Shown: positions 1 to 64,000, counted from the first letter of the stretch. The stretch is DNA of 64,000 nucleotides from Patescibacteria group bacterium (GCA_018971045.1 JAGWVF010000001.1:11480-75479); one strand, 5' to 3'. Numbers and translations: made by a program. The notes: generated by a model from the letters alone, not told the origin.

Positions 1-520
1 GGAATCCGAGGTGGCGGAAAAAAGCCTCGGCTTCGGGCTTACTTTTCGCAGTCGTGACCAGCGTAACCGCGAGGCCGAAGACATCTTTCAAGTCTTCGTC
101 GGCGGTTTCCGGAAAGATCGTATGTTCCTTGATTCCGATCGTCATATTGCCCATCTCGTCGATCGCTTTCGGCGAGAGGCCGCGGAAGTCGCGCGTGCGC
201 GGGAGAACGATATGGACGAGCTTATCGATAAAATCGAACATTCGCGCTCCGCGAAGCGTAATCTGAAGTCCCACGGTATCGCCCTCGCGTACCTTAAACG
301 AGGCAATGGATTGTTTCGCGGCTCGGGCGGCGGGCTTCTGACCGGTGATGTGCATCAATCGGTTCTCGATAAGCTCGATCTGCTTCTTGTCGCGCTTCTT
401 GCCAACGCCGGTCGAGACGATAACTTTCATAATCCGCGGGCATTGCATGGAACTCGTGTAGTGGAATGCCTCCTGGAGGGCGAGGTAGGCGGTCTGCTGG
501 CGTTCTTTGGTAATTGACAT
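1..520 (-). CDS. rplE: 50S ribosomal protein L5 (partial, C-terminal part runs off the window start)
   Basis: Reverse-strand translation from ATG ~520 gives MSITKERQQTAYLALQEAFHYTSSMQCPRIMKVIVSTGVGKKRDKKQIELIENRLMHITGQKPAARAAKQSIASFK, a typical L5 N-terminus. It sits immediately downstream of rplX. The plus-strand ORF 11..517 is its antisense. Confidence 0.8.
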   Translation of the reverse strand, partial: MSITKERQQTAYLALQEAFHYTSSMQCPRIMKVIVSTGVGKKRDKKQIELIENRLMHITGQKPAARAAKQSIASFKVREGDTVGLQITLRGARMFDFIDKLVHIVLPRTRDFRGLSPKAIDEMGNMTIGIKEHTIFPETADEDLKDVFGLAVTLVTTAKSKPEAEAFFRHLGF

Positions 521-526
521 ATGTAT

Positions 527-829
527 TTATTTAGCCTTCCGTGAATCCGCTGAATCGGCGGCCTTCGGCTTTTTCGTTTTCGCGGGCGCGTCAAGCGCTG
601 ACTCGATCTTCAAATGCGAGACGAGCGCGACATTCGAGGCATCGATCGCGCGCGGACGCTCGACGATGCGGCCGACCTGCCCTTGCTGGCCCTTGACGTG
701 GCGCTTATAGAGCGCGGCGCCCTCGACCACGACCGCGTTCTCCTTCGGAAACGCGCGGAGCACCACGCCGGACTTCCCCTTGTCCTTACCCGAAATAATC
801 TTCACCTTATCGCCTTTCTTGATGTTCAT
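527..829 (-). CDS. rplX: 50S ribosomal protein L24
   Basis: 100 aa with a KOW motif (MNIKKGDKVKIISGKDKGKSG); spc-operon context. Confidence 0.9.
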   Translation of the reverse strand: MNIKKGDKVKIISGKDKGKSGVVLRAFPKENAVVVEGAALYKRHVKGQQGQVGRIVERPRAIDASNVALVSHLKIESALDAPAKTKKPKAADSADSRKAK

Positions 830-839
830 AGTTCAAATG

Positions 840-1217
840 CTAAACGACTTCCGGCGCCAGAGCGACGATCGAGTGCCAGCCGCGTTCGTCGAGTTCGCGC
901 GGCACCGGTCCGAAGATGCGATTTCCTTTCGGACCCATCTCCTTGCCCTGCTTCTCGATAAGCACGACGGCGTTCTCGTCAAAACGAACGTACGAGCCGT
1001 CCTTGCGCGCAAAGGACTTCGCCTGGCGAACGACGACCGCGCGATAGATATCCTTTTTCTTGACGGCCTTGCGCGGCTGAGCCGTCTGGATCGAGACCAC
1101 GACCGTATCCCCGATCTGAGCGTAGCGGCGCTTGGATCCTCCAAGCACCTTGAAGATTCGCGCGACCTGGCCGCCGGAATTATCAGCTACGGTAACGATG
1201 CTTTGCGGTTGCAACAT
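840..1217 (-). CDS. rplN: 50S ribosomal protein L14
   Basis: MLQPQSIVTVADNSGG...GDTVVVSI..., a canonical L14 sequence. Confidence 0.95.
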   Translation of the reverse strand: MLQPQSIVTVADNSGGQVARIFKVLGGSKRRYAQIGDTVVVSIQTAQPRKAVKKKDIYRAVVVRQAKSFARKDGSYVRFDENAVVLIEKQGKEMGPKGNRIFGPVPRELDERGWHSIVALAPEVV

Positions 1218-1220
1218 ATA

Positions 1221-1520
1221 TTATTTCTCGTTCTCGACCGGAATCGTCTTTGCGGGATCGATCGCGAAACGCTTCAATTTCGAGATCGGGCGCGTCGCGA
1301 CGATCGTAACCGTATCGCCGACCTGCGCCGTATTCCCCGGATCATGAGCGAGATAATTTTTCGAGCGCACGCGATACTTCTTGTACTTGGCATTCTTCAC
1401 GTAGCGATCGACGCGGACCGTCGCCGTATCTTTCATGGCGGTCTTCACGACCGTACCGACAAATGACTGTCGGAGATTCTGATTCTGTTGATCGGAGGAG
1501 CGGGTGGTCTTGGTTTCCAT
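1221..1520 (-). CDS. rpsQ: 30S ribosomal protein S17
   Basis: 99 aa, FVGTVVKTAMKDTATVRVDRYV..., an S17 OB-fold sequence at the expected operon position. Confidence 0.9.
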   Translation of the reverse strand: METKTTRSSDQQNQNLRQSFVGTVVKTAMKDTATVRVDRYVKNAKYKKYRVRSKNYLAHDPGNTAQVGDTVTIVATRPISKLKRFAIDPAKTIPVENEK

Positions 1521-1523
1521 ACG

Positions 1524-1748
1524 TTATGCAGAAGCGGTCGGAGTAACCGGCGGGGTGGCGCGCGCGCGCAAATGCCTCTCCGTCAAAATACGAGCGATCG
1601 TCGCGCGCAGTTTCCGGGGCGCGGTGCTGTCCTTAGCGCGGGCGCCGACAGCCGAAAAGCGCTCGGTACGGAGCGTCGCGCGCGTATCAGCCAGAAGCTT
1701 GAGAAGCTCTTGATCGGTCTTATCCTTCATATGTTCTCTTTTTGCCAT
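1524..1748 (-). CDS. rpmC: 50S ribosomal protein L29
   Basis: 74 aa, KDKTDQELLKLLADTRATL... L29 signature. Confidence 0.85.
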   Translation of the reverse strand: MAKREHMKDKTDQELLKLLADTRATLRTERFSAVGARAKDSTAPRKLRATIARILTERHLRARATPPVTPTASA

Positions 1749-1768
1749 AGTATGGAAATTAAAGCAAT

Positions 1769-2188
1769 TTAGCGGACGACGATGGCCGTCTTTACGGGGA
1801 GTTTCATGCCCGCTTGACGCAGGTGGGAGCGGGCGATCTTCTCGTCAACGCCGTCGATCTCAAAAAGGATACGGCCCGGACGAACCTGAAAAACATAGTG
1901 TTTCGGATCGCCCTTCCCGCTCCCCATACCCACTTCCGCGGGCTTCGAGGTTACCGGACGATCAGGGAAAATGCGGATCCAAAGCTTGCCGGTCTTGGCA
2001 GTCGCCCGGGTGAGCACCTTGCGCGCTGATTCGATCTGATTACTCGTCACGCGCGCAGGCGTGAGCGCCTTCATGCCGAAAGAGCCGAAAGCGAGCGTAA
2101 CGCCGCGCGTGTCGGGACGGTTGAGATTCTTCTGCGAGAGACGCTGGGTCTGCCACTTGCGATGCTTTACTTTTTTCGGGAACAACAT
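1769..2188 (-). CDS. rplP: 50S ribosomal protein L16
   Basis: [13 protein letters not shown]...[15 protein letters not shown]...; the start is probably the internal Met of the track ORF 1769..2194. Confidence 0.9.
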
Positions 2189-2197
2189 ATGCAACGA

Positions 2198-2908
2198 TTA
2201 ACCTCGCATCGGGCTGTCGGACAGGTGCACCGCCGTTTTTTTGTCCTGATAGACATTACCGCGGTAGATCCAAACCTTGATGCCGATCACGCCATACGGA
2301 AGATACGCCTCCTCGTTGGCGAAGTCGATATCCGCGCGGAATGTCTGAAGCGGAATACGGCCTTTCTTCACCTCCTCTTTGCGGCTCATCTCGGCGCCGC
2401 CAAGACGGCCTGAGACCGCGATGCGCACGCCTTCGACCTCTCGCGCCGCGATCACCTTCTCGACCGTCTGCTTGAGCACGCGGCGGAACGGCATGCGTTT
2501 CTCGAGACCCTCGGCGACCATATAGGCGACTACCGCGGCGTCGGCTTCAGGCTGACGGATCTCATTAATATCGATCTTGACCTGCGTGCCGGCCGGAAGT
2601 GCGTTCTTGGAAATTTTTCGAACGACCTCGGTAAGATCGGAGCGGAGCTTGGCCGCGTTCTCGCCGGACCGCCCGATAACGAGGCCGGGACGAGCCGTCG
2701 AGAGAACGACGCGCAATTCGCTCTGGGAGCGCTCAATGTCGATGCCGCTCGTATACGTGCCGCGCAGACGCTTCGAGAGATAGCGGCGAATCACCTCATC
2801 CACCTGAATGTTCTCGCGGTAGCTCTTTTTGTTCACGGCGAACCAGCGGCTCTTCCAATCGCGGATAATGCCGAGACGGTGGGCGTAGGGATGTACGGTG
2901 TGAGTCAT
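2198..2908 (-). CDS. rpsC: 30S ribosomal protein S3
   Basis: 236 aa; KH/S3 C-terminal motifs (GIIRDWKSRWF, LVIGRSGENAAKLR). Confidence 0.95.
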   Translation of the reverse strand: MTHTVHPYAHRLGIIRDWKSRWFAVNKKSYRENIQVDEVIRRYLSKRLRGTYTSGIDIERSQSELRVVLSTARPGLVIGRSGENAAKLRSDLTEVVRKISKNALPAGTQVKIDINEIRQPEADAAVVAYMVAEGLEKRMPFRRVLKQTVEKVIAAREVEGVRIAVSGRLGGAEMSRKEEVKKGRIPLQTFRADIDFANEEAYLPYGVIGIKVWIYRGNVYQDKKTAVHLSDSPMRG

Positions 2909-2912
2909 GGTG

Positions 2913-3296
2913 TTATAAATCCGAAGAAATGGATCCTGTCTCGGCCTTGGCGTTTGCCTCCGGATACTTCGTGAGCGGAGCGAGAGTCACTTTCACGCGG
3001 CTCTTGCGGCGGCGGATAAGCGAGGCGCGACCGAAGGCGCGCGGCATATATTTCTTCAGCATGCCAGCGCTTTCGACGGTGATCGACTCGATCTTGAGCG
3101 AGTCGATATCTTGTCCCTTATTCTTCGCATTCGCGGCGGCACTCTTGATAAGCTTCGCGACTGGCTCGGCGGCGCGGCGCGGGAGAAAGGCGAGCTCTTC
3201 GAGCGCCCGTGCGACCGGCTTGCCCTTCACGAGATCCGTAACGAGACGGACCTTGCGCGGAGTTTGATTATGACTCTTGAGTTCTGCGTACGCCAT
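2913..3296 (-). CDS. rplV: 50S ribosomal protein L22 (with C-terminal extension)
   Basis: MAYAELKSHNQTPRKVRLVTDLVKGKPV... L22 family; 127 aa. Confidence 0.9.
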   Translation of the reverse strand: MAYAELKSHNQTPRKVRLVTDLVKGKPVARALEELAFLPRRAAEPVAKLIKSAAANAKNKGQDIDSLKIESITVESAGMLKKYMPRAFGRASLIRRRKSRVKVTLAPLTKYPEANAKAETGSISSDL

Positions 3297-3299
3297 ACT

Positions 3300-3644
3300 T
3301 TATTTCTTTGGATTCGCCGGGGCTTCCTTCGCGGCCTTGGCGGACGCTATCTCGGCCTGTTGCTTCTTGGCTTCCATCTCCTTCTGCATCTTGCCGCCGT
3401 GGCGAACGAACTTCTTGGTCGGCGAGAACTCGCCAAGGCGGTGTCCCACCATCTCCTCGGAGACGAGAACTTCAATATGCGACTTTCCATTATGAACGCC
3501 GAAGGTGAACCCGACCATTTCTGGGCTCACCTGACTCCGACGCGCCCACGTTTTAATCACCCCGGCGGTAGCCGGTTTTTTGTCGACCAGTTTCTTCAGG
3601 AGCTTAGCGTCCACGAAGGGTCCTTTCTTGAGTGATCGAGACAT
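3300..3644 (-). CDS. rpsS: 30S ribosomal protein S19 (Lys/Ala-rich C-terminal tail)
   Basis: Internal Met gives [18 protein letters not shown]...GHRLGEF, a canonical S19 sequence. The longer track ORF 3300..3710 adds 22 non-homologous residues. Confidence 0.9.
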
Positions 3645-3804
3645 GAAAAGTAATGAAAAGCCCGCACAGCGGGATACCGGAACGATACAGGAAATGGCCA
3701 AAAAACGCAAACGGGTGGAGCGCCGGGAGCTGTCCTACCTCATTTTCTTGGTACACCCAGCACTAACTTCCCAAAGCAGTTAGTGCTGGGTACACTGAGG
3801 GTAT

Positions 3805-4563
3805 ATGAACAAACAAACTATTGCCGGTGCGGTCGTCCTTGTGGTTGTCGTTCTCGGGATAGCACTCTACGCGGCAGTGCGGCCAAAGCCGGCATTGGCA
3901 CCAACGGCCACGCTCCCCGCCCCTACGATGACACTCCCCGAGCTCACCTACACGGAGCACACGACGCGGTACGACATCGACGCACATTACGCCTCGAGCA
4001 CTCGTATGCTTAAAGAGCCCGCGAACGCCGCCGCCATTGAGCAGATGAAAGACTTCATAGCAAACGCCATCGAGCAATTCAAGACCGATGTCTCGGCTGC
4101 TGGAACGGATACGGGCGCCAAAGCGACATTGAAGATCGTCTATCTTATCTTCTTGTCCCCCCGTGCGGAGTCCTACGTCTTCACCATCGATTCCTATCTG
4201 CCAGGCGCAGCACACGGCAACCGGCTCTTTAAGACCTTCGTCTTCAGTACCGACTCCGGACAATCTAGTACGGCACTCCCGCTCGCAGATCTCTTTGTGC
4301 CAGGCGCGCACTATCTCGATCTGCTCTCCCAGCTCGCCCACGCGCGCCTGCCCGAGGTGATCGGCTCAGACTACGATGTTGACATGATTCGGAACGGCAC
4401 CACGCCGACGGATGAACACTTCCAAAACTTTTTCCTCGATAATCGCGACCTCGTGATTCTCTTCCCGCCGTACCAGGTCGCCGCGTATGCCGACGGTCCG
4501 CAGACGCTCCGCCTCCCCGTCTCGCTTCTTGCAAATATTCTCGAGCCGAGATACCGGCAGTAA
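3805..4563 (+). CDS. Membrane-anchored DUF4163/DUF3298 (RsiV/PdaC-like extracytoplasmic domain) protein
   Basis: N-terminal TM helix (AGAVVLVVVVLGIALYAAV). C-terminal ...LVILFPPYQVAAYADGPQTLRLP resembles the DUF3298 signature. Opposite strand to the surrounding ribosomal genes, with the SD-like motif GAGGG ~6 nt upstream of the ATG. Confidence 0.55.
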   Translation: MNKQTIAGAVVLVVVVLGIALYAAVRPKPALAPTATLPAPTMTLPELTYTEHTTRYDIDAHYASSTRMLKEPANAAAIEQMKDFIANAIEQFKTDVSAAGTDTGAKATLKIVYLIFLSPRAESYVFTIDSYLPGAAHGNRLFKTFVFSTDSGQSSTALPLADLFVPGAHYLDLLSQLAHARLPEVIGSDYDVDMIRNGTTPTDEHFQNFFLDNRDLVILFPPYQVAAYADGPQTLRLPVSLLANILEPRYRQ

Positions 4564-4606
4564 AACATCCGCCGCCTTCTTTAGAGGCGGTGGATGTTTT
4601 GTGTTC
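4562..4606. terminator. Bidirectional intrinsic terminator between the DUF3298 gene and rplB (convergent)
   Basis: AAACATCCGCCGCC-N9-GGCGGTGGATGTTTT hairpin followed by TTTTGTGTT on the plus strand. Confidence 0.6.
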
Positions 4607-4614
4607 AAAATGCC

Positions 4615-5457
4615 TTAGCGCTTCTTGCCGACCTTGCGGCGGGAGACGATGAAGACGTTGCTGTACTTCTTCGGCGTGCGCGTCTTCTGGCCCTTGCCGG
4701 TGGGCTTGCCCCACTTGCTCTTCGCCCTGCGGAGTCCGCGGCCCTGCTTGCCTTCGCCGCCGCCGTGCGGGTGATCCACCGGATTCATCGCCGAGCCTCG
4801 CACCGTCGGACGCTTCCCCATCCAGCGCGAGCGACCGGCCTTACCGACAACGACGAGATTGTATTCCTCGTTGCCCACTGCGCCGATCGAAGCCCAGGCG
4901 AGATCAGAGATCTTGCGAATTTCAGACGACGGGAGCTTCACCTGCGCATAGCCGGCGTCATGCGCGACGACCTCGGCATAATTTCCTGCTGAACGAACGA
5001 GCGATGCACCGGCAAGGGGTGCGATCTCGATATTATAAATGAACGTGCCAACCGGGATCCTGCCGAGAGGAAGGCGGTTGCCGGACGTAAGCGGAGCCGT
5101 CTCCGACACGATGAAGGTATCGCCGACCTTGGTGCCCTTCGGCACGATCAAGTAGCGGCGTGCGCCATCTCGATAGAGCGCGAGGCCGATAAAGGCCGAG
5201 CGGTACGGATCGTACTCGATCGTTTCGATCTTGGCCGGAATATTCTTCTTGTCGAATTTAAAATCGACATCGCGGAGGCGGCGCTTATGCCCGCCACCCT
5301 GATGGCGCGTGGTGATGCGGCCGAAAGCGTTCCTGCCCGCCTGGCGCTTCTTCGATCCGAGAAGCGGCTTATAGGGCTCGTCGCCCGACAAGAGCTCCTT
5401 GTAGGGCAGGGTGGTCATGAAGCGGCGGCTCTTGCTGGTAGGTTTGTAGGTTTTCAT
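4615..5457 (-). CDS. rplB: 50S ribosomal protein L2
   Basis: 280 aa; GRNAFGRITTRHQGGGHKR, SAMNPVDHPHGGGEG motifs. Confidence 0.95.
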   Translation of the reverse strand: MKTYKPTSKSRRFMTTLPYKELLSGDEPYKPLLGSKKRQAGRNAFGRITTRHQGGGHKRRLRDVDFKFDKKNIPAKIETIEYDPYRSAFIGLALYRDGARRYLIVPKGTKVGDTFIVSETAPLTSGNRLPLGRIPVGTFIYNIEIAPLAGASLVRSAGNYAEVVAHDAGYAQVKLPSSEIRKISDLAWASIGAVGNEEYNLVVVGKAGRSRWMGKRPTVRGSAMNPVDHPHGGGEGKQGRGLRRAKSKWGKPTGKGQKTRTPKKYSNVFIVSRRKVGKKR

Positions 5458-5466
5458 ACGGAATGA

Positions 5467-5835
5467 TTACGCAAATTGGATGGTATCGCCCTGATTGAGG
5501 TAGACGTACGCCTTCCGACGCGCGGCGCGCGTGCCGACGCCGCGCTTCGTGCGCAAATTTTTCTTCTTCCCTGGGAGATTGACGATGCGGATTTGGCGCG
5601 GCGACACGCCGAAGACATCCTTGATCGCGCCGGCGACCTCGGCTTTCGTCGCGCGCATCGGAACCGCGAACGTATAGATTCCCTTCTCGGTCGCGATGAG
5701 CGCCTTCTCGGAGAACCACGGCGCGCGGATCGTATCGTGAGCCGATCCGTGCACCGGCGTCTTTGCGCGGGCATGGCGCTTCGGAGCATCTGTCTTCTTC
5801 TCCTTCTTAGCGGCCTTTTTATCGAAGAATGCCAT
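5467..5835 (-). CDS. rplW: 50S ribosomal protein L23 (Lys/Ala-rich N-terminal extension)
   Basis: ...IRAPWFSEKALIATEKGIYTFAVPMRATKAEV... L23 core preceded by a ~28-aa basic extension. Confidence 0.9.
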   Translation of the reverse strand: MAFFDKKAAKKEKKTDAPKRHARAKTPVHGSAHDTIRAPWFSEKALIATEKGIYTFAVPMRATKAEVAGAIKDVFGVSPRQIRIVNLPGKKKNLRTKRGVGTRAARRKAYVYLNQGDTIQFA

Positions 5836-5841
5836 ACGGAT

Positions 5842-6552
5842 TTATTTAGCGGCGACGCGCTTCTCGAGAGCCTTAAAGGCGGCCTCGGGATTCTCGATCA
5901 CCAAATACTTATGCGAGAGAATAGCGAGCGGATTAAGATTGCGCAACTCCTCGGTATCGACATTACCGAAGTTCTGGAAGCTCCTGATCGTATTCGCATT
6001 GTAGCTAGAAAGCGCGAGCAGAGCGGCGTTCTTCTTTTTGGCGACGAGCGAGGCGGCATCAGCGCCCTTAGCGAGCGCTCCGAGCACGCCTTTCGCGACG
6101 GCAGTCTTCGGCTCGGCGAAAGTGAACGTATCGACGAGAATAATCTCTCCGTCCTTCGCCTTCTTCGAGAGCGCGGAGACGAGAGCGCCGAGACGCATCT
6201 TCTTGTTGATCTTCTCGCTGTAGTCGCGGTCGACGCGAGGGCCAAAGGTGATGCCGCCGTGACGCCAAATCGGCGATCGGGTCGAGCTGTGGCGCGCCTG
6301 TCCGGTGCCCTTCTGCTTCCACGGGCGTTTGCCGCCGCCGGATACTTCAGAACGATCCTTGGTGTGGGCGCGATTCTGCCGCAGATTGGCTTGCATCGCG
6401 GTCGTCACTTGGTGGATGAGGTCGGCGCGCCAGGGCGCTCCGAAGATGCTCGCCGGCAACGTCGTCGAACCAACCTTCTCGCCGTCCATCGAGAAAATCG
6501 GCATCTCGATCGCCTCCTGTTCTGTTTTCGTGATTTTCTTTTCAGCAGTCAT
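5842..6552 (-). CDS. rplD: 50S ribosomal protein L4
   Basis: 236 aa, L4/L1e family motifs (GGGKRPWKQKGTGQARHSSTRSPIWRHGG). Confidence 0.9.
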   Translation of the reverse strand: MTAEKKITKTEQEAIEMPIFSMDGEKVGSTTLPASIFGAPWRADLIHQVTTAMQANLRQNRAHTKDRSEVSGGGKRPWKQKGTGQARHSSTRSPIWRHGGITFGPRVDRDYSEKINKKMRLGALVSALSKKAKDGEIILVDTFTFAEPKTAVAKGVLGALAKGADAASLVAKKKNAALLALSSYNANTIRSFQNFGNVDTEELRNLNPLAILSHKYLVIENPEAAFKALEKRVAAK

Positions 6553-6562
6553 GGTAGGAAAA

Positions 6563-7177
6563 TTACTTTGAGACGACCTCGAGCATCGTGCCGCGGCGGC
6601 CCGGGACTGCCCCCGACACGATCATCTCACCGGCTTTCAGATCGATCGCGATGACTTTCAGATTCTGAACCGTCACGCGATCGCCGCCCATACGGCCGGC
6701 CATGCGCTTTCCTTTGGCGACGCGGCCGCCCGCGCGGCCGCCCGATCCGCCGATCGAGCCCGGGGCGCGCTCGGTATGCTTCTGACCGTGAGAACGCGGA
6801 CCGCCATGGAAGCCGTGGCGCTTCACCACGCCGGCGAAGCCCTTTCCCTTCGTGATGCCCGACACCTGAACCGTGTCGCCGACGGTAAAGATCGTGGCAT
6901 CGATGGTGCTCCCTACTTCGACGCCAGAAACGTCGCGGAACTCGCGAAGCGCTTTGTAGCCATTGCCTTTCGTGTGGCCGAGGACCGCCTTTGAAATATT
7001 CTTCGGATTCCGTGCGCCGAAGCCGACCTGCACCGCCGCATAGCCGTCCTTCCCTTCTTTCGTCTTTACCGCCGTAACCATCACGGGATCGGCATGGAGA
7101 ATCGTCGCCGCGCGGGCGCGGCCGTCCTCCCCGAAGACGCGGGTCATCCCTACTTTACTCGCGAGAATGAATTTCAT
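6563..7177 (-). CDS. rplC: 50S ribosomal protein L3
   Basis: Internal Met gives MKFILASKVGMTRVF..., a canonical L3 N-terminus. The track ORF extends to 7243 through a leader hairpin. Confidence 0.9.
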   Translation of the reverse strand: MKFILASKVGMTRVFGEDGRARAATILHADPVMVTAVKTKEGKDGYAAVQVGFGARNPKNISKAVLGHTKGNGYKALREFRDVSGVEVGSTIDATIFTVGDTVQVSGITKGKGFAGVVKRHGFHGGPRSHGQKHTERAPGSIGGSGGRAGGRVAKGKRMAGRMGGDRVTVQNLKVIAIDLKAGEMIVSGAVPGRRGTMLEVVSK

Positions 7178-7185
7178 TGGGTAGA

Positions 7186-7241
7186 CAAATCGCGCGACAG
7201 CAACCGCTTCGCGCGATTTGCTGGAGGTCCCGCAAGGGGAC
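7186..7241 (-). promoter_or_regulatory. Structured 5' leader of rplC (two hairpins)
   Basis: CAAATCGCGCG-N13-CGCGCGATTTG (11-bp stem) plus GTCCC-GCAA-GGGGAC, both directly upstream of the rplC start. Confidence 0.4.
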
Positions 7242-7285
7242 ATAGCGATAGGGGCACTCTACACGATGGCCGAAAAAGATGCAAG

Positions 7286-7323
7286 AAAAGCGGAACCGCC
7301 CTTGAAGGGCGGTTCCGCTTTTT
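7286..7323. terminator. Intrinsic terminator between rpsJ and rplC
   Basis: AAAAGCGGAACCGCCC-TTGAA-GGGCGGTTCCGCTTTTT, a perfect 16-bp GC-rich stem with flanking A/T runs on both strands. Confidence 0.7.
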
Positions 7324-7339
7324 ATGTTGGCAATATGGC

Positions 7340-7729
7340 TTACACCATCTTGACGTCGATCGTGACACCCGACGGGAGGTTGAGGTTCGTGAGGGCCTCG
7401 ACCACCTTTTGTGACGGGTTCATGATGTCGATGAGGCGCTTGTGGATGCGCATTTCGAACTGCTCGCGCGCGTCCTTATGAACGAAGGTCGAGCGGTTGA
7501 CCGTCCAGCGCTTAATCTCAGTCGGGAGCGGAACGGGGCCGACGACGACTGCGTCAAAGCGCGCCGCGGTGTCCATAATCTGCTTAACCGAGAGGTCGAG
7601 AATCTTATGTTCGTACGCGCGGACCCGGATCCGCAGTTTGTGCTCGGCCGTTGCAGGCGCGGCAACCTTCTTCGCGGCGCGCTTCGGAGCGGCCTTCGCT
7701 TTCGGTTTTGCTTCTGTGGCGGACGGCAT
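7340..7729 (-). CDS. rpsJ: 30S ribosomal protein S10 (Lys/Ala-rich N-terminal extension)
   Basis: ...HKLRIRVRAYEHKILD...VGPVPLPTEIKRWTVNRSTFVHKDAREQFEMR..., an S10 core. The track ORF starts at a TTG that would overlap tuf, so the ATG at ~7729 (MPSATEAKPKAKAAPK...) is preferred. Confidence 0.85.
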   Translation of the reverse strand: MPSATEAKPKAKAAPKRAAKKVAAPATAEHKLRIRVRAYEHKILDLSVKQIMDTAARFDAVVVGPVPLPTEIKRWTVNRSTFVHKDAREQFEMRIHKRLIDIMNPSQKVVEALTNLNLPSGVTIDVKMV

Positions 7730-7748
7730 AGGGATTGATGAGGGATAT

Positions 7749-8948
7749 TTACTTGGTGATTTTCGTAACAACGCCCGCGCCGACCGTCTTACCGCCTTCG
7801 CGAATAGCGAAGCGTTGCTGCTCTTCGAGCGCGACCGGAGCGACGAGCTTCACCGTGAAGGTAACCGTGTCGCCCGGCATAACCATCTCCTTGCCCTCCG
7901 GAAGCGTTACTTCGCCCGTAACGTCGGTGGTGCGGATATAGAACTGCGGCTTGTAGCCCGAGAAGAACGGCGTGTGGCGGCCGCCCTCGTCCTTACCGAG
8001 GATGTACACCTCGGCGGTGAAGTCAGTGTGCGGCGTAACCGATCCGACCTTCGAGAGGACCTGGCCGCGATGCACGTCTTCCTTCTTGGTGCCGCGCAGG
8101 AGGATGCCGGCGTTGTCGCCTGCCTGTCCTTCCTGAAGCTGCTTGTTAAACATCTCGATGCCGGTAACGGTCGTCTTCGTGGTCGGCTTGATACCGACGA
8201 TCTCGACTTCCTCGCCGACCTTGACCTGGCCGCGCTCGATTCTGCCCGTGACCACGGTTCCGCGACCTTCGATCGAGAAGATGTCCTCGATCGGCATGAG
8301 AAACGGCTTTGCGAGTTCGCGCTCCGGCATATCGAAGTAGCTGTCCATCGTATCGACGAGCTCCTTCACCTTCGCGGCGTATTCGTCGGTTGCGGTGGCC
8401 GATTCAAGCGCCTTCAGGCCGGAACCGCGGATAATCGGCGTATTGGCTCCGTCATAGCCCTGCTTGGTGAGAAGCTCGCGGATCTCCTCTTCAACGAGAT
8501 CAATGAGATCCGCCTCGGCGACCATGTCTACCTTGTTAAGGAAGACAATGAGTTTCTTGAGGCCAACCTGCTTGGCGAGAAGGATGTGCTCGCGCGTCTG
8601 GGGCATCACGCCGTCGGTAGCGGCGACTACGAGGACCGCGCCGTCCATCTGGGCGGCACCGGTGATCATGTTCTTGATGTAATCAGCGTGTCCCGGCGCG
8701 TCAATGTGCGCGTAGTGACGATTCGGAGTCTCGTACTCAGAATGGTGGAGCGCGATGGTAATGCCGCGCGCCTTCTCTTCCGGCGCGCTGTCGATCTTGT
8801 CGACGCCTTCAACGCGGGCGCCATAGCCCTCTCCCGAGAGCATCGAGAGCACATGGAGGATGCCGGCGGTGAGCGTCGTCTTACCATGGTCCACGTGACC
8901 GATGGTGCCCACGTTCATGTGCGGCTTGCTGCGAGTAAATTCTGCCAT
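7749..8948 (-). CDS. tuf: Elongation factor Tu
   Basis: 399 aa; [28 protein letters not shown]..., with G1-G5 GTPase motifs. Confidence 0.97.
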
Positions 8949-9097
8949 AGTAAAATCGGTTAATTAATAAATCACGAATTAATATCCGACCGAGTCGGAA
9001 ATACACTCCGGCTCGCCACTCGAACAAGCAGGAAGCCAAAGAGCGACGCCACAATGCGTTACAGATAAAGTACCCGAGAGAATGAAAATACGCAAGC

Positions 9098-9143
9098 ACC
9101 ATACTATAAAAACTGAGGCCCGGCGCGCTACGCGCGCCGGGCC
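9098..9143 (-). terminator. Intrinsic terminator downstream of the small ORF (between fusA and tuf)
   Basis: GGCCCGGCGCGC-TAC-GCGCGCCGGGCC perfect hairpin, followed on the minus strand by TCAGTTTTTAT. Confidence 0.65.
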
Positions 9144-9178
9144 ATCTTAGGGTCGAGGTGCCGCCACACGAGCGGCGG

Positions 9179-9535
9179 CTATATCCTGACCGTGAGTTTA
9201 TTTATACCTGCGCAACAGCGCAGGTACACCCACAGCCAGAAGCCGAGCCCCCATTCGAGTCGTGTGAGAAGGCGACTAACCTCCACCTCCCCATCGAGAC
9301 CGAGACGACCGAGATCGCTCGGCAGATTTACGACGAAACAGACACAGTTCCATGGGAACCTTGGGAGGCTTTTCTTCCAGAGAACCTCTCCGTTCCTGTG
9401 GAATTCTATTTCAATCTCGCTGATCGGCCACTCATCGGCCTCCTCTGTCACAACGATCAATCGACCGTCTTCGATGTAGGCGTAGGGGTAGATCGTCGGT
9501 ACCGGCACCGCGGCGACTTGAGAAATCGATTCCAT
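9179..9535 (-). CDS. Hypothetical acidic Trp-rich protein (119 aa) in a stand-alone cassette between fusA and tuf
   Basis: Strong RBS AAAGGAGAGCGTG-ATG. Codon third-position GC is like the neighbouring genes. An extended -10-like TGTGTTATGGT lies upstream and a perfect terminator hairpin downstream. No recognisable family; the C-terminus (GLGFWLWVYL) is hydrophobic. Confidence 0.45.
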   Translation of the reverse strand: MESISQVAAVPVPTIYPYAYIEDGRLIVVTEEADEWPISEIEIEFHRNGEVLWKKSLPRFPWNCVCFVVNLPSDLGRLGLDGEVEVSRLLTRLEWGLGFWLWVYLRCCAGINKLTVRI

Positions 9536-9750
9536 CACGCTCTCCTTTTGGACACCCGATGGGGCGTCTCTGCAATCTACCATAACACACATACATGTAA
9601 AAGCAATTTGCTCTCAGCAAGAAGAATGTTCTGCGCTCATCGCGCTTCTCGAAAAACGCTAGGATGCACTTCTCTCCAGAGAACGCAATACAGCCACCAC
9701 AACCACGACCGCCTGACGGCGGCCGTGCGTGAACGTTCTGTTATCTGAAA

Positions 9751-11898
<2,148 letters not shown>

Positions 11899-11952
11899 AA
11901 AATAAAATGGATAAAAATAAAAAGCGCCCCGCGCGCCCTTAGTGTAGCACGC

Positions 11953-12417
11953 TTACCACGCGAAGTGAGCGAAGGCCTTGTTCGCATCCGCCATCCGGTG
12001 CATCTCGTCCTTCTTCTTGATCGCGTCGCCTTCATTCTTGGCGGCGAGGAGGAGCTCATTCGCAAGCTTCTCGGCCATCGGCTTTCCCTTCTTGTTGCGG
12101 GCGGCGTTAATGAGCCAGCGGAAAGAGAGCGCGAGACGGCGGTTCTGAGGCACTTCTCGGGGCACCTGGTAGTTCGCTCCGCCGACGCGGCGCGAACGCA
12201 CCTCCATAAGCGGCGAGACGTTGCGGAGCGCCGCCTCGAAGGTCTCAAGCGGATTCGCGCCGCTCTTCTCGATCTCGGCGAGAGCGTCGTAGACGACGGA
12301 ACGCGCGACATCCTTCTTCCCGTTCCACATGAGCGTATTGATGAAGCGAGTGAGCGTCTCCGATCCGTACTTGATGTCCAGACGCCAGACGCGCTGCTTT
12401 TTAAGAGGGCGGCGCAT
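11953..12417 (-). CDS. rpsG: 30S ribosomal protein S7
   Basis: Internal Met gives MRRPLKKQRVWRLDIKYGSETLTRFINTLMWNGKK..., a canonical S7 sequence. It starts 1 nt after the rpsL stop. Confidence 0.9.
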   Translation of the reverse strand: MRRPLKKQRVWRLDIKYGSETLTRFINTLMWNGKKDVARSVVYDALAEIEKSGANPLETFEAALRNVSPLMEVRSRRVGGANYQVPREVPQNRRLALSFRWLINAARNKKGKPMAEKLANELLLAAKNEGDAIKKKDEMHRMADANKAFAHFAW

Positions 12418-12418
12418 A

Positions 12419-12835
12419 TTACTTGGCGGCCGACGGGCGCTTCGCGCCGTAACGAGAACGGCTGGTGCGGCGTTTCTCAAGGCCGGCGGTATCGAGCTTG
12501 CCGCGCACGATCGTGTACTGAACGCCGATATCCTTCACGCGGCCGCCGCGTAGAAGCACCACCGAGTGTTCCTGGAGATTATGCGTTTCGCCGGGGATGT
12601 AGGCGGTGATCTCCATACCGTTCGTGAGGCGGACGCGGGCGATCTTGCGGATAGCGGAGTTCGGCTTTCTCGGGGTCTTCGTGGTCACCTTGGTACAGAC
12701 GCCGCGCTTGAAGGGCGAGGCGTAGAAGGTCGGGTGGTTCTTGAGCGCATTGAAACCGCGCGCCAATGCCGGCACGCTCGTCTTGGACGACTTATTCTTC
12801 CGTCCTTTCCTCGAGAGCTGATTGATGGTGGCCAT
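12419..12835 (-). CDS. rpsL: 30S ribosomal protein S12
   Basis: [35 protein letters not shown]...PKKPNSA..., a canonical S12 sequence. Confidence 0.95.
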
Positions 12836-12865
12836 TTAGAAAAAGAAAACCCGAGATGGGTCTCA

Positions 12866-12897
12866 CGCAATATAAAGGAATAACGGTAGAAATGCAA
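12866..12897 (-). promoter_or_regulatory. Candidate sigma70-type promoter of the str operon
   Basis: Minus-strand TTGCAT-N17-TATATT about 35 nt upstream of the rpsL ATG. Confidence 0.4.
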
Positions 12898-12939
12898 CAC
12901 TATGTCCCGCGGAACCGGCATCTCCGGTATTCTCGATCG

Positions 12940-14046
12940 CTACCTTTCAGGATCGATCGGCTCTCGATACGGGTCGGCAGAGTAGGAGCGCGGGGCGGCA
13001 GGATGCGGCGGCGTGATCGGCATCGCGGGATTTGCCGGAGTAGTAGCCCGTATCGGCATCGCCTTCTGCGGCGAGAGCTCTTGCGGTATGAGCGGAGCCG
13101 ATTGAATCGGGGCGATGGAAGGAGCGGGGCGGGGCGCTTGATACAAAGGTGCCGATCGTGAACCGGGCACTGCGACTGCCGGCAATGCTCCGGGAAGATT
13201 CTGCTGAGTCGTCCTCGCCACCTCGATATGCGACTCTTCATGGTCCTCAAGGAGCTGGCTCGATTCTACCAGTCTCGTATACGCCGGTTGGGGAGCCGGT
13301 TCTGGGCGCGCCGGTTGAGTGGGCGGCGCCGGGCGGTGGTCTGTCGGATTGGCTTGCAACTTATTTATAGAACGCGGCTGAGGTCGCGCCTGAGGAACCG
13401 CGCGCAGGTACGCGCCGAGATTCGCGCTCTCTTGATTCGGGTAGCGGGGCGACTGCGGCGGCGGCGCGAAATATCCCGGCGGATTTTCAGGCATATAGCT
13501 TGCCGAAAACGGCTTCTCCTTCGGCAATGAAACCGGCTCGGATATTTCCGAGCGCATCTCGGCGACTCCGGGTGAACCGACCGGACGGAGTATGGGCTCG
13601 GCTGGCGCCACGGGTGCGGGCGGCGTCACTGGGCGCATATCCGGCGGCATCATGAGCCGCTCCGCAGGCAGCGGAGGCGGGACTGCTCTCGCGGGCGTGA
13701 CGGGCACCTCCCCCACGACCGGCCCCCGTTCCATCTCCTGCCGTATCGGGATGAACAGTTGCTGATTCAAATCTTGCACAATGCCGCTGACTGCCGCCTC
13801 ATCGAGGCCGCCATCTTCGAAAAGCGCTTGAATAAATTCTTCATCGGTCTTTAAGCCAAGAAGGAGTAGTATCATTTCACGCTCGACAACAACACCCGCA
13901 TCAATATGGAGCTTATATTTGAATGTCAGATCCCTTGCGACTGATTCGACTTTTCCATTCGCAAATACTGATCGGATCTGCGGAGGCACCTGAGAGAGCA
14001 CCTCCCGTACGTCGTTCTCGAGCGATTGATCAAGCGGCGGATTCAT
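12940..14046 (-). CDS. Proline-rich low-complexity protein with a conserved N-terminal ~110-aa domain
   Basis: 368 aa. The N-terminal region is globular-looking (DLTFKYKLHIDAGVVVEREMILLLLGLKTDEEFIQALFEDGGLDEAA); the remainder is PxxP-rich. Confidence 0.55.
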   Translation of the reverse strand: MNPPLDQSLENDVREVLSQVPPQIRSVFANGKVESVARDLTFKYKLHIDAGVVVEREMILLLLGLKTDEEFIQALFEDGGLDEAAVSGIVQDLNQQLFIPIRQEMERGPVVGEVPVTPARAVPPPLPAERLMMPPDMRPVTPPAPVAPAEPILRPVGSPGVAEMRSEISEPVSLPKEKPFSASYMPENPPGYFAPPPQSPRYPNQESANLGAYLRAVPQARPQPRSINKLQANPTDHRPAPPTQPARPEPAPQPAYTRLVESSQLLEDHEESHIEVARTTQQNLPGALPAVAVPGSRSAPLYQAPRPAPSIAPIQSAPLIPQELSPQKAMPIRATTPANPAMPITPPHPAAPRSYSADPYREPIDPER

Positions 14047-14052
14047 AGGGTG

Positions 14053-16200
14053 CTAGGGGTGAGCTCCGCCGGCAGCCGCTCCTCCGGGCGCGGCAGGTGC
14101 CGGCTGTGATTGACGTTCGAGAATATCCAAAAGAATCTTTGTGTCTTTCTCTGCTTTCGATTTTCCTGCCGCGTCTCTAATTTTATCAGCGGCTTTTGAG
14201 TTGGCATAGGGATTGATGAAATTAACGGTTCTTCTAAAGAATCCTCCTTTGTTTTGATCGATGTATAGATTTAATCTCTCGGCATATTTCATCTGCGGCG
14301 CCTTTTTCAATCTTTCGACTTCTGTTTGATGCACCTTCACTTCTTCTTCTTGAACTTTCACTAGTTGATCGTGAACGCTCTTTAACTTCTCCTGCTCTCT
14401 CTTCTGCTCGTCGCGTTTTTGCGCCTGATCAGCGAGCGCCGTATTGAGCGAGAAGGTTGCCGCTCTGATCGCATCCGCGTTACCGCTTGCCTGTGCCGCC
14501 GCGAAGTTCGCGCGCTCCGCCTCAATCTGATTATTAAACGGTTCAATATCATTCTTATGCTGCTTACGAAGCGCTTCCATTTCGCTGTTGTTTTGTCTCT
14601 TGATGTCCTCTACGGTATTCTCCATCATCGTCTTTCGTCTCTCTGCTTCTTTTTGTTGTTTCTTTTCCTTTCCTGTTTGCTGGAGAGACTCCGCGAATTC
14701 CTCGTGCTCTTTAATCTTCTTTTTCTCCATTTCGCGGAACCCGCCCTTATTCGCCGCGCCGAGATTGACTCCAGACACTAACGGGATGGATTTGAGCGTC
14801 TCGATACCGCGAAAATCGAAGCTGGCCTTCGCGCCGCGGCCAAGCGCCCCCTGAAGCGGTTTGCCGACGAAAGGAACGCGCCCGACTCTCCGAGAGAGAC
14901 CCTGGGATAATCTCCCGACTGAGTTGCGCATACCCCACCCCGTGAGGCCGAAGGTCAGCTTCCCGGCAGTCTTGGTCGCCCAATCGCCGCCGAAGGCGGA
15001 CCAGCGCTTCGAATAGACAATGACGAGGAGCAGGAGCCCCATCGCGACAAGGAAGGAGAGGATGATGCCGGCAAAGCCGGCGAAATCAGTGGATCCGTTT
15101 GAACTTGTGATGAATCCCGTCCAATCGGGCTCGCTGTTTCCGTTAAGAGCGATGAATTTCGCATCGGTAATCACTGCGAGAGCGATGTAGAGCATCAGCA
15201 TCAGGATCGGTGCCGTAACGGTCTGTTCAAAGAGGAGCGCCCACCACTGCTTCGCGCGGGCGGCGAAGCCGGGTATAGCGAGGCCGGCGAAGCCGACCGG
15301 GGCCACGATAATAAGAAAGATGAGCGCGACGAAACGCGCGATAAGAATAAACGCGAGCGAGAACATCACGAATGCGGTTGTGAGGAAGAGGATGATGCTC
15401 ATGAAGCCGATAAGTATCGAGCTTGAGTTGCTCAACACTACGCCATTCGTGATTGCGCTCGCGTAGATCCCCTGGAGCCCTAATTGATTCATCAGCTTGC
15501 TCGCAATGCCCTCGTTCTTGATCGAGTCGAGGTCGAAGTTCTTCGCGCCTGCCGGAGTGCCGCCATTGATCTGAGTATAAAATTGAGTGGCGAAAAGATT
15601 GCCGGCGTCTATGATCGCCTCGGAGAAGAAGAGAGAAAAATTGATGAATATCGCGCCGACGAGAAGCATCGGGAGCATCTTGCGTATCCCGTACCAATCC
15701 GTATTCAGGATCGTCGCGATACCCACCGCGAGAAATCCGAAGATAAAGAGAATATTCCCGATATCACGCAGAATCCGCCACGTGATGCCGATCGCGGCGA
15801 GATTTCTCACATAGTCTCCCATGGTAACGACGGTGTAATACACCGCATTGTCGAGCGTGATCGCCGCGACCCCGACCATCCACGCGAACAGCTGTGTGAT
15901 CCAGGTTATGACTTTGGCGAGCGAGTCGTCGATCTGAGGGCCGCTCTGGAAGATGCTCGGCGTCGCGGCAGCCTTCGGGTCCTGCTTGGCCATATCGGCA
16001 ACAGCTTGGCTGACGCCGCTTTGAGAAGCGGCATTGGTCGCATCTATACTAGCCTGCGAGTACGCGCTTCCTGTCGTCGGATCAATAAGAATACCCGGAT
16101 CAGGATTCGCCGCGTCTTGCGCCTGCGCGACGGGAGCCGTACTCATCGCTCCTAGAGTAAGCGCGAGAAGGATGAGCGAAGTGGTAAGGAAGCGTTTCAT
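14053..16200 (-). CDS. Polytopic membrane protein with signal peptide, ~8 TM helices and a long charged coiled-coil C-terminus (VirB6/TrbL-like topology)
   Basis: 715 aa. MKRFLTTSLILLALTLGAMSTAPVAQA is a signal peptide. Multiple hydrophobic helices span residues ~100-420. The C-terminus is K/E/Q-rich heptad-like (REMEKKKIKEHEEFAESLQQTGKEKKQQKEAERRK...). Confidence 0.65.
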   Translation of the reverse strand: MKRFLTTSLILLALTLGAMSTAPVAQAQDAANPDPGILIDPTTGSAYSQASIDATNAASQSGVSQAVADMAKQDPKAAATPSIFQSGPQIDDSLAKVITWITQLFAWMVGVAAITLDNAVYYTVVTMGDYVRNLAAIGITWRILRDIGNILFIFGFLAVGIATILNTDWYGIRKMLPMLLVGAIFINFSLFFSEAIIDAGNLFATQFYTQINGGTPAGAKNFDLDSIKNEGIASKLMNQLGLQGIYASAITNGVVLSNSSSILIGFMSIILFLTTAFVMFSLAFILIARFVALIFLIIVAPVGFAGLAIPGFAARAKQWWALLFEQTVTAPILMLMLYIALAVITDAKFIALNGNSEPDWTGFITSSNGSTDFAGFAGIILSFLVAMGLLLLVIVYSKRWSAFGGDWATKTAGKLTFGLTGWGMRNSVGRLSQGLSRRVGRVPFVGKPLQGALGRGAKASFDFRGIETLKSIPLVSGVNLGAANKGGFREMEKKKIKEHEEFAESLQQTGKEKKQQKEAERRKTMMENTVEDIKRQNNSEMEALRKQHKNDIEPFNNQIEAERANFAAAQASGNADAIRAATFSLNTALADQAQKRDEQKREQEKLKSVHDQLVKVQEEEVKVHQTEVERLKKAPQMKYAERLNLYIDQNKGGFFRRTVNFINPYANSKAADKIRDAAGKSKAEKDTKILLDILERQSQPAPAAPGGAAAGGAHP

Positions 16201-16203
16201 ACG

Positions 16204-17826
16204 TTAAGGGCCGCCACCGACGATGCTGCCATTGCCGCCGCTGTTGTCCTGGCCGCACGCTATTTGCAGGCTCGCCGCATTTGAAGTGACGAGCTCGAGC
16301 CGATCGACGAGCGAACCGCCGGATACGTTCAGAGAGCCGGGCGGCACCGCTTTGGCTAGAGCATTGTGCGAAGTGGCTTCTTGATTAGCATCGAGCACAT
16401 CTTGATCCGTCGGGGCCATATCCTGCAGAGCTTGAAGATTGTTCGTGTAGGAGGCCTTCCCTTCTATCGTTTTGGTATTTTGCGCGTCCGTCGCTTGCGC
16501 TATGAAGGCGCGCGCTGATGCGACGGTTACCGCCACATTTCTTGCGTTATTTAATACCGGGGCCACCTCATTCGTCATCGCATCCTGTGCGGCCGCTGCC
16601 GAGCCGGGACAGGAGTTCGCGAGATTGGCGAGCGCCGCAGAAGCATTCTGCGCGGCATTTTTGATAGTATTCCAGGATGATTCGAGGTCGTTTACGCGCT
16701 TTGTCGCGGCGTCTGCCACGGTTCTTTGAATATCCGCGGAATTTTGGAAGACGGTATCGGTTGTTATTCCTAAGAAAGCCGATCTGTCGTAGGCTGAGAG
16801 AGAGTTCGCGCCGTTATTCGTGCCGAAGCCGGCGAGACCTCCCGATCCATGGCCGCCGAGAATCGATTGGGCGAGATTTATTGTCTGGAATATCGTAGCG
16901 ATTTGACCCATCATTTGATTGACCTCATTTGCGACCTGACCCATTGTAACGATCTTGTCCTGGGCCGAACCGAGAACCTTATCGAGCGTCGATTTAATAG
17001 TTGTGCCGGGAGTCTGAATGGTGCCGGGGGTTCCGTCGCTATTGGTGCAGGGCTCGCCGGGGTTCACGCCATTCCCGGCGGATCCTCCTTTCGCGGCGGC
17101 CGCACCGTCGTCAGTCGTCCCGCACCACGACATAAACCCTTGGCCCCACGCAATGATTTGGCTGCGGGTGTTCTGCGCATCGGCGACGATTGAACCGAGC
17201 TGGCTTTCGGCCGCTTGATAGAGTGCATAGGGATTATTCTGGGGCTGGGTGGTAAGCGCGAACCAGGCCTTCACGCCGCCGCCCTGCGCCCAGTTTCCCT
17301 TCAGGAAAGTATTGATATTTGGCGAGGCGAGAGAGAGCGTGCACTTATTCGCGGCCAAGAAGCCGGCCAGGCTTGTCTTCTGACTATACGAGTCCTTCAG
17401 CGAAGTCGCGATTGCGTCGGAAAAGGGCGAGCTCAAGACACTCTTGTTCTTGAGCTGAAGGAAGAAGGCGTTCGCCTGGATATCGCCCACCTTCTGCAGG
17501 GTCACTTGGAGATTCTGAGTGAATTGCGGCTGACCGGTTCCATTGGACTGGCCGATGACAAAGGCGAGAACGCCCGCAGTCATCGCTTTCAGCAACCCGA
17601 CCGACATCACAAACGCGAGCGGTTGAAGCACGTAGGTATTGATGCGCTGTGCCCAAGTCGCTATAGAGGTGATGGTGTTTTTTATCTCGTCGAGAAAATC
17701 ATTGGTCGGGACACCGGTAACGCTTTGTGCGTGAGTTACGGAAGGATATGCGAATAGAGTCGCCGGGACCACTAACGCCAGTATCAACAAGACCGCCGTA
17801 AGTGATTTGAAAAAACGAGTATTCAT
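16204..17826 (-). CDS. Secreted Gln/Asn/Thr/Ala-rich protein with signal peptide plus a second N-terminal hydrophobic helix
   Basis: 540 aa; MNTRFFKSLTAVLLILALVVPATLFA signal peptide. Separated by 3 nt from the downstream gene. Confidence 0.6.
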   Translation of the reverse strand: MNTRFFKSLTAVLLILALVVPATLFAYPSVTHAQSVTGVPTNDFLDEIKNTITSIATWAQRINTYVLQPLAFVMSVGLLKAMTAGVLAFVIGQSNGTGQPQFTQNLQVTLQKVGDIQANAFFLQLKNKSVLSSPFSDAIATSLKDSYSQKTSLAGFLAANKCTLSLASPNINTFLKGNWAQGGGVKAWFALTTQPQNNPYALYQAAESQLGSIVADAQNTRSQIIAWGQGFMSWCGTTDDGAAAAKGGSAGNGVNPGEPCTNSDGTPGTIQTPGTTIKSTLDKVLGSAQDKIVTMGQVANEVNQMMGQIATIFQTINLAQSILGGHGSGGLAGFGTNNGANSLSAYDRSAFLGITTDTVFQNSADIQRTVADAATKRVNDLESSWNTIKNAAQNASAALANLANSCPGSAAAAQDAMTNEVAPVLNNARNVAVTVASARAFIAQATDAQNTKTIEGKASYTNNLQALQDMAPTDQDVLDANQEATSHNALAKAVPPGSLNVSGGSLVDRLELVTSNAASLQIACGQDNSGGNGSIVGGGP

Positions 17827-18854
17827 GGCTGAGGCGCGCCGCTCGTGCCCGAAACGCCGGACATGAGATTTACGAACGATGCTCCCGGTGAACCTGCCGC
17901 GAGATGTATGCCGGCGGCGGCATAGACTGACCCAATGTCCGTGAACGCCTTGGCGAGACCCTGCACGGATGACTGATACTGGGTAAGCGCGAGTATCGCG
18001 GCAAGCGGATCGGTGTTTACCAGAGTGAAATCGTTAATGACTTTACTCATGTGCATAAGCGCATTGATAAGTTCGAGATCCTGCCCGGCAAGCTCTTGAG
18101 GAACGGGAAGCACGACAAGACCTGTGGCTGAATCACGATACGATTTAGCTATGGCTGCGATAAAGGTTAGCGCGGTTGCATTCCCGTTTTCAGCTTCTTT
18201 TAAATAGGCTAATTCGGTAGTCGTCGCGTTATTCGAATTTTTTCTCAAGAGATTCTCCGCATCGGCGGCGAAGGAAAGGAGCGCGCTCGAGCCTGACGCG
18301 CCAATCACTAAATCCGCGGGGTTCTTATACTTCGGCGTAATCGCGACAGACGAGGAGAGCATATTCACGGCACGGTTCACTACATCGCTCATTTGAGCAT
18401 CAGTGAGATCAGCGCCGCCGGCATTTTGTTTGGCTTGGAGATAGAGCATGAAAAAGGTCTTCGAGAAGGCGGCGGTCAGCGTCCCGTCCGCGGGAGCCGG
18501 CGGGAGATCGTCGACGCCGAGGGTTGCCGGGGTCGCGGTCGCGACGGGAATGTCCGCGATCGCCTTCGGCACGATGAGTCCCTTCGCCACCGCCTCGCCA
18601 TCGGTCATTCCGAGATTGAAGTAGTCCGTCGTCGTACTGTCGATGGGGATGCCGTAGAGCGTTTTCTGCCAGTCGGGCAGGCCGTCGCCGTTTGAATCTT
18701 TCGTCGCGATCGCCCGAAGGAGCTCCGTCTCAGTCGAAGCTTCCGCAACCGAGGGCGCCGCGGCGCCGCGAGCGAGCAGGAAGGCGCTCCCTATGAGCAC
18801 CGCTGAAAACAGTGATGCGAGAATGACACGCCAATTTCTTACTATGCCCCCCAT
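17823..18854 (-). CDS. Membrane-anchored protein with a dockerin/thrombospondin-type Ca-binding motif (DSNGDGLPDWQ)
   Basis: 343 aa; N-terminal TM (ILASLFSAVLIGSAFLLA). Stop/start ATGA overlap with the next gene. Confidence 0.55.
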   Translation of the reverse strand: MGGIVRNWRVILASLFSAVLIGSAFLLARGAAAPSVAEASTETELLRAIATKDSNGDGLPDWQKTLYGIPIDSTTTDYFNLGMTDGEAVAKGLIVPKAIADIPVATATPATLGVDDLPPAPADGTLTAAFSKTFFMLYLQAKQNAGGADLTDAQMSDVVNRAVNMLSSSVAITPKYKNPADLVIGASGSSALLSFAADAENLLRKNSNNATTTELAYLKEAENGNATALTFIAAIAKSYRDSATGLVVLPVPQELAGQDLELINALMHMSKVINDFTLVNTDPLAAILALTQYQSSVQGLAKAFTDIGSVYAAAGIHLAAGSPGASFVNLMSGVSGTSGAPQP

Positions 18855-18941
18855 AGTATGCTTATTCAGTATACCAGTAGTACGCGAGGGATACAGTCAA
18901 TAGCGCCTACGATATGTGCATTAGAATGCTATTCTACGCGT

Positions 18942-19940
18942 ATGCGAACGCGCTCTGTTTTATTGTCAATTCTATTCTTCTTCGCGGCACTCTTCGGAGG
19001 GGCGGCGGCTCACGCGCTAGGCGTTCAGAACGAGATATTTTCAGCAAATCTCTCTATCGGGTCTTCCGGAATACAGGTAATGGCTCTTCAACAGCTCCTC
19101 AATAAAGATCCGGCAACGCGCGTTTCCGCTGATGGTCCCGGATCTCCGGGAAATGAGACCGGGCACTTCGGAACGATGACCCGAGCGGCGGTGATCCGTT
19201 TCCAGGAGAAGTACGCGGACGAAATCCTGATTCCCGCCGGACTTATCCGTGGCAATGGGCGCGTCGGGCTCTTCACTCGGGCCAAATTGAACGCACTCGT
19301 GGCACAGTCGATCGGCGCACAAAGAATCTCCCAATCGACAACAACGGCTGTGAAAGCTCCGGCAATCTCCGTTGCTACCGCGACATCCACCAATCCAAAT
19401 CTAAAAAATAGCGCGATATTCCTCGCTGCAATTGACAACATTGCCGTTAAAAAAGGGATGGGCGCGACCGCTATCGCGACAATGAACGAACAAATGTTGA
19501 AAGCGCTGGCGACGACGACCGATCTTCGCGCGGCGTTTATCCAAACAGTAGAGAAGAAATCCGCCCTGTCGCTTCAAGATACCGGATTCCTCGATCATCT
19601 GGTAAACGACATCGGTCAGATCCTTGAAAAGACCTTCATGCCCGAGCGGGCATACGCCGCAACAGGCGTACCGTTCGGCGGCGCCCTGCTCTTCACTTTC
19701 TATTGCTGGAATAGCAATACTTGGCTTATCGGTGTCGAGCCGCTTCCCCCCTCCTTCGCGTCCATTCTCACCTACGTGCCTGAATCTCAAGCGTTTCTCT
19801 CCTATAATATCCCCGCTACCACTTGGCTACTTGGAGAATATGCGCCCGGCGCGGGAGTCTGTGTCTTTGCATGCCCTTTCTGCGTCTCTGTCCCGTCAGA
19901 AGGAATGATCACCCCGATGACCGGATCGTCTCCTTTGTAA
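18942..19940 (+). CDS. Secreted peptidoglycan-binding-domain (PG_binding_1) protein with a Cys-rich C-terminal domain
   Basis: From the internal Met, MRTRSVLLSILFFFAALFGGAAAHA is a signal peptide. ...LQQLLN...DGPGSPGNETGHFGTMTRAAVIRFQEKY...GRVGLFTRAKLNAL is a PGBD-like fold. The C-terminus has CW...CVFACPFC. Confidence 0.55.
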   Translation: MRTRSVLLSILFFFAALFGGAAAHALGVQNEIFSANLSIGSSGIQVMALQQLLNKDPATRVSADGPGSPGNETGHFGTMTRAAVIRFQEKYADEILIPAGLIRGNGRVGLFTRAKLNALVAQSIGAQRISQSTTTAVKAPAISVATATSTNPNLKNSAIFLAAIDNIAVKKGMGATAIATMNEQMLKALATTTDLRAAFIQTVEKKSALSLQDTGFLDHLVNDIGQILEKTFMPERAYAATGVPFGGALLFTFYCWNSNTWLIGVEPLPPSFASILTYVPESQAFLSYNIPATTWLLGEYAPGAGVCVFACPFCVSVPSEGMITPMTGSSPL

Positions 19941-20682
19941 GAACCATCCATACGTCAAGCGGCAGATCTTCGGCGCGGGCCTTTTCAAGAATATCTCCCG
20001 CCTCAAAACCGGCGTCGGCGAGATTGTTGCGTACATATTTTCGTTTGTGCGCGAAGCCCGCGTGAAGAAGCGCGAAAAAACGTTCTTCTTCGGCGCGCGA
20101 AGCGAACCGCGCGCGGGAAATGCCGCGAATGGAAAGCACGGCCGAGTCAACCTTTGGCATAGGGCGAAAGGCGCCCTTCGGAACGGTAAATTCATATCTC
20201 GGCGCGCCGTACGCTTTGATCGAGAGCGAGAGGAGCGATTCCTTTTTACTGCGCGCGACGCGTTCGGCGACTTCCTTCTGCACCAAGAGCGTCATCGAGG
20301 CCGGCTGGTTCAGCGCAGTGAGAAATAATCTGAATATCTCGCCCGTGAGGTAATAGGGGATATTCGCGACAAGCGCATATCCCTTCGGAAGGGCTTCGAT
20401 ATCGAACGCGCGGATATCGCCGTGTAAAAGTTCGAGCTGGCCGTTTGCGATCTCGGCTGAAAAATCGTGCCTCAATTTCTCGACCAGTTCGCGATCAGCC
20501 TCGAGGGCGATCACCTTCTTCGCTTTCTTCAGAAGTTCGCGCGTGAGCGTTCCGGTCCCCGGTCCGATCTCGCATACGGTTGCGTCTCGAGCGATCTCGG
20601 CAACAAGTACGATGCGCTCCGCGATGCGCGCATGCATCAAGAAATTTTGTCCGAGCGACTTCTTCGGGCGCACGCTAGGCAT
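19909..20682 (-). CDS. rsmA: 16S rRNA (adenine1518/1519-N6)-dimethyltransferase
   Basis: SLGQNFL motif, SAM-binding EIGPGTGTLT, NIPYYLTGEIF. Confidence 0.85.
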   Translation of the reverse strand: MPSVRPKKSLGQNFLMHARIAERIVLVAEIARDATVCEIGPGTGTLTRELLKKAKKVIALEADRELVEKLRHDFSAEIANGQLELLHGDIRAFDIEALPKGYALVANIPYYLTGEIFRLFLTALNQPASMTLLVQKEVAERVARSKKESLLSLSIKAYGAPRYEFTVPKGAFRPMPKVDSAVLSIRGISRARFASRAEEERFFALLHAGFAHKRKYVRNNLADAGFEAGDILEKARAEDLPLDVWMVLTKETIRSSG

Positions 20683-22615
20683 CGATGATGTCCTCTCCAT
20701 ACGCGTCATCATACTGCATCACGATGCTGTCGATATCGGCAAGAAAGGATGACGGTTCGAAGGCGTAGTCGCTGCCGTAGATCTTGCGCACCCGGGCGAG
20801 CGTGAGAAAGAGGCGCTCCTTCGCGCGCGTCATCGCCACGTAGAAAAGGCGGCGCTCCTCCTCCGCGTCGCGATCCGTATCGTCTCCCATTCCCTCGTGC
20901 GGGAAGAGCCCCTCTTCCATGCCGGCGACAAAAACGGTGCCGAATTCGAGTCCCTTCGCGGCGTGCACGGTCATGAGCGTTACGCCCGGCCTCTCGCCGC
21001 GATCGAGCTCGTCTTGGTCGCTTGCGAGAGCCGTTTCGGCGAGAAAGGCCGCGATACCCTCCTTCCCCGCGACGGCGTCGTGGCGCGCCGCCACCGACGC
21101 GAGCTCTTCGACGTTCTGAAAGCGCTCGCGATCCTCGGCGTTCCCCTCTTCATACAGTACCCGACGCATGCCGCTCGTCTCGACCGCGAGCTTGACGAAC
21201 TCCGAAGGGATGAGCGTCAGGGCGGCGCGCGCGAGATCGTTTATCGCGCGCTCGAATGCCTCGACCTTCGCGCGTTCGCCGGCACGGAGCTCGGAACGCT
21301 GTCCCGCGGCCATCTTGCCGAGCGTTACTTTCCCGATGCCGCGCGGCGGCGCTCCCGCCGCGCGCACCGTATCGGCCTCGCGCGAAGGATCGAGCGCGAG
21401 CCGCATCCACGCGAGAGCGTCTTTCACCTCCTTCCGCGCGAAAAAGCGCGTGCCGAGCAGTTTGTAGGGTACGCCGGCGCGTAAGAGCCCTTCCTCGAGC
21501 GCGCGGGATTGGAAATTGGTGCGGAAAAGTATCGCGATGTCTTCCGGCGGCGTCCCGTTCTGCATCAGTCCGCGGATTTTCCGCGCGATCCAGAGCGCCT
21601 CTTCCTCGGCATTGACCGCTAGATGCGCCACGATCGGCTCTCCCGGCTCGTTCTCGGTGGTTGAATACTTTTCTTTGCGATTCTTATTCTTTTCGATGAC
21701 CGCATTTGCCGCGTCAACTAAGTTCTTCGTCGAACGATAATTACGCTCGAGAATAATCGTCTGCGCGGCGGGATACGTCTTTTCGAATTCGAGCAGATTC
21801 TCGATCGTCGCGCCACGCCACGTGTAGATGGTCTGATCGATATCGCCGACGACAAAAAGATTCTGATGCTTCGCCGCGAGCAGATTCGCGAGACGTCCTT
21901 GAAGCGCACTCGTATCTTGGTATTCGTCAATGTGGATATAGCGCCAGCGGTTCTGCGCTTGCTCGAGAATATCCGCATGCTCTTCGAGGAGCCGTGCCGG
22001 GAGCGCGATCAGATCGTCGAAATCGAGCGCTTTCTCGTCGGCGAGCGTCTTCTCGTAACGCAGCCATGTTTCGGCGGTAATGCGCATACCGAACCCGGAG
22101 CGCGAATACTTCTCAAAGAATTCCCTCGCATTCATTCCCGCGCCTTTAGCGCGGGAGATGCGGCCGAGGATCGCGCGCGGCGACAGCTCTTTGGCGCCGA
22201 CGTCGAGCGCTTTGAGCGCCGCCCCGATCGCTTTTTCGGAATCGTCGCGGTCGTAAATGCCGAAGAAGCGCGGAATGCCGATTCTCTTTCCGTACTGTTC
22301 GAGGAGTTCCCGGCCGAGTCCGTGGAACGTGGCGATAAAAGGCGCTTCTTCGGCATCGCGCCGCTCGTTCGGCGCAGAATCAAGCGGGACAGAAAACGTT
22401 GCGCGCACGCGCTCGCGCATCTCCCGCGCCGCTTTGTTGGTAAAGGTAACCGCGAGAATCTCCCGCGCGGGTACTCCTTGGCGAACGAGGTGGTAGATGC
22501 GCGTGGTTAAAACGCGCGTCTTCCCGCTCCCGGCGCCCGCGAGAACCGAGATCGGCCCGTCGGTCGTGAGGATCGCCCGTTTTTGCGCTTCATTCAATCC
22601 ATCGAGGTAATTCAC
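20675..22615 (-). CDS. UvrD/PcrA/Rep-family ATP-dependent DNA helicase
   Basis: 646 aa; LNEAQKRAILTTDGPISVLAGAGSGKTRVLT (motifs Q/I), VTFTNKAAREM, DEYQDTS... Confidence 0.9.
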   Translation of the reverse strand: MNYLDGLNEAQKRAILTTDGPISVLAGAGSGKTRVLTTRIYHLVRQGVPAREILAVTFTNKAAREMRERVRATFSVPLDSAPNERRDAEEAPFIATFHGLGRELLEQYGKRIGIPRFFGIYDRDDSEKAIGAALKALDVGAKELSPRAILGRISRAKGAGMNAREFFEKYSRSGFGMRITAETWLRYEKTLADEKALDFDDLIALPARLLEEHADILEQAQNRWRYIHIDEYQDTSALQGRLANLLAAKHQNLFVVGDIDQTIYTWRGATIENLLEFEKTYPAAQTIILERNYRSTKNLVDAANAVIEKNKNRKEKYSTTENEPGEPIVAHLAVNAEEEALWIARKIRGLMQNGTPPEDIAILFRTNFQSRALEEGLLRAGVPYKLLGTRFFARKEVKDALAWMRLALDPSREADTVRAAGAPPRGIGKVTLGKMAAGQRSELRAGERAKVEAFERAINDLARAALTLIPSEFVKLAVETSGMRRVLYEEGNAEDRERFQNVEELASVAARHDAVAGKEGIAAFLAETALASDQDELDRGERPGVTLMTVHAAKGLEFGTVFVAGMEEGLFPHEGMGDDTDRDAEEERRLFYVAMTRAKERLFLTLARVRKIYGSDYAFEPSSFLADIDSIVMQYDDAYGEDIIDA

Positions 22616-22664
22616 TTGACGAGTGTATCAAAAAACGGCTTTCCACACCTCTCGACCCCCTTTA

Positions 22665-22692
22665 TTGACTCCTCAGGCTCCCTCGGTATACT
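22665..22692 (+). promoter_or_regulatory. Candidate promoter of the LysM-M23 peptidase gene
   Basis: TTGACT-N16-TATACT about 160 nt upstream of the ATG. Confidence 0.4.
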
Positions 22693-22852
22693 CAAACTAT
22701 CGACTGATACGGAAGCATTCAAAGAATGGCTTATATACTGTGTATGTAAGCCATTCTTGTGTCTCGGATGACCCCCTGCATTCCCCCGTTTTCCCATTAA
22801 ATCCTACCCCCCATTTCTCATATCCGGCCTCGCAATCATCTCGTCTCTCGCG

Positions 22853-23869
22853 ATGATTCTGCCGAACATTGCCAGCGCCTTCTGGCCATTTTCTACGGAC
22901 GCAAGCGCCGCTCAGGCGACTTCGGCTCCCGACGCATCGACTCCGGTATTGCAAGCGTCAGTCAATATCGACCCGAACCCGAATAAGGGTCTCGGCGCGA
23001 GCCTCCAAACGAGCGGAGGGAAGGCGCTCCTCGCGTATGCGGGTCCCTCAGGCACCATCGCCGATGTCGCGAGCTCGACTCCCTCGGATCGCATCTCGAT
23101 CTACGTCGTACGCCCCGGCGATACTCTTTCCGAAATCGCCTCAATGTACGGCGTCTCGGTAAACACCATCATTTGGGCGAATAATCTGAGCGGCGCGACC
23201 GATGTCCACCCTGGCGATACCCTGATCATCCTCCCTGTCTCTGGACTCGAGCACACGGTCGCGAAGGGCGATACTCTCAAATCGCTCGCTGCAAAATACG
23301 GCGCTGACGCGACCGAAATCGCACAATATAACGGCGTGGATGCGAATACTCCGCTTGTGATCGGTTCCAGGATCATGATCCCGGGCGGCGAGCTCGGAGG
23401 TCCGAGTCAATCTTCACCCGCGAAACGCCCCGGCGGCTCGCGATCGACCAAGGATCCGTATCGCGGCGGAGGCGGCGCGCTTATCGCCGGCTATTTCAGC
23501 AACCCGATTATGGGCGGTATCATCACCCAAGGACTCCATGGATGGAACGCCGTCGATATCGGTGCCGCGATCGGAACCCCGATCCACGCGGCGGCCGACG
23601 GTACCGTCATCATCGTGCGCAACAACGGCGGCTTTAACGGCGGTTACGGCAATTACGTCGTGATTACCCACCCGAACGGAACGCAGACGCTTTATGCGCA
23701 CTTGCGGGCGGCGATCGTCTCGCCCGGACAGGAAGTCTCGGACAGCCAGATCATCGGGTATGTCGGCATGACCGGCCACACGACCGGCCCGCACGTCCAC
23801 TTCGAAGTTCGTGGCGCGGCAAATCCCTTCTCCCACTGCACCATCGGATCCGCCTGTTCTCCGCAATAA
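22853..23869 (+). CDS. LysM-LysM-M23 (LytM-family) peptidoglycan endopeptidase
   Basis: Two LysM repeats (YVVRPGDTLSEIASMYGVSVNTI...; HTVAKGDTLKSLAAKYGADATEIAQYNGV) and an M23 core (HGWNAVDIGAAIGTPIHAAADG ... GQEVSDSQIIGYVGMTGHTTGPHVHFEV). Confidence 0.85.
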   Translation: MILPNIASAFWPFSTDASAAQATSAPDASTPVLQASVNIDPNPNKGLGASLQTSGGKALLAYAGPSGTIADVASSTPSDRISIYVVRPGDTLSEIASMYGVSVNTIIWANNLSGATDVHPGDTLIILPVSGLEHTVAKGDTLKSLAAKYGADATEIAQYNGVDANTPLVIGSRIMIPGGELGGPSQSSPAKRPGGSRSTKDPYRGGGGALIAGYFSNPIMGGIITQGLHGWNAVDIGAAIGTPIHAAADGTVIIVRNNGGFNGGYGNYVVITHPNGTQTLYAHLRAAIVSPGQEVSDSQIIGYVGMTGHTTGPHVHFEVRGAANPFSHCTIGSACSPQ

Positions 23870-23894
23870 ACTTTCCTCAAACGCCTTATTTTTA

Positions 23895-25469
23895 TTATTC
23901 AAATCCAAAGAGCCCGCGCGGGCGATACTGGAGCGCTTCGTGGAGATGAGAGGGCGTAACGAGACCGCTCCCTGCGAGGTCGGCAATCGTGCGCGCGACC
24001 CGCATCGTGCGGTGATACGAGCGCGGCGAGAGATTGAGGCGCGCGGCCGCCGTGGTGAGGGTTTGCCTCGCGGCATCAGTGAAGCCGCTTCGCTCGTCGA
24101 GCTCGCGGCCAGAAAGAGCGGCATTCGTCGCGCCCGGCTTCCCCGCCCGTTTCTCCGCGAGAGCCCGAGCATTCATCACCCGCCGACGCACGCTCTCCGA
24201 CGATTCTCCGCGCGAGAGCTTCGAAAGCGTATCGTGCGGAACGATCGGCACTTCGATCCAGAGATCGAGGCGATCAACGATCGGTCGACTGATGCGCCGC
24301 GCCTGCTTCGCCGCCGCGCGCAGTGCGGCGCGCGCATCCTCAGTAAGCGTATCCGCCGGATTCATCGCGGCGACGATCATGCAGTCGGCAGGAAACGTGA
24401 TGCTCGCCCGGGCGCGCGAAACTGTCACGACGCGATCTTCAAGCGGTTGGCGAAGCGCTTCGAGCGTTCTCGAATCGAATTCGGGAAACTCGTCGAGGAA
24501 GAGAACGCCTTTGTGCGCGAGCGTCACCTCGCCCGCTTTCGGGAACGCGCCGCCGCCCACGATCGCGACGTGCGAGATCGAGTGATGCGGCGAACGAAAA
24601 GGCGGCCAATAGACCGCTTCGCCTTCATTTAAGAGTCCGGCGATCGAGTGGATCGCCGTAACTTCAAGAACGTCGTCATCGGTGAGGGGCGGAAGAATTC
24701 CGGTAAGCGCCCGAGCGAGCATCGTCTTTCCGGTGCCCGGAGGACCGTAAAAGACGATATTGTGCCGGCCCGCCGCCGCGATCTCGAGCGCGCGCTTCGC
24801 GCTCTCCTGACCCTTAATGTCCGCAAGATCGATGGCAAGGGGCGGCGACACGGCATGACGGGAGCGCACGAGCCGCGGTAGCGGCTTCTCTTCTTTCAAA
24901 TGTCCGAGAAGTTCGCCAAGCGTCTCGGGCGCGTAAATCGTAACTCCTTCCGCGAGGAGCGCTTCGCGCGTGTTTCCGGGCGGCACCACGATGATCTTGA
25001 TCCCGCGCCTCTTTGCCGCAAGCACCTGCGGCAATACGCCGCGAACCGCGCGCAACGCACCATCGAGCGCGAGTTCGCCGATGAGAAGCATCTCGTCTTC
25101 AGGCGGTGCGAGCTCCCCCGCGGCGATAAGATACGCGAGCGCGAGCGCGAGGTCATAATGCGAGCCTTCTTTCTTTAAATCCGCCGGCGAAAGCGAGAGT
25201 ACGATGCGTTTATTCTGTTGTTTGGGCGACTTATAGCCTGAGTGGCGAATCGCCGCACTTACCCGATCGCGCGCTTCGTCAACAGCCTTGTCGGCAAGTC
25301 CGACGACCGCGAAATTATGGAGGCCTCGGGTAAGATCGGCCTCGACGCTCACCACCTGTGCGAGCGCGCCGACCGGCTGCGCCGCAAGCGTCTTCGCATA
25401 CCCAAGCTTCGGAAGCGGACGAACGGCGGGCGATTGATGCGGCGTTCGTTCCGATCGCGCGGCGGGCAT
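23895..25469 (-). CDS. comM: YifB/ComM-family Mg-chelatase-like AAA+ ATPase
   Basis: [18 protein letters not shown] (Walker A), [10 protein letters not shown] (Walker B), C-terminal Mg-chelatase domain. The true start may be a non-ATG codon ~20 codons downstream of the annotated Met. Confidence 0.85.
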
Positions 25470-25472
25470 GGG

Positions 25473-25820
25473 CTAGAGATCTTTGATGCAGGTGGTCGCG
25501 GCGGGATCCGCTTCGAGCCGTTTCTCCTCGATAGCCTCGCCACAGACCTCGCAGATCCCGTAGGCACCCTTCTCGATTCGCCGCAAGGCGTTTAGAACGG
25601 CGTCATAACGCGCCTCAAGATCGGCGAGAATCGCGGCATTCCCCTCCCGATTCATCACCACGTCCGCCTGATCGGCGAGATCGGCCTCCATGCCGATCTC
25701 TGAGGGCGCCACTTCCCAATCATCCGGCACCGCCGAATTAGGGCGGCCAACGGTCCCCATCTCATGTTCCAGTACTCGCTTGTCCTCCTCGAGTTTCTGT
25801 TTGAAGTAATCGGTCTTCAT
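25473..25820 (-). CDS. DksA/TraR-family C4 zinc-finger protein (YteA-like)
   Basis: 115 aa; C-terminal CEVCGEAIEEKRLEADPAATTC zinc finger, N-terminal coiled-coil. Confidence 0.7.
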   Translation of the reverse strand: MKTDYFKQKLEEDKRVLEHEMGTVGRPNSAVPDDWEVAPSEIGMEADLADQADVVMNREGNAAILADLEARYDAVLNALRRIEKGAYGICEVCGEAIEEKRLEADPAATTCIKDL

Positions 25821-25837
25821 GGTGAGATGATACCAGA

Positions 25838-27226
25838 TTATTGAAGGCGTGTCCGCGCATTGGCGAGGCGGCCCAAGAGGTCGGTAAAGGCCGCGGGATC
25901 GCGCGCGATAACAAGCGTGGTCGGATTCCAGTACCCGTAGAGAAGGAGGCTTCTTCCTTGCGCATCGCGGACGATGCGCACGTCATGATTGGCCACCGTA
26001 TCATCAACGAAGCGGACATTCGATGCGTTGGCGGACCCGTCTGCCGCAACGGTCGTTGACGCCGCAGTTGTTGACGCCGTAGCCGGCGCCTGCGGCGCAA
26101 AGAGCGTGCCGAGATCGGTGAGGATCCGGGGCTCCCAGGTCAGCATCCCCGCCAGAGTTTCGTTATACGCAGCTACCGAGAGGATAAAAAAGATCGATTG
26201 TCTCCCGCCCTGCCACGTCGCGCTTTTCGTCATGATGACGCCGGCCATACTCCCTACGGCGTTCACGTTGCGAACGAGCGCATCGGGCGCCGATGTTCTA
26301 AGCGCCGCAAGGATATTCTCGGTCGCGCTCGCCGCCTCGGTGGAAGTCGCGATCGTGAGAAATCGAACCGTTCCCGACGCAAGCGGTAAGCTTGCTGACT
26401 CCGCGAGAGCCTGAATAAGCGCCTGTCCCCGCCCCGAGACCGTCACGCGCTCATCGACGACGATCGGTGTCGGTATCGTCGCGGTCGGAATGACGGGTAC
26501 GTTTCGCGCCGCATACTGCCGATAGGCATAATAAGATCCGGCCGCTCCGGCGATAAAAAGCACCGCTCCCGCGATGCTGTAGACAATCGCGGGAGAAAAT
26601 CGCGCTCTTGGAACATCGGTTCTCGGTTCTCCTTGGAGCGCGTCCTGCTCTGCGGCGAGCACCGTCGCCGTTGATGCGCGCGTCTTCTGTACGCGTTCCA
26701 TGAAATCCCCCGAGTACGTCTGGAGCGGGCTGGCCGATCGTTTGTAGGTGAGCGGCGGAACGGGAGGTTCGGGAGATTGCTCCGGAGCAAAGATGGGGCG
26801 CGGCATCGCCGGATCTTGGGGAATAAAGGCTGGCTGAAACGGCATTGACGGAGGAGGCGGCGGTTCAATCGGCGGCGGAAGAGGCGTCTCAATGGGTGGA
26901 GGTATCGCGGGCGGCGGTTCCGGCGCGGGCGCTGGTTCTCGAATCGGCTCCGGAAGCGGTTCGGGGACCGCAATCGGCTCCAACGCCGGCTCTGGCTCTG
27001 GCGCCTGCGGTGGAGGTGGAGGTGGAGGTGGAGGTGGCACTGGAGTAGGCGGAGTAATCGTGGCCGCCCTCTCTTCTTGCGGCGAAGAAGGAGTCGGCGG
27101 GACGAAAGTCTGCAGATTGAGCTTCTTCAATTCCTCGAGATCTCCCTCGTAGGTGCGCACGAACTTCTTCGGCTGATCTTCCGAAGCGCCGAGAATCGTA
27201 TCCGACGTTGATGGAGTGGTATCCAT
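25838..27226 (-). CDS. Single-pass membrane protein: proline-rich cytoplasmic N-terminus, central TM, extracytoplasmic C-terminal domain
   Basis: 462 aa; poly-Pro (PPPPPPPPPPP) encoded by a (GGAGGT)n tandem repeat; TM segment FSPAIVYSIAGAVLFIAGAAG. Confidence 0.55.
   Translation of the reverse strand: MDTTPSTSDTILGASEDQPKKFVRTYEGDLEELKKLNLQTFVPPTPSSPQEERAATITPPTPVPPPPPPPPPPQAPEPEPALEPIAVPEPLPEPIREPAPAPEPPPAIPPPIETPLPPPIEPPPPPSMPFQPAFIPQDPAMPRPIFAPEQSPEPPVPPLTYKRSASPLQTYSGDFMERVQKTRASTATVLAAEQDALQGEPRTDVPRARFSPAIVYSIAGAVLFIAGAAGSYYAYRQYAARNVPVIPTATIPTPIVVDERVTVSGRGQALIQALAESASLPLASGTVRFLTIATSTEAASATENILAALRTSAPDALVRNVNAVGSMAGVIMTKSATWQGGRQSIFFILSVAAYNETLAGMLTWEPRILTDLGTLFAPQAPATASTTAASTTVAADGSANASNVRFVDDTVANHDVRIVRDAQGRSLLLYGYWNPTTLVIARDPAAFTDLLGRLANARTRLQ
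27009..27038. repeat. Hexanucleotide tandem repeat (GGAGGT)x5 encoding poly-proline
   Basis: ggtggaggtggaggtggaggtggaggtggc, in frame within CDS 25838..27226. Confidence 0.8.
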
Positions 27227-27265
27227 ACCCCCTAGTGTAGCGCATTTCGGCGCGAGGAGAGAGGA

Positions 27266-27781
27266 TTATGCGCGCGACGAAATAGTGAACCGATGAGGAT
27301 CGTCGCACATATCGGTAAAGGCGTGCGCGGCCTCCTTCAATTTACTCGATGAGGACTTGCCAAATGAAATAACTTCAACCTGGCACCCCTCATTCATATC
27401 GAGATACTGGATCAGCGGGACGAAATCGCCGTCGCCGGTCACGAGGACGACCGTGTCGAGCTTCGGCGCGAGCTTTACCGCGTCAATCGCGAGCCCGACG
27501 TCCCAGTCCGCCTTCTTCGCGCCATCGGCAAAGACTTGGAGATCTTTGACCTTCGTCTCGATCCCCATCTTGGTAAGCGCTTCGAAGAAATTCTTTTCTT
27601 CGCCGCTGTCGGTCGCGATCACATAGGCGATCGCGCGCACAAGGAAACGCCCTCCGACAGCCTCTTCGAGGATATTGGCGAAGTTCACCCGCGCTTTATA
27701 GAGATGTTTCGCACTGTGATAGAGATTCTGTGTGTCGATAAAGACCCCGACACGTTGGGCTGGATGTTTGATAACGGCCAT
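27266..27781 (-). CDS. NYN/LabA-like (PIN-fold) domain protein
   Basis: 171 aa; VGVFIDTQNLYHS...VLVTGDGDFVPLIQYL, typical of NYN/DUF88 proteins. Confidence 0.75.
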   Translation of the reverse strand: MAVIKHPAQRVGVFIDTQNLYHSAKHLYKARVNFANILEEAVGGRFLVRAIAYVIATDSGEEKNFFEALTKMGIETKVKDLQVFADGAKKADWDVGLAIDAVKLAPKLDTVVLVTGDGDFVPLIQYLDMNEGCQVEVISFGKSSSSKLKEAAHAFTDMCDDPHRFTISSRA

Positions 27782-27837
27782 ACAAATAAAAATAAAAGCG
27801 TAATAAAATGCTCACTCCTATGCTAGCACAAGCTGGT

Positions 27838-27943
27838 TCAAAAACGTCGGATGCAAGGCGCGGGCAGGTGACTTTCGGAGGCGTACGGTACGGTACGACG
27901 GAGAAAGTCAGCGGGGCACGCAACGCAGACAGGTGGCGTTTTT
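27838..27943 (-). other. Nested long-range hairpin RNA element immediately downstream of rpsO, followed by a U-rich tract
   Basis: GTTCAAAAACG...CGTTTTTGAAC (11-bp outer stem). Inner GACTTTC/GAAAGTC stem around a (GTACG)3 core. On the minus strand it is followed by TTTTATTACGCTTTTATTTTTATTTG. Confidence 0.45.
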
Positions 27944-27950
27944 GAACAGC

Positions 27951-28217
27951 TTATTTCTTCAAACCGAGCTTCTTGATAAGCGCGTTGTAATGGCGCTTGT
28001 TATTCGTCTCGAGATAGCGCAGGTGCGAGCGGCGATCGGCCACCATCTGGAGGAGGCCGCGGCGCGAATGGAAGTCCTTCGGATTCTTCTTCAGGTGCTT
28101 CGCGAGCTCGTCAATCTGCTTGGAGAGGAGCGCGACTTGTACATCGGCCGAGCCGGTGTCAGTGTCGTGACGGGCGGCATCCTTGATAATGGCCGCCTTT
28201 TTCTTAGTCGTAAGCAT
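27951..28217 (-). CDS. rpsO: 30S ribosomal protein S15
   Basis: Internal Met gives MLTTKKKAAIIKDAARHDTDTGSADVQVALLSKQIDELAKHLKKNPKDFHSRRGLLQMV..., a canonical S15 sequence. Confidence 0.9.
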   Translation of the reverse strand: MLTTKKKAAIIKDAARHDTDTGSADVQVALLSKQIDELAKHLKKNPKDFHSRRGLLQMVADRRSHLRYLETNNKRHYNALIKKLGLKK

Positions 28218-28318
28218 ATTTTCTATCTTACCATATCTTGATAAAATCCGCAAGTGTGTCGGGGTCTGCTCGACTCTTCCAAAATACGCACAATAATCGG
28301 TACGGTATACTTAAGATC

Positions 28319-29239
28319 ATGAATGCCGAGGACGCCAAGAGGCAGTTTCTGGAGTATATCGAGATCGAGCGCGGGCGGGCGGTCAAGACGATCGAGAATT
28401 ATGACCGTTATCTCTCCCGCTACTTCGCTCAGATGCACATTGCGCGCGTAAGCGACATTACGGAACAGAATGTCCGCGAATTCCGCTTGTGGCTTAATCG
28501 ACAGAAGGGATCGGGGAACGACTCGATGAAACGCCGTACCCAGAATTACTACATGATCGCTCTGCGCGCTTTCCTCAAATTTCTGCGGAAACGAGACATC
28601 GAGGCGATCTCTCCTGAGAAGATCGAGCTCGCGAAGCTCCCCGAGCGCCAGCTCGATCTCATCACTTCTGCCGAGCTCGAACGGCTCTTGAAGGCGCCGG
28701 GCGAAGCACTCGAAAAAGAGGAACATCATGAAAAACGCTTGAAATATCTGCGCGATCGCGCGATCCTCGAGCTTCTCTTCTCGACCGGCCTCCGCGTCTC
28801 CGAACTCTGCTCGCTTCAGAGCGACATCGATCTCTCTCGCGACGAGCTCTCGGTGCGCGGCAAGGGCGACAAGGTGCGCGTCGTATTCCTCTCTCCTGCG
28901 GCTAAAGACGCCGTGCATCAGTATCTAAAAGAGAGAAAGGATATGGAGGAGGCGCTCTTCGTGGATGGCCGGCCGAATTCGCTCCACCGGATCACGCCCC
29001 GAGATATCCAGCGCCACTTGAAGGGGTACGTCGCCCGAGCCGGAATTACGAACGTCGTCACCCCCCACACTCTCCGCCACGCCTTCGCGACCGACCTCTT
29101 GAGTAACGGCGCCGATATCCGCTCCGTCCAACAGCTCCTCGGCCACGCCTCGATTAACACGACGCAAATTTATACCCACGTAACCGACTCGCACCTGCGC
29201 GAAATCCATAAGAAGTACCATTCCCATCGCGCTATATAG
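28319..29239 (+). CDS. xerC: Tyrosine site-specific recombinase XerC/XerD family
   Basis: Core-binding N-domain plus a catalytic C-domain (R..H..R..Y: HTLRHAFATDLLSNGADIRSVQQLLGHASINTTQIYTHV). The start is taken at the internal MNAEDAKRQFLEY to avoid overlap with rpsO. Confidence 0.85.
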   Translation: MNAEDAKRQFLEYIEIERGRAVKTIENYDRYLSRYFAQMHIARVSDITEQNVREFRLWLNRQKGSGNDSMKRRTQNYYMIALRAFLKFLRKRDIEAISPEKIELAKLPERQLDLITSAELERLLKAPGEALEKEEHHEKRLKYLRDRAILELLFSTGLRVSELCSLQSDIDLSRDELSVRGKGDKVRVVFLSPAAKDAVHQYLKERKDMEEALFVDGRPNSLHRITPRDIQRHLKGYVARAGITNVVTPHTLRHAFATDLLSNGADIRSVQQLLGHASINTTQIYTHVTDSHLREIHKKYHSHRAI

Positions 29240-29272
29240 GTACGGGAAACACAGCGGTTGTATACTGAGGTG

Positions 29273-30040
29273 ATGAAAATCGTCTCGTGGAACGTGAACG
29301 GGCTCCGCTCACTCGCTAACGACGGCTATTGGGAATCATTCTTAAAGACTGCAAAACCGGATATCTTTTGCCTTCAAGAGACGAAGGCGAGCCCGGATCA
29401 GCTCTCCGAGGTGTTCCTCTCCCCTGCCGGCTACTCGGCCTTTTTTTCCTCCTCAGAAATGAAGAAGGGCTACAGCGGCGTCGCGCTCTATTCCAAGACC
29501 GAACCATTGAAGGTGATCTATGGGATGGGCATTAAAGAATTTGACCAAGAGGGCCGCCTCGTGGGAGCCGAGTTCCCTCACTTTTGGCTTCTGAACGTCT
29601 ACTTCCCAAACGGAGGCCAAGGGCCCGAGCGGCTCGACTATAAACTGCGCTACTACGATGCTTTTCTGAAATATGCCGAGAGATTACGCAAGGAGAAGCC
29701 CGTCATTTTCTGCGGCGACGTGAACACCGCTCACGAAGAGATCGATCTCGCCCGACCGAAAGAAAATGAAGAGCATACGGGCTTTCTCTCCGAAGAGCGC
29801 GCATGGATCGACGAGGTCGTCGCGGCCGGCTACGTCGACACCTTCCGCCGCTTTCATCCGCACACCAAAGAGGCCTACACCTATTGGGACATAAAAACGC
29901 ACGCGCGCGACCGCAACATCGGCTGGCGCCTCGACTACTTCTTCGCGGCGAATGAATGTATGAAGCGGATAAAAAAGTCCGAGATTCATCCCGAAATTTA
30001 CGGATCCGATCACTGCCCGATCAGCATCACCATCGGATAG
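29273..30040 (+). CDS. xth: Exodeoxyribonuclease III (Xth/APE family)
   Basis: MKIVSWNVNGLRS...CLQETK...GDVNTAHEEIDL...GSDHCPI. Confidence 0.85.
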   Translation: MKIVSWNVNGLRSLANDGYWESFLKTAKPDIFCLQETKASPDQLSEVFLSPAGYSAFFSSSEMKKGYSGVALYSKTEPLKVIYGMGIKEFDQEGRLVGAEFPHFWLLNVYFPNGGQGPERLDYKLRYYDAFLKYAERLRKEKPVIFCGDVNTAHEEIDLARPKENEEHTGFLSEERAWIDEVVAAGYVDTFRRFHPHTKEAYTYWDIKTHARDRNIGWRLDYFFAANECMKRIKKSEIHPEIYGSDHCPISITIG

Positions 30041-30059
30041 AAGTTGTATACTGGCGGAT

Positions 30060-30596
30060 ATGAAAAAAGCAACGAAGAAAGCAGAAAAGAAAAAAACGAT
30101 AGTCGCCGTGTCGGGCGGCTTCGATCCGATCCACATCGGGCATGTACGGATGATCCAAGAAGCGAAAAAGCTCGGCGATGAGCTTGTCGTCATTATCAAT
30201 AATGACCATTGGCTCCGCGACAAGAAGGGCTTTCCGTTTATGCCGGAACATGAGCGGAAGGAGATCATCGAGGCTATCGCCGGCGTCGATCGCGCCGTAC
30301 TTACCGACCATGCCCCGGGAGAATATTTTATTGATCGCAGCGTCTGCCGAACCTTGCGCGCGGTGAAGCCGAACGTCTTCGCCAACGGCGGCGACAGGAA
30401 GCCCGACGGCGATCCGGTGCCAGAGGTCGCGCTCTGCGACGAGCTCGGAATCGCTCTGGTCTACAATGTCGGCGCGGGCGGCAAGGTGCAATCGTCATCG
30501 TGGCTCATCGCCGCGGCGGCCGAGAATGCGCCCGCGAAAAAATCAGCCGCGGGATCAAGAGCGCGCAACTTGCACGCGGCGAACAAAGCGGTATGA
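30060..30596 (+). CDS. Cytidylyltransferase-like nucleotidyltransferase (HIGH motif; RfaE-II/TagD/NMNAT-like)
   Basis: VAVSGGFDPIHIGHVRMIQEAKKLGDELVVIIN, a class-I-like nucleotidyltransferase fold. Confidence 0.65.
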   Translation: MKKATKKAEKKKTIVAVSGGFDPIHIGHVRMIQEAKKLGDELVVIINNDHWLRDKKGFPFMPEHERKEIIEAIAGVDRAVLTDHAPGEYFIDRSVCRTLRAVKPNVFANGGDRKPDGDPVPEVALCDELGIALVYNVGAGGKVQSSSWLIAAAAENAPAKKSAAGSRARNLHAANKAV

Positions 30597-30614
30597 TTCC
30601 CTTAGCCGTCACCC

Positions 30615-31313
30615 TTGCCTATGAGCGCGAATGAGCGGGAGCGTGTTGTCGTGTCAGTAGGAGGTTCCTTAATCGTCCCCGACGGCATTGATACCGGTTT
30701 CCTTTCGCGATTCAAGACGCTCATTCTCGAAAAAGTCCAGCGCGGATTCTCTTTCTCCATAATCGCCGGCGGCGGAAAAACCGCTCGCCGGTACCAAGAG
30801 GCCGCTCATCAGGTCACACCGCTCTCGCGGCACGATCTCGACTGGATCGGCATTCATTCGACCCGCCTCAACGCGCAGCTTCTACGGAATATCTTTGTAG
30901 GATACGCGCATCAGCAGGTCGTCAAAAATCCAACCATCACGATCGAAGCGGATGAACCGATCATTATCGCGGCAGGATGGCAACCCGGGTGCTCCACCGA
31001 CTACGATGCCGTCTTGATGGCGAAAAGCCTCGGCGCGAAGCGTCTCGTGAATCTTTCCAATATCGATTACGTCTACGAGAGCGACCCGCGCAAGTATCCG
31101 GATGCGAAAAAGATCGAAACTATTTCGTGGACGGACTTTCGGAAACTGATACCGGCCGAGTGGGATCCCGGGCTCTCCTCCCCCTTCGACCCCGTCGCCG
31201 CCAAAGAGGCGCAGTCCCTGAATCTTGAAGTCGCGATTATTAACGGCTCAAAGCTCGAAGAATTCTCCCACTATCTCGAAGGCAGACCGTTCGCGGGAAC
31301 GGTCATTTCGTAA
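30615..31313 (+). CDS. pyrH: UMP kinase (archaeal-type amino-acid-kinase fold)
   Basis: VVVSVGGSLI..., ...IIAGGGKTAR...; carbamate/UMP kinase family, 232 aa. Confidence 0.75.
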   Translation: MPMSANERERVVVSVGGSLIVPDGIDTGFLSRFKTLILEKVQRGFSFSIIAGGGKTARRYQEAAHQVTPLSRHDLDWIGIHSTRLNAQLLRNIFVGYAHQQVVKNPTITIEADEPIIIAAGWQPGCSTDYDAVLMAKSLGAKRLVNLSNIDYVYESDPRKYPDAKKIETISWTDFRKLIPAEWDPGLSSPFDPVAAKEAQSLNLEVAIINGSKLEEFSHYLEGRPFAGTVIS

Positions 31314-31322
31314 TTTTAAGCG

Positions 31323-32222
31323 TCATTTCTTCGCGAACCAGTGCGCAATGGGGATGAGAAGCGGCGCGGAACGGCAGATGGAGGAGAAGGTGCCGATCGC
31401 GACGCCGACGAGCATCACGAGCGCGAAATCTCGCGTTGCGGAAGCGCCGAAGTAGATGAGCGCGAGAAGCGCGAGCACCACGGTGAGCGCGGTGTTGATC
31501 GAACGCGTCATCGTCTCGTCGATTGATTTCCCGATCGTCTCCTCGAAGGACTCTTTGAGGTTCATTCTCTCATTGCGCACGAGGTGCTCGCGGATGCGGT
31601 CGAAAATCACGATGATGTCGTTCACGACGTAACCGAGGAGCGCGAGCATCGCGACGATGAAGAGCGAGTCCACTTGAGCGCCGGTGAAGCGGCAGAGCGC
31701 GGCATAGAAGCCCGCAGGGACAATAAGATCAATCGCGAGCATCGCGACGACGGTGAGCCCATACCCCCAGCTCGGCACCGGCCGCGACACCTTGCGAAAG
31801 GCGAAGGCGATGTAGCACACGATGACAAGCACCACCGCGAAAATCGCCCAGAGCGCCTTGTTCGTAAACTGGCTCCCGAGAGCGGGACCAACGGAGGTAT
31901 AGGCAAGCTCCGTCGTCGAGGCCGACTTCGAGACGGCCGCAAGAATGGCGTCGTGTTCCGCCGGCGTGAGCGTGCGCGTGCGAATGCTGACCGCCTTTGC
32001 GCCCGATGCGCGAACCGATGCCGCGCCGACATTCGCGGTCGATACCTGATCCTGAATCGTCGAGAGCGGCGGAACCGTGTTCGCATAGCCGACTTGTAAG
32101 AGAGAGCCGCCCGTAAAATCGATGCCGAGCGGGAGACCCCAGGCGATAAGAGCCCCCACTGCTCCCGCGAGGATAAGGCCGGTGATCCAGAAGAACAGTC
32201 CGCGATGCTGAATAATGTACAT
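31323..32222 (-). CDS. secF: Protein translocase subunit SecF
   Basis: 299 aa; GIDFTGGSLLQVGY..., six TM helices. Confidence 0.9.
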   Translation of the reverse strand: MYIIQHRGLFFWITGLILAGAVGALIAWGLPLGIDFTGGSLLQVGYANTVPPLSTIQDQVSTANVGAASVRASGAKAVSIRTRTLTPAEHDAILAAVSKSASTTELAYTSVGPALGSQFTNKALWAIFAVVLVIVCYIAFAFRKVSRPVPSWGYGLTVVAMLAIDLIVPAGFYAALCRFTGAQVDSLFIVAMLALLGYVVNDIIVIFDRIREHLVRNERMNLKESFEETIGKSIDETMTRSINTALTVVLALLALIYFGASATRDFALVMLVGVAIGTFSSICRSAPLLIPIAHWFAKK

Positions 32223-32226
32223 GGCT

Positions 32227-33540
32227 TTATGAGTTACGCGCGCCCGAGCCCATCAAGAAACTCCAGGGACCGCTCTTTTCCTCGGGGACGATGGCGAGAA
32301 GGAAGACGCGGGAAAGCGACACCGCCGAGATGAAGGAGGCGAACACGCCGAGCACGAAGACGAGCGCGAATCCCTGGACGATCGAGGTGCCGAGCCAGAA
32401 AAGGATCACGCCCGAAATGATCATCGTAAGGTGGCCGTCGCGAATGGCCGGCCACGCGCGACTGAAGCCGATATGCACCGCCTCGCGCGGCTCCTTGCCT
32501 TCGCGAAGCTCCTCTTTCGTGCGTTCAAAAATGAGTACGTTCGCGTCTACTGCCATCCCGACCGAGATAATGAGTCCGGCGATGCCCGAGGCGGTGAGCG
32601 TTACGGGAATCACCTTGATCACCGAAAGCATGAAGGCGAGATACTCCGCGAGCGCGAGCGCAGCGATGACGCCCGGGAGCCGATACCAGGCGATCATGAA
32701 GAGAGCGACGATAGTGAAGCCGATGATTCCCGCAGCGACGCCTGCGGTCATCGCCGCGGCGCCAAGCGTCGGTCCGACCGCCGAACTGCTCTCGAGCGCA
32801 ATCGGGACCGGCAACGCTCCGAAGTTCAGGTTGCGCACCAGATCGCGCGCCTCAGTCGCGGTGAAGCGTCCCGTAATAGTCGCCTGGCCGCCGGGGATCG
32901 GCTCTTGAATAACCGGGGTCGAGATCGGCTGACCGTCTAGGAAAATAGCAAGCGTCTGTCCGACATTCTCGGTCGTGATTTTCTCGAAGAGTTTGGCGCC
33001 TTCGGCGTTAAAATTGAGAATAACCTGCGGCGAGGAGAGGCCGGCGGTCGCGCCAGAGCCGAATCCGAGCGTTGCGCTCGAGAGATAACGGCCGTTCAGT
33101 CCGGTAGGAAGAAAGACCGCCTCCGTAGTAGTACCGACCTTGGTCGTAGTCGCCAGACGGAATTCGAGCGTCGGAGTCTGGCCAAGAGCGGCGACGGCGG
33201 CCTTGATGTCAGTCACGCCGGGAAGATCGACGATGAGACGATCCTCGGTGGTGCCCGAGAGCGCGCTCGCGACCTCCGTCTGAACGAGCGGTTCCGCGAC
33301 TCCGAAGAGGTTGACCCGGCGCTCGATAACGCCCTGCAGTGCGGCGAGCGCGTCTCTGCGCTCGCTCGCGGGAGTCTGGCTCATGTCGGCCTTATAGATG
33401 AGCTCGGTTCCGCCGGCGAGATCGAGTCCGAGCTTAAAGCGGAAGGAACTCTCCGGATTCGCCTCGGTGGCAAAAACAAAATAGGCAAGCAAAAACCCTA
33501 CGATGAGGGCGGCGGCGGCGAACATCCGGTAACGAGTCAT
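32227..33540 (-). CDS. secD: Protein translocase subunit SecD
   Basis: Internal Met MTRYRMFAAAALIVGFLLAYF...LGLDLAGGTELIYKAD...; the track ORF extends upstream through a palindrome. Confidence 0.9.
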   Translation of the reverse strand: MTRYRMFAAAALIVGFLLAYFVFATEANPESSFRFKLGLDLAGGTELIYKADMSQTPASERRDALAALQGVIERRVNLFGVAEPLVQTEVASALSGTTEDRLIVDLPGVTDIKAAVAALGQTPTLEFRLATTTKVGTTTEAVFLPTGLNGRYLSSATLGFGSGATAGLSSPQVILNFNAEGAKLFEKITTENVGQTLAIFLDGQPISTPVIQEPIPGGQATITGRFTATEARDLVRNLNFGALPVPIALESSSAVGPTLGAAAMTAGVAAGIIGFTIVALFMIAWYRLPGVIAALALAEYLAFMLSVIKVIPVTLTASGIAGLIISVGMAVDANVLIFERTKEELREGKEPREAVHIGFSRAWPAIRDGHLTMIISGVILFWLGTSIVQGFALVFVLGVFASFISAVSLSRVFLLAIVPEEKSGPWSFLMGSGARNS

Positions 33541-33611
33541 GCGGCTGAGTATACCGCATAAAAAATAAAACGCAGGTCTTGTATTATAAAAAATATATCT
33601 CCTAATTAAGA

Positions 33612-33635
33612 CACGCACCCGATATCGGGTGCGTG
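33612..33635. terminator. Perfect 24-nt palindrome (CACGCACCCGATATCGGGTGCGTG) between the hypothetical gene and secD
   Basis: 10-bp stem with 4-nt loop; A/T-rich sequence downstream on the minus strand. Confidence 0.45.
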
Positions 33636-33638
33636 AAA

Positions 33639-34064
33639 TCAGCTGCGCCAAACAATCGCGACGTCACGGAGTCCAAAGCGATTCCCTCCCCAATGCAGGC
33701 CTTTGACGAGGCGGTTGCTCAACACTTCAACGTACTCGAAGTACGAATGATTCGTGCGGTCTCGGAAAATGGTTCCTGCCGCCAGAATACGCTTGCCGTT
33801 CCACTCGGAATACGGAAAGGAAAGCGGGTGCTCGAAGAGCCATTCGACGAGAACGGCTCCGAGCGGCCGCCTACGCTTGACGAGCGCGTTCTGGAACTCA
33901 CACATCTCAACTTCAGCGCAAATTTGGCCCGGATGCTGGAATAGGCGAAGCTCGTCTTTATTCCATTTCCAAGGGTGAGAAAGAATGTTCTGGAATATCC
34001 GATATCCTTCCGGACAATCTGGTTTCCTATCCAGGTAGACCATTTCTTCCATGGAAACCTCCAT
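33639..34064 (-). CDS. Hypothetical Trp-rich ~140-aa protein (start uncertain)
   Basis: The ORF continues a tightly packed minus-strand operon (folD - this - secD). MEVSMEEMVYLDRKPDCPEGYRIFQNILSHPWKWNKDELRLF...; no family recognised. The upstream part of track ORF 33639..34304 overlaps folD. Confidence 0.4.
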   Translation of the reverse strand: MEVSMEEMVYLDRKPDCPEGYRIFQNILSHPWKWNKDELRLFQHPGQICAEVEMCEFQNALVKRRRPLGAVLVEWLFEHPLSFPYSEWNGKRILAAGTIFRDRTNHSYFEYVEVLSNRLVKGLHWGGNRFGLRDVAIVWRS

Positions 34065-34131
34065 TGTTAACGACTGGTAACGGCTATCCGCTACCAATAG
34101 CATAGTGTAGATGTGAAAATCGAGAGCGCAA

Positions 34132-34956
34132 TCAGCGTGAGTGCATAGCCAACTCGACAAGCGTAACAGCATTCTCAAAAAGTTTCGCCACGGCCACGGG
34201 GCCGATGCCTCCCGGGACCGGCGTGAAGAGCGAGCACTTCGCGGCGCACGCGGGATCGGCGTCGCCCACAATCGCTCCGCCCGATTCTGACGTTCCGGCA
34301 TCAATCAGCACCACACCGTCTTTAATCATACCGTGCGTGATGAGGCGCGGAGATCCCGCGCCTGAAACGATGAGATCAGCCGCCGCGAGCGCCGAGCGCA
34401 AGCCGCCTGATTCACGCGTTACGATCACGACCTCGGCACCCTGCTCTTTAAGCCACGCCGCCACCGGCGCGCCGACGAGATACCCGGCTCCGACCACGAC
34501 GGTCTTCTTCCCTTTCGCATTCACGCGATATGTCTCAAAAATTTCTTGCACCGCCCCCACCACGGGCGGCACTACATGTGGGTTTCGTAAATCCACATTT
34601 CGAGCTCGTGCAGATGCGGAAAGTACATCGGTATCCTTCTCTACCGGAATCGCGTCACATACGGCGTGAGTATCAATTGAATCCGGGAGCGGGAGCTGCA
34701 CGATAATCGCATCCGCCGTGAGCGCCTTGATTACCGCGATTAGTTCGTCGGTCGTACTATCGCTTCCGAGACGCACGACTTCGAGCGCGCACCCGGCTTC
34801 GGCTGCGCGATTGCTCTTAATGCTCATATAGGACTCGGTCGCTGGTGTTGGATTCGCGACGAGCGCCGCGACTTTCGGCGCGTGATCGAGCAGTTCGACA
34901 CGCGCTTTGGTGCGCTCGAGTACTGCTCTTGCGAGCGCACGACCGTCGATAATCAT
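34132..34956 (-). CDS. folD: Bifunctional 5,10-methylene-THF dehydrogenase/cyclohydrolase
   Basis: 274 aa; MIIDGRALARAV..., ...VQLPLP..., ...GAGYLVGAPVA... Confidence 0.9.
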   Translation of the reverse strand: MIIDGRALARAVLERTKARVELLDHAPKVAALVANPTPATESYMSIKSNRAAEAGCALEVVRLGSDSTTDELIAVIKALTADAIIVQLPLPDSIDTHAVCDAIPVEKDTDVLSASARARNVDLRNPHVVPPVVGAVQEIFETYRVNAKGKKTVVVGAGYLVGAPVAAWLKEQGAEVVIVTRESGGLRSALAAADLIVSGAGSPRLITHGMIKDGVVLIDAGTSESGGAIVGDADPACAAKCSLFTPVPGGIGPVAVAKLFENAVTLVELAMHSR

Positions 34957-36290
34957 GTTCCAGAGAACGAAACGAGGGCGCGCAGCGTCTTCAGTGTAAT
35001 CGCGAGGTCGAGCCCGGGCGAGCGGTGGCGCAGATAGTAGAGATCGAAGGAGAGCTTGCGGCGGGTGCGCGCGACATCCGCCGAGCCGCGCGGCGCGTCA
35101 TAATCGTGGATCTGCGCCCAGCCTGAGAGTCCGGGAGCGATCAGGTGGCGCATGTGATACTGAGGAATCTCGCGCTCATACACCTTGACGAGACCGGGGA
35201 GTTCGGGGCGCGGACCGATAAAAGAAAGATCGCCGACCAGAATGTTCCAGAGCTGAGGGAGTTCGTCGATACGCGTCTTGCGCAAGAGGCGTCCGAGCGC
35301 GGTCACGCGATTCCGCTTCTGCAATTCCGGATGCCCTTGATCGTTAAAGAGCATGGAGCGCAATTTAAGGATGCGGAAGACGCGCCCTCCCCGACCGATG
35401 CGCTCATTCGCGATAAACGGCGTACCGCCGGTAAGCGCGAGGGCGAGAGCGGCAAGCGCGACAAAGGGAACCGCGATGATGAGGAGCGCGAGAGCGAGCA
35501 ATATATCGCACAGACGTTTTGCCGCGTCATACACGGTGCGGCGGCGCGAGAGCGATTCCAAAAGCTGTCCGGCATCAAGATGCTCGAGCGGTACCCGGTC
35601 AAATATTTCTTCATAGAGCGAAGCAAAAGTGATAACTTTCACGTCGCTCACCATAAGCTCATAGAGCTGAGAGAGTTCGCGTGCGACAATCTGGTCGGAG
35701 AGATCAATCACCACGAGACGCACTCCCGTTCCCGCCGCGGCGGTAATGGCCGCCCGTACGCCGCCCTCAGCAAGATTCGTCGTCTCCTGATGCGCGCCGA
35801 AATGAATGAGGAGCTGATCATTGTTATTCACTTCGTCATAGAGTTCCCGCGCCGCCGTCCCCGATCCGATAAGCAGTGCGGGCTCGCGCTGACTCAGCTT
35901 TATCTCGCGGCGCATGCGATAGAAGCGCCAGAGACTCTCCGAAACGACCGAGACGATGAGATACAGCAGAAGAATCGTTTTCGGCGCGATCGAGAGCGGA
36001 AGAACGAAAAAAAGGATCGCCGCAACGCTCACCGTCGCCGCCTGCGCGCCGAGAATACGCACGCCCATCACTCGGCGGATCGGACGCGTCTGCTTCTCGT
36101 ACAGGCCGGCAATATAGAAAACCGTGAGAGAAAGCAGAAACATCGGCGCAAACGGAATAAAATTTGTCTGAAAGTAACCCCACGAGGGTACGGTAAGGTT
36201 CCGAAGAACAATGGCCGTCCAGAGCGAAAACGCCAAAATAAGGAAATCCCCGATAAGCAGGATCGCCGTTTCGCGGCGGCTGAAGACCAT
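34953..36290 (-). CDS. Undecaprenyl-phosphate sugar phosphotransferase (WbaP/bacterial sugar transferase family)
   Basis: N-terminal TM bundle, C-terminal KRLCDILLALALLIIAVPFV...RPELPGLVK...PGLSGWAQI catalytic domain. Confidence 0.85.
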   Translation of the reverse strand: MVFSRRETAILLIGDFLILAFSLWTAIVLRNLTVPSWGYFQTNFIPFAPMFLLSLTVFYIAGLYEKQTRPIRRVMGVRILGAQAATVSVAAILFFVLPLSIAPKTILLLYLIVSVVSESLWRFYRMRREIKLSQREPALLIGSGTAARELYDEVNNNDQLLIHFGAHQETTNLAEGGVRAAITAAAGTGVRLVVIDLSDQIVARELSQLYELMVSDVKVITFASLYEEIFDRVPLEHLDAGQLLESLSRRRTVYDAAKRLCDILLALALLIIAVPFVALAALALALTGGTPFIANERIGRGGRVFRILKLRSMLFNDQGHPELQKRNRVTALGRLLRKTRIDELPQLWNILVGDLSFIGPRPELPGLVKVYEREIPQYHMRHLIAPGLSGWAQIHDYDAPRGSADVARTRRKLSFDLYYLRHRSPGLDLAITLKTLRALVSFSGT

Positions 36291-36333
36291 GTGTAGATAC
36301 TATACCGTGGAATAGTATTGTACAGTTTCATCC

Positions 36334-37323
36334 ATGACCGGCATTCGAGATAAAAAGATACTATTGGTGATCACCAAATCCAACTGGGGCGGCGCGCAAC
36401 GCTATGTGTACGATCTCGCAACGGCTCTGTCGAGAAAAGAATGCACGGTCGGCGTCGCCTTTGGACAGCCCGGGCGCCTCGCTGAGGAGCTCGAGCGCGC
36501 GGGAATGACGACGTATCCGATACGATCGCTACAGCGCGATATCTCTCTCGCCGCTGATGTGCGCAGTTTTTTTGAACTCCTCTGCCTCTTCCGTATTCAA
36601 AAACCGGACGTGGTGCACGTGAATTCATCAAAAGCCGCCGGGGTCGGCGCGCTTGCCGCGCGCATCGTCCGCGTCCCGCGAATCATCTTCACTGTCCACG
36701 GCTGGCCGTTTATGGAAAAAAGAAATCCGGTCTGGCGCGCGTTCGCCTATCTCGGATCGTGGATAAGCGCGCTCCTCGCGCATACCGTCATCGTCGTTTC
36801 AAAAAATGATTTGCGGATTGGGAAGCGCTTGCCCTTTTGCGTCCGTAAGATGCGCCTCATTTATAACGGCGTCGATCTGAACCCGCAGCTTGATTCAGGC
36901 GAGCGTATTCGTTCCGCATTTCCCCGAGGCGCGCGTATCACCGGCTCCATCGGCGAATTGACGCACAATAAGAACCAGATCGCGCTCATCGAACAGGCTC
37001 GCGCCGATCCTCTTCTGCACCTTGCCATCGTCGGCGAAGGAGAAGAGCGTGCGCATTTGGAAGCAAAAATCAAAGCCTACGGCCTGGAGAATCGCGTGAA
37101 GCTTTTTGGTTTTCTGCCGGCAAATGAGGTGTTGCGCGGATTCGACGTATTCGCTCTCCCCTCTCTTAAAGAGGGTCTGCCCTATGTACTGCTTGAAGCG
37201 AGAGCGGCCGGCCTCCCGATCGTGGCGAATCGGGTCGGCGGCGTGGGAGAAATACTCGATGCGAAAGACATGGGGGATTTCTCGCTCGAACGCATGGTGC
37301 GAGAGACGATAAAGCTGTACTAG
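36334..37323 (+). CDS. Glycosyltransferase family 4 (GT-B, group 1)
   Basis: 329 aa; ...GGAQRYVYDLATAL..., C-terminal EGLPYVLLEARAAGLPIVA (E-x7-E-like motif). Confidence 0.85.
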   Translation: MTGIRDKKILLVITKSNWGGAQRYVYDLATALSRKECTVGVAFGQPGRLAEELERAGMTTYPIRSLQRDISLAADVRSFFELLCLFRIQKPDVVHVNSSKAAGVGALAARIVRVPRIIFTVHGWPFMEKRNPVWRAFAYLGSWISALLAHTVIVVSKNDLRIGKRLPFCVRKMRLIYNGVDLNPQLDSGERIRSAFPRGARITGSIGELTHNKNQIALIEQARADPLLHLAIVGEGEERAHLEAKIKAYGLENRVKLFGFLPANEVLRGFDVFALPSLKEGLPYVLLEARAAGLPIVANRVGGVGEILDAKDMGDFSLERMVRETIKLY

Positions 37324-38447
37324 CCGCCCTCGTATTCGTTCGCGCTCAAATCGCGCGAACCGCGCCCGTGCCGCGCGAGCGATGTCACGATGCCGAGCGC
37401 GGAAAATTCAAGCACGAGATGCGATCCGCCGGAGCTCATGAACGGTATCGTCTGGCCCGTTACCGGCAGGAGCCCGAGGCTGATGCCAACGTGTATCGCG
37501 ATATGCGCGGCAAAAAGGATCAGCACTCCGAGCGTGAAGAAGGCGTCAAAGTTGGTCGCCGATTCGCGTGCGATCTGCGCCAGCCGCGCGAGAAAAAGAC
37601 CGTAGACCGCAAGAAGGATCACGACGCCGGCGAACCCCCACTCTTCTGCGAAAGCGGCGAACATGAAGTCGGTCTGATACTCCGGGAGAAACCGGAGCTT
37701 AGACTGCGTTCCGTATCCGATGCCTTTACCAAAGAGCTCGCCTGATCCGACGGCTATTTGTGCCTGATAGGCATTATACCCCGAGCCATGGATATCTCCT
37801 GCCGGGTTTATAAAGGAAATAATGCGCGCGCGCTGATACGGCTTCAACCCCTCGAACCACAGGAGCGACGCGATGATGAGCGCGAGGCCTCCGAGCAAGA
37901 GGAGATGCCGCTTTGAGATGCCGGAGACGAGCATCATCCCGAGCCAGAGCGTGCAGAAGATGATGGCATTCCCCATATCCGGCTCGACCACGATAAGGAG
38001 CGTGAGCGCGAGCGTGTAGGCGCCCGATACGAGAATGTGCCGGTAATCGCCGATTTCGACGTGGCGGCGGGATAAATATTTGGCGAGAAGCACGATGATG
38101 GCGAGTTTCGCAAGATCGGCCGGCTGAAAGGAGACCGGCCCGAGCGAGAACCACGCGCGCGCGCCCATGACCGGATGCGCCGCAACCAAGAGGAGTGCGA
38201 GTAGAAAAGCCGAGGAAATATACAGCGCCATCACCGCCGGCGTGCGGCGGATAAAATGCATATCGATTCTCGAGAGCGCCAGATAAATCACGAGCGATAC
38301 GCCCACCCACAACAACTGACGCGGAGCCAAGGATGCCCCCTGTCCGAACGTGCTCATCGTGAGCACTCCGAGAAGCGAGAGCGAGAGCGCAGGAATCAGC
38401 AGCGTCCAATCAAAGAACTGCGAGGCAGAGGCGCGTCTCGGAAACAT
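37320..38447 (-). CDS. SEDS-family peptidoglycan polymerase FtsW/RodA
   Basis: 375 aa, ~10 TM helices; ...GSGYNAYQAQIAVGSGELFGKGIGYGTQS...PEYQTDFMFAAFAEEWG... Confidence 0.85.
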   Translation of the reverse strand: MFPRRASASQFFDWTLLIPALSLSLLGVLTMSTFGQGASLAPRQLLWVGVSLVIYLALSRIDMHFIRRTPAVMALYISSAFLLALLLVAAHPVMGARAWFSLGPVSFQPADLAKLAIIVLLAKYLSRRHVEIGDYRHILVSGAYTLALTLLIVVEPDMGNAIIFCTLWLGMMLVSGISKRHLLLLGGLALIIASLLWFEGLKPYQRARIISFINPAGDIHGSGYNAYQAQIAVGSGELFGKGIGYGTQSKLRFLPEYQTDFMFAAFAEEWGFAGVVILLAVYGLFLARLAQIARESATNFDAFFTLGVLILFAAHIAIHVGISLGLLPVTGQTIPFMSSGGSHLVLEFSALGIVTSLARHGRGSRDLSANEYEGG

Positions 38448-38458
38448 ACCTGCGATCC

Positions 38459-39238
38459 CTACGATCCCGCCGATACCGGCAAAGGAATGATGGGGACAAC
38501 TTCAATTCTCGTCGGCGCCCCAACAAAAGGGCCGTTCCAGGTATACATCATCGTTGCCGAATCTTGGCCGGGGATTACGGGGATTACGGTCGACGAAGCG
38601 CCGATGATCGTTCCTTGCGGGTTATACACCATCACCACCGCTTGCACATTGGAAAGAGCGGTTGCGGACGGATTCGAGAGTGTCGCTTGAATGCGCGGCG
38701 CATTCATCGTTCCGCCGAGCCGGATGCCGGAAACCTTCGGCACGATGCGCGGATCGGGAGAGAGCGTGAACCATTTCGGCGCAGTCGGATCGATCTCAAG
38801 AAACGCATTCTTGACTGACTGTTGCGACGCCGCGACGCCGGGAATATAGACGGGCACCACGGTTGCGGGCGGCAAGTCGATCGAGCCCGCCATCTCGCGC
38901 AGGAGCGCCTGATTCGCGCCGTAAACGCGAACGCGGTACGGCACAGTTCGAGCCGCCGCCGTTACATTTTTATTTTCGACCGAGGCGACGAGGTCAACGC
39001 GTCCGGATCCATTATCCACCGTCTGAGTGAAAAGGACGGTTGGCGCGAGTTGCTGATCCGTACAGAGGTAGGGGCAGGGACCGCCGCAGTCGATGCCGGT
39101 CTCGCCCTGATTCTGCACGCCGTCAACGCACGAGGCCGTCTGGTAGGCAACCGAAATGAGAATGACCGCGCCAAAGGCGATCGCAAGCAGAGCGAGAATA
39201 ATGAGCACGACCACTCGTCGCCGTGTTGCCCAAGACAT
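38459..39238 (-). CDS. Membrane-anchored Cys-motif protein (hypothetical)
   Basis: N-terminal TM, CVDGVQNQGETGIDCGGPCPYLC, then a beta-rich domain; 259 aa. Confidence 0.5.
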   Translation of the reverse strand: MSWATRRRVVVLIILALLAIAFGAVILISVAYQTASCVDGVQNQGETGIDCGGPCPYLCTDQQLAPTVLFTQTVDNGSGRVDLVASVENKNVTAAARTVPYRVRVYGANQALLREMAGSIDLPPATVVPVYIPGVAASQQSVKNAFLEIDPTAPKWFTLSPDPRIVPKVSGIRLGGTMNAPRIQATLSNPSATALSNVQAVVMVYNPQGTIIGASSTVIPVIPGQDSATMMYTWNGPFVGAPTRIEVVPIIPLPVSAGS

Positions 39239-39285
39239 TGAACACAGTATAGCAAACGCCGCGCAGGAGACCTGCGCGGCGGAAA

Positions 39286-39361
39286 TGGTCGGGGTGGCTG
39301 GATTTGAACCAGCGACCTCTCACTGGTAGTGAGCGCGCTACCGGACTGCGCTACACCCACG
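39286..39361 (-). tRNA. Noncanonical tRNA-like element downstream of 5S (Pro/Trp-like D and T arms, CCA encoded, irregular acceptor and anticodon arms)
   Basis: D arm GCGC-AGUCCGGUA-GCGC; T arm GCUGG-UUCAAAU-CCAGC; 3' ...CACCCCG-A-CCA. The acceptor needs a bulged U or has 1-72/2-71 mismatches. The anticodon arm folds as a 5-bp stem with a 5-nt loop (UACCA), or a 4-bp stem with loop CUACCAG (anticodon ACC), or an A.A-mismatched stem with loop UACCAGU (anticodon CCA). Confidence 0.4.
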
Positions 39362-39410
39362 AAATGAGGCAACAAAATAAGATGTAATCGTTATAAGTTC
39401 GAGCATTCTG

Positions 39411-39525
39411 TTCTGGCGGCTAGCTACTCTCCCAGTCTGGAACGACTAGTACCATCGCCGCTAGGAGGCTTAACTTCCGTGTTCGGAATGAGAACGGGTG
39501 TGACCCTCCCGCCAAACCACCAGAA
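39411..39525 (-). rRNA. rrf: 5S rRNA
   Basis: ...CCGAACACGGAAGTTAAGC... loop C motif. Helix I pairs UUCUGGUGG with CCGCCAGAA. Flanked by the 16-bp inverted repeat GAGCATTCTGTTCTGG/CCAGAACAGAATGCTC (processing stem). Confidence 0.85.
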
Positions 39526-39895
39526 CAGAATGCTCGAACGTATATATAAACGAATACGATTGGCAATGAATATCGTGATATGCAGGATTCCGCACGAGAG
39601 ACTGGACTTATTAGTACTCCTCGGCTCCATACCTTGCGGTACTTCCACCTAGAGCCTATCAACGTGGTCATCTCCCACGAGTCTCATAACGATTCCTAAT
39701 CTTGGGGCCCGTTTCCCGCTTATATGCTTTCAGCGGTTATCGGAACCCGACATAGCTACTCGGCGGTGCCGCTGGCGCGACAGCCGATAGACCAGAGGTC
39801 AGTTCATCCCGGTCCTCTCGTACTAGGGACAAACCCCCTCAAGAATCAACGCCTGTAGTAGATAGGAGACCAACCTGTCTCACGCATCTCGTTAA

Positions 39896-40171
39896 CTCCG
39901 ATTACTCGGAGGATCGGACTCTATCTTCACCCGGTCTGGGTGATCAACGTGTAGTCTCTCGGGGCGCGCTTTCACGCTTCCCTCGGTATTGCCCTCGCAT
40001 ACACAATGCGGTCGGGTTTTACCGATATCAGTTGATTTGCTCCGCGCGCATCCCTGCGCGCGACCGCCGTGAGTATGTCTTGCGCACACTGCGTCTCCAC
40101 GCAGCTAACAATTGCCTCGTGGGTTCAAACCGTTCAATGACCGATTTCGCAGTCAGTCGCTGAACGGTTTG
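39896..40171 (-). mobile_element. ORF-less group I intron in 23S near E. coli position 2585/2586 (peptidyl-transferase loop)
   Basis: Interrupts GGTACGCGAGCTGGGTT | ... | (T)AACGAGATGCGTGAGACAG. The 5' exon ends in U, paired with G of an internal guide (TGAACGGTTTGAACCC). R-like GAGAGACUACACG and S element AAGAUAGAGUCC are present, and the intron ends in G. Confidence 0.65.
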
Positions 40172-40824
40172 AACCCAGCTCGCGTACCTTTTTAAATGGC
40201 GAACAGCCATACGCTTGGGACCTTCTCCAGCCCCGCGCTAAGGTGAGCCGACATCGAGGTGCCGAACTCCGCCGTCGCTATGGACGCTTGGGCGGAACTA
40301 GCCTGTTATCCCCAGGGTAACTTATATCCGTTAATCTCTGGCCGCTTCTAAGGCGTACCATCGGTTCACTATGCTCTGCTTTCGCATCTGCTCGGGATGT
40401 ACCCCTCGCAGTTAAGCTCTCTTTTGCCATTACACTATCGGCACGGTTTCCATTCGCGCCTAGAGAACCTTAATAGACTCCTCCGTTACTTTTTAGGAGG
40501 ATAGCGCCCCACCAAAACTACCCGCCACGCACGGTCCCCTGTTGGATCCCAACAGGGTTAGACACTGCAAAATTCAAGAGTGGTATTTCACTGACGGATC
40601 CACACCAGCCGAAACCGGTGCTTCAAATCCTCCCACCTATGCTACGCATGAATCCCGCAGTGCCAATACGAAGCTGTAGTAAAGCTCCTGGGGTCTTTTC
40701 GTCTAACTACAGGTATCCGGCATCTTCACCGGAACTGCATTTTCACCGAGCGAGTCCTCGAGACAGTTTCCCACTCATTACACCATTCGTGCACGTCGGA
40801 ACTTACCCGACAAGGAATTACGCT

Positions 40825-41502
40825 CTAGGCTCCTTTCAACCTTTGGACTCTATCTTCACCCTTTTCAGGGGATGGCGTTTGGTCTCTGGGGATTTCAAGA
40901 ATTGTGACGGCACTTTTCGATTCATCTTTTGAATCTTACGCGCAACCATTTGCATACCGCTCATTTCCTGATGGCGTTTATTCGCCACGAGCTCTACGAT
41001 CTCAGCAAAGAACTCGAAATCGTTTTGCTTTGCGGTTTTAAGTGGATGTCTTCGAAAAAACGGGATGATAATGTGATGCAGATCGCTCACTGAGCGTACG
41101 CAATAACGATACAAATATTCGTGATGATTATCGTATCGCTTATTCACAAATATATTCCCGCACTCGAAAAACGATTTGAACAATTCGAGCGCAGACAGAC
41201 TTTTCTTTCCCTGAGTTATTACAAACTCTGGGAATACTTGCCAGCCGAGCTTCGTTGTCGCATTGCGGAAGATACTAACGGAGAAGCATCCTTCTCCGTC
41301 GGTAAATCCGACAATCCACCCTTCAATTCCTGATCTTTCCTGCGTACGAGTCATACCTAAGGTACATTGTAACCTTAAATACTTCGCGTTTGCATATAGC
41401 CATGTGGATTAATCCGCAGATTACTCTGCGGCAAGGTAGCGTTTTGCTGTTTACCACTACAATCGTCCCAATCCTGTCGCGTTCGAGTAACTCGAACGCG
41501 AC
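40825..41502 (-). mobile_element. Group I intron in 23S at E. coli position ~1931 (CCTAAGGT | AGCG) carrying a LAGLIDADG ORF
   Basis: The exons rejoin to CCTAAGGTAGCGTAATTCCTTGTCGGGTAAGTTCCGAC. The 5' exon ends in U and the intron ends in G. IGS-like ACCTTAGG, R-like CCAGAGACCAAACG and S element AAGAUAGAGUCC are present. The ORF reads through R/S to 11 nt before the 3' splice site. Confidence 0.7.
40836..41354 (-). CDS. LAGLIDADG homing endonuclease (single-motif, I-CreI-like), intron-encoded
   Basis: 172 aa; GWIVGFTDGEGCFSV LAGLIDADG motif near the N-terminus; located inside the 23S intron. Confidence 0.85.
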   Translation of the reverse strand: MTRTQERSGIEGWIVGFTDGEGCFSVSIFRNATTKLGWQVFPEFVITQGKKSLSALELFKSFFECGNIFVNKRYDNHHEYLYRYCVRSVSDLHHIIIPFFRRHPLKTAKQNDFEFFAEIVELVANKRHQEMSGMQMVARKIQKMNRKVPSQFLKSPETKRHPLKRVKIESKG

Positions 41503-42344
41503 ACCTTAGGACGATTATAGTTATCGCCGACATTCACCGGGGCTTACACAGTCCAGCACGACACCGAAGTATCGTACCCACCGTGGTTAACCTTCCGGCA
41601 TTGGTCAGGTGTCACCCCCTATACTTCCTCTTACGAGTTTGCAGGGAGCTGTGTTTTTGGTAAACAGTTGACAGGAAAACTTTCACTGCGGCCCTCCATT
41701 CTTGCGAATAGAGGGCAGGCCTTATCGCTAACTTACGGCCGCTTTTTTGCCGAGTTCCTTGAGGACATCTTACTCGTTCGTCTTGGTCTGCTCGACCTGA
41801 TCACCTGTGTCGGTTTGCGGTACGGTCGTCTTGAGAGTTGATGCGTAGAAGGTTTTCTTGAAACCGCGCTTTGCGCTCTTTCTCCCCCCGAAGGAGGAAA
41901 TTGCGTCAGTGCTCGGGGTAATGCGTACCGGATTTCCCTAGTACGCGCCCTCGCGCTGCCGACCCAAATCCAATAATGGGCAGTGCATACAGCAGTCCGT
42001 CACTCCATTGCCTCTCAAAACGGTCAGGGAATATTAACCCTGTGTCCATCGGGTGCGGCTCTCGCCATCCCCTTAGGCCCGACTAACCCTCAGTTGATCA
42101 CCATAGCTGAGGAAACCTTGATCTTTCGACGTGCGGGGTTCTCACCCGCATTGTGGTTACTTGTACCGGCATTCTTACTTCTGTACGCTCCACCGCGGGT
42201 TATCCCTTCAGCTTCAGCGCGAACAGAACACTCTCCTACCGCTTGTATCTATCTAAATAGGTACAAACCCGCAATTTCGGCACGACATTTAACCCCGATC
42301 ATCTTCGGCGCAAGGACTCTCGATGAGTGAGCTGTTACGCTTTC

Positions 42345-42376
<32 letters not shown>

Positions 42377-42952
42377 TCACTGTTTATGAGTCCTCACTTC
42401 CTTGTGGATGTACTGAATGTCGATTTAGGGGCCTTAAGTGGCGATCAGGGCTCTTCCCCTCTCGTTCGATGGAGCTTCGCCCCCACCTACTAACTGCCGC
42501 CCGGGCCTCTGGTATTCGGAGTTTGATAGGAACCACGAGATTTCTCCCTGTTGGTCCCTTCCAGTGCTCTACCCCCAGAGGCACATATGGCGACGCCAGC
42601 CCAAAAGCTGTTTCGGAGAGAACCAGCTATTCCCAGATTCGATTAGCTTTTCACTCCTTACCACAAGTCATCCCAAGACGTTGAACGATCTACGGGTTCG
42701 GGCCTCCAGCTGTCTTTCGACAACCTTCACCCTGCTCATGGTAAGCTCATCTGGCTTCGGGTCGTATATATCCTACAATCGCGCTATTCACGCTCGGTTT
42801 CCCTTAAGCTCCGCCCCGGAAGGGCTTAGCTACGCAAGATATACACACTCGCCGGCTCATTCTTCAATAGGCATGCCGTGACGGAATGGCTTGCGCCATC
42901 CGCTCCGACCCCTTGTAAGTACACGGTTTCAGGTCTATTTCACTCCCCTCTC

Positions 42953-42986
<34 letters not shown>

Positions 42987-43666
42987 TCACTATCGGTCAT
43001 AGGACGTATTTAGCCTTACCGGTTAGTTCCGGCGGATTCAGTCGAGCTATTCGTGTCTCGACCTACTCAAGAATATGAACGAGAGTCGTCATGCATTTCA
43101 CATACGGGGCCATTACCCTCTGGGGCGCTGCTTCCCAACAGCTTCTGCTATACAGACGATTGGTAACTCTCTACGTACAAGTACGCTGTTCACATCTTAC
43201 AACCCCCCACTCCGAAGAGCGGGGTTTGGGCTTCTCCCTTTTCGCTCGCCGCTACTTGGGGTATCACGCGAGTCGCGTTCCATGCCGCCGAAGCATCGGC
43301 CGCACAGAACGCAACTCATATTGTTCTCTTTTCCTCCTGGTACTGAGATGTTTCACTTCCCAGGGTTCGCTTCACGCAAGCGTTACCTCGCGGATCAGAG
43401 TTCAAAACTCTGGGGTTTCCCCATTCGGAGATCTCCGGATCAAAGGCTACAAACCGCCTCCCCGAAGCTTTTCGCAGGTTAGTCGCGTCCTTCATAGCCG
43501 TCCTAGGCCAAGGCATCCACCGTGCACTCTTATTGTCTCTCGTGCAGAGACCTACATATCACGCGCACACTATATCCTCTCCCGCGCCGAAACCACTCCC
43601 GGCACGGGAAAGTTCATTACCAATGCATATTCGTGTATCAAAAATCAGTGTCCTCCGCTCGAAACG

Positions 43667-43690
43667 AAAACCGCCCCTCGGGGCGGTTTT
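43667..43690. terminator. Bidirectional intrinsic terminator between the surface-protein gene and the 23S promoter region
   Basis: AAAACCGCCCC-TCG-GGGCGGTTTT with U-runs on both strands. Confidence 0.65.
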
Positions 43691-43833
43691 CGTGTGCGCT
43701 ATGCACCCGAGGCCTCACGGCCTATCCGCTCCTAGAAGTGAAGATTTTCGGTTCGTAGACACGTGAAAGAGAGTATAGACGAGAGCGTCTGTGGCGTCAA
43801 TAGTCCCCTGCAGAGCTCTCGCGCAGAGCGGTA

Positions 43834-45525
43834 TTACAGCGCCCCCGAGAGAGTGAAGGTAACGCTATTACTCGTCCCGTTCGCGTTGATCACTGAAACG
43901 GGATACGTTCCCGAGGCAATCATTACACCTAGCGTCGTCATACACCGAGGGAAAGTGTTCCAGCACGGCACATAATTTGACGAGGGGATCGTAAAGCTGA
44001 GCGTCTTTCCGTCCGCCGAGTTCAGATTATAGGCGGGATTTGATTCAATACCAAGATTGCCGAATTTGATTTTATTGCCCGTCGCCGTGAATCCGCTTCC
44101 CGAGAGCGTAACCATCGTGCCGACTGCGCCCAACGCCGGACTGATAGACGAGATGACCGGTGCTGTCGAGCTCGGCGCAACTGAACCCGCTCCAAACTCA
44201 CCGGTGCCGCGAAGATACTGATAATAGTAGTAATTCGGATCGTTCGGGTTTGCGTACGGATTATTAACGGTGCCCGTTGATTGCTGACCGGAACCGCATC
44301 CATAGAGCGCATTTAACTTCGCTCGCGTAAGCGGGCCGACATACCCCGTCTGGCGAATGCCGTATTTCGCCTGGAAGGATACGACGTTAGCGGCAACATT
44401 TTCAGTAAACAACGAACCATTGCCGGTCGTATCAATGCCCGAGGCGGCGAGGGCTTGATTGAGCGCGGTAACGGGGGTTCCGTTACTCCCCACTGTTAGG
44501 TCCGAGTTGAAGTTGTAGCAGAACGGCTGGCCCGAGGATGAAGCGATCCTGCCGCCGGTAAGCGCCGCGGTTACGTTGGCGATCGTCGTGGCGTCAACGC
44601 CGAAGGAAGAAAGAAGCGAGAGAACGGACTGAATCTGGGCGCTCGTGAGGCTCGAGATTGGAGAGCTCGGGGTTTGCGGTGTCCCCGGAGACGGGGGATT
44701 CAATGTCATATTCCCAACGCAGAAACCCTGAGTCCACACTGTTCCGAGCGCGCAGGTGGCGGTCGCCACGGCCTTCGCGAGAACGGTCGAGGACCCGCTG
44801 CTTCTGATCTCAAGCGTGTTGCTGCCGTACCGCAATTCAGCCGCAGTGCCGCCGTAGAACGGATTGAAACTGTAGCCGTTCAGCGCATTGAACGCATTTG
44901 ATGTGGTGACATACGTCGACTCGCTGTAGAGGTCGTAGTTAGTGCCTGATGTGTAGCCGGTGATGGACGTCGGCTTTGACGTACAGACGGACGCTCCTGC
45001 GGGGATGGTGCAGTTCGGGACGGCGAGCGTTATTCCGCCCGAGGGCGCCGGCGTTGTCGGGTACGAAGTCGGATTCGTTGCACATATACTTCCACTCCAC
45101 GTTGTCCCTGTGGCACAGCTGGCAGTCGCGCTCCCCCTCATGACAACATTTGCCGTGGCAGAGTTGCTTCCATCAAGCAGGTTAAGGTTGTTGAGGCCGT
45201 ATGTGAGAAATTCTGCTGAGTCTCCAAGAATTGATGGCTTCGAGCCATCAAGGAAATATTTGCCGAGAGTTGGGCTATAGAGACTTGGAAGAATCAAGTT
45301 TCCGCTGGTAATTCCTCGTGTAAGATTTTGTACGGAATAGATTTTCCCTTGATTGTATTGAGTAGCACTTCCGACGAAGATTGAAGCTCGACAGGTACTT
45401 TGTCCGGCTGGGATGGTGCAGTTGTTGACTTGGAAATCAACAAATGATGTCGCTTGTGCTAATGTTAGTGTCGGGGTAATGAAGAAACCGAGGGCAAACG
45501 CAGCACCAGTAATATATTTATACAT
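43834..45525 (-). CDS. Secreted cell-surface protein: duplicated Cys-containing domain, PG_binding_1 domain, C-terminal IPT/TIG domain
   Basis: 563 aa; signal peptide MYKYITGAAFALGFFITPTLTLAQA. Repeated CTIPAG...C module. NVVSFQAKYGIRQTGYVGPLTRAKLNALYG (PGBD). PVISSISPALGAVGTMVTLSGSGF...VTFTL (IPT-like). Confidence 0.65.
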   Translation of the reverse strand: MYKYITGAAFALGFFITPTLTLAQATSFVDFQVNNCTIPAGQSTCRASIFVGSATQYNQGKIYSVQNLTRGITSGNLILPSLYSPTLGKYFLDGSKPSILGDSAEFLTYGLNNLNLLDGSNSATANVVMRGSATASCATGTTWSGSICATNPTSYPTTPAPSGGITLAVPNCTIPAGASVCTSKPTSITGYTSGTNYDLYSESTYVTTSNAFNALNGYSFNPFYGGTAAELRYGSNTLEIRSSGSSTVLAKAVATATCALGTVWTQGFCVGNMTLNPPSPGTPQTPSSPISSLTSAQIQSVLSLLSSFGVDATTIANVTAALTGGRIASSSGQPFCYNFNSDLTVGSNGTPVTALNQALAASGIDTTGNGSLFTENVAANVVSFQAKYGIRQTGYVGPLTRAKLNALYGCGSGQQSTGTVNNPYANPNDPNYYYYQYLRGTGEFGAGSVAPSSTAPVISSISPALGAVGTMVTLSGSGFTATGNKIKFGNLGIESNPAYNLNSADGKTLSFTIPSSNYVPCWNTFPRCMTTLGVMIASGTYPVSVINANGTSNSVTFTLSGAL

Positions 45526-45581
45526 AGCGATAAGTATACACTCACCTCCTCCCGCTCTGGTGGTTCAACCCGCCCCAATAC

Positions 45582-45625
45582 AGTGGATAAACAATTTGTG
45601 CGTTTCTATAGAACACTTATCCACA
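45582..45625. promoter_or_regulatory. Pair of inverted DnaA-box-like motifs in an AT-rich intergenic stretch
   Basis: TTATCCACA (perfect 9-mer consensus, 45617..45625) and its inverted partner AGTGGATAA (45582..45590), 26 nt apart, in a locally AT-rich 45.58-45.66 kb. Confidence 0.35.
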
Positions 45626-46013
45626 ATAATGTCCTTTACAATGTCTTTGAGTACCTTAGTATCAGTACAGGAGCGACGGGAGTGAGCATTCACCGAACGC
45701 CGCTAGCGACTGTTCCTTCATAGATCTTTTCGGCATCAGAGTGCTATCGAGCGAGTCCCTGCCCACGCACGCGGCGATCCGCGACACAAGCCCCTCGGCA
45801 TGGCTTCTCACATTGAAAAGCACTGGAAGATGCAATCAGCACATAAATTCAAAACCGCCCTCTTTCTCGGTCCGGACGCACTAAATAGTAACGCCCTCTC
45901 TCCTTTTCGCGACCGGCCACTTGGGTGGTTTTGTTATTTTCAGGAAGTTTTACGTAAAACACTTTTCACATATTACCGGTTCACGTGGAACATCAGACTG
46001 CGATTTCGACGAT

Positions 46014-47477
46014 CTAACAGACGTGATGCTTTTCCATTATGGATTTTATTTCCTCATCTTCTGCGGCTTCTCTTCTCTTTTTACCTGCTTCTCCCAGATT
46101 TTTAAGTCCTTCATCATTAATTTTCAACAATTCTGATGTTCTTTTATCAAGATATTCATTAGTATTTTTTGAAGGCTCATCAAGAATCTCCTCAAGAAGC
46201 GCGTTGAGAGTCCAACCGATTCTTGGACCAGGTTCCACGTGGAACATCTCAATGATATGCCCGCCATTAGTCTTTAGCATGCCGACAGAGATAGGGTCGC
46301 GGAGGGCTTGTTCTACCATTGCCTTATATTTGCGGAATCGAAATGGCTGTTCCTTTGGCCTTCCGGTGCCGATTCGATCGCAAATGCGAAGATTGAGCAA
46401 ATCCCATATATTTTCCTCACCGACATTCTTTATCATTCGCCTTACCGCGGAGAGCGTAATCTGATCCGGATCAGAAAAAAACATATGCCAACGCACCAAT
46501 TTTACGACTTTATCAATCGTCTCTCGAGGGAAATGAAGGTATTCGAGAGCTTTCTTTGTTACACGTGAACCAACTACCTCATGGCCATGGAAAGTCCAAT
46601 CTCCCTTTTCGTCTGACCAACGGCGTGTCTCTGGTTTTGAAATGTCATGGAAAAGTCCGGCGAGGCGAATATCGAAATTCCAACCCTTATCGGCGGCATG
46701 TTGCATCGTTCTCATCAAGTGTTCAAAAACGTCATAGCTATGCGCCTGATTCTGTTCGATACCGACGCCTCGAATTAAATCAGACGATATGTCCTCGAGA
46801 ATACCGAGCTTTTGAGCGAAAACAAGCGCATTCATCGGCTGATTGGAATTAAGTATTCGTATGAGCTCGTCTCTGACTCTTTCACGTGAAACTTGGCTCA
46901 AATGCTTGCTATTCTCGCTGATCGCTTCTGCAGTCGCTCCATCAATACCGAATTCAAGTTCAGCAACGAGCCGTACCGCCCGAAGCATTCTCAGGGCATC
47001 TTCATTAAAGCGTTCAGAAGGATTCCTTACGGCGCGAATGAGTTTGTCCTTTATGTCCTTTTCCCCTTCGTAGGGGTCAACGATTTGTCCTTTATCTTCA
47101 TCGTACGCAATCGCGTTTATCGTAAAATCCCGCCGCGCGAGATCCTCGAGAAGGGACGTGCCGAAAGCGACCGAGTCGGGACGGCGCTTGTCAGAATATC
47201 CCGACTCGGTCCGGTAGGGAGTCACTTCAATAATAGCGAGGCACGAATTCTCGGAACCGGTCTTTACTCCCACTGTACCGTAATCGTTTTCATAAAAAGA
47301 ATCAGGAAATACGGACTGGATCTGATCCGGTGTGGCGTTCGTGGTAATGTCCCAATCCCTCGGTTCTCGCCCAATGATCAGATCGCGAACGCAACCGCCG
47401 ACCAGATACGCTTCGTACCCGGCGCTCCGGAGCGCCCGGCTGACCGTTCCCACCTCATTTGGAATTCGATATTCCAT
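46014..47477 (-). CDS. cca: CCA-adding enzyme / tRNA nucleotidyltransferase with HD domain
   Basis: AYLVGGCVRDLIIGREPRDWDITT (Pol-beta NT motif), ...RRDFTINAIAY..., HD domain HDISKPETRR...HGHEVVG. The start is taken at internal MEYRIPNEV. Confidence 0.85.
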   Translation of the reverse strand: MEYRIPNEVGTVSRALRSAGYEAYLVGGCVRDLIIGREPRDWDITTNATPDQIQSVFPDSFYENDYGTVGVKTGSENSCLAIIEVTPYRTESGYSDKRRPDSVAFGTSLLEDLARRDFTINAIAYDEDKGQIVDPYEGEKDIKDKLIRAVRNPSERFNEDALRMLRAVRLVAELEFGIDGATAEAISENSKHLSQVSRERVRDELIRILNSNQPMNALVFAQKLGILEDISSDLIRGVGIEQNQAHSYDVFEHLMRTMQHAADKGWNFDIRLAGLFHDISKPETRRWSDEKGDWTFHGHEVVGSRVTKKALEYLHFPRETIDKVVKLVRWHMFFSDPDQITLSAVRRMIKNVGEENIWDLLNLRICDRIGTGRPKEQPFRFRKYKAMVEQALRDPISVGMLKTNGGHIIEMFHVEPGPRIGWTLNALLEEILDEPSKNTNEYLDKRTSELLKINDEGLKNLGEAGKKRREAAEDEEIKSIMEKHHVC

Positions 47478-47537
47478 TGACGAATCGTAGCATGGCCAGA
47501 CTGGTTTTTTAGCTTTTGTGCCGTACACTCTAGCTAC

Positions 47538-47609
47538 GCCCTCGTGGTGAAATGGATATCACGACAGTCTTCGGAACTGTAGGTCCAAGTCCGATTCTTG
47601 GCGAGGGCA
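47538..47609 (+). tRNA. tRNA-Arg (anticodon TCG)
   Basis: GCCCTCG-TG-GTGA-AATGGATA-TCAC-G-ACAGT-CTTCGGA-ACTGT-AGGT-CCAAG-TCCGATT-CTTGG-CGAGGGC-A. Perfect cloverleaf, no encoded CCA. Confidence 0.8.
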
Positions 47610-47671
47610 CCTTTCCACCGCTCTAAAAACGAATCCTATATAATTGAACTCAGGTCATATATAATTGCAGG

Positions 47672-48355
47672 ATGCGAAAAGACAAGGAGATAGCTTCAAA
47701 AATGCGAAAAGAGGGTAGAAGTTACGATGAGATCTATAAATCCCTGCATATTCCGAGAAGCACACTTTCTCATTGGTTTTCTAAAGAGGCGTGGTCTGAA
47801 GAAGTGCGGGCTCGAGTCTCTCAGGCTGCCGAGGAGAGGCGCGCCGTCCGTCTCGCTATCCTGAACAAAGTGCGCGGCGAGCATCTGGCGAGAGCCTACG
47901 AGACAGCCCGATCGGAAGCGGCGAGAGAGCTCGCCGTACTCAAATACGATCCGCTTTTCATTTCCGGCGTCATGCTCTATTGGGGAGAGGGGGCGAAAGA
48001 TCCGAAACAAGGGGTGAAATTTACTAATAGCGACCCTAAGATGGTGCGGTTTTATACGAGATTTCTTTTGAAATCATGCCGGATTCCCGTGGAGAAAATA
48101 AAAGCGCATGTATTGATTTCTGAAGATCACGAAGAGAAGACGACTCGGGCGTATTGGATAAAAATAACCGAATTGCCGAGAGAGAACTTCACCAAGAGTT
48201 CTCTTATTGCCGGCCGGCATGCGAAACGACGATTCGGGTGGGGGGTCTGTACCATTACCGTCTCTAGCACTTACTTCAAACAAAAGATTCTGGAGTGGAT
48301 AAGACTTCTCCCGGAGGAATTGCTCGAGGAGGCATATTATGAGAATATAGCGTGA
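47672..48355 (+). CDS. Stand-alone HTH (resolvase/transposase-type) plus LAGLIDADG-like domain protein
   Basis: N-terminal KEGRSYDEIYKSLHIPRSTLSHWF helix-turn-helix. C-terminal ...FISGVMLYWGEGAKDPKQGVKFTNSD... resembles a single LAGLIDADG motif followed by beta-rich K/R-containing segments. The gene stops 4 nt before tRNA-Gly. Confidence 0.45.
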   Translation: MRKDKEIASKMRKEGRSYDEIYKSLHIPRSTLSHWFSKEAWSEEVRARVSQAAEERRAVRLAILNKVRGEHLARAYETARSEAARELAVLKYDPLFISGVMLYWGEGAKDPKQGVKFTNSDPKMVRFYTRFLLKSCRIPVEKIKAHVLISEDHEEKTTRAYWIKITELPRENFTKSSLIAGRHAKRRFGWGVCTITVSSTYFKQKILEWIRLLPEELLEEAYYENIA

Positions 48356-48359
48356 GCGC

Positions 48360-48430
48360 GCGGGTATGGTTCAATGGTAGAACATCTGGTTGCCAATCAG
48401 ATGATGGGAGTTCGATTCTCCCTACCCGCA
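48360..48430 (+). tRNA. tRNA-Gly (anticodon GCC)
   Basis: GCGGGTA-TG-GTTC-AATGGTA-GAAC-A-TCTGG-TTGCCAA-TCAGA-TGAT-GGGAG-TTCGATT-CTCCC-TACCCGC-A, a perfect cloverleaf. Confidence 0.85.
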
Positions 48431-48584
48431 CCGACGAGACAAAGAAGAACTGCCTCATTTCAGAGACGCTGTGAATATATGGGGATAAATCTGTGTCTAT
48501 TGGGGATAAAAGACGCTGTCTATAACGCCTCTTGCTCGACAGTCCGATAATATACTAAGGAGATGAGCCATATTTCTTAAGGCC

Positions 48585-48980
48585 GTGAACCTTTCTTCTA
48601 AGACGCGCAGGGAAATCGGAAATCTTGGGGAAAAACTGGCGGCCGAATACCTGCGCCGCTACGGATTCACCCTGCTGGACCATAATGTCGCGCGCAAGAC
48701 CGGTGAGATCGATCTCATCGCTCTGAAGGGAGAGACGTTGCATATTATTGAAGTGAAAACCGTCGTAGCCGACGAATTTCCTTCCGAGAAAGGAGCGGGC
48801 GATGACTATGACCCATCGCTGAATCTCCACGAAACAAAGATACGGAAAGTAGTCCGTACCGGAGAGTGGTATGTCCTTGAAAAACGGTGGGAAGGGGAGT
48901 GGCAGGTGGACGGCATTCTCGTGTGGCTGCGCCGAAGAGACGGGATAGCGCGGGTGAGCTACTTGCCTCAGATCGCATAA
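48585..48980 (+). CDS. yraN: YraN-family (UPF0102) endonuclease
   Basis: GTG start; G..GE..A..YL..GF..L..N.....GEIDLIA...L..IEVK, a YraN-type sequence. Confidence 0.8.
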   Translation: MNLSSKTRREIGNLGEKLAAEYLRRYGFTLLDHNVARKTGEIDLIALKGETLHIIEVKTVVADEFPSEKGAGDDYDPSLNLHETKIRKVVRTGEWYVLEKRWEGEWQVDGILVWLRRRDGIARVSYLPQIA

Positions 48981-49003
48981 CGGCCTCTCATTATCTTGTT
49001 TTA

Positions 49004-49074
49004 TCGGGCCGCCGAGAATTGAACTCGGTCTACGTGCTCCCAAAGCACGCGTACTACCGGCATACTCCGGCCCG
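49004..49074 (-). tRNA. tRNA-Pro (anticodon TGG)
   Basis: Minus strand: CGGGCCG-GA-GTAT-GCCGGTA-GTAC-G-CGTGC-TTTGGGA-GCACG-TAGA-CCGAG-TTCAATT-CTCGG-CGGCCCG-A. Position 8 is G, slightly atypical. Confidence 0.7.
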
Positions 49075-49114
49075 TTCCTCGTCCGAGGATGCTTGTACTC
49101 TAACAGCTTTCTGC

Positions 49115-50239
49115 TTATTGCGGCAGATGAGCGATGAGCACTTTCTCGAGGCCGACCGCCGCCGGGACAAAGCCTGAAATAGCGTCGGAAATAGGGAGCG
49201 CGAGGAGCGCGTCGAGCGGCTGGCCTGTTTCATTCTCATATTCAGACCGGATATACGTTGAAGAAATCGCGTCAAGCTGCCGCGAGGCGGTCGCTCCCTC
49301 CATAGTGCTTGTCGTGATGGTTCCCGCGAGCTCGCCAAGAGCGTTTGCGACGCCCCCGCCTGAAGATCCTTCCTGAGCGGCGGCCGAACCCCCAAGCGCG
49401 TATACGTCAATACTATTTTTCGCGAACGTGTAGACGTCCTTTATCGAGCCGAACACAATCGTCGGCGAGAGATCGGACTGTATCTGGGAATAATTGAGGA
49501 ACTGCGCCCCATAGGATCCGATGACGACCGGCGCGCCCTGGACGAGCGCCTTTTCCGAGAGCGGCGACGAAGGGAACGAGGTTGGCAACGGCAGAGAGGT
49601 AAGCGAACCGGTGATTCCCACGAACGCGAAATCGCGCTCGCCCGTCCCGCTCGGGCTCGCCTCGGTAAGCACGCTCGCATTGTCTTTGATCCATTCTGCG
49701 GGAATATACATGAGCGCCGCCGTATACTGATCGGTCGCCGGACTGCCGGTACGTATCTTGCAGACAACGCCGCGGTCAGCAAGAAGGAAATACTGGGCAA
49801 TGTGCGCGTTGGTAAGGATAATCCCCTTGGGATCAACAAGAACTCCGCTACCGCTCACCGAATGGAGGCCGCCGCCGATAGGGGAGTAACAGATAATATT
49901 CACGAGCGAGTTTCGGAGGGTGTCTGCCGCTATGTTGAGACTTGCGCTTACCGCCTGAGCGATCTCCGCAGACGAAATGGATGATGCCGGCTCCGCCGTT
50001 TTCTTCTGTGCGGTTGACGCGGCGGCGCTTGCCGCTCTCGTCCGTCCAGAAGGAAGCGCCGGAGTCGATGTCGCCAAGAGGATCGGGTGATTCGATACCC
50101 GCGAGATCTCCGACGAAGAAGCGCTGACCGATGGATAGGGAAGAGCCGTCGGCGGATGCGCATTGCCGATAAACGCCATGACGACGAAGATCGTCAGGAG
50201 AGCGGGGAGGGTATACCACAGCGGCTTCAATCGTCTCAC
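49115..50239 (-). CDS. Membrane-anchored trypsin-like serine protease (S1/HtrA-like)
   Basis: N-terminal TM. GSGVLVDPKGIILTNAHIA (His), ...GSSGGGV... (Ser). An Ala/Ser-rich linker joins them. Confidence 0.7.
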   Translation of the reverse strand: MRRLKPLWYTLPALLTIFVVMAFIGNAHPPTALPYPSVSASSSEISRVSNHPILLATSTPALPSGRTRAASAAASTAQKKTAEPASSISSAEIAQAVSASLNIAADTLRNSLVNIICYSPIGGGLHSVSGSGVLVDPKGIILTNAHIAQYFLLADRGVVCKIRTGSPATDQYTAALMYIPAEWIKDNASVLTEASPSGTGERDFAFVGITGSLTSLPLPTSFPSSPLSEKALVQGAPVVIGSYGAQFLNYSQIQSDLSPTIVFGSIKDVYTFAKNSIDVYALGGSAAAQEGSSGGGVANALGELAGTITTSTMEGATASRQLDAISSTYIRSEYENETGQPLDALLALPISDAISGFVPAAVGLEKVLIAHLPQ

Positions 50240-50314
50240 TGGTATACGCTAGCGTAAAAATGGTAGTCTTGCACTATGCGAAAGCGGGCTTACCCGCCGT
50301 AGCTTCAAGCCCAT

Positions 50315-50385
50315 GCGGGATTAGTTTAATGGCAGAACGTCAGTTTTCCAAACTGAGAGCAGGAGTTCGATTCTCCTATCCCGCA
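50315..50385 (+). tRNA. tRNA-Gly (anticodon TCC)
   Basis: GCGGGAT-TA-GTTT-AATGGCA-GAAC-G-TCAGT-TTTCCAA-ACTGA-GAGC-AGGAG-TTCGATT-CTCCT-ATCCCGC-A. Confidence 0.85.
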
Positions 50386-50455
50386 CACTGGTCAGAGACC
50401 GATTTTGAGACTGCGAGGCCTCAAGGTCAGTCCGCAACCACGAGCCCTATTCAAG

Positions 50456-50485
50456 CGAAAAGCGCGACCGAAATCGCGCTTTTCG
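50456..50485. terminator. Bidirectional terminator between tRNA-Gly(TCC) and the serine recombinase gene
   Basis: GAAAAGCGCGA-CCGAAA-TCGCGCTTTTC. Confidence 0.65.
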
Positions 50486-50486
50486 C

Positions 50487-51812
50487 TTAGTCAGCGAGCG
50501 TCACTACGCCATCATTCATGATCAACCGATCGCGCAGATGCTCCAATAACTCACGCTTCTCCTCCTTGGTCCCGTTCTTCAGAAGGTACTTCGCGTACTT
50601 CCGGATATCCATCTCCTTCGCCTTCAACGCTCCCTTTACGCCCTCCACCTCCGCACGGAGCGTGTTATACCGTGCCACCTCGCGGTCTATAAGGTGTCGA
50701 GCCCCGATCTCATCGAGCGACACCTTGTCTATGAGCCCCGCCAGCTGCCCAATAATCTTTTCTTCGCGCAAGTATGGATTCTTGCAGTTCGGGTCCTTGG
50801 CTCGCGAGCAGGAGTAGTAAATATGGGTGACAGGTTCGCCTGTCGCTAGGGTTTTGGTCTTTTCCTGAGCCGTGATGCCCGAGCCGCAATATCCGCAGGT
50901 GAGAAGCTTCGTAAAGCTCCACTCCTTGAACTTATGCTTCGGCCGATTCTCCTCGGCAATTTTCTCCTGCACTGCCTGAAAAAGTTCCTGTGTGATCAAG
51001 GGTTCGTGCTTGCCCGTATACCAACTTCCCGAACCACGCGGATACTCGAAGACGCCGCAGTAGAAGGGGTTCTTCAGCATCTTATAGAGCGCTGACAGAT
51101 TCATATCCTTGCCGAATTTGGAGACGAAGCGCACGTCCGACTTAAGCCATGCATGCACCTTCCGCCCGCTCCAGCGCTCGTTTCCGATCTTCTCGAATAT
51201 CCTCTTTACGATAGGAACGCGAATCGGGTCGATTACAACTTCGCATCTGTGATCCTTGCGACCATCATTCAAATATCCGGTCGGTGCAATGCCAGGCCAC
51301 AGTCCCATCTCCACTCGTGCCTTCAACCCTCGTTTCACGTTGATGCGCTTATTATCGTTCTCGAGCTTCGCCTGCGACCCGAGAATCATCAGGAGGAACT
51401 TTTCATTCGGGTTGTTCGTGAAGCGCTGACCGTATGTTCGGATATCAATCAAATGCTTGCTGTCCATCAAGTCGACGATGCGTCCTAGATCTCCGGCATT
51501 TCTTGAAATGCGGTCCGGTGCCCACGTCAATATCCCGTTGAATTTCTGGTTCTTTAGTTCCTCGACTATTTCGTTAAATACCGGCCGCGCTCCGGCCTCT
51601 TTTGCCGAATGCGATTCGCGCTTTACTTCGACTATCTCTAGCTTCTCCTTCTCTGCGAGTGCGAGCATCTCCTTGATCTGGCTCTCGATGGAGAGCACCT
51701 GCTGTTCCTCGCTTTCCGTACTCTTTCTTGCATATAGGCAGTATCGGATCGGTACCGCCTCCAAGAGAGGAGGAGCCGCTCCGAAACCGCCCTGAATCGT
51801 TGCTGCTTCCAT
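50487..51812 (-). CDS. Large serine recombinase (resolvase/invertase catalytic domain + recombinase domain + zinc ribbon + coiled coil)
   Basis: [14 protein letters not shown] (catalytic Ser), ...[18 protein letters not shown]..., zinc ribbon [13 protein letters not shown]...THIYYSCS, C-terminal coiled coil. Confidence 0.85.
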
Positions 51813-51935
51813 TGGTTATTGCCGTTAGTCCTAACAGCCCAATGGATGACGCAACCCCTCATGGGAGTCCAGACCCCTCTACCGGTTATTTCCTAGACAT
51901 ATGCCCGTAAAACTGCACCATGCTACGATTGCCGC

Positions 51936-52931
51936 ATGTCGCAAGATTTTGCATTTATTCCCGCTAAGCTGAAAGAAGGCGATCTCGCTCGAGTTATTTC
52001 CTTCGGCCTAAGCCTGAAGGGCGCGTCCTTGCCTCAGCGGGAAATCTGCAACGCAAATCTTGCACGGCTTGGAATCAGGGTTTCGTTCGGAAAGCATGTC
52101 GAAGATAGCGACGAGTTCGATACTTCACCGATAGCGGCAAGAATAGAGGATTTGCATTCAACGTTGCAAGATTCGGAAGTAAAGCTGATTTTATCTGGAC
52201 TAGGCGGCATGAATGCCGCGCAAATTTTACGTTCTGTTGATTGGAAGTTGCTATCAGAGAACCCGAAGATCTTTTGCGGATTTTCTGATATGGCCGCCCT
52301 CGTCAACGCAATTCACGCTAAGACAGGGCTCATAACCTATTACGGCCCATTCTATGGAACCTTCGGAATGCAGAAGGGTTTTGAATATATGCTGGACTCG
52401 TTCGATAAGTGCCTTTTTCATTCGGAACCCTACCTGGTCGAACAGTCTCCCATCTGGAGTGATGACGCTTGGTGGCTTGATCAAGAAAACAGAACCTTCC
52501 ACGAAAATCCTGGCCCGCTAGTCTTTACCGAAGGATATGCCGAGGGACGATTGATTGGAGGCCACTTAACCTCGTTCGCAACACTTTTTGGAACCGAGTT
52601 CTTCCCAGATTTGTCTGACTCTATCCTGATGGTCGAGGAAAATAGCGAAATACGCCCGCGCTCGTTTGACCGACTGCTGCAAAGCCTGCTGTACCAAAAG
52701 GGATTCGAGAAGGTAAAAGCCATTTTAATTGGGCGGTTTACCCGAGCAACAGGAATCACCAATGAAATTCTTGTCACGATACTCAAGAATTATCCGGAGC
52801 TTTCGCGAGTCCCTGTAGTGGCGAATCTGAGCTTCGGGCATACCTATCCCCAATTTACTTTTCCGGTAGGAGGGATCGGTCGAATAGAGGCTAAGAGCGG
52901 AACGGCGATTCTTGAGATTAAGGAGCGCTGA
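51936..52931 (+). CDS. LD-carboxypeptidase / MccF-like peptidase S66
   Basis: 331 aa. FCGFSDMAAL is the catalytic Ser motif of S66. Also ...VANLSFGHTYPQFTFPVG (catalytic His region) and IGGHL. Confidence 0.75.
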   Translation: MSQDFAFIPAKLKEGDLARVISFGLSLKGASLPQREICNANLARLGIRVSFGKHVEDSDEFDTSPIAARIEDLHSTLQDSEVKLILSGLGGMNAAQILRSVDWKLLSENPKIFCGFSDMAALVNAIHAKTGLITYYGPFYGTFGMQKGFEYMLDSFDKCLFHSEPYLVEQSPIWSDDAWWLDQENRTFHENPGPLVFTEGYAEGRLIGGHLTSFATLFGTEFFPDLSDSILMVEENSEIRPRSFDRLLQSLLYQKGFEKVKAILIGRFTRATGITNEILVTILKNYPELSRVPVVANLSFGHTYPQFTFPVGGIGRIEAKSGTAILEIKER

Positions 52932-52952
52932 ACTCTGCACGAACCGCGGATG

Positions 52953-54059
52953 TTAGATATCAAGTTTCAAAACCTCTTTTAATTCACTTACGCTTGCGTA
53001 TTTAGACTCATCGAGATCAGAAATATTCTGGACATGCCAGGAGTTCGGATTCTTAAAGTGAACCGCCTTAACGCCAGCTTCGAGAGCTGGCTCTATGTCC
53101 GAGCGGAGGCTGTTCCCGACCACGATAATCTCCCCAGAGCTGAATGGAAGATCGCCCTTCAGTTTCTGTAAACTCGTCGTGCTCTTCGATTTGACGACAC
53201 ATAAGGCATGAAAATGCTCGGCTAAGTTAGAACGAGCCACTTTCTCGAACTGGATGCCAAGAGGTCCTTGTGTATAGAGAACTAGGCCGTCGCCGCGCTT
53301 TTCTAGCTCCGTCAGGATTTTCACGACATCAGGAACCAGTGCCTCCGGCTGATTCTTGAGAGTCGGTACGATAGACTCAAACAGTTTTGTGGGACGAGGT
53401 ATGTCCGCCTCTGTGGTGAGGGTCTTGTATACAGTTTCCAGAGATTTGAGGAAGCCGTAGGCACCGAAGCCAATCTCCTGAATCGTTTTCTCCTCGGTTT
53501 CATCTATTAATTGACGGACCTGCTCCTCGGTCGTATTTTTCAGGTACGGACGGCAATGCTCTATGAAAGCGTCGACGATTTTCGCGTATGCAATATTATC
53601 CTCCCAAAGGGTGTCGTCGCCATCGAATACCCACGTGCGATTAAAGGGCCCAAGTGCTGAAGGTGTCTTGCAAAAGTAGTATTCGCCTTCTTCCGGAAAA
53701 AGAATCGGGATTCGATGATCTCCCTCCGCGAATTTGCTGAATAAATAGGAAAAGTTTTGCGGAGTAATCTCTCCGGGAAGCGGTTCCCAGACTACCGAAA
53801 ACCCAGCTTCCTCGATTGCTTTCAGTTTTCGAGGATTGTTGCTGAGCAAAGCAATATTCTTTATTCCCAGGTCGCGCAAGATTTTGAAAGCAAGCGGATA
53901 CATCCGGCCGTCGACCTCGAAATTGAGTTTCTCATAAGCACCATAGGTGCTCACGCATTGCGATTGCATCGTGTACATGCCGAGATACTTAGCAAAAATC
54001 CCCGCGCCGCGCCCTTCTTGGAAGATGTGAATGAGGACGCCATTTTGTTTTCTGAGCAC
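52953..54059 (-). CDS. C-terminal part of a GTP cyclohydrolase II-like domain fused to a HAD-superfamily phosphatase
   Basis: IHIFQEGRGAGIFAKYLGMYTMQ...ILRDLGIKNIALLSNNPRKLKAIEEAGFSVV matches the RibA C-terminal half. WVFDGDDTLW is HAD motif I; VVGNSLRSDIEPALEAGVKAVHF is HAD motif IV. Confidence 0.6.
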   Translation of the reverse strand: MLRKQNGVLIHIFQEGRGAGIFAKYLGMYTMQSQCVSTYGAYEKLNFEVDGRMYPLAFKILRDLGIKNIALLSNNPRKLKAIEEAGFSVVWEPLPGEITPQNFSYLFSKFAEGDHRIPILFPEEGEYYFCKTPSALGPFNRTWVFDGDDTLWEDNIAYAKIVDAFIEHCRPYLKNTTEEQVRQLIDETEEKTIQEIGFGAYGFLKSLETVYKTLTTEADIPRPTKLFESIVPTLKNQPEALVPDVVKILTELEKRGDGLVLYTQGPLGIQFEKVARSNLAEHFHALCVVKSKSTTSLQKLKGDLPFSSGEIIVVGNSLRSDIEPALEAGVKAVHFKNPNSWHVQNISDLDESKYASVSELKEVLKLDI

Positions 54060-54077
54060 GTCGATTGAACGCAGTAG

Positions 54078-54344
54078 CTAACTTCGGCAGTCGCAATCGA
54101 AGCTTCCCAATATATCGCTGTTCGCGCACGACGAGTGCAGCTGTATCGGAACCGTTCGTGACGTATCGAACGAGTCAGGGTCCGTGAATAGAGCGACCAA
54201 TGCAGTCTGCTTATCATCAGAATAAATGCAAGAAAAAGTCACGCCTGTATTTGTAAAATGCTTTACGAAGGGAGTCTTCTTCGTGTCATCGTCGACTCGG
54301 ATTGTGGGGTCGTAGTCGCTTTCTTTTGGTGCGTGCAGGTCCAT
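54078..54344 (-). pseudogene. N-terminal zinc-binding part of GTP cyclohydrolase II, separated from the downstream part only by an in-frame TAG
   Basis: ...IQLHSSCANSDILGSFDCDCRS-TAG-LLRSIDVLRKQNGVLIHIFQEGRG..., same frame and colinear with RibA (HSECLTGD...SLRCDCGFQLE...QEGRGIGL). Confidence 0.5.
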
Positions 54345-54356
54345 AAGTTTTTATGA

Positions 54357-57155
54357 TTAATTTATACGCAAATTGAATCGCACGGGTCCGGTTGAAAGTT
54401 CGACATTATGTTTCCCGTCGTCTGAATGCTCCACCCGAACGCTATCTTTCGTTGAGAATCCTTCATTCTTGCGCGCTTCGGCCACTGCGCGCGCAAATGC
54501 ACGCTCGTCTCCCTCGGCGATGAGTTCCTGTGTCAAACGTGTATCAAGCGAAAGGGAATCCGCGTGCATTATCACATTTTTTACGTTTACTTCATCTGCA
54601 AGCACGGTCGCCAATTCTTCTGGAATCGTTCTTGGAATTGAGAACGAGGGAAGCGGCTGGCGCACCACAATGCCGGCTTTCTGTCGGAGCATAAGCGCCT
54701 CGCTCGCAAGCGTGCGAACATCTGCCATAGCTTCGATTAACTCCGTATTTGCCTCATGCCTATCCGGCCACTCTGCCAGATGCACACTTTCTGGCTCGCC
54801 CTCTTCCCGTACTGAACGGTATATCTCGTCAGAGACAAACGGCATGACGGGTGCGACAAGCAGGGCGGTATGTTTGAGAACGAAACGCAATGTGGCGCGC
54901 GCGGCATCTGCATCCGGGCCATCTTCCTTGAAACGGTCGCGTGAGCGGCGCACGTACCATGCAGAAAGGTCATCAATAAAGGCCGAAAGTGGGCGTGTAG
55001 CCGAGTCGAGAGCATAATGCTCGTATCCTTCCGTCACCTCTTTAATAGTCTTATCCAAACGCGCAACTATCCAGCGGTCCAAAACATGAGTACTCATTCT
55101 GTTCGCCGTAATTCCCGTATCGTGAAGCGTATAGAAGGAAAGCACATTCCGGAGCCGACCAATGTTCTTTTTCGCAATCTCATCAACGCCCTTCTCAGAA
55201 AAAGCGAGGTCTTCAGCAACGACAACCGATGAGGATAGCAGATAAAAACGCATCGCGTCCGCCCCGTATTTCTCGACTACTTCCATAGGATCGGGATAGT
55301 TTTTGAGGCGCTTCGACATCTTCTTTCCGTCCTCAGCAAGAACGATGCCGTTCACGATGACGTTTTCGAACGCGTGCTTGTTGAATAGCGCTCCCGCGAG
55401 TACATGAAGATAGTAAAACCATGCGCGGGTCTGATCCTGTCCTTCGCCAATAAATTGTGCCGGAAACGCAGAATCAAATTCTTGCTTATCCTCAAAAGGA
55501 TAGTGACGCGAGGCATACGGCATTGAGCCGGAATCGAACCAAGTATCGAGAACGTCCGGTATGCGCCGCATTACACCACCGCAAGAACACGGAACGACGA
55601 TTTCATCCAAGACGTGCTTATGCAAGTCATCAATGCGCTCTCCGCTCGCTTCCTCCAACTCGGCTACGCTCCCGAAGACCTTACGCGCCTTGCATTCTTC
55701 GCATGTCCACATCGGAATAACGCTTGCCCAAAAGCGCTGGCGCGAGATAGACCAGTCGCGAGCGCCTTCGAGCCACTTACCGAAGCGCCCTTCCTTGATA
55801 TGTGCGGGCGACCACGCCACATCCTTTGCCGTCGCAAGTAAGATGTCTTTGATCTTCTCGATGGCGATGAACCATGATGAAGTCGCGTAGTTCAGGAGCG
55901 GCGTGTCGCACCGCCAGCAATGCGGATACGCATGGGCGATGTTCTCTTTTGAGAAGAAGTTGTCGTTATCCTGTAGATGCTTAAGAACGGCAATGTCAGT
56001 CGCGAGCCTGACCCGATCATCGTCAGACTTCGGCTTTACTTCCATGCCCGCAAAAGCGAGGACTTCTGGCTTCATCGTGCCGTCCTCGTTTACATGCTGT
56101 ACGAAGGGCAAATGCTCTCTTTTGAGGAGTTCCCAGTCGTCGGCGCCGAACGCCGGTGCCTCGTGTGCAATGCCGGTACCGGTATCCGCAGTGATAAAGT
56201 CTGCCGCATATACCTTCCATCCGTTTTCGCGATTCTTGAGGTTCGCATCGGAAGCGTAATAGTCGAAAAGCGGCTCGTACTCGAGTCCGACAAGTTGCCG
56301 CCCTGAAAATTCCAGTCCTGAATTCGCATCACTCAGCCCGAGAGCCGCCATCCGCTCCTTTGCGACCACATAGTATTTTCCGTTCTCGTATTGAACCGCG
56401 CGATAGGTGATGTCGGGACCGACGGCCAACGCCACGTTTCCAGGCAGCGTCCACGGCGTAGTCGTCCATGCAAGTAAATGGACATCCTGACCGATACCTA
56501 ACTCGGACAGCGCGGCAGTGGACTTTGCTTTAAACTTCACAGTGACCGCGATATCCTTCACGTCCTTGTATCCTTCCGACACCTCCGTCTGCGAGAGCGT
56601 CGTTTCGCAGCGCGTGCAGATATGCATGGAGCGATAATCCTCATATACGAGTCCCTTGTCGTAGATCTGCTTGAAGACCCACCAAACGCTTTCCATGAAC
56701 GACTTGTCCATCGTTCGATAGGCATTCTTCATATCAGCCCAGCGACCGATGCGAGGAATGATCTTCTCCCACTCGTTCACATAGGTGAGCACCTGTTCGC
56801 GACAGCGCTCATTGAACTTTGCGACTCCGTACTCTTTTATGTCTTTCTTATGCTTGAAGCCAAGCTCCTTCTCGACAATATTCTCGATCGGAAGTCCGTG
56901 GCAGTCCCAGCCCCACACACGGGGGACGTGATAGCCGCGCATAGTCTTATAGCGAGGTATGGCATCCTTGATCACGCTCGCCACGATATGGCCGTAGTGC
57001 GGGAGCCCTGTCGCAAATGGCGGGCCGTCGTAGAATGCAAATTCGCCTTTTGGGGCGCTTTTCTTGAGCGATTTTTCGAAGATTTTATTTCCTTCCCAAA
57101 ACTCAAGGATTTCCTCCTCTCGTTTTGCCGCGTCTGATTTTCCCATTTCCTCCAT
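54357..57155 (-). CDS. ileS: Isoleucyl-tRNA synthetase
   Basis: PHYGHIVASV (HIGH), WTTTPWTLPGN, KMSKRLKNYPDP (KMSKS), CWRCDTPL zinc knuckle. The start is taken at MEEMGKSD, 4 nt after the TauD stop; the track ORF 54357..57317 overlaps TauD. Confidence 0.9.
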   Translation of the reverse strand: MEEMGKSDAAKREEEILEFWEGNKIFEKSLKKSAPKGEFAFYDGPPFATGLPHYGHIVASVIKDAIPRYKTMRGYHVPRVWGWDCHGLPIENIVEKELGFKHKKDIKEYGVAKFNERCREQVLTYVNEWEKIIPRIGRWADMKNAYRTMDKSFMESVWWVFKQIYDKGLVYEDYRSMHICTRCETTLSQTEVSEGYKDVKDIAVTVKFKAKSTAALSELGIGQDVHLLAWTTTPWTLPGNVALAVGPDITYRAVQYENGKYYVVAKERMAALGLSDANSGLEFSGRQLVGLEYEPLFDYYASDANLKNRENGWKVYAADFITADTGTGIAHEAPAFGADDWELLKREHLPFVQHVNEDGTMKPEVLAFAGMEVKPKSDDDRVRLATDIAVLKHLQDNDNFFSKENIAHAYPHCWRCDTPLLNYATSSWFIAIEKIKDILLATAKDVAWSPAHIKEGRFGKWLEGARDWSISRQRFWASVIPMWTCEECKARKVFGSVAELEEASGERIDDLHKHVLDEIVVPCSCGGVMRRIPDVLDTWFDSGSMPYASRHYPFEDKQEFDSAFPAQFIGEGQDQTRAWFYYLHVLAGALFNKHAFENVIVNGIVLAEDGKKMSKRLKNYPDPMEVVEKYGADAMRFYLLSSSVVVAEDLAFSEKGVDEIAKKNIGRLRNVLSFYTLHDTGITANRMSTHVLDRWIVARLDKTIKEVTEGYEHYALDSATRPLSAFIDDLSAWYVRRSRDRFKEDGPDADAARATLRFVLKHTALLVAPVMPFVSDEIYRSVREEGEPESVHLAEWPDRHEANTELIEAMADVRTLASEALMLRQKAGIVVRQPLPSFSIPRTIPEELATVLADEVNVKNVIMHADSLSLDTRLTQELIAEGDERAFARAVAEARKNEGFSTKDSVRVEHSDDGKHNVELSTGPVRFNLRIN

Positions 57156-57159
57156 ACGG

Positions 57160-57996
57160 CTATTCGTTTGGGGCGAAACCAATACAAGCCTGCTCTTCGC
57201 TCGACGAGATACCGTCAAACCAGAGACGATGCAATTTTCTCGGATCATCGGACTCAAAAGCCGTTCTTCCATGGAGGACGGTAAAGTTATCGGTGAGCAG
57301 CACTTGTCCTGCTTCAAGCCGGAAACTTACTAGATTCTTTTCCTCTGAAAGAAAATCATGCACAAGGCCGACCGCTCTGCGTACATTTGAATTTTCTGGG
57401 GAGCGCACAGCTTCGTCCGCTCTGTAGCGAATCGCGAGGCGATTATTTAAATATGTTCTAAAAACCGCCCCTGAGAACGATTTCGCTGCGCGATTAATGA
57501 AAAGAGCGTCTTCGCGATAAAGCGACTCCAAGGCTTCTTTATCCGTCGATGAAAGCCAGTCGTGCAATTTCTTCCCGCTTGCCAGCTGAGTAATACCGCC
57601 TTGGCGTGCCGGTATCTCGCATCGCAGAGCAACAATCGGAGGAGGGTTTACATCGTATGAGCCATCGGTGTGAAATGTATAAGCTCGAGAAGAAATGCCG
57701 GGGTAAACGGAAGATTCGTCGATTACGGCAACTTCGGTAATGTCGTCATCGTCAGATCGATCATGGCTCATTGTTTTGCCAAAAAGTTCCTTGAAACACA
57801 GCAGTTGATTTCTAGGCGGTTCTTCCTTTTCAAATTGAACAATGGCAACTCCGTATGTATCGAGAAGGCTGATGATTGAGTGTGCCGATCCAACGATTTC
57901 CTCTGACGAATGTACTGACACTAAAAGCGCCTCGGGAGCAAGTTCGGAGCCGAATGCCTGTTTAGGATTTTTGTCGCAATTTCCGGAGGATTCCAT
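57160..57996 (-). CDS. TauD/TfdA-family Fe(II)/2-oxoglutarate dioxygenase
   Basis: FHTDGSY (H-x-D), VLHGRTAF (distal His), R near the C-terminus. The start is uncertain: the track ORF extends to 58149 and overlaps the upstream gene. Confidence 0.7.
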   Translation of the reverse strand: MESSGNCDKNPKQAFGSELAPEALLVSVHSSEEIVGSAHSIISLLDTYGVAIVQFEKEEPPRNQLLCFKELFGKTMSHDRSDDDDITEVAVIDESSVYPGISSRAYTFHTDGSYDVNPPPIVALRCEIPARQGGITQLASGKKLHDWLSSTDKEALESLYREDALFINRAAKSFSGAVFRTYLNNRLAIRYRADEAVRSPENSNVRRAVGLVHDFLSEEKNLVSFRLEAGQVLLTDNFTVLHGRTAFESDDPRKLHRLWFDGISSSEEQACIGFAPNE

Positions 57997-58031
57997 AATA
58001 TTTTGGGCCGAAGCCCTGGCATCTAGTTTAT

Positions 58032-58862
58032 TCAAATTTTCTTGAACGAAATAACATCGCCAACATTGATGCCGAGCTCCCGAGCGCCCAATTTGCGTGC
58101 CTGCCCCAGTTCCCAAAGGCCAAATGAGCTGCCAGGGAAGAACGCCCAATCTCCGGTTTCAAGAGACATGAGACGTGGCTCATATACCGCATTAATCTTG
58201 TGATCCCTAATCATTACCTCGTAACGATCTCCTGGAGCAACTGGTCCGATATCTCCGGTAAATTTCATCATTCCAAAATTATCAATATGCACGATAGTTC
58301 CCGGCTTGAGATTAAGCCGAACGATCCCGTTCGGGTCGATCGCTTCCCCGAGTTCTGAAAGCGGCGTACCGCGAGCTGCTGCCGCGGCGACTTTTGCAGT
58401 TACATACTTTCCAGCGAACGAAACGAATTGCCCGACATTGTATTTCGTAAGGTCGTAGAGCTCCGCGCATCCGAAATCGCGGGTAAGCCAATCAAAACTA
58501 CCCATGTTCCTGCCGATAAAAACTATGTTGCGCTCCTTCGTTCTTCCGATTACATTCATCGGCCGCACTTTTTCGGCATTGATCGTAGTCATCAGAACGC
58601 TATTTTCCGGGTACGAATCAGCCATGAGCCGAACGGCGAAGTTGGTGTTAATTATGGAAAATGCTGGGGAAATGGGGGTAATGGGGGCAACTACGACATC
58701 CGGTATATTCTCGACTTCATGCGCGAGTACCGCCCAAAGCTCATTGGCCGCGATGTCTACACACTCTGTGATGTTTACCAAGTATTTCTTCACGCTCGAA
58801 ATATAACACGAAATAGCAGAAAAGCTGAGTAATTCCCGTTCCCTTATCGAGATACGAACCAT
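58032..58862 (-). CDS. DUF62 / SAM hydroxide adenosyltransferase-like protein (fluorinase-chlorinase fold), divergent N-domain
   Basis: KVAAAAARGTPLSELGEAIDPNGIVRL and IVHIDNFGMMKFTGDI resemble the SalL/FlA C-domain ([25 protein letters not shown]; RIDRxFGN). IGRNMGSFDWL resembles the VGPNNGLLSFAL motif. The N-terminal D-x-G SAM-binding motif is not recognisable. Confidence 0.45.
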   Translation of the reverse strand: MVRISIRERELLSFSAISCYISSVKKYLVNITECVDIAANELWAVLAHEVENIPDVVVAPITPISPAFSIINTNFAVRLMADSYPENSVLMTTINAEKVRPMNVIGRTKERNIVFIGRNMGSFDWLTRDFGCAELYDLTKYNVGQFVSFAGKYVTAKVAAAAARGTPLSELGEAIDPNGIVRLNLKPGTIVHIDNFGMMKFTGDIGPVAPGDRYEVMIRDHKINAVYEPRLMSLETGDWAFFPGSSFGLWELGQARKLGARELGINVGDVISFKKI

Positions 58863-58922
58863 AGATATCGTACCGCCCGAGCATCTTGCTATATATTCTT
58901 CGTGTGATATAATAAAAAATGA

Positions 58923-59888
58923 GCAATAGAGATTTGTTGCCGCGAGAAAGAGGCCCTATATCTGAATCCCTGGTATGAGGTCGTCGCGAATGATAACGAG
59001 GCGATGGTCATATCGCTGTACGCGAAGGGCCTCACGACCCGCGATATCGCAAGCTATATGCGCAGTCACTATGGCATGGAATTGTCCCAGCCTGCCGTCT
59101 CCGGCATTACCGACAAAGTGTACCCGCTCGTGAAGGAATGGCTCTCGCGTCCTTTGGCCGTGTCCTATCCGATCGTCTATCTCGACGGCCTTCACTTCAA
59201 GGTGCGGGACGCCGGGAAGATAGTGTCGAAGATCGCGTACATCGTCCTTGGCATCAATCCGTACGGGAATAAGGAAGTGCTCGGCATCTGGATCAGCGAT
59301 TCCGAAGGAGCGAAGTTCTGGATGCACGTCCTGAACGACCTGAAGAATCGCGGCGTCGACGACATCCTTATCGCGTGCGTCGACGGCCTCAAGGGATTCC
59401 CGGATGCGGTCAAGTCCATCTATCCGCAAACGGAAGTGCAGGTCTGCATCGCACACCAGATACGGAACACCATCAAATTCCTGCCGATCAAGGATCGCGA
59501 AGGATTCTGCCGCGACTTGCGGGAGGTGTACACCGCCTCGACCGAGAGCGCCGGCCTCGACGCGCTCCACACGATGATGCAGAAATGGCCGCAGTATCGC
59601 GGATACTTGAAAAGCTGGGAAGACCGCTGGGCCGAACTCACGCCCTTCTTCGAGTATCCGAATCCTATACGCCGCATGGTGTATACCACCAACATGATCG
59701 AGAATCTGAACCGGCAGTTCCGTAAGGTTACGAAAACGACCACGATCTTCCCGCATGACGAATCGCTCATGAAGCTCCTCTGGCTCGCCCAGAACGATCT
59801 TGCACAGGGAAGACTCGTCGCGCTTAGGAATTGGAGCGAGGTCATGGCTCAGCTCTCGATCCTCTTCGGTGAGCGTGTGCAGTTCTAA
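58923..59888 (+). mobile_element. 5'-truncated IS256-family (mutator-type) transposase remnant
   Basis: ...MVISLYAKGLTTRDIASYM...YLDGLHFKVRD...ILIACVDGLKGFPDAVKSIYPQTEVQVCIAHQIRN...RYLKSWEDRW...TTNMIENLNRQFRKVTK match IS256 Tnp residues ~100-400. The N-terminal ~100 aa are absent and the upstream frame is closed by a stop at 58920. Confidence 0.8.
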
Positions 59889-59923
59889 CCATTAATTCCC
59901 GTCGCTGAAGCGGAAGCCGCCCC

Positions 59924-59960
59924 ACGCACGCCGCAGCCGTCGCTGCGGCGTGCGTGTTTC
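59924..59960 (+). terminator. Palindromic terminator after the IS256 remnant
   Basis: CACGCACGCCGCAGC-CGTC-GCTGCGGCGTGCGTG, a perfect 15-bp stem, then TTT. Confidence 0.6.
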
Positions 59961-60280
59961 AGATAGATACGATGTCAGTACAAGTCAAGGTGCGCGGCCA
60001 AGAAATTGGCATTTGTTGGCATTTTCAGTCCGCAACCGCGAGGGTCGCTCAAAAGACTCGCCGAATCGCCAAAATGTCCTTGAACTGCTTGCTGGAATGC
60101 CGAAAACGAGACGCGAACCCGATACGCGGTCCCGTGTCTCATTTGTCTCATTCCGTGCATGACCACGAGGCCTCGAATGCAACCCGGCCACCCTCGCCAA
60201 ACGGCCCTTACGGGGCCTCGCTTTACATGGTTCAGAACCGCGAGGGGGCACAAATTCTCGGAGAGGAGTACCATGTCTCT

Positions 60281-61426
60281 ATGGAGCCCCTCGCCGCGCG
60301 GATACGACCCGATAAGATTGCCGACGTTGTCGGGCAAGAACGCCTCGTGGGAGAGGGGAGGCCGCTTCGCGCCGCGATCGAAAAAGGGCATCTCTTCTCT
60401 TTCATTCTCTGGGGCCCGCCCGGAACCGGAAAGACGACCATTGCGCGTATCTATGCTCGCGCCCAGGGCGCCGAACTCTTCGAACTTTCGGCCGTCTCGG
60501 CGGGGAAGGAGGATATTAAGAAGATCGTGGCTCCGCCGCGCGACAGGCAGAGACCGCTCGGCGAGCGCCCTAAGATTTTGTTCCTCGACGAGATCCATCG
60601 CTTTAATAAAAGCCAGCAGGACTTTCTCCTGCCCTACGTCGAGAGCGGAGAGCTCACCCTTATCGGCGCGACGACTGAGAATCCATCGTTCGAGGTTATT
60701 CCCGCACTCCTCTCGCGCTCGCGCGTTTTTGTGCTCGAGCCCCTTTCTCGCGAAGCGCTCCGCGCGATCGTAAGGCGCGCCAAGATAAAGATGGGAAGCG
60801 GCGCGCTTGATTGGCTCATAGGCTATGCTAACGGCGACGCGCGTAAGGCGCTCGGGATGGCGGAGGGCGCTCTCTCGCTCTATGGCGCCGTAACCGTGGA
60901 AACCTTAACCAATGCGCTCGAGTCGCCGCATCTGCGCTATGACAAAAAAGGCGAGGAACATTACGATACCGTAAGCGCGTTTATTAAGAGCCTGCGCGCG
61001 TCGCAGGCCGATGCGGCTCTTTATTATCTCGCGCGCATGCTTGAAGCTGGAGAAGATCCGCTCTTTATCGCGCGGCGGATGGTCGTTTTCGCGAGCGAGG
61101 ATGTCGGCCTCGCCCAGCCGACCGCGCTCGTGGTCGCTAACGCCGTCTTTCGAGCCTGCGAGACGATCGGGTACCCGGAGTGCGCGATTAATCTCGCGCA
61201 TGGCGCCGCGTATCTCGCAAGAGCGACAAAAGACCGCTCTTCCTATGATGCGCTCCGCGCGGCGCAGGCCGACGTGCAAGCCCTCGGGAATCTCCCGATC
61301 CCGAAGAAAATACGCAATCCCGTAACGAAGCTCATGAAAGAGCTTAACTATGGCGAGGGATATGAGAAATACGATCCCGAATCGTATCTTCCCGACAAGC
61401 TCAAGAAAAAGAAATACTTGAAATAA
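60281..61426 (+). CDS. rarA: Replication-associated recombination protein A (AAA+ ATPase RarA/MgsA)
   Basis: [22 protein letters not shown]..., [34 protein letters not shown]. The track ORF from 59954 runs through the upstream terminator. Confidence 0.85.
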
Positions 61427-61427
61427 C

Positions 61428-61457
61428 GCAAAACGGCGCCGAGGGACGCCGTTTTGC
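61428..61457. terminator. Bidirectional terminator between rarA and hup
   Basis: GCAAAACGGCG-CCGAGGGAC-GCCGTTTTGC. Confidence 0.6.
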
Positions 61458-61472
61458 GTGAGCGCAAAAACC

Positions 61473-61745
61473 TTATTTTATCGCGTCTTTCAGCGCCTTG
61501 GCGGGACGGAACTTCGCCGTACGCGTTGCGGCGATATGAATCGTCTCTCCGGTGCGCGGGTTGCGGCCCTGGCGCGCCGGACGAGCCTTCGTCGCGAAGA
61601 TGCCGAGGCCGGCGACCGACACCTCCTCGCCCGACTTCAGGCTCTGCACGATCGAATCGATCATGGTCTCGACAGCGCGCTCGGCATCGGCCTTGGTCGA
61701 ACCGAGAACGCCATGCACCTTATCGACAATGTCTGCTTTATTCAT
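61473..61745 (-). CDS. hup: DNA-binding protein HU
   Basis: 90 aa; MNKADIVDKV...GFGIFATKARPARQGRNPRTGETIHI. Confidence 0.9.
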   Translation of the reverse strand: MNKADIVDKVHGVLGSTKADAERAVETMIDSIVQSLKSGEEVSVAGLGIFATKARPARQGRNPRTGETIHIAATRTAKFRPAKALKDAIK

Positions 61746-61911
61746 GAGAATCTGCTATCTGCTAATCCCGCAGCCGAGAGAGGGCGGGCTTGAAGAAAGT
61801 ATAAGAATCTGGCTTTTTTGCGCAATGGGGCTTTACAACTGCGGGTGGACAACGTGAAATCACTCGCCTCACCCCTCGACCTCCTCCATTAGAGTGATAT
61901 AGTTAGACCAT

Positions 61912-62226
61912 ATGAGTTTCGAATCAGCGCCGCGCGGCCGCGAAGCACTCTCAACGGGAGAGGCGATCGCCGTGCAGATCCACTTGATGAAAGAAATGCT
62001 CCCTCCAAACCTTCAAATTGCCGTTGGAACCGGCGATGGAGAAAATGTGGGGATTGAAGATGCCCTTTTTGAGCGGTGGGCAGACAAATATTCAAAGCCG
62101 TTCAGTGATTTTTGCGACGAACACGCGGGAGAATCAGAGCTTATCGAGCACCTGAAGACCGACGCGCTCACTCCCGAAGAGACGGCAGAAGTGATCACCT
62201 ATCTCAGAGGAGACGATCGCCACTGA
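61912..62226 (+). CDS. Hypothetical small acidic protein
   Basis: 104 aa ORF in the intergenic gap between hup and rny; no homology recognised and no clear RBS. Confidence 0.3.
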   Translation: MSFESAPRGREALSTGEAIAVQIHLMKEMLPPNLQIAVGTGDGENVGIEDALFERWADKYSKPFSDFCDEHAGESELIEHLKTDALTPEETAEVITYLRGDDRH

Positions 62227-62340
62227 CTTATTTCCCGACTTGGTGCGAGCGCTCGACCGCACCTCATCTCGTTCGTCTCTTCAGTGGCGTATTCTGAAGA
62301 AAATATCGCGGCCTCTTCGAGGCCGCTCCTTCTTTCTTTA

Positions 62341-63870
62341 TTATCGTGCGAATTCGACCACGCGGTTCTCGCGGATGATATTCACCTTGATCTCGCCCGG
62401 ATACTTGAGCTCGTCCTGGATGCGCTTCGCGATGTCGCGCGCGAGAGTATGCATCGCGAGATCGGAGACCTTGCCAGGATTCACGAAGATGCGGATCTCG
62501 CGGCCCGCGGCGATCGCATAGACCTTCTCAACTCCTTCAAATCCGCCCGCGAGGCGTTCGAGATCGCCGAGGCGTTCGAGGTAGCGGTCGACGGTGTCGC
62601 GGCGCGCGCCGGGCCGCCCGCCCGAGATCGCATCGGCCACCTGAACGATGACGGCCTCGGGCGTCTCATACGGATATTCTTCGTGGTGCGACTGCATCGC
62701 CTGGATAATGCGGTAGTCCATGCCGAATTTCTCGAGAATACGCCGCCCGATCTCGACATGCGTTCCCTGCACCTCGTGGTCCACTGCCTTACCAATGTCG
62801 TGGAGCAGGGCGCCGGCGCGCGCGACGATCGGGTCGGCTCCGAGCTCGGTCGCGAGCATTCCCGCGAGGTGCGCCATCTCGATCGAGTGCGTAAGCACGT
62901 TCTGGCCGTAGCTCGTGCGGAAATGGAGCCGGCCAAGAAGCGCGATGAGCTTGGGGTCGAGGCCGATCACGCCCGCTTCGTACGCGGCGGCTTCGCCCTT
63001 CTGTTTGATAATATCGGCTATCTCGGCGCGCGTCTTCTCGACGATCTCTTCTATCTTGGCCGGTTGAATGCGGCCGTCGACAATGAGCTTTTCGAGCGCG
63101 ATCTTGGCGATGGCGCGGCGCAGAGGATCAAACGAGGAGAGGGTGATGCGGTCGGGAACGTCGTCAATGAGCACGTCGACGCCCGTCGCGCGTTCAAACG
63201 CCTTGATATTGCGCCCCTCTTTGCCGATAATTTTCCCCTTCACTTCTTCAGAGGGAATGGCGACCGAGAGCGACATCGTGTCGGTATTCACGGCGTTCCC
63301 GAGACGGTGGATGATGGAGGTGAGAATATTCTTCGCTTTGTCCTCGAGACGCTCGCGGCCGTGCGCCTCGAGCTTCTGAAGCCGGAGTAGAATTGAATCC
63401 TCATAGGCGCGCTCGATTTCCGCGAAAAGTTCCTCGCGCGCTTTTTCTTCAGTAAGGTGCGCGGCCTTGGCGAGCTCTCGGGTGCGCTCGATCGTGAGTT
63501 TATCGGTTTCTGATTTGGCGCGGACAGCCTGCTGTTCGCGCGCGCGCACTTCATCCTCCTTTTGGTCGAGATCCCGCTGGCGCGAATCAAGAAATTCCTC
63601 GCGCGCGGCGATCCTTTCCTCGCGCGCTCCGAGTTTGTCTTCGCGTTCTTCGATGGGCTCTAGACGCTCAGTTTCGATCACCTGGCCGCGGAACTGCGCT
63701 TCAGCGATGATCTTAGCCGCCCGTTCTTGCGCCTGGAGCAGTTTGTGTTTGATGTCGAGCTCGACGGAACCGCGGCTCGCGAGCCCGATAAGCACCCGGA
63801 GCACGTATCCGAGCGCGATGCCGCTGACGCCCGAGAGCGCGAGCATGATCAATATGATTTGGAGTGACAT
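62341..63870 (-). CDS. rny: Ribonuclease Y
   Basis: N-terminal TM, coiled coil, KH (GKIIGKEGRNIKAFERATGVDVLID), HD (HSIEMAHLAGMLATELGADPIVARAGALLHDIGKA). Confidence 0.9.
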   Translation of the reverse strand: MSLQIILIMLALSGVSGIALGYVLRVLIGLASRGSVELDIKHKLLQAQERAAKIIAEAQFRGQVIETERLEPIEEREDKLGAREERIAAREEFLDSRQRDLDQKEDEVRAREQQAVRAKSETDKLTIERTRELAKAAHLTEEKAREELFAEIERAYEDSILLRLQKLEAHGRERLEDKAKNILTSIIHRLGNAVNTDTMSLSVAIPSEEVKGKIIGKEGRNIKAFERATGVDVLIDDVPDRITLSSFDPLRRAIAKIALEKLIVDGRIQPAKIEEIVEKTRAEIADIIKQKGEAAAYEAGVIGLDPKLIALLGRLHFRTSYGQNVLTHSIEMAHLAGMLATELGADPIVARAGALLHDIGKAVDHEVQGTHVEIGRRILEKFGMDYRIIQAMQSHHEEYPYETPEAVIVQVADAISGGRPGARRDTVDRYLERLGDLERLAGGFEGVEKVYAIAAGREIRIFVNPGKVSDLAMHTLARDIAKRIQDELKYPGEIKVNIIRENRVVEFAR

Positions 63871-64000
63871 ACGCCCGTGTAGTTATCCCTCGCCCGGGAA
63901 GGGGAGAGAGGAGGGGGTTTAAAGAGAGGAGAGACGGAAAGGCGTCCGGAGCGGTCAGTCTGTCAGGCGGTATAGGGAGATAGTACGGTTAGTTGAAGAC

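What the first reader, a model, noticed from the sequence alone, without database searches (positions are those of the whole stretch)
52953..58862. ileS co-transcribed with a TauD dioxygenase, a DUF62 (SAM hydroxide adenosyltransferase/halogenase-fold) protein and a GTP-cyclohydrolase-II/HAD fusion, facing an MccF-like peptidase
On the minus strand DUF62-like, TauD-family dioxygenase, IleRS and the split GCHII-HAD ORFs are packed with 4-40-nt gaps or overlaps, so they form one transcription unit. MccF-type S66 peptidases are known self-immunity enzymes that hydrolyse aminoacyl-adenylate mimics such as processed microcin C. Extra or replacement aaRS genes inside biosynthetic clusters are a standard self-resistance strategy (mupirocin-type IleRS is the textbook case). 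alphaKG dioxygenases, SAM-utilising DUF62 enzymes and GTP cyclohydrolases are recurrent in nucleoside and aminoacyl-nucleoside natural-product pathways. The combination therefore suggests two possibilities. One is a compact biosynthesis/immunity module for an Ile-AMP-mimicking or nucleoside-type compound. The other is a horizontally replaced IleRS arriving with accessory nucleotide-modifying enzymes. The DUF62 N-domain is highly divergent, lacking a recognisable D-x-G SAM-binding motif, so its chemistry may differ from known chlorinases and fluorinases.
Basis: inference. Interest (0 to 1): 0.7.

Follow-up and report, generated by a model that had tools for sequence, protein, structure and literature searches.

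The report
IleRS-linked nucleoside antimetabolite gene module
A small mobile gene block in a Parcubacteria chromosome combines an isoleucyl-tRNA synthetase with a rare SAM-enzyme relative, two tailoring enzymes and a microcin-C-type immunity peptidase; the same combination recurs in a Kitasatospora antibiotic-type cluster, so it probably makes, or protects against, a still unknown IleRS-directed nucleoside compound.

Summary
Profile searches confirm S66 peptidase (+), and on the minus strand GTP cyclohydrolase II-HAD, IleRS, TauD dioxygenase and a DUF62/SAM_HAT-fold protein ("DUF62L"), separated by 4-35 nt.

The block (51,973-58,793) is colinear with modules in other Paceibacteria at other chromosomal sites. 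Its GC is lower than its host's. It lies between a serine recombinase/tRNA-Gly and a truncated IS256.

The IleRS is the lineage-typical type 2 enzyme, but it sits outside the argS-ileS-recO block conserved in four relatives. The S66 enzyme groups with MccF-like proteins, not LdcA.

DUF62L is a rare, deeply diverged subfamily. At 46 loci its immediate neighbours include about 20 class-I aaRS genes (Trp, Tyr, Ile, Cys). In Kitasatospora, HAD-GCHII-DUF62L sits with an extra IleRS inside an NRPS cluster, and a sister strain's cluster also carries TauD.

Best reading (about 0.5): a biosynthesis-plus-immunity module for an IleRS-directed nucleoside antimetabolite. Caveats:
- The product is unknown.
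- A second ileS could not be checked.
- No resistance signature was found in the IleRS.
- In this genome GCHII-HAD carries a nonsense TAG at a conserved Gln, so the pathway may be defunct here.

The kind is known; the DUF62L-centred, CPR-borne variant appears new.

The parts
51973..58793 (.). Conserved five-gene module (S66 / GCHII-HAD / IleRS / TauD / DUF62L)
   Evidence: Single colinear blastn alignment with L007 10001-16837 (66.5%); three aligned segments (70-73%) with L009. GC is 0.50 against 0.568 for the rest of the window. GC3 is 0.45-0.60 against 0.67-0.78 in flanking genes.
58032..58793 (-). DUF62L: deeply diverged SAM_HAT (DUF62 / chlorinase / fluorinase) fold protein, 253 aa
   Evidence: Pfam SAM_HAT_N 8e-8. 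Profile against PDB: 2zbu 2.6e-13, SalL 1.6e-7. AF2 model pLDDT 91.7. Foldseek TM 0.75-0.82 to all SAM_HAT structures at 15-22% identity. Only 56 clusters (50% identity) score E<=1e-30 among 1.84e9 proteins.
57160..57996 (-). TauD-family Fe(II)/2-oxoglutarate dioxygenase, 278 aa
   Evidence: Pfam TauD 1.4e-29. An HxD...H motif is readable in the translation (FHTDGS, VLHGRT). Nearest solved structures are only weakly similar: 7n7v, FrbJ, TmpA.
54357..57155 (-). Isoleucyl-tRNA synthetase, type 2, 932 aa
   Evidence: TIGR00392 scores 881 bits. PDB: T. thermophilus 1ile 708 bits and IleRS2 8c8v 693 bits, against type 1 1ffy at 314 bits. HYGH and KMSKR motifs are intact.
52953..54344 (-). GTP cyclohydrolase II - HAD phosphatase fusion, interrupted by one in-frame stop
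   Evidence: Pfam and NCBIfam hits. Homologues in L007, L009, L018 and L029 are single ORFs of 460-472 aa. Zn-binding Cys residues and the HAD DxDxT motif are present.
54078..54080 (-). In-frame TAG replacing an invariant Gln codon of GCHII
   Evidence: Alignment. The same TAG is in the independent Logan contig L001. TAG is an ordinary stop in this window, ending 11 of 48 long ORFs.
51936..52931 (+). S66 serine peptidase of the MccF-like branch, 331 aa, convergent with the operon
   Evidence: Pfam hits. PDB best hits are 4e5s 'MccF-like BA_5613' at 3e-89 and Lmo1638. MccF scores 1e-31 to 1e-37 and LdcA 1e-16 to 1e-20. The Ser (GFSD), Glu and His (SFGHT) residues align.
50487..51812 (-). Large serine recombinase at the left edge of the block
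   Evidence: Resolvase, Recombinase and Zn_ribbon_recom domains. CcrB/XisF-like by NCBIfam.
50315..50386 (+). tRNA-Gly(UCC) next to the recombinase
   Evidence: ARAGORN and Rfam.
59004..59888 (+). 5'-truncated IS256-family transposase at the right edge
   Evidence: The match starts at model position 106/379 (Pfam) and 67/338 (NCBIfam). Only about 210 nt separate it from the DUF62L start.

Best explanation
The block is a compact, horizontally mobile small-molecule module. It most likely makes an adenosine- or purine-derived antimetabolite aimed at isoleucyl-tRNA synthetase, and it carries its own protection.

Proposed steps (all inferred, none shown):
1. DUF62L uses the SAM_HAT fold to carry out an SN2 displacement at C5' of SAM or a related 5'-activated nucleoside. 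Because the water-activating Asp and His are missing, the nucleophile is probably neither hydroxide nor halide.
2. GCHII-HAD supplies a ring-opened, dephosphorylated GTP-derived nucleoside as a second building block or as the nucleophile.
3. TauD hydroxylates or oxidises the intermediate.
4. The module-borne IleRS is either the insensitive target copy, or, like SbzA in SB-203207 biosynthesis, the enzyme that loads isoleucine onto the warhead.
5. The MccF-like S66 peptidase cleaves the aminoacyl-nucleoside bond inside the producer.

In this particular genome the GCHII-HAD gene has a nonsense codon, so the pathway may be recently inactivated.
For: 1. The module is conserved as a unit at different chromosomal sites in other Paceibacteria (L007, L009). 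Sub-sets occur in L014, L015, L018 and L029.
2. There is cross-phylum recurrence with independently recruited IleRS genes. Kitasatospora cineracea has HAD-GCHII-DUF62L-hydrolase-Condensation-IleRS (TIGR00392 791 bits)-MbtH/A/PCP-MFS-NRPS. A sister strain adds TauD, ATP-grasp and carbamoyltransferase upstream. The two IleRS are only 40% identical.
3. The DUF62L family is linked to class-I aaRS genes. Among 223 proteins within +-3 genes at 46 loci, 13 are Trp/Tyr-type, 5 Ile-type and 2 Cys-type, and no class II family is in the top lists. TrpRS and TyrRS pass the NCBIfam equivalog cut-offs, and Melghiribacillus has two TrpRS genes in one cluster.
4. In Streptomyces, DUF62L sits between SARP regulators or inside NRPS genes. 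In Kutzneria it forms TauD-MFS-DUF62L.
5. S66 is MccF-like and recurs next to DUF62L in 8 loci of three arrangement types.
6. Other DUF62L clusters carry CysD, CysN-CysC, sulfotransferase, radical SAM and AsnB, with IleRS within 5-7 kb downstream. These resemble the PAPS/sulfotransferase requirements of nucleoside sulfamates (PMC10946740). Others carry HIT plus PEP mutase.
7. There is precedent for a cluster IleRS that builds an Ile-sulfonamide IleRS inhibitor (PMC13518217).
8. ileS here is displaced from the argS-ileS-recO block kept in four relatives.
Against: - No product is known for any member of the family, and four literature searches for this subfamily or its pairing with aaRS genes found nothing.
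- The IleRS is an ordinary Paceibacteria type 2 enzyme. Its HIGH and KMSKS motifs are canonical, and no diagnostic active-site change separates it from relatives in the housekeeping block.
- It may simply be the cell's only IleRS.
- GCHII-HAD is broken by a stop codon here.
- The HAD parts of the Parcubacteria and Kitasatospora genes are not detectably related beyond the superfamily.
- There is no exporter inside the module, and no obvious ligase to join isoleucine unless the IleRS does it.
- Neighbourhood counts are inflated by shared ancestry of loci. About seven arrangement types are independent, not 46.
Confidence: 0.5

Rival explanations
1. Resistance-only island. The block makes nothing. 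It collects defences against an exogenous aminoacyl-adenylate mimic produced by hosts or neighbours such as actinomycetes. The defences would be an insensitive IleRS, an MccF-like amidase, and enzymes that attack the 5' position (DUF62L by displacement, TauD by C5' hydroxylation as AtsK and LipL do) or the purine ring (GCHII).
For: - MccF-like S66.
- Mobile-element flanks and lower GC.
- HIT hydrolases, another known peptide-nucleotide resistance type (from memory), sit next to DUF62L in Chlamydiae and Holosporales loci.
- No exporter or ligase in the module.
Against: - In actinomycetes DUF62L, GCHII and TauD lie among NRPS, ATP-grasp, carbamoyltransferase, SARP and MFS genes, which are typical producer clusters.
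- Kutzneria has only TauD-MFS-DUF62L.
- Five separate detoxifying enzymes for one compound would be unusual.
- No resistance signature was found in the IleRS.
Confidence: 0.17
2. Ordinary housekeeping operon. This is the cell's single ileS, which happens to be co-located with nucleotide, cofactor or SAM salvage enzymes useful to a host-dependent bacterium with a reduced genome. DUF62L would turn SAM into adenosine plus methionine, GCHII-HAD would handle purines, and S66 would recycle murein peptide.
For: - The IleRS is lineage-typical.
- DUF62L is concentrated in reduced-genome lineages: Patescibacteria, DPANN, Chlamydiae and Holosporales.
- No second ileS was seen in the 64-kb window.
Against: - ileS has left a gene block that is conserved in four relatives.
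- The same enzymes plus an IleRS recur inside an NRPS cluster in Kitasatospora, which certainly has normal salvage pathways.
- Neighbouring aaRS are Ile, Trp, Tyr and Cys types, never MetRS as SAM salvage would predict.
- S66 fails the LdcA equivalog cut-off (97 bits against 378).
- DUF62L lacks the Asp and His of the hydrolase triad.
Confidence: 0.15
3. Decaying remnant. Whatever the module did ancestrally, in this organism it is no longer functional as a pathway. Only ileS (essential) and perhaps S66 are maintained.
For: - A nonsense TAG sits at an invariant Gln of GCHII. It is present in two assemblies, and TAG is a normal stop here.
- A truncated IS256 sits at the edge.
Against: - There is only one lesion.
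- All other ORFs are intact with catalytic motifs, and DUF62L is 82-93% identical to relatives.
- The GCHII-HAD frame downstream of the stop is undamaged, at 76-78% identity.
- Sub-sets without GCHII exist naturally (L011, L013, Kutzneria), so the rest may still work.
Confidence: 0.3

Closest known systems
Microcin C-type systems with MccF self-immunity (aminoacyl-adenylate mimics)
   Same: An S66 peptidase of the MccF branch is encoded beside genes for a nucleotide-type compound, with an aaRS as the presumed target. Sequence similarity to solved MccF is 1e-31 to 1e-37, well above LdcA.
   Different: - There is no MccA peptide gene, no MccB ThiF-like adenylyltransferase, and no MccC, MccD or MccE.
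- The closest solved relatives are the uncharacterised 'MccF-like' BA_5613 and Lmo1638, not MccF itself.
- The presumed target is IleRS (class I), not AspRS.
SB-203207/SB-203208 (sbz) cluster with the IleRS homologue SbzA
   Same: An IleRS gene is embedded in a cluster for an IleRS inhibitor. SAM is used as a carbon-skeleton donor rather than a methyl donor, and a 2-oxoglutarate dioxygenase acts as tailoring enzyme (PMC13518217).
   Different: The core enzyme there is the PLP-dependent SbzP, acting on NAD and SAM. There is no DUF62-fold enzyme, no GCHII and no S66 peptidase. It is actinomycete-only.
Mupirocin/thiomarinol-type self-resistance (MupM; clinical MupA/MupB type 2 IleRS)
   Same: A type 2 IleRS is carried on a mobile or cluster-borne element.
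   Different: The window IleRS scores 633-646 bits against the MupA/MupB models, whose cut-off is 1900. It is the ordinary type of its lineage, and there are no polyketide genes.
SAM hydroxide adenosyltransferase / chlorinase SalL / fluorinase FlA (Pfam PF01887, DUF62)
   Same: The same two-domain fold (TM 0.75-0.82). The conserved Arg and the (H/V)ID-x-FG segment are retained.
   Different: Identity is only 15-22%. The Asp and His of the DUF62 water-activating triad are replaced by Asn/other and Ala. The FGN Asn is not kept. The family has its own invariant motifs (TDCxDIAANE, GRNxGxFDWLTRD, FPGSS). The genomic partners are aaRS genes rather than PNP/aldolase pathways.
Nucleoside sulfamate clusters (ascamycin, nucleocidin)
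   Same: Sister DUF62L clusters in Falkowbacteria-type loci (L035, L040) combine CysD, CysN-CysC, sulfotransferase and radical SAM, with an aaRS (IleRS) within 5-7 kb downstream. The PAPS genes and sulfotransferases mirror what sulfamylation needs in nucleocidin (PMC10946740).
   Different: The module in this window has no sulfur-activation genes. The published clusters are not reported to contain a DUF62-fold enzyme (from memory).

Membership tests
SAM_HAT / DUF62 (PF01887) | Profile match above the Pfam gathering score | tested here: met
   32.6 bits against a cut-off of 26.3, N-terminal domain only. Profile against PDB: 2zbu at 2.6e-13.
SAM_HAT / DUF62 (PF01887) | Two-domain fold of SalL, FlA and PH0463 | tested here: met
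   AF2 pLDDT 91.7. Foldseek TM 0.75-0.82, E 1e-13 to 1e-19, to 40 chains of the family.
SAM_HAT / DUF62 (PF01887) | Asp-Arg-His triad of the hydroxide adenosyltransferases (definition recalled from the literature) | tested here: not met
   In HMM alignments to MJ1651 and the T. maritima protein, Asp aligns with Asn (TIN), Arg is kept (invariant R77), and His aligns with Ala (SFAGK).
SAM_HAT / DUF62 (PF01887) | Uses SAM and displaces L-methionine at C5' | not testable with these tools
   Needs an enzyme assay.
MccF-type S66 immunity peptidase | Closer to MccF-branch proteins than to LdcA | tested here: met
   BA_5613 at 3e-89, MccF at 1e-31 to 1e-37, LdcA at 1e-16 to 1e-20. The LdcA equivalog NF008424 scores 97 bits against a cut-off of 378.
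MccF-type S66 immunity peptidase | Ser-His-Glu catalytic triad | tested here: met
   GFSD, SFGHT and VEEN align with the 4e5s residues.
MccF-type S66 immunity peptidase | Hydrolyses the aminoacyl-nucleotide amide bond and gives immunity | not testable with these tools
   Needs an assay on aminoacyl-sulfamoyl adenosines or processed McC. The nearest relatives, BA_5613 and Lmo1638, have no function known to me.
Isoleucyl-tRNA synthetase, type 2 | ileS equivalog score, type 2 C-terminal domain, HIGH and KMSKS motifs | tested here: met
   TIGR00392 at 881 bits against 621. DUF5915 present. Type 2 structures score 680-708 bits against 260-315 for type 1. HYGH and KMSKR present.
Cluster-borne resistant aaRS (self-resistance copy) | A second, housekeeping copy exists elsewhere in the same genome | not testable with these tools
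For Kitasatospora it is assumed, not checked.
Cluster-borne resistant aaRS (self-resistance copy) | Substitutions in the inhibitor-binding site relative to sensitive relatives | tested here: not met
   Only a few peripheral lineage-specific changes were found. The RAWF, HYGH and KMSK regions are identical to block-resident relatives.
Biosynthetic gene cluster conserved as a unit | The same gene set recurs in unrelated genomes and contexts | tested here: met
   L007 and L009 carry the full module. L014, L015, L018 and L029 carry parts. Kitasatospora L005 and L072 carry the enzymes, with an IleRS in L072.
Integrative island mobilised by a serine recombinase | Flanking att-type direct repeats or a duplicated tRNA end | tested here: not met
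   No convincing repeat was found between 50.3-50.5 kb and 58.8-59.0 kb. Mobility rests on GC, different flanks and adjacent recombinase and IS genes only.
Known anti-phage defence systems | Match to PADLOC models | tested here: not met
   No hit for any of the six proteins.

The most novel reading that the evidence does not exclude
DUF62L enzymes are SAM:nucleophile 5'-adenosyltransferases that join SAM's adenosyl group to sulfur-, phosphorus-, carbon- or nitrogen-based nucleophiles. The products would be a previously unrecognised, widespread family of aminoacyl-adenylate mimics aimed at class-I tRNA synthetases (Ile, Trp, Tyr, Cys). Each cluster would carry its own insensitive or product-forming synthetase. 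That would make ultra-small symbionts (CPR, DPANN, Chlamydiae-type) producers of translation-targeting antimetabolites.
Probability: 0.3. Interest if true: 0.85.

Novelty: new variant of a known kind. Interest (0 to 1): 0.66.

Why it matters
Clusters that carry a copy of their own target are the most reliable signposts to antibiotics with a defined mode of action. IleRS is a validated drug target (mupirocin). Here the signpost points to chemistry nobody has described: a SAM_HAT-fold enzyme without the water-activating residues, paired with GTP cyclohydrolase II and a TauD oxygenase, found both in culturable Kitasatospora and in uncultured Parcubacteria.

If confirmed, three things follow:
- A new reaction type for the fluorinase/chlorinase fold.
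- A new aaRS-inhibitor scaffold that can be pursued in a culturable actinomycete.
- Evidence that candidate-phyla-radiation bacteria, usually regarded as metabolically minimal, make or resist translation inhibitors.

It also gives a concrete rule for genome mining: DUF62L next to a class-I aaRS.

Tried and rejected
1. att-site search. No direct repeat links the tRNA-Gly/recombinase side to the IS256 side, so integration by the recombinase is not shown.
2. Promoter and terminator scans were at or below shuffle expectation and do not support or refute a single transcript.
3. Resistance signature in IleRS. I first thought module-linked enzymes shared a G-to-A change in the RGWF motif. Direct inspection showed RAWF in all Paceibacteria IleRS, so I dropped it.
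4. Second ileS. The conserved argS-ileS-recO block of relatives is absent from the window.
5. TAG recoding was rejected, because TAG ends 11 of 48 long ORFs here.
6. Anti-phage defence was rejected.
7. Mupirocin-type MupA/MupB membership was rejected (633-646 bits against a cut-off of 1900).
8. LdcA membership was rejected.
9. The Parcubacteria HAD domain and the Kitasatospora HAD protein are not detectably homologous by BLASTP. Only 'a HAD-superfamily hydrolase next to GCHII' is shared.
10. Seven literature searches found no paper on this DUF62 subfamily, on its link to aaRS genes, or on BA_5613/Lmo1638 function. 'DUF62' hits were mostly DUF62xx numbers.
11. Monophyly of module-linked IleRS. 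The NJ tree places them in two neighbouring clades within a star-like radiation. This is suggestive but unresolved.

Full report
**What is there.**
- 51936-52931 (+): an S66 peptidase.
- 52953-54344 (-): a GTP cyclohydrolase II (GCHII) fused to a HAD hydrolase.
- 54357-57155 (-): an isoleucyl-tRNA synthetase. It scores 881 bits on TIGR00392 against a cut-off of 621.
- 57160-57996 (-): a TauD-family dioxygenase.
- 58032-58793 (-): a protein matching the N-terminal domain of SAM hydroxide adenosyltransferases (DUF62). I call it DUF62L.

The minus-strand genes are separated by 35, 4 and 12 nt. The S66 gene is convergent, with 21 nt between the stop codons. Catalytic motifs can be read directly:
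- HxD...H in TauD.
- DxDxT in HAD.
- The three Zn-binding cysteines of GCHII.
- HYGH and KMSKR in IleRS.
- Ser, Glu and His in S66.

Co-transcription is likely from the spacing but was not shown. Consensus promoter and terminator scans were no better than shuffles.

**The 'split' GCHII.** The two GCHII ORFs are one frame, broken by a single TAG at 54078-54080. In all homologues and in E. coli RibA that position is an invariant Gln (CDC-x-x-Q-L), so this is a CAG-to-TAG change. The same TAG is in an independent Logan assembly of the organism (L001). TAG is a normal stop in this window, ending 11 of 48 long ORFs. The rest of the frame is undamaged. In this genome the gene is therefore most simply a very recent pseudogene.

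**Host and setting.** The window is chromosomal Paceibacteria (Patescibacteria) DNA.
- It carries 23S and 5S rRNA, five tRNAs, RNase Y, HU and RarA.
- The module has GC 0.50 against 0.568 for the rest, and GC3 of 0.45-0.60 against 0.67-0.78 in neighbours.
- On its left are a large serine recombinase and tRNA-Gly(UCC). On its right, about 210 nt from the DUF62L start, is an IS256 transposase lacking its first ~70-100 codons.
- No att-like repeats were found.

**The module is a conserved, movable unit.**
- blastn aligns window 51973-58793 colinearly with a Parcubacteria MAG (L007, 66.5%). Three aligned segments (70-73% identity) cover most of the block in a Paceibacterota MAG (L009).
- Protein identities are 82-89% for DUF62L, 64-69% for TauD, 70-71% for IleRS, 67-78% for GCHII-HAD and 71-79% for S66.
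- The flanks differ in the three genomes. L007 has dnaK/dnaJ and an ABC transporter, L009 has a 7TM sensor kinase, and here there are the recombinase and IS element.
- Sub-sets occur elsewhere: S66-TauD-DUF62L-GCHII (L014), GCHII-HAD/S66/DUF62L/TauD (L015), S66/GCHII-HAD/P-loop/DUF62L/PrpD-like (L018, L029), and TauD-DUF62L (L011, L013).

**The IleRS.**
- It is a type 2 enzyme. T. thermophilus and P. megaterium IleRS2 structures score 690-708 bits, against 260-315 bits for type 1.
- It is not exotic. The best 120 database relatives are all Paceibacteria, Kaiserbacteria or Minisyncoccia IleRS at 66-74% identity. It is far below the MupA/MupB cut-offs.
- In four relatives without DUF62L, ileS lies in one strongly conserved block: DHFR-dcd-thyA-glyA-argS-ileS-recO-CLIPPER-like-class II aaRS-AI-2E-metS-tatD-rpsF (L066, L068, L070, L071).
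- Here, and in L007 and L009, ileS is outside that block and inside the module. The block is not in this window, and I could not reach the rest of the genome. Whether the module ileS is an extra copy or a replacement remains open.
- In a neighbour-joining tree the module-linked enzymes fall in two adjacent clades of a star-like radiation.
- I found no diagnostic active-site change. An apparent RGWF-to-RAWF difference turned out to be shared by all Paceibacteria IleRS.

**The S66 peptidase.** Its best solved relatives are 'MccF-like' BA_5613 of B. anthracis (3e-89) and Listeria Lmo1638. Next come genuine MccF (1e-31 to 1e-37), with LdcA far behind (1e-16 to 1e-20). The LdcA equivalog model scores 97 bits against a cut-off of 378. 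S66 genes lie near DUF62L in eight loci of three different arrangement types.

**DUF62L.**
- A profile of 18 family members hits solved DUF62 proteins only weakly: 2zbu at 2.6e-13, SalL at 1.6e-7, fluorinase at about 1e-4.
- An AlphaFold model is confident (pLDDT 91.7). It superposes on every SAM_HAT structure at TM 0.75-0.82 with 15-22% identity.
- In the HMM alignments the family keeps the conserved Arg. It replaces the Asp and His that, as I recall from the DUF62 literature, complete the water-activating triad (Asn/other and Ala).
- It has its own invariant motifs: TDCxDIAANE, GRNxGxFDWLTRD, HIDNFG and FPGSS.
- It is rare. Only 56 clusters (50% identity) score E<=1e-30 among 1.84 billion representatives.
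- Its chemistry therefore probably differs from hydrolysis or halogenation. What it does remains inference.

**The wider pattern, which is the main new evidence.** A scan of one genome per GTDB species found 57 loci. They come from many Patescibacteria classes, DPANN archaea, Chlamydiae, Holosporales, Streptomyces, Kutzneria, Actinoplanes and Melghiribacillus. Clustering the neighbouring ORFs and annotating them gives recurrent arrangements:
- (A) PPDK_N/PEP-mobile kinase-like protein, alpha/beta-hydrolase, DUF62L, a small unknown protein, then TrpRS or TyrRS.
- (B) P-loop kinase, AsnB-like protein, an unknown protein, DUF62L, radical SAM or enolase, sulfotransferase, CysD, CysN-CysC. In the Falkowbacteria-type loci an IleRS follows 5-7 kb downstream of DUF62L.
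- (C) The TauD/GCHII-HAD/S66/IleRS type seen here.
- (D) DUF62L directly beside TyrRS or IleRS.
- (E) HIT, Ldh_2 and PEP mutase in Chlamydiae-type loci.

An unbiased Pfam tally of the 223 proteins within three genes of DUF62L at 46 loci gives 13 Trp/Tyr-type, 5 Ile-type and 2 Cys-type synthetases. No class II family appears in the top lists. That is about 9% of neighbours. My rough expectation for class-I aaRS genes in such genomes is 1-1.5% of genes; this is an estimate, not computed here. The loci are not independent, but about seven arrangements are. The TrpRS and TyrRS pass NCBIfam equivalog cut-offs, and Melghiribacillus has two TrpRS genes in one cluster.

**Actinomycete contexts.**
- In Streptomyces, DUF62L lies beside a PPDK_N protein between two SARP regulators (L033), or beside an AsnB-like gene within NRPS modules (L063).
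- Kutzneria has TauD-MFS-DUF62L.
- Most telling is Kitasatospora. Kitasatospora sp. NPDC085895 has TauD, ATP-grasp, carbamoyltransferase, SGNH hydrolase, HAD, GCHII, DUF62L, a hydrolase and a condensation domain, and then the contig ends.
- K. cineracea continues: HAD, GCHII, DUF62L, hydrolase, condensation domain, IleRS (1056 aa, TIGR00392 at 791 bits), MbtH-A-PCP, MFS and NRPS.
- That IleRS is only 40% identical to the window's. Two phyla therefore recruited their own IleRS to the same enzyme set, which argues for a functional link rather than hitch-hiking.
- The HAD proteins are not detectably related beyond the superfamily.

**Interpretation.** The best reading is a compact biosynthesis-plus-immunity module for an IleRS-directed nucleoside antimetabolite.
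- DUF62L would perform a C5' displacement on SAM or a related nucleoside.
- GCHII-HAD would supply a ring-opened, dephosphorylated GTP derivative.
- TauD would act as a tailoring oxygenase.
- The IleRS would be either the insensitive target copy or the isoleucine-loading enzyme. SbzA, an IleRS homologue, does exactly the latter in SB-203207 biosynthesis (PMC13518217).
- S66 would be the MccF-like amidase that protects the producer.

Sister clusters with PAPS-forming enzymes and sulfotransferases recall the genes needed for sulfamylation in nucleocidin (PMC10946740). None of these chemical steps is shown.

**Rivals.**
- A resistance-only island.
- An ordinary ileS operon with salvage enzymes.
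- A remnant that no longer works here because of the GCHII stop codon. This last reading is compatible with the main one.

No PADLOC defence model matches. Literature searches found nothing on this subfamily or its aaRS linkage.

**Verdict.** The kind of system is known: a cluster with a target-copy synthetase and MccF-type immunity. The DUF62L-centred chemistry and its presence in candidate-phyla-radiation bacteria appear new. Confidence in the main reading is about 0.5. The product, the role of the IleRS and its copy number need the experiments listed under next steps.

Noticed in passing
window 39592-43543 (23S rRNA, minus strand); ORF 40836-41354 (-): The 23S rRNA match spans 3952 nt against a model of 2925. 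The extra ~1 kb holds a LAGLIDADG homing-endonuclease ORF (Pfam 4e-24), so this is probably an intron in the rRNA. It also explains the low-GC, ORF-poor stretch at 40-43 kb. 5S rRNA lies at 39411-39524.
   Followed up: partly
L070 8001-11417; L012 4677-8105; L049 11857-15240; free-standing genes L029 2440-3084 and L049 1602-2141: Some Patescibacteria IleRS (1127-1142 aa) carry an inserted histidine-phosphatase (His_Phos_1) domain around residues 440-655, even in the housekeeping argS-ileS-recO block. Free-standing homologues of that domain lie near DUF62L in two loci.
   Followed up: partly
L035 5895-18976 and L040 5883-20160: Falkowbacteria-type loci carry P-loop kinase, AsnB-like protein, an unknown protein, DUF62L, radical SAM, sulfotransferase, CysD and CysN-CysC, followed by an IleRS. 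This sulfate-activating cluster resembles nucleoside-sulfamate pathways, in CPR genomes.
   Followed up: partly
L051, L052, L054, L056, L058 (Chlamydiae, Holosporales, Alphaproteobacteria and Saccharibacteria-labelled MAGs): DUF62L, sometimes duplicated or fused to ~500 aa, sits with a HIT-family hydrolase, an Ldh_2 dehydrogenase and a PEP mutase. This suggests phosphonate chemistry linked to the same enzyme family.
   Followed up: no
L037 7662-13105 (Melghiribacillus thermohalophilus DSM 25894): A cultured Bacillaceae strain has PPDK_N-like protein, DUF62L, TrpRS, an unknown protein and a second TrpRS in a row. It is a tractable organism for testing the DUF62L-aaRS link.
   Followed up: no
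L066, L068, L070, L071: There is a strongly conserved Paceibacteria gene block: DHFR-dcd-thyA-glyA-argS-ileS-recO-CLIPPER-like-class II aaRS-AI-2E-metS-tatD-rpsF. It is a useful synteny marker for spotting displaced aaRS genes.
   Followed up: yes
window 39286-50386: Five tRNA genes lie within 11 kb, including three tRNA-Gly isoacceptors (ACC-reading anticodon call, GCC, UCC) plus tRNA-Arg and tRNA-Pro. They are interleaved with a CCA-adding enzyme gene (46014-47528) and a trypsin-like protease gene (49115-50239).
   Followed up: no
window 50453-50488: A perfect 15-bp inverted repeat with a 6-nt loop lies between tRNA-Gly and the stop of the recombinase gene. It is likely a bidirectional terminator.
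   Followed up: no
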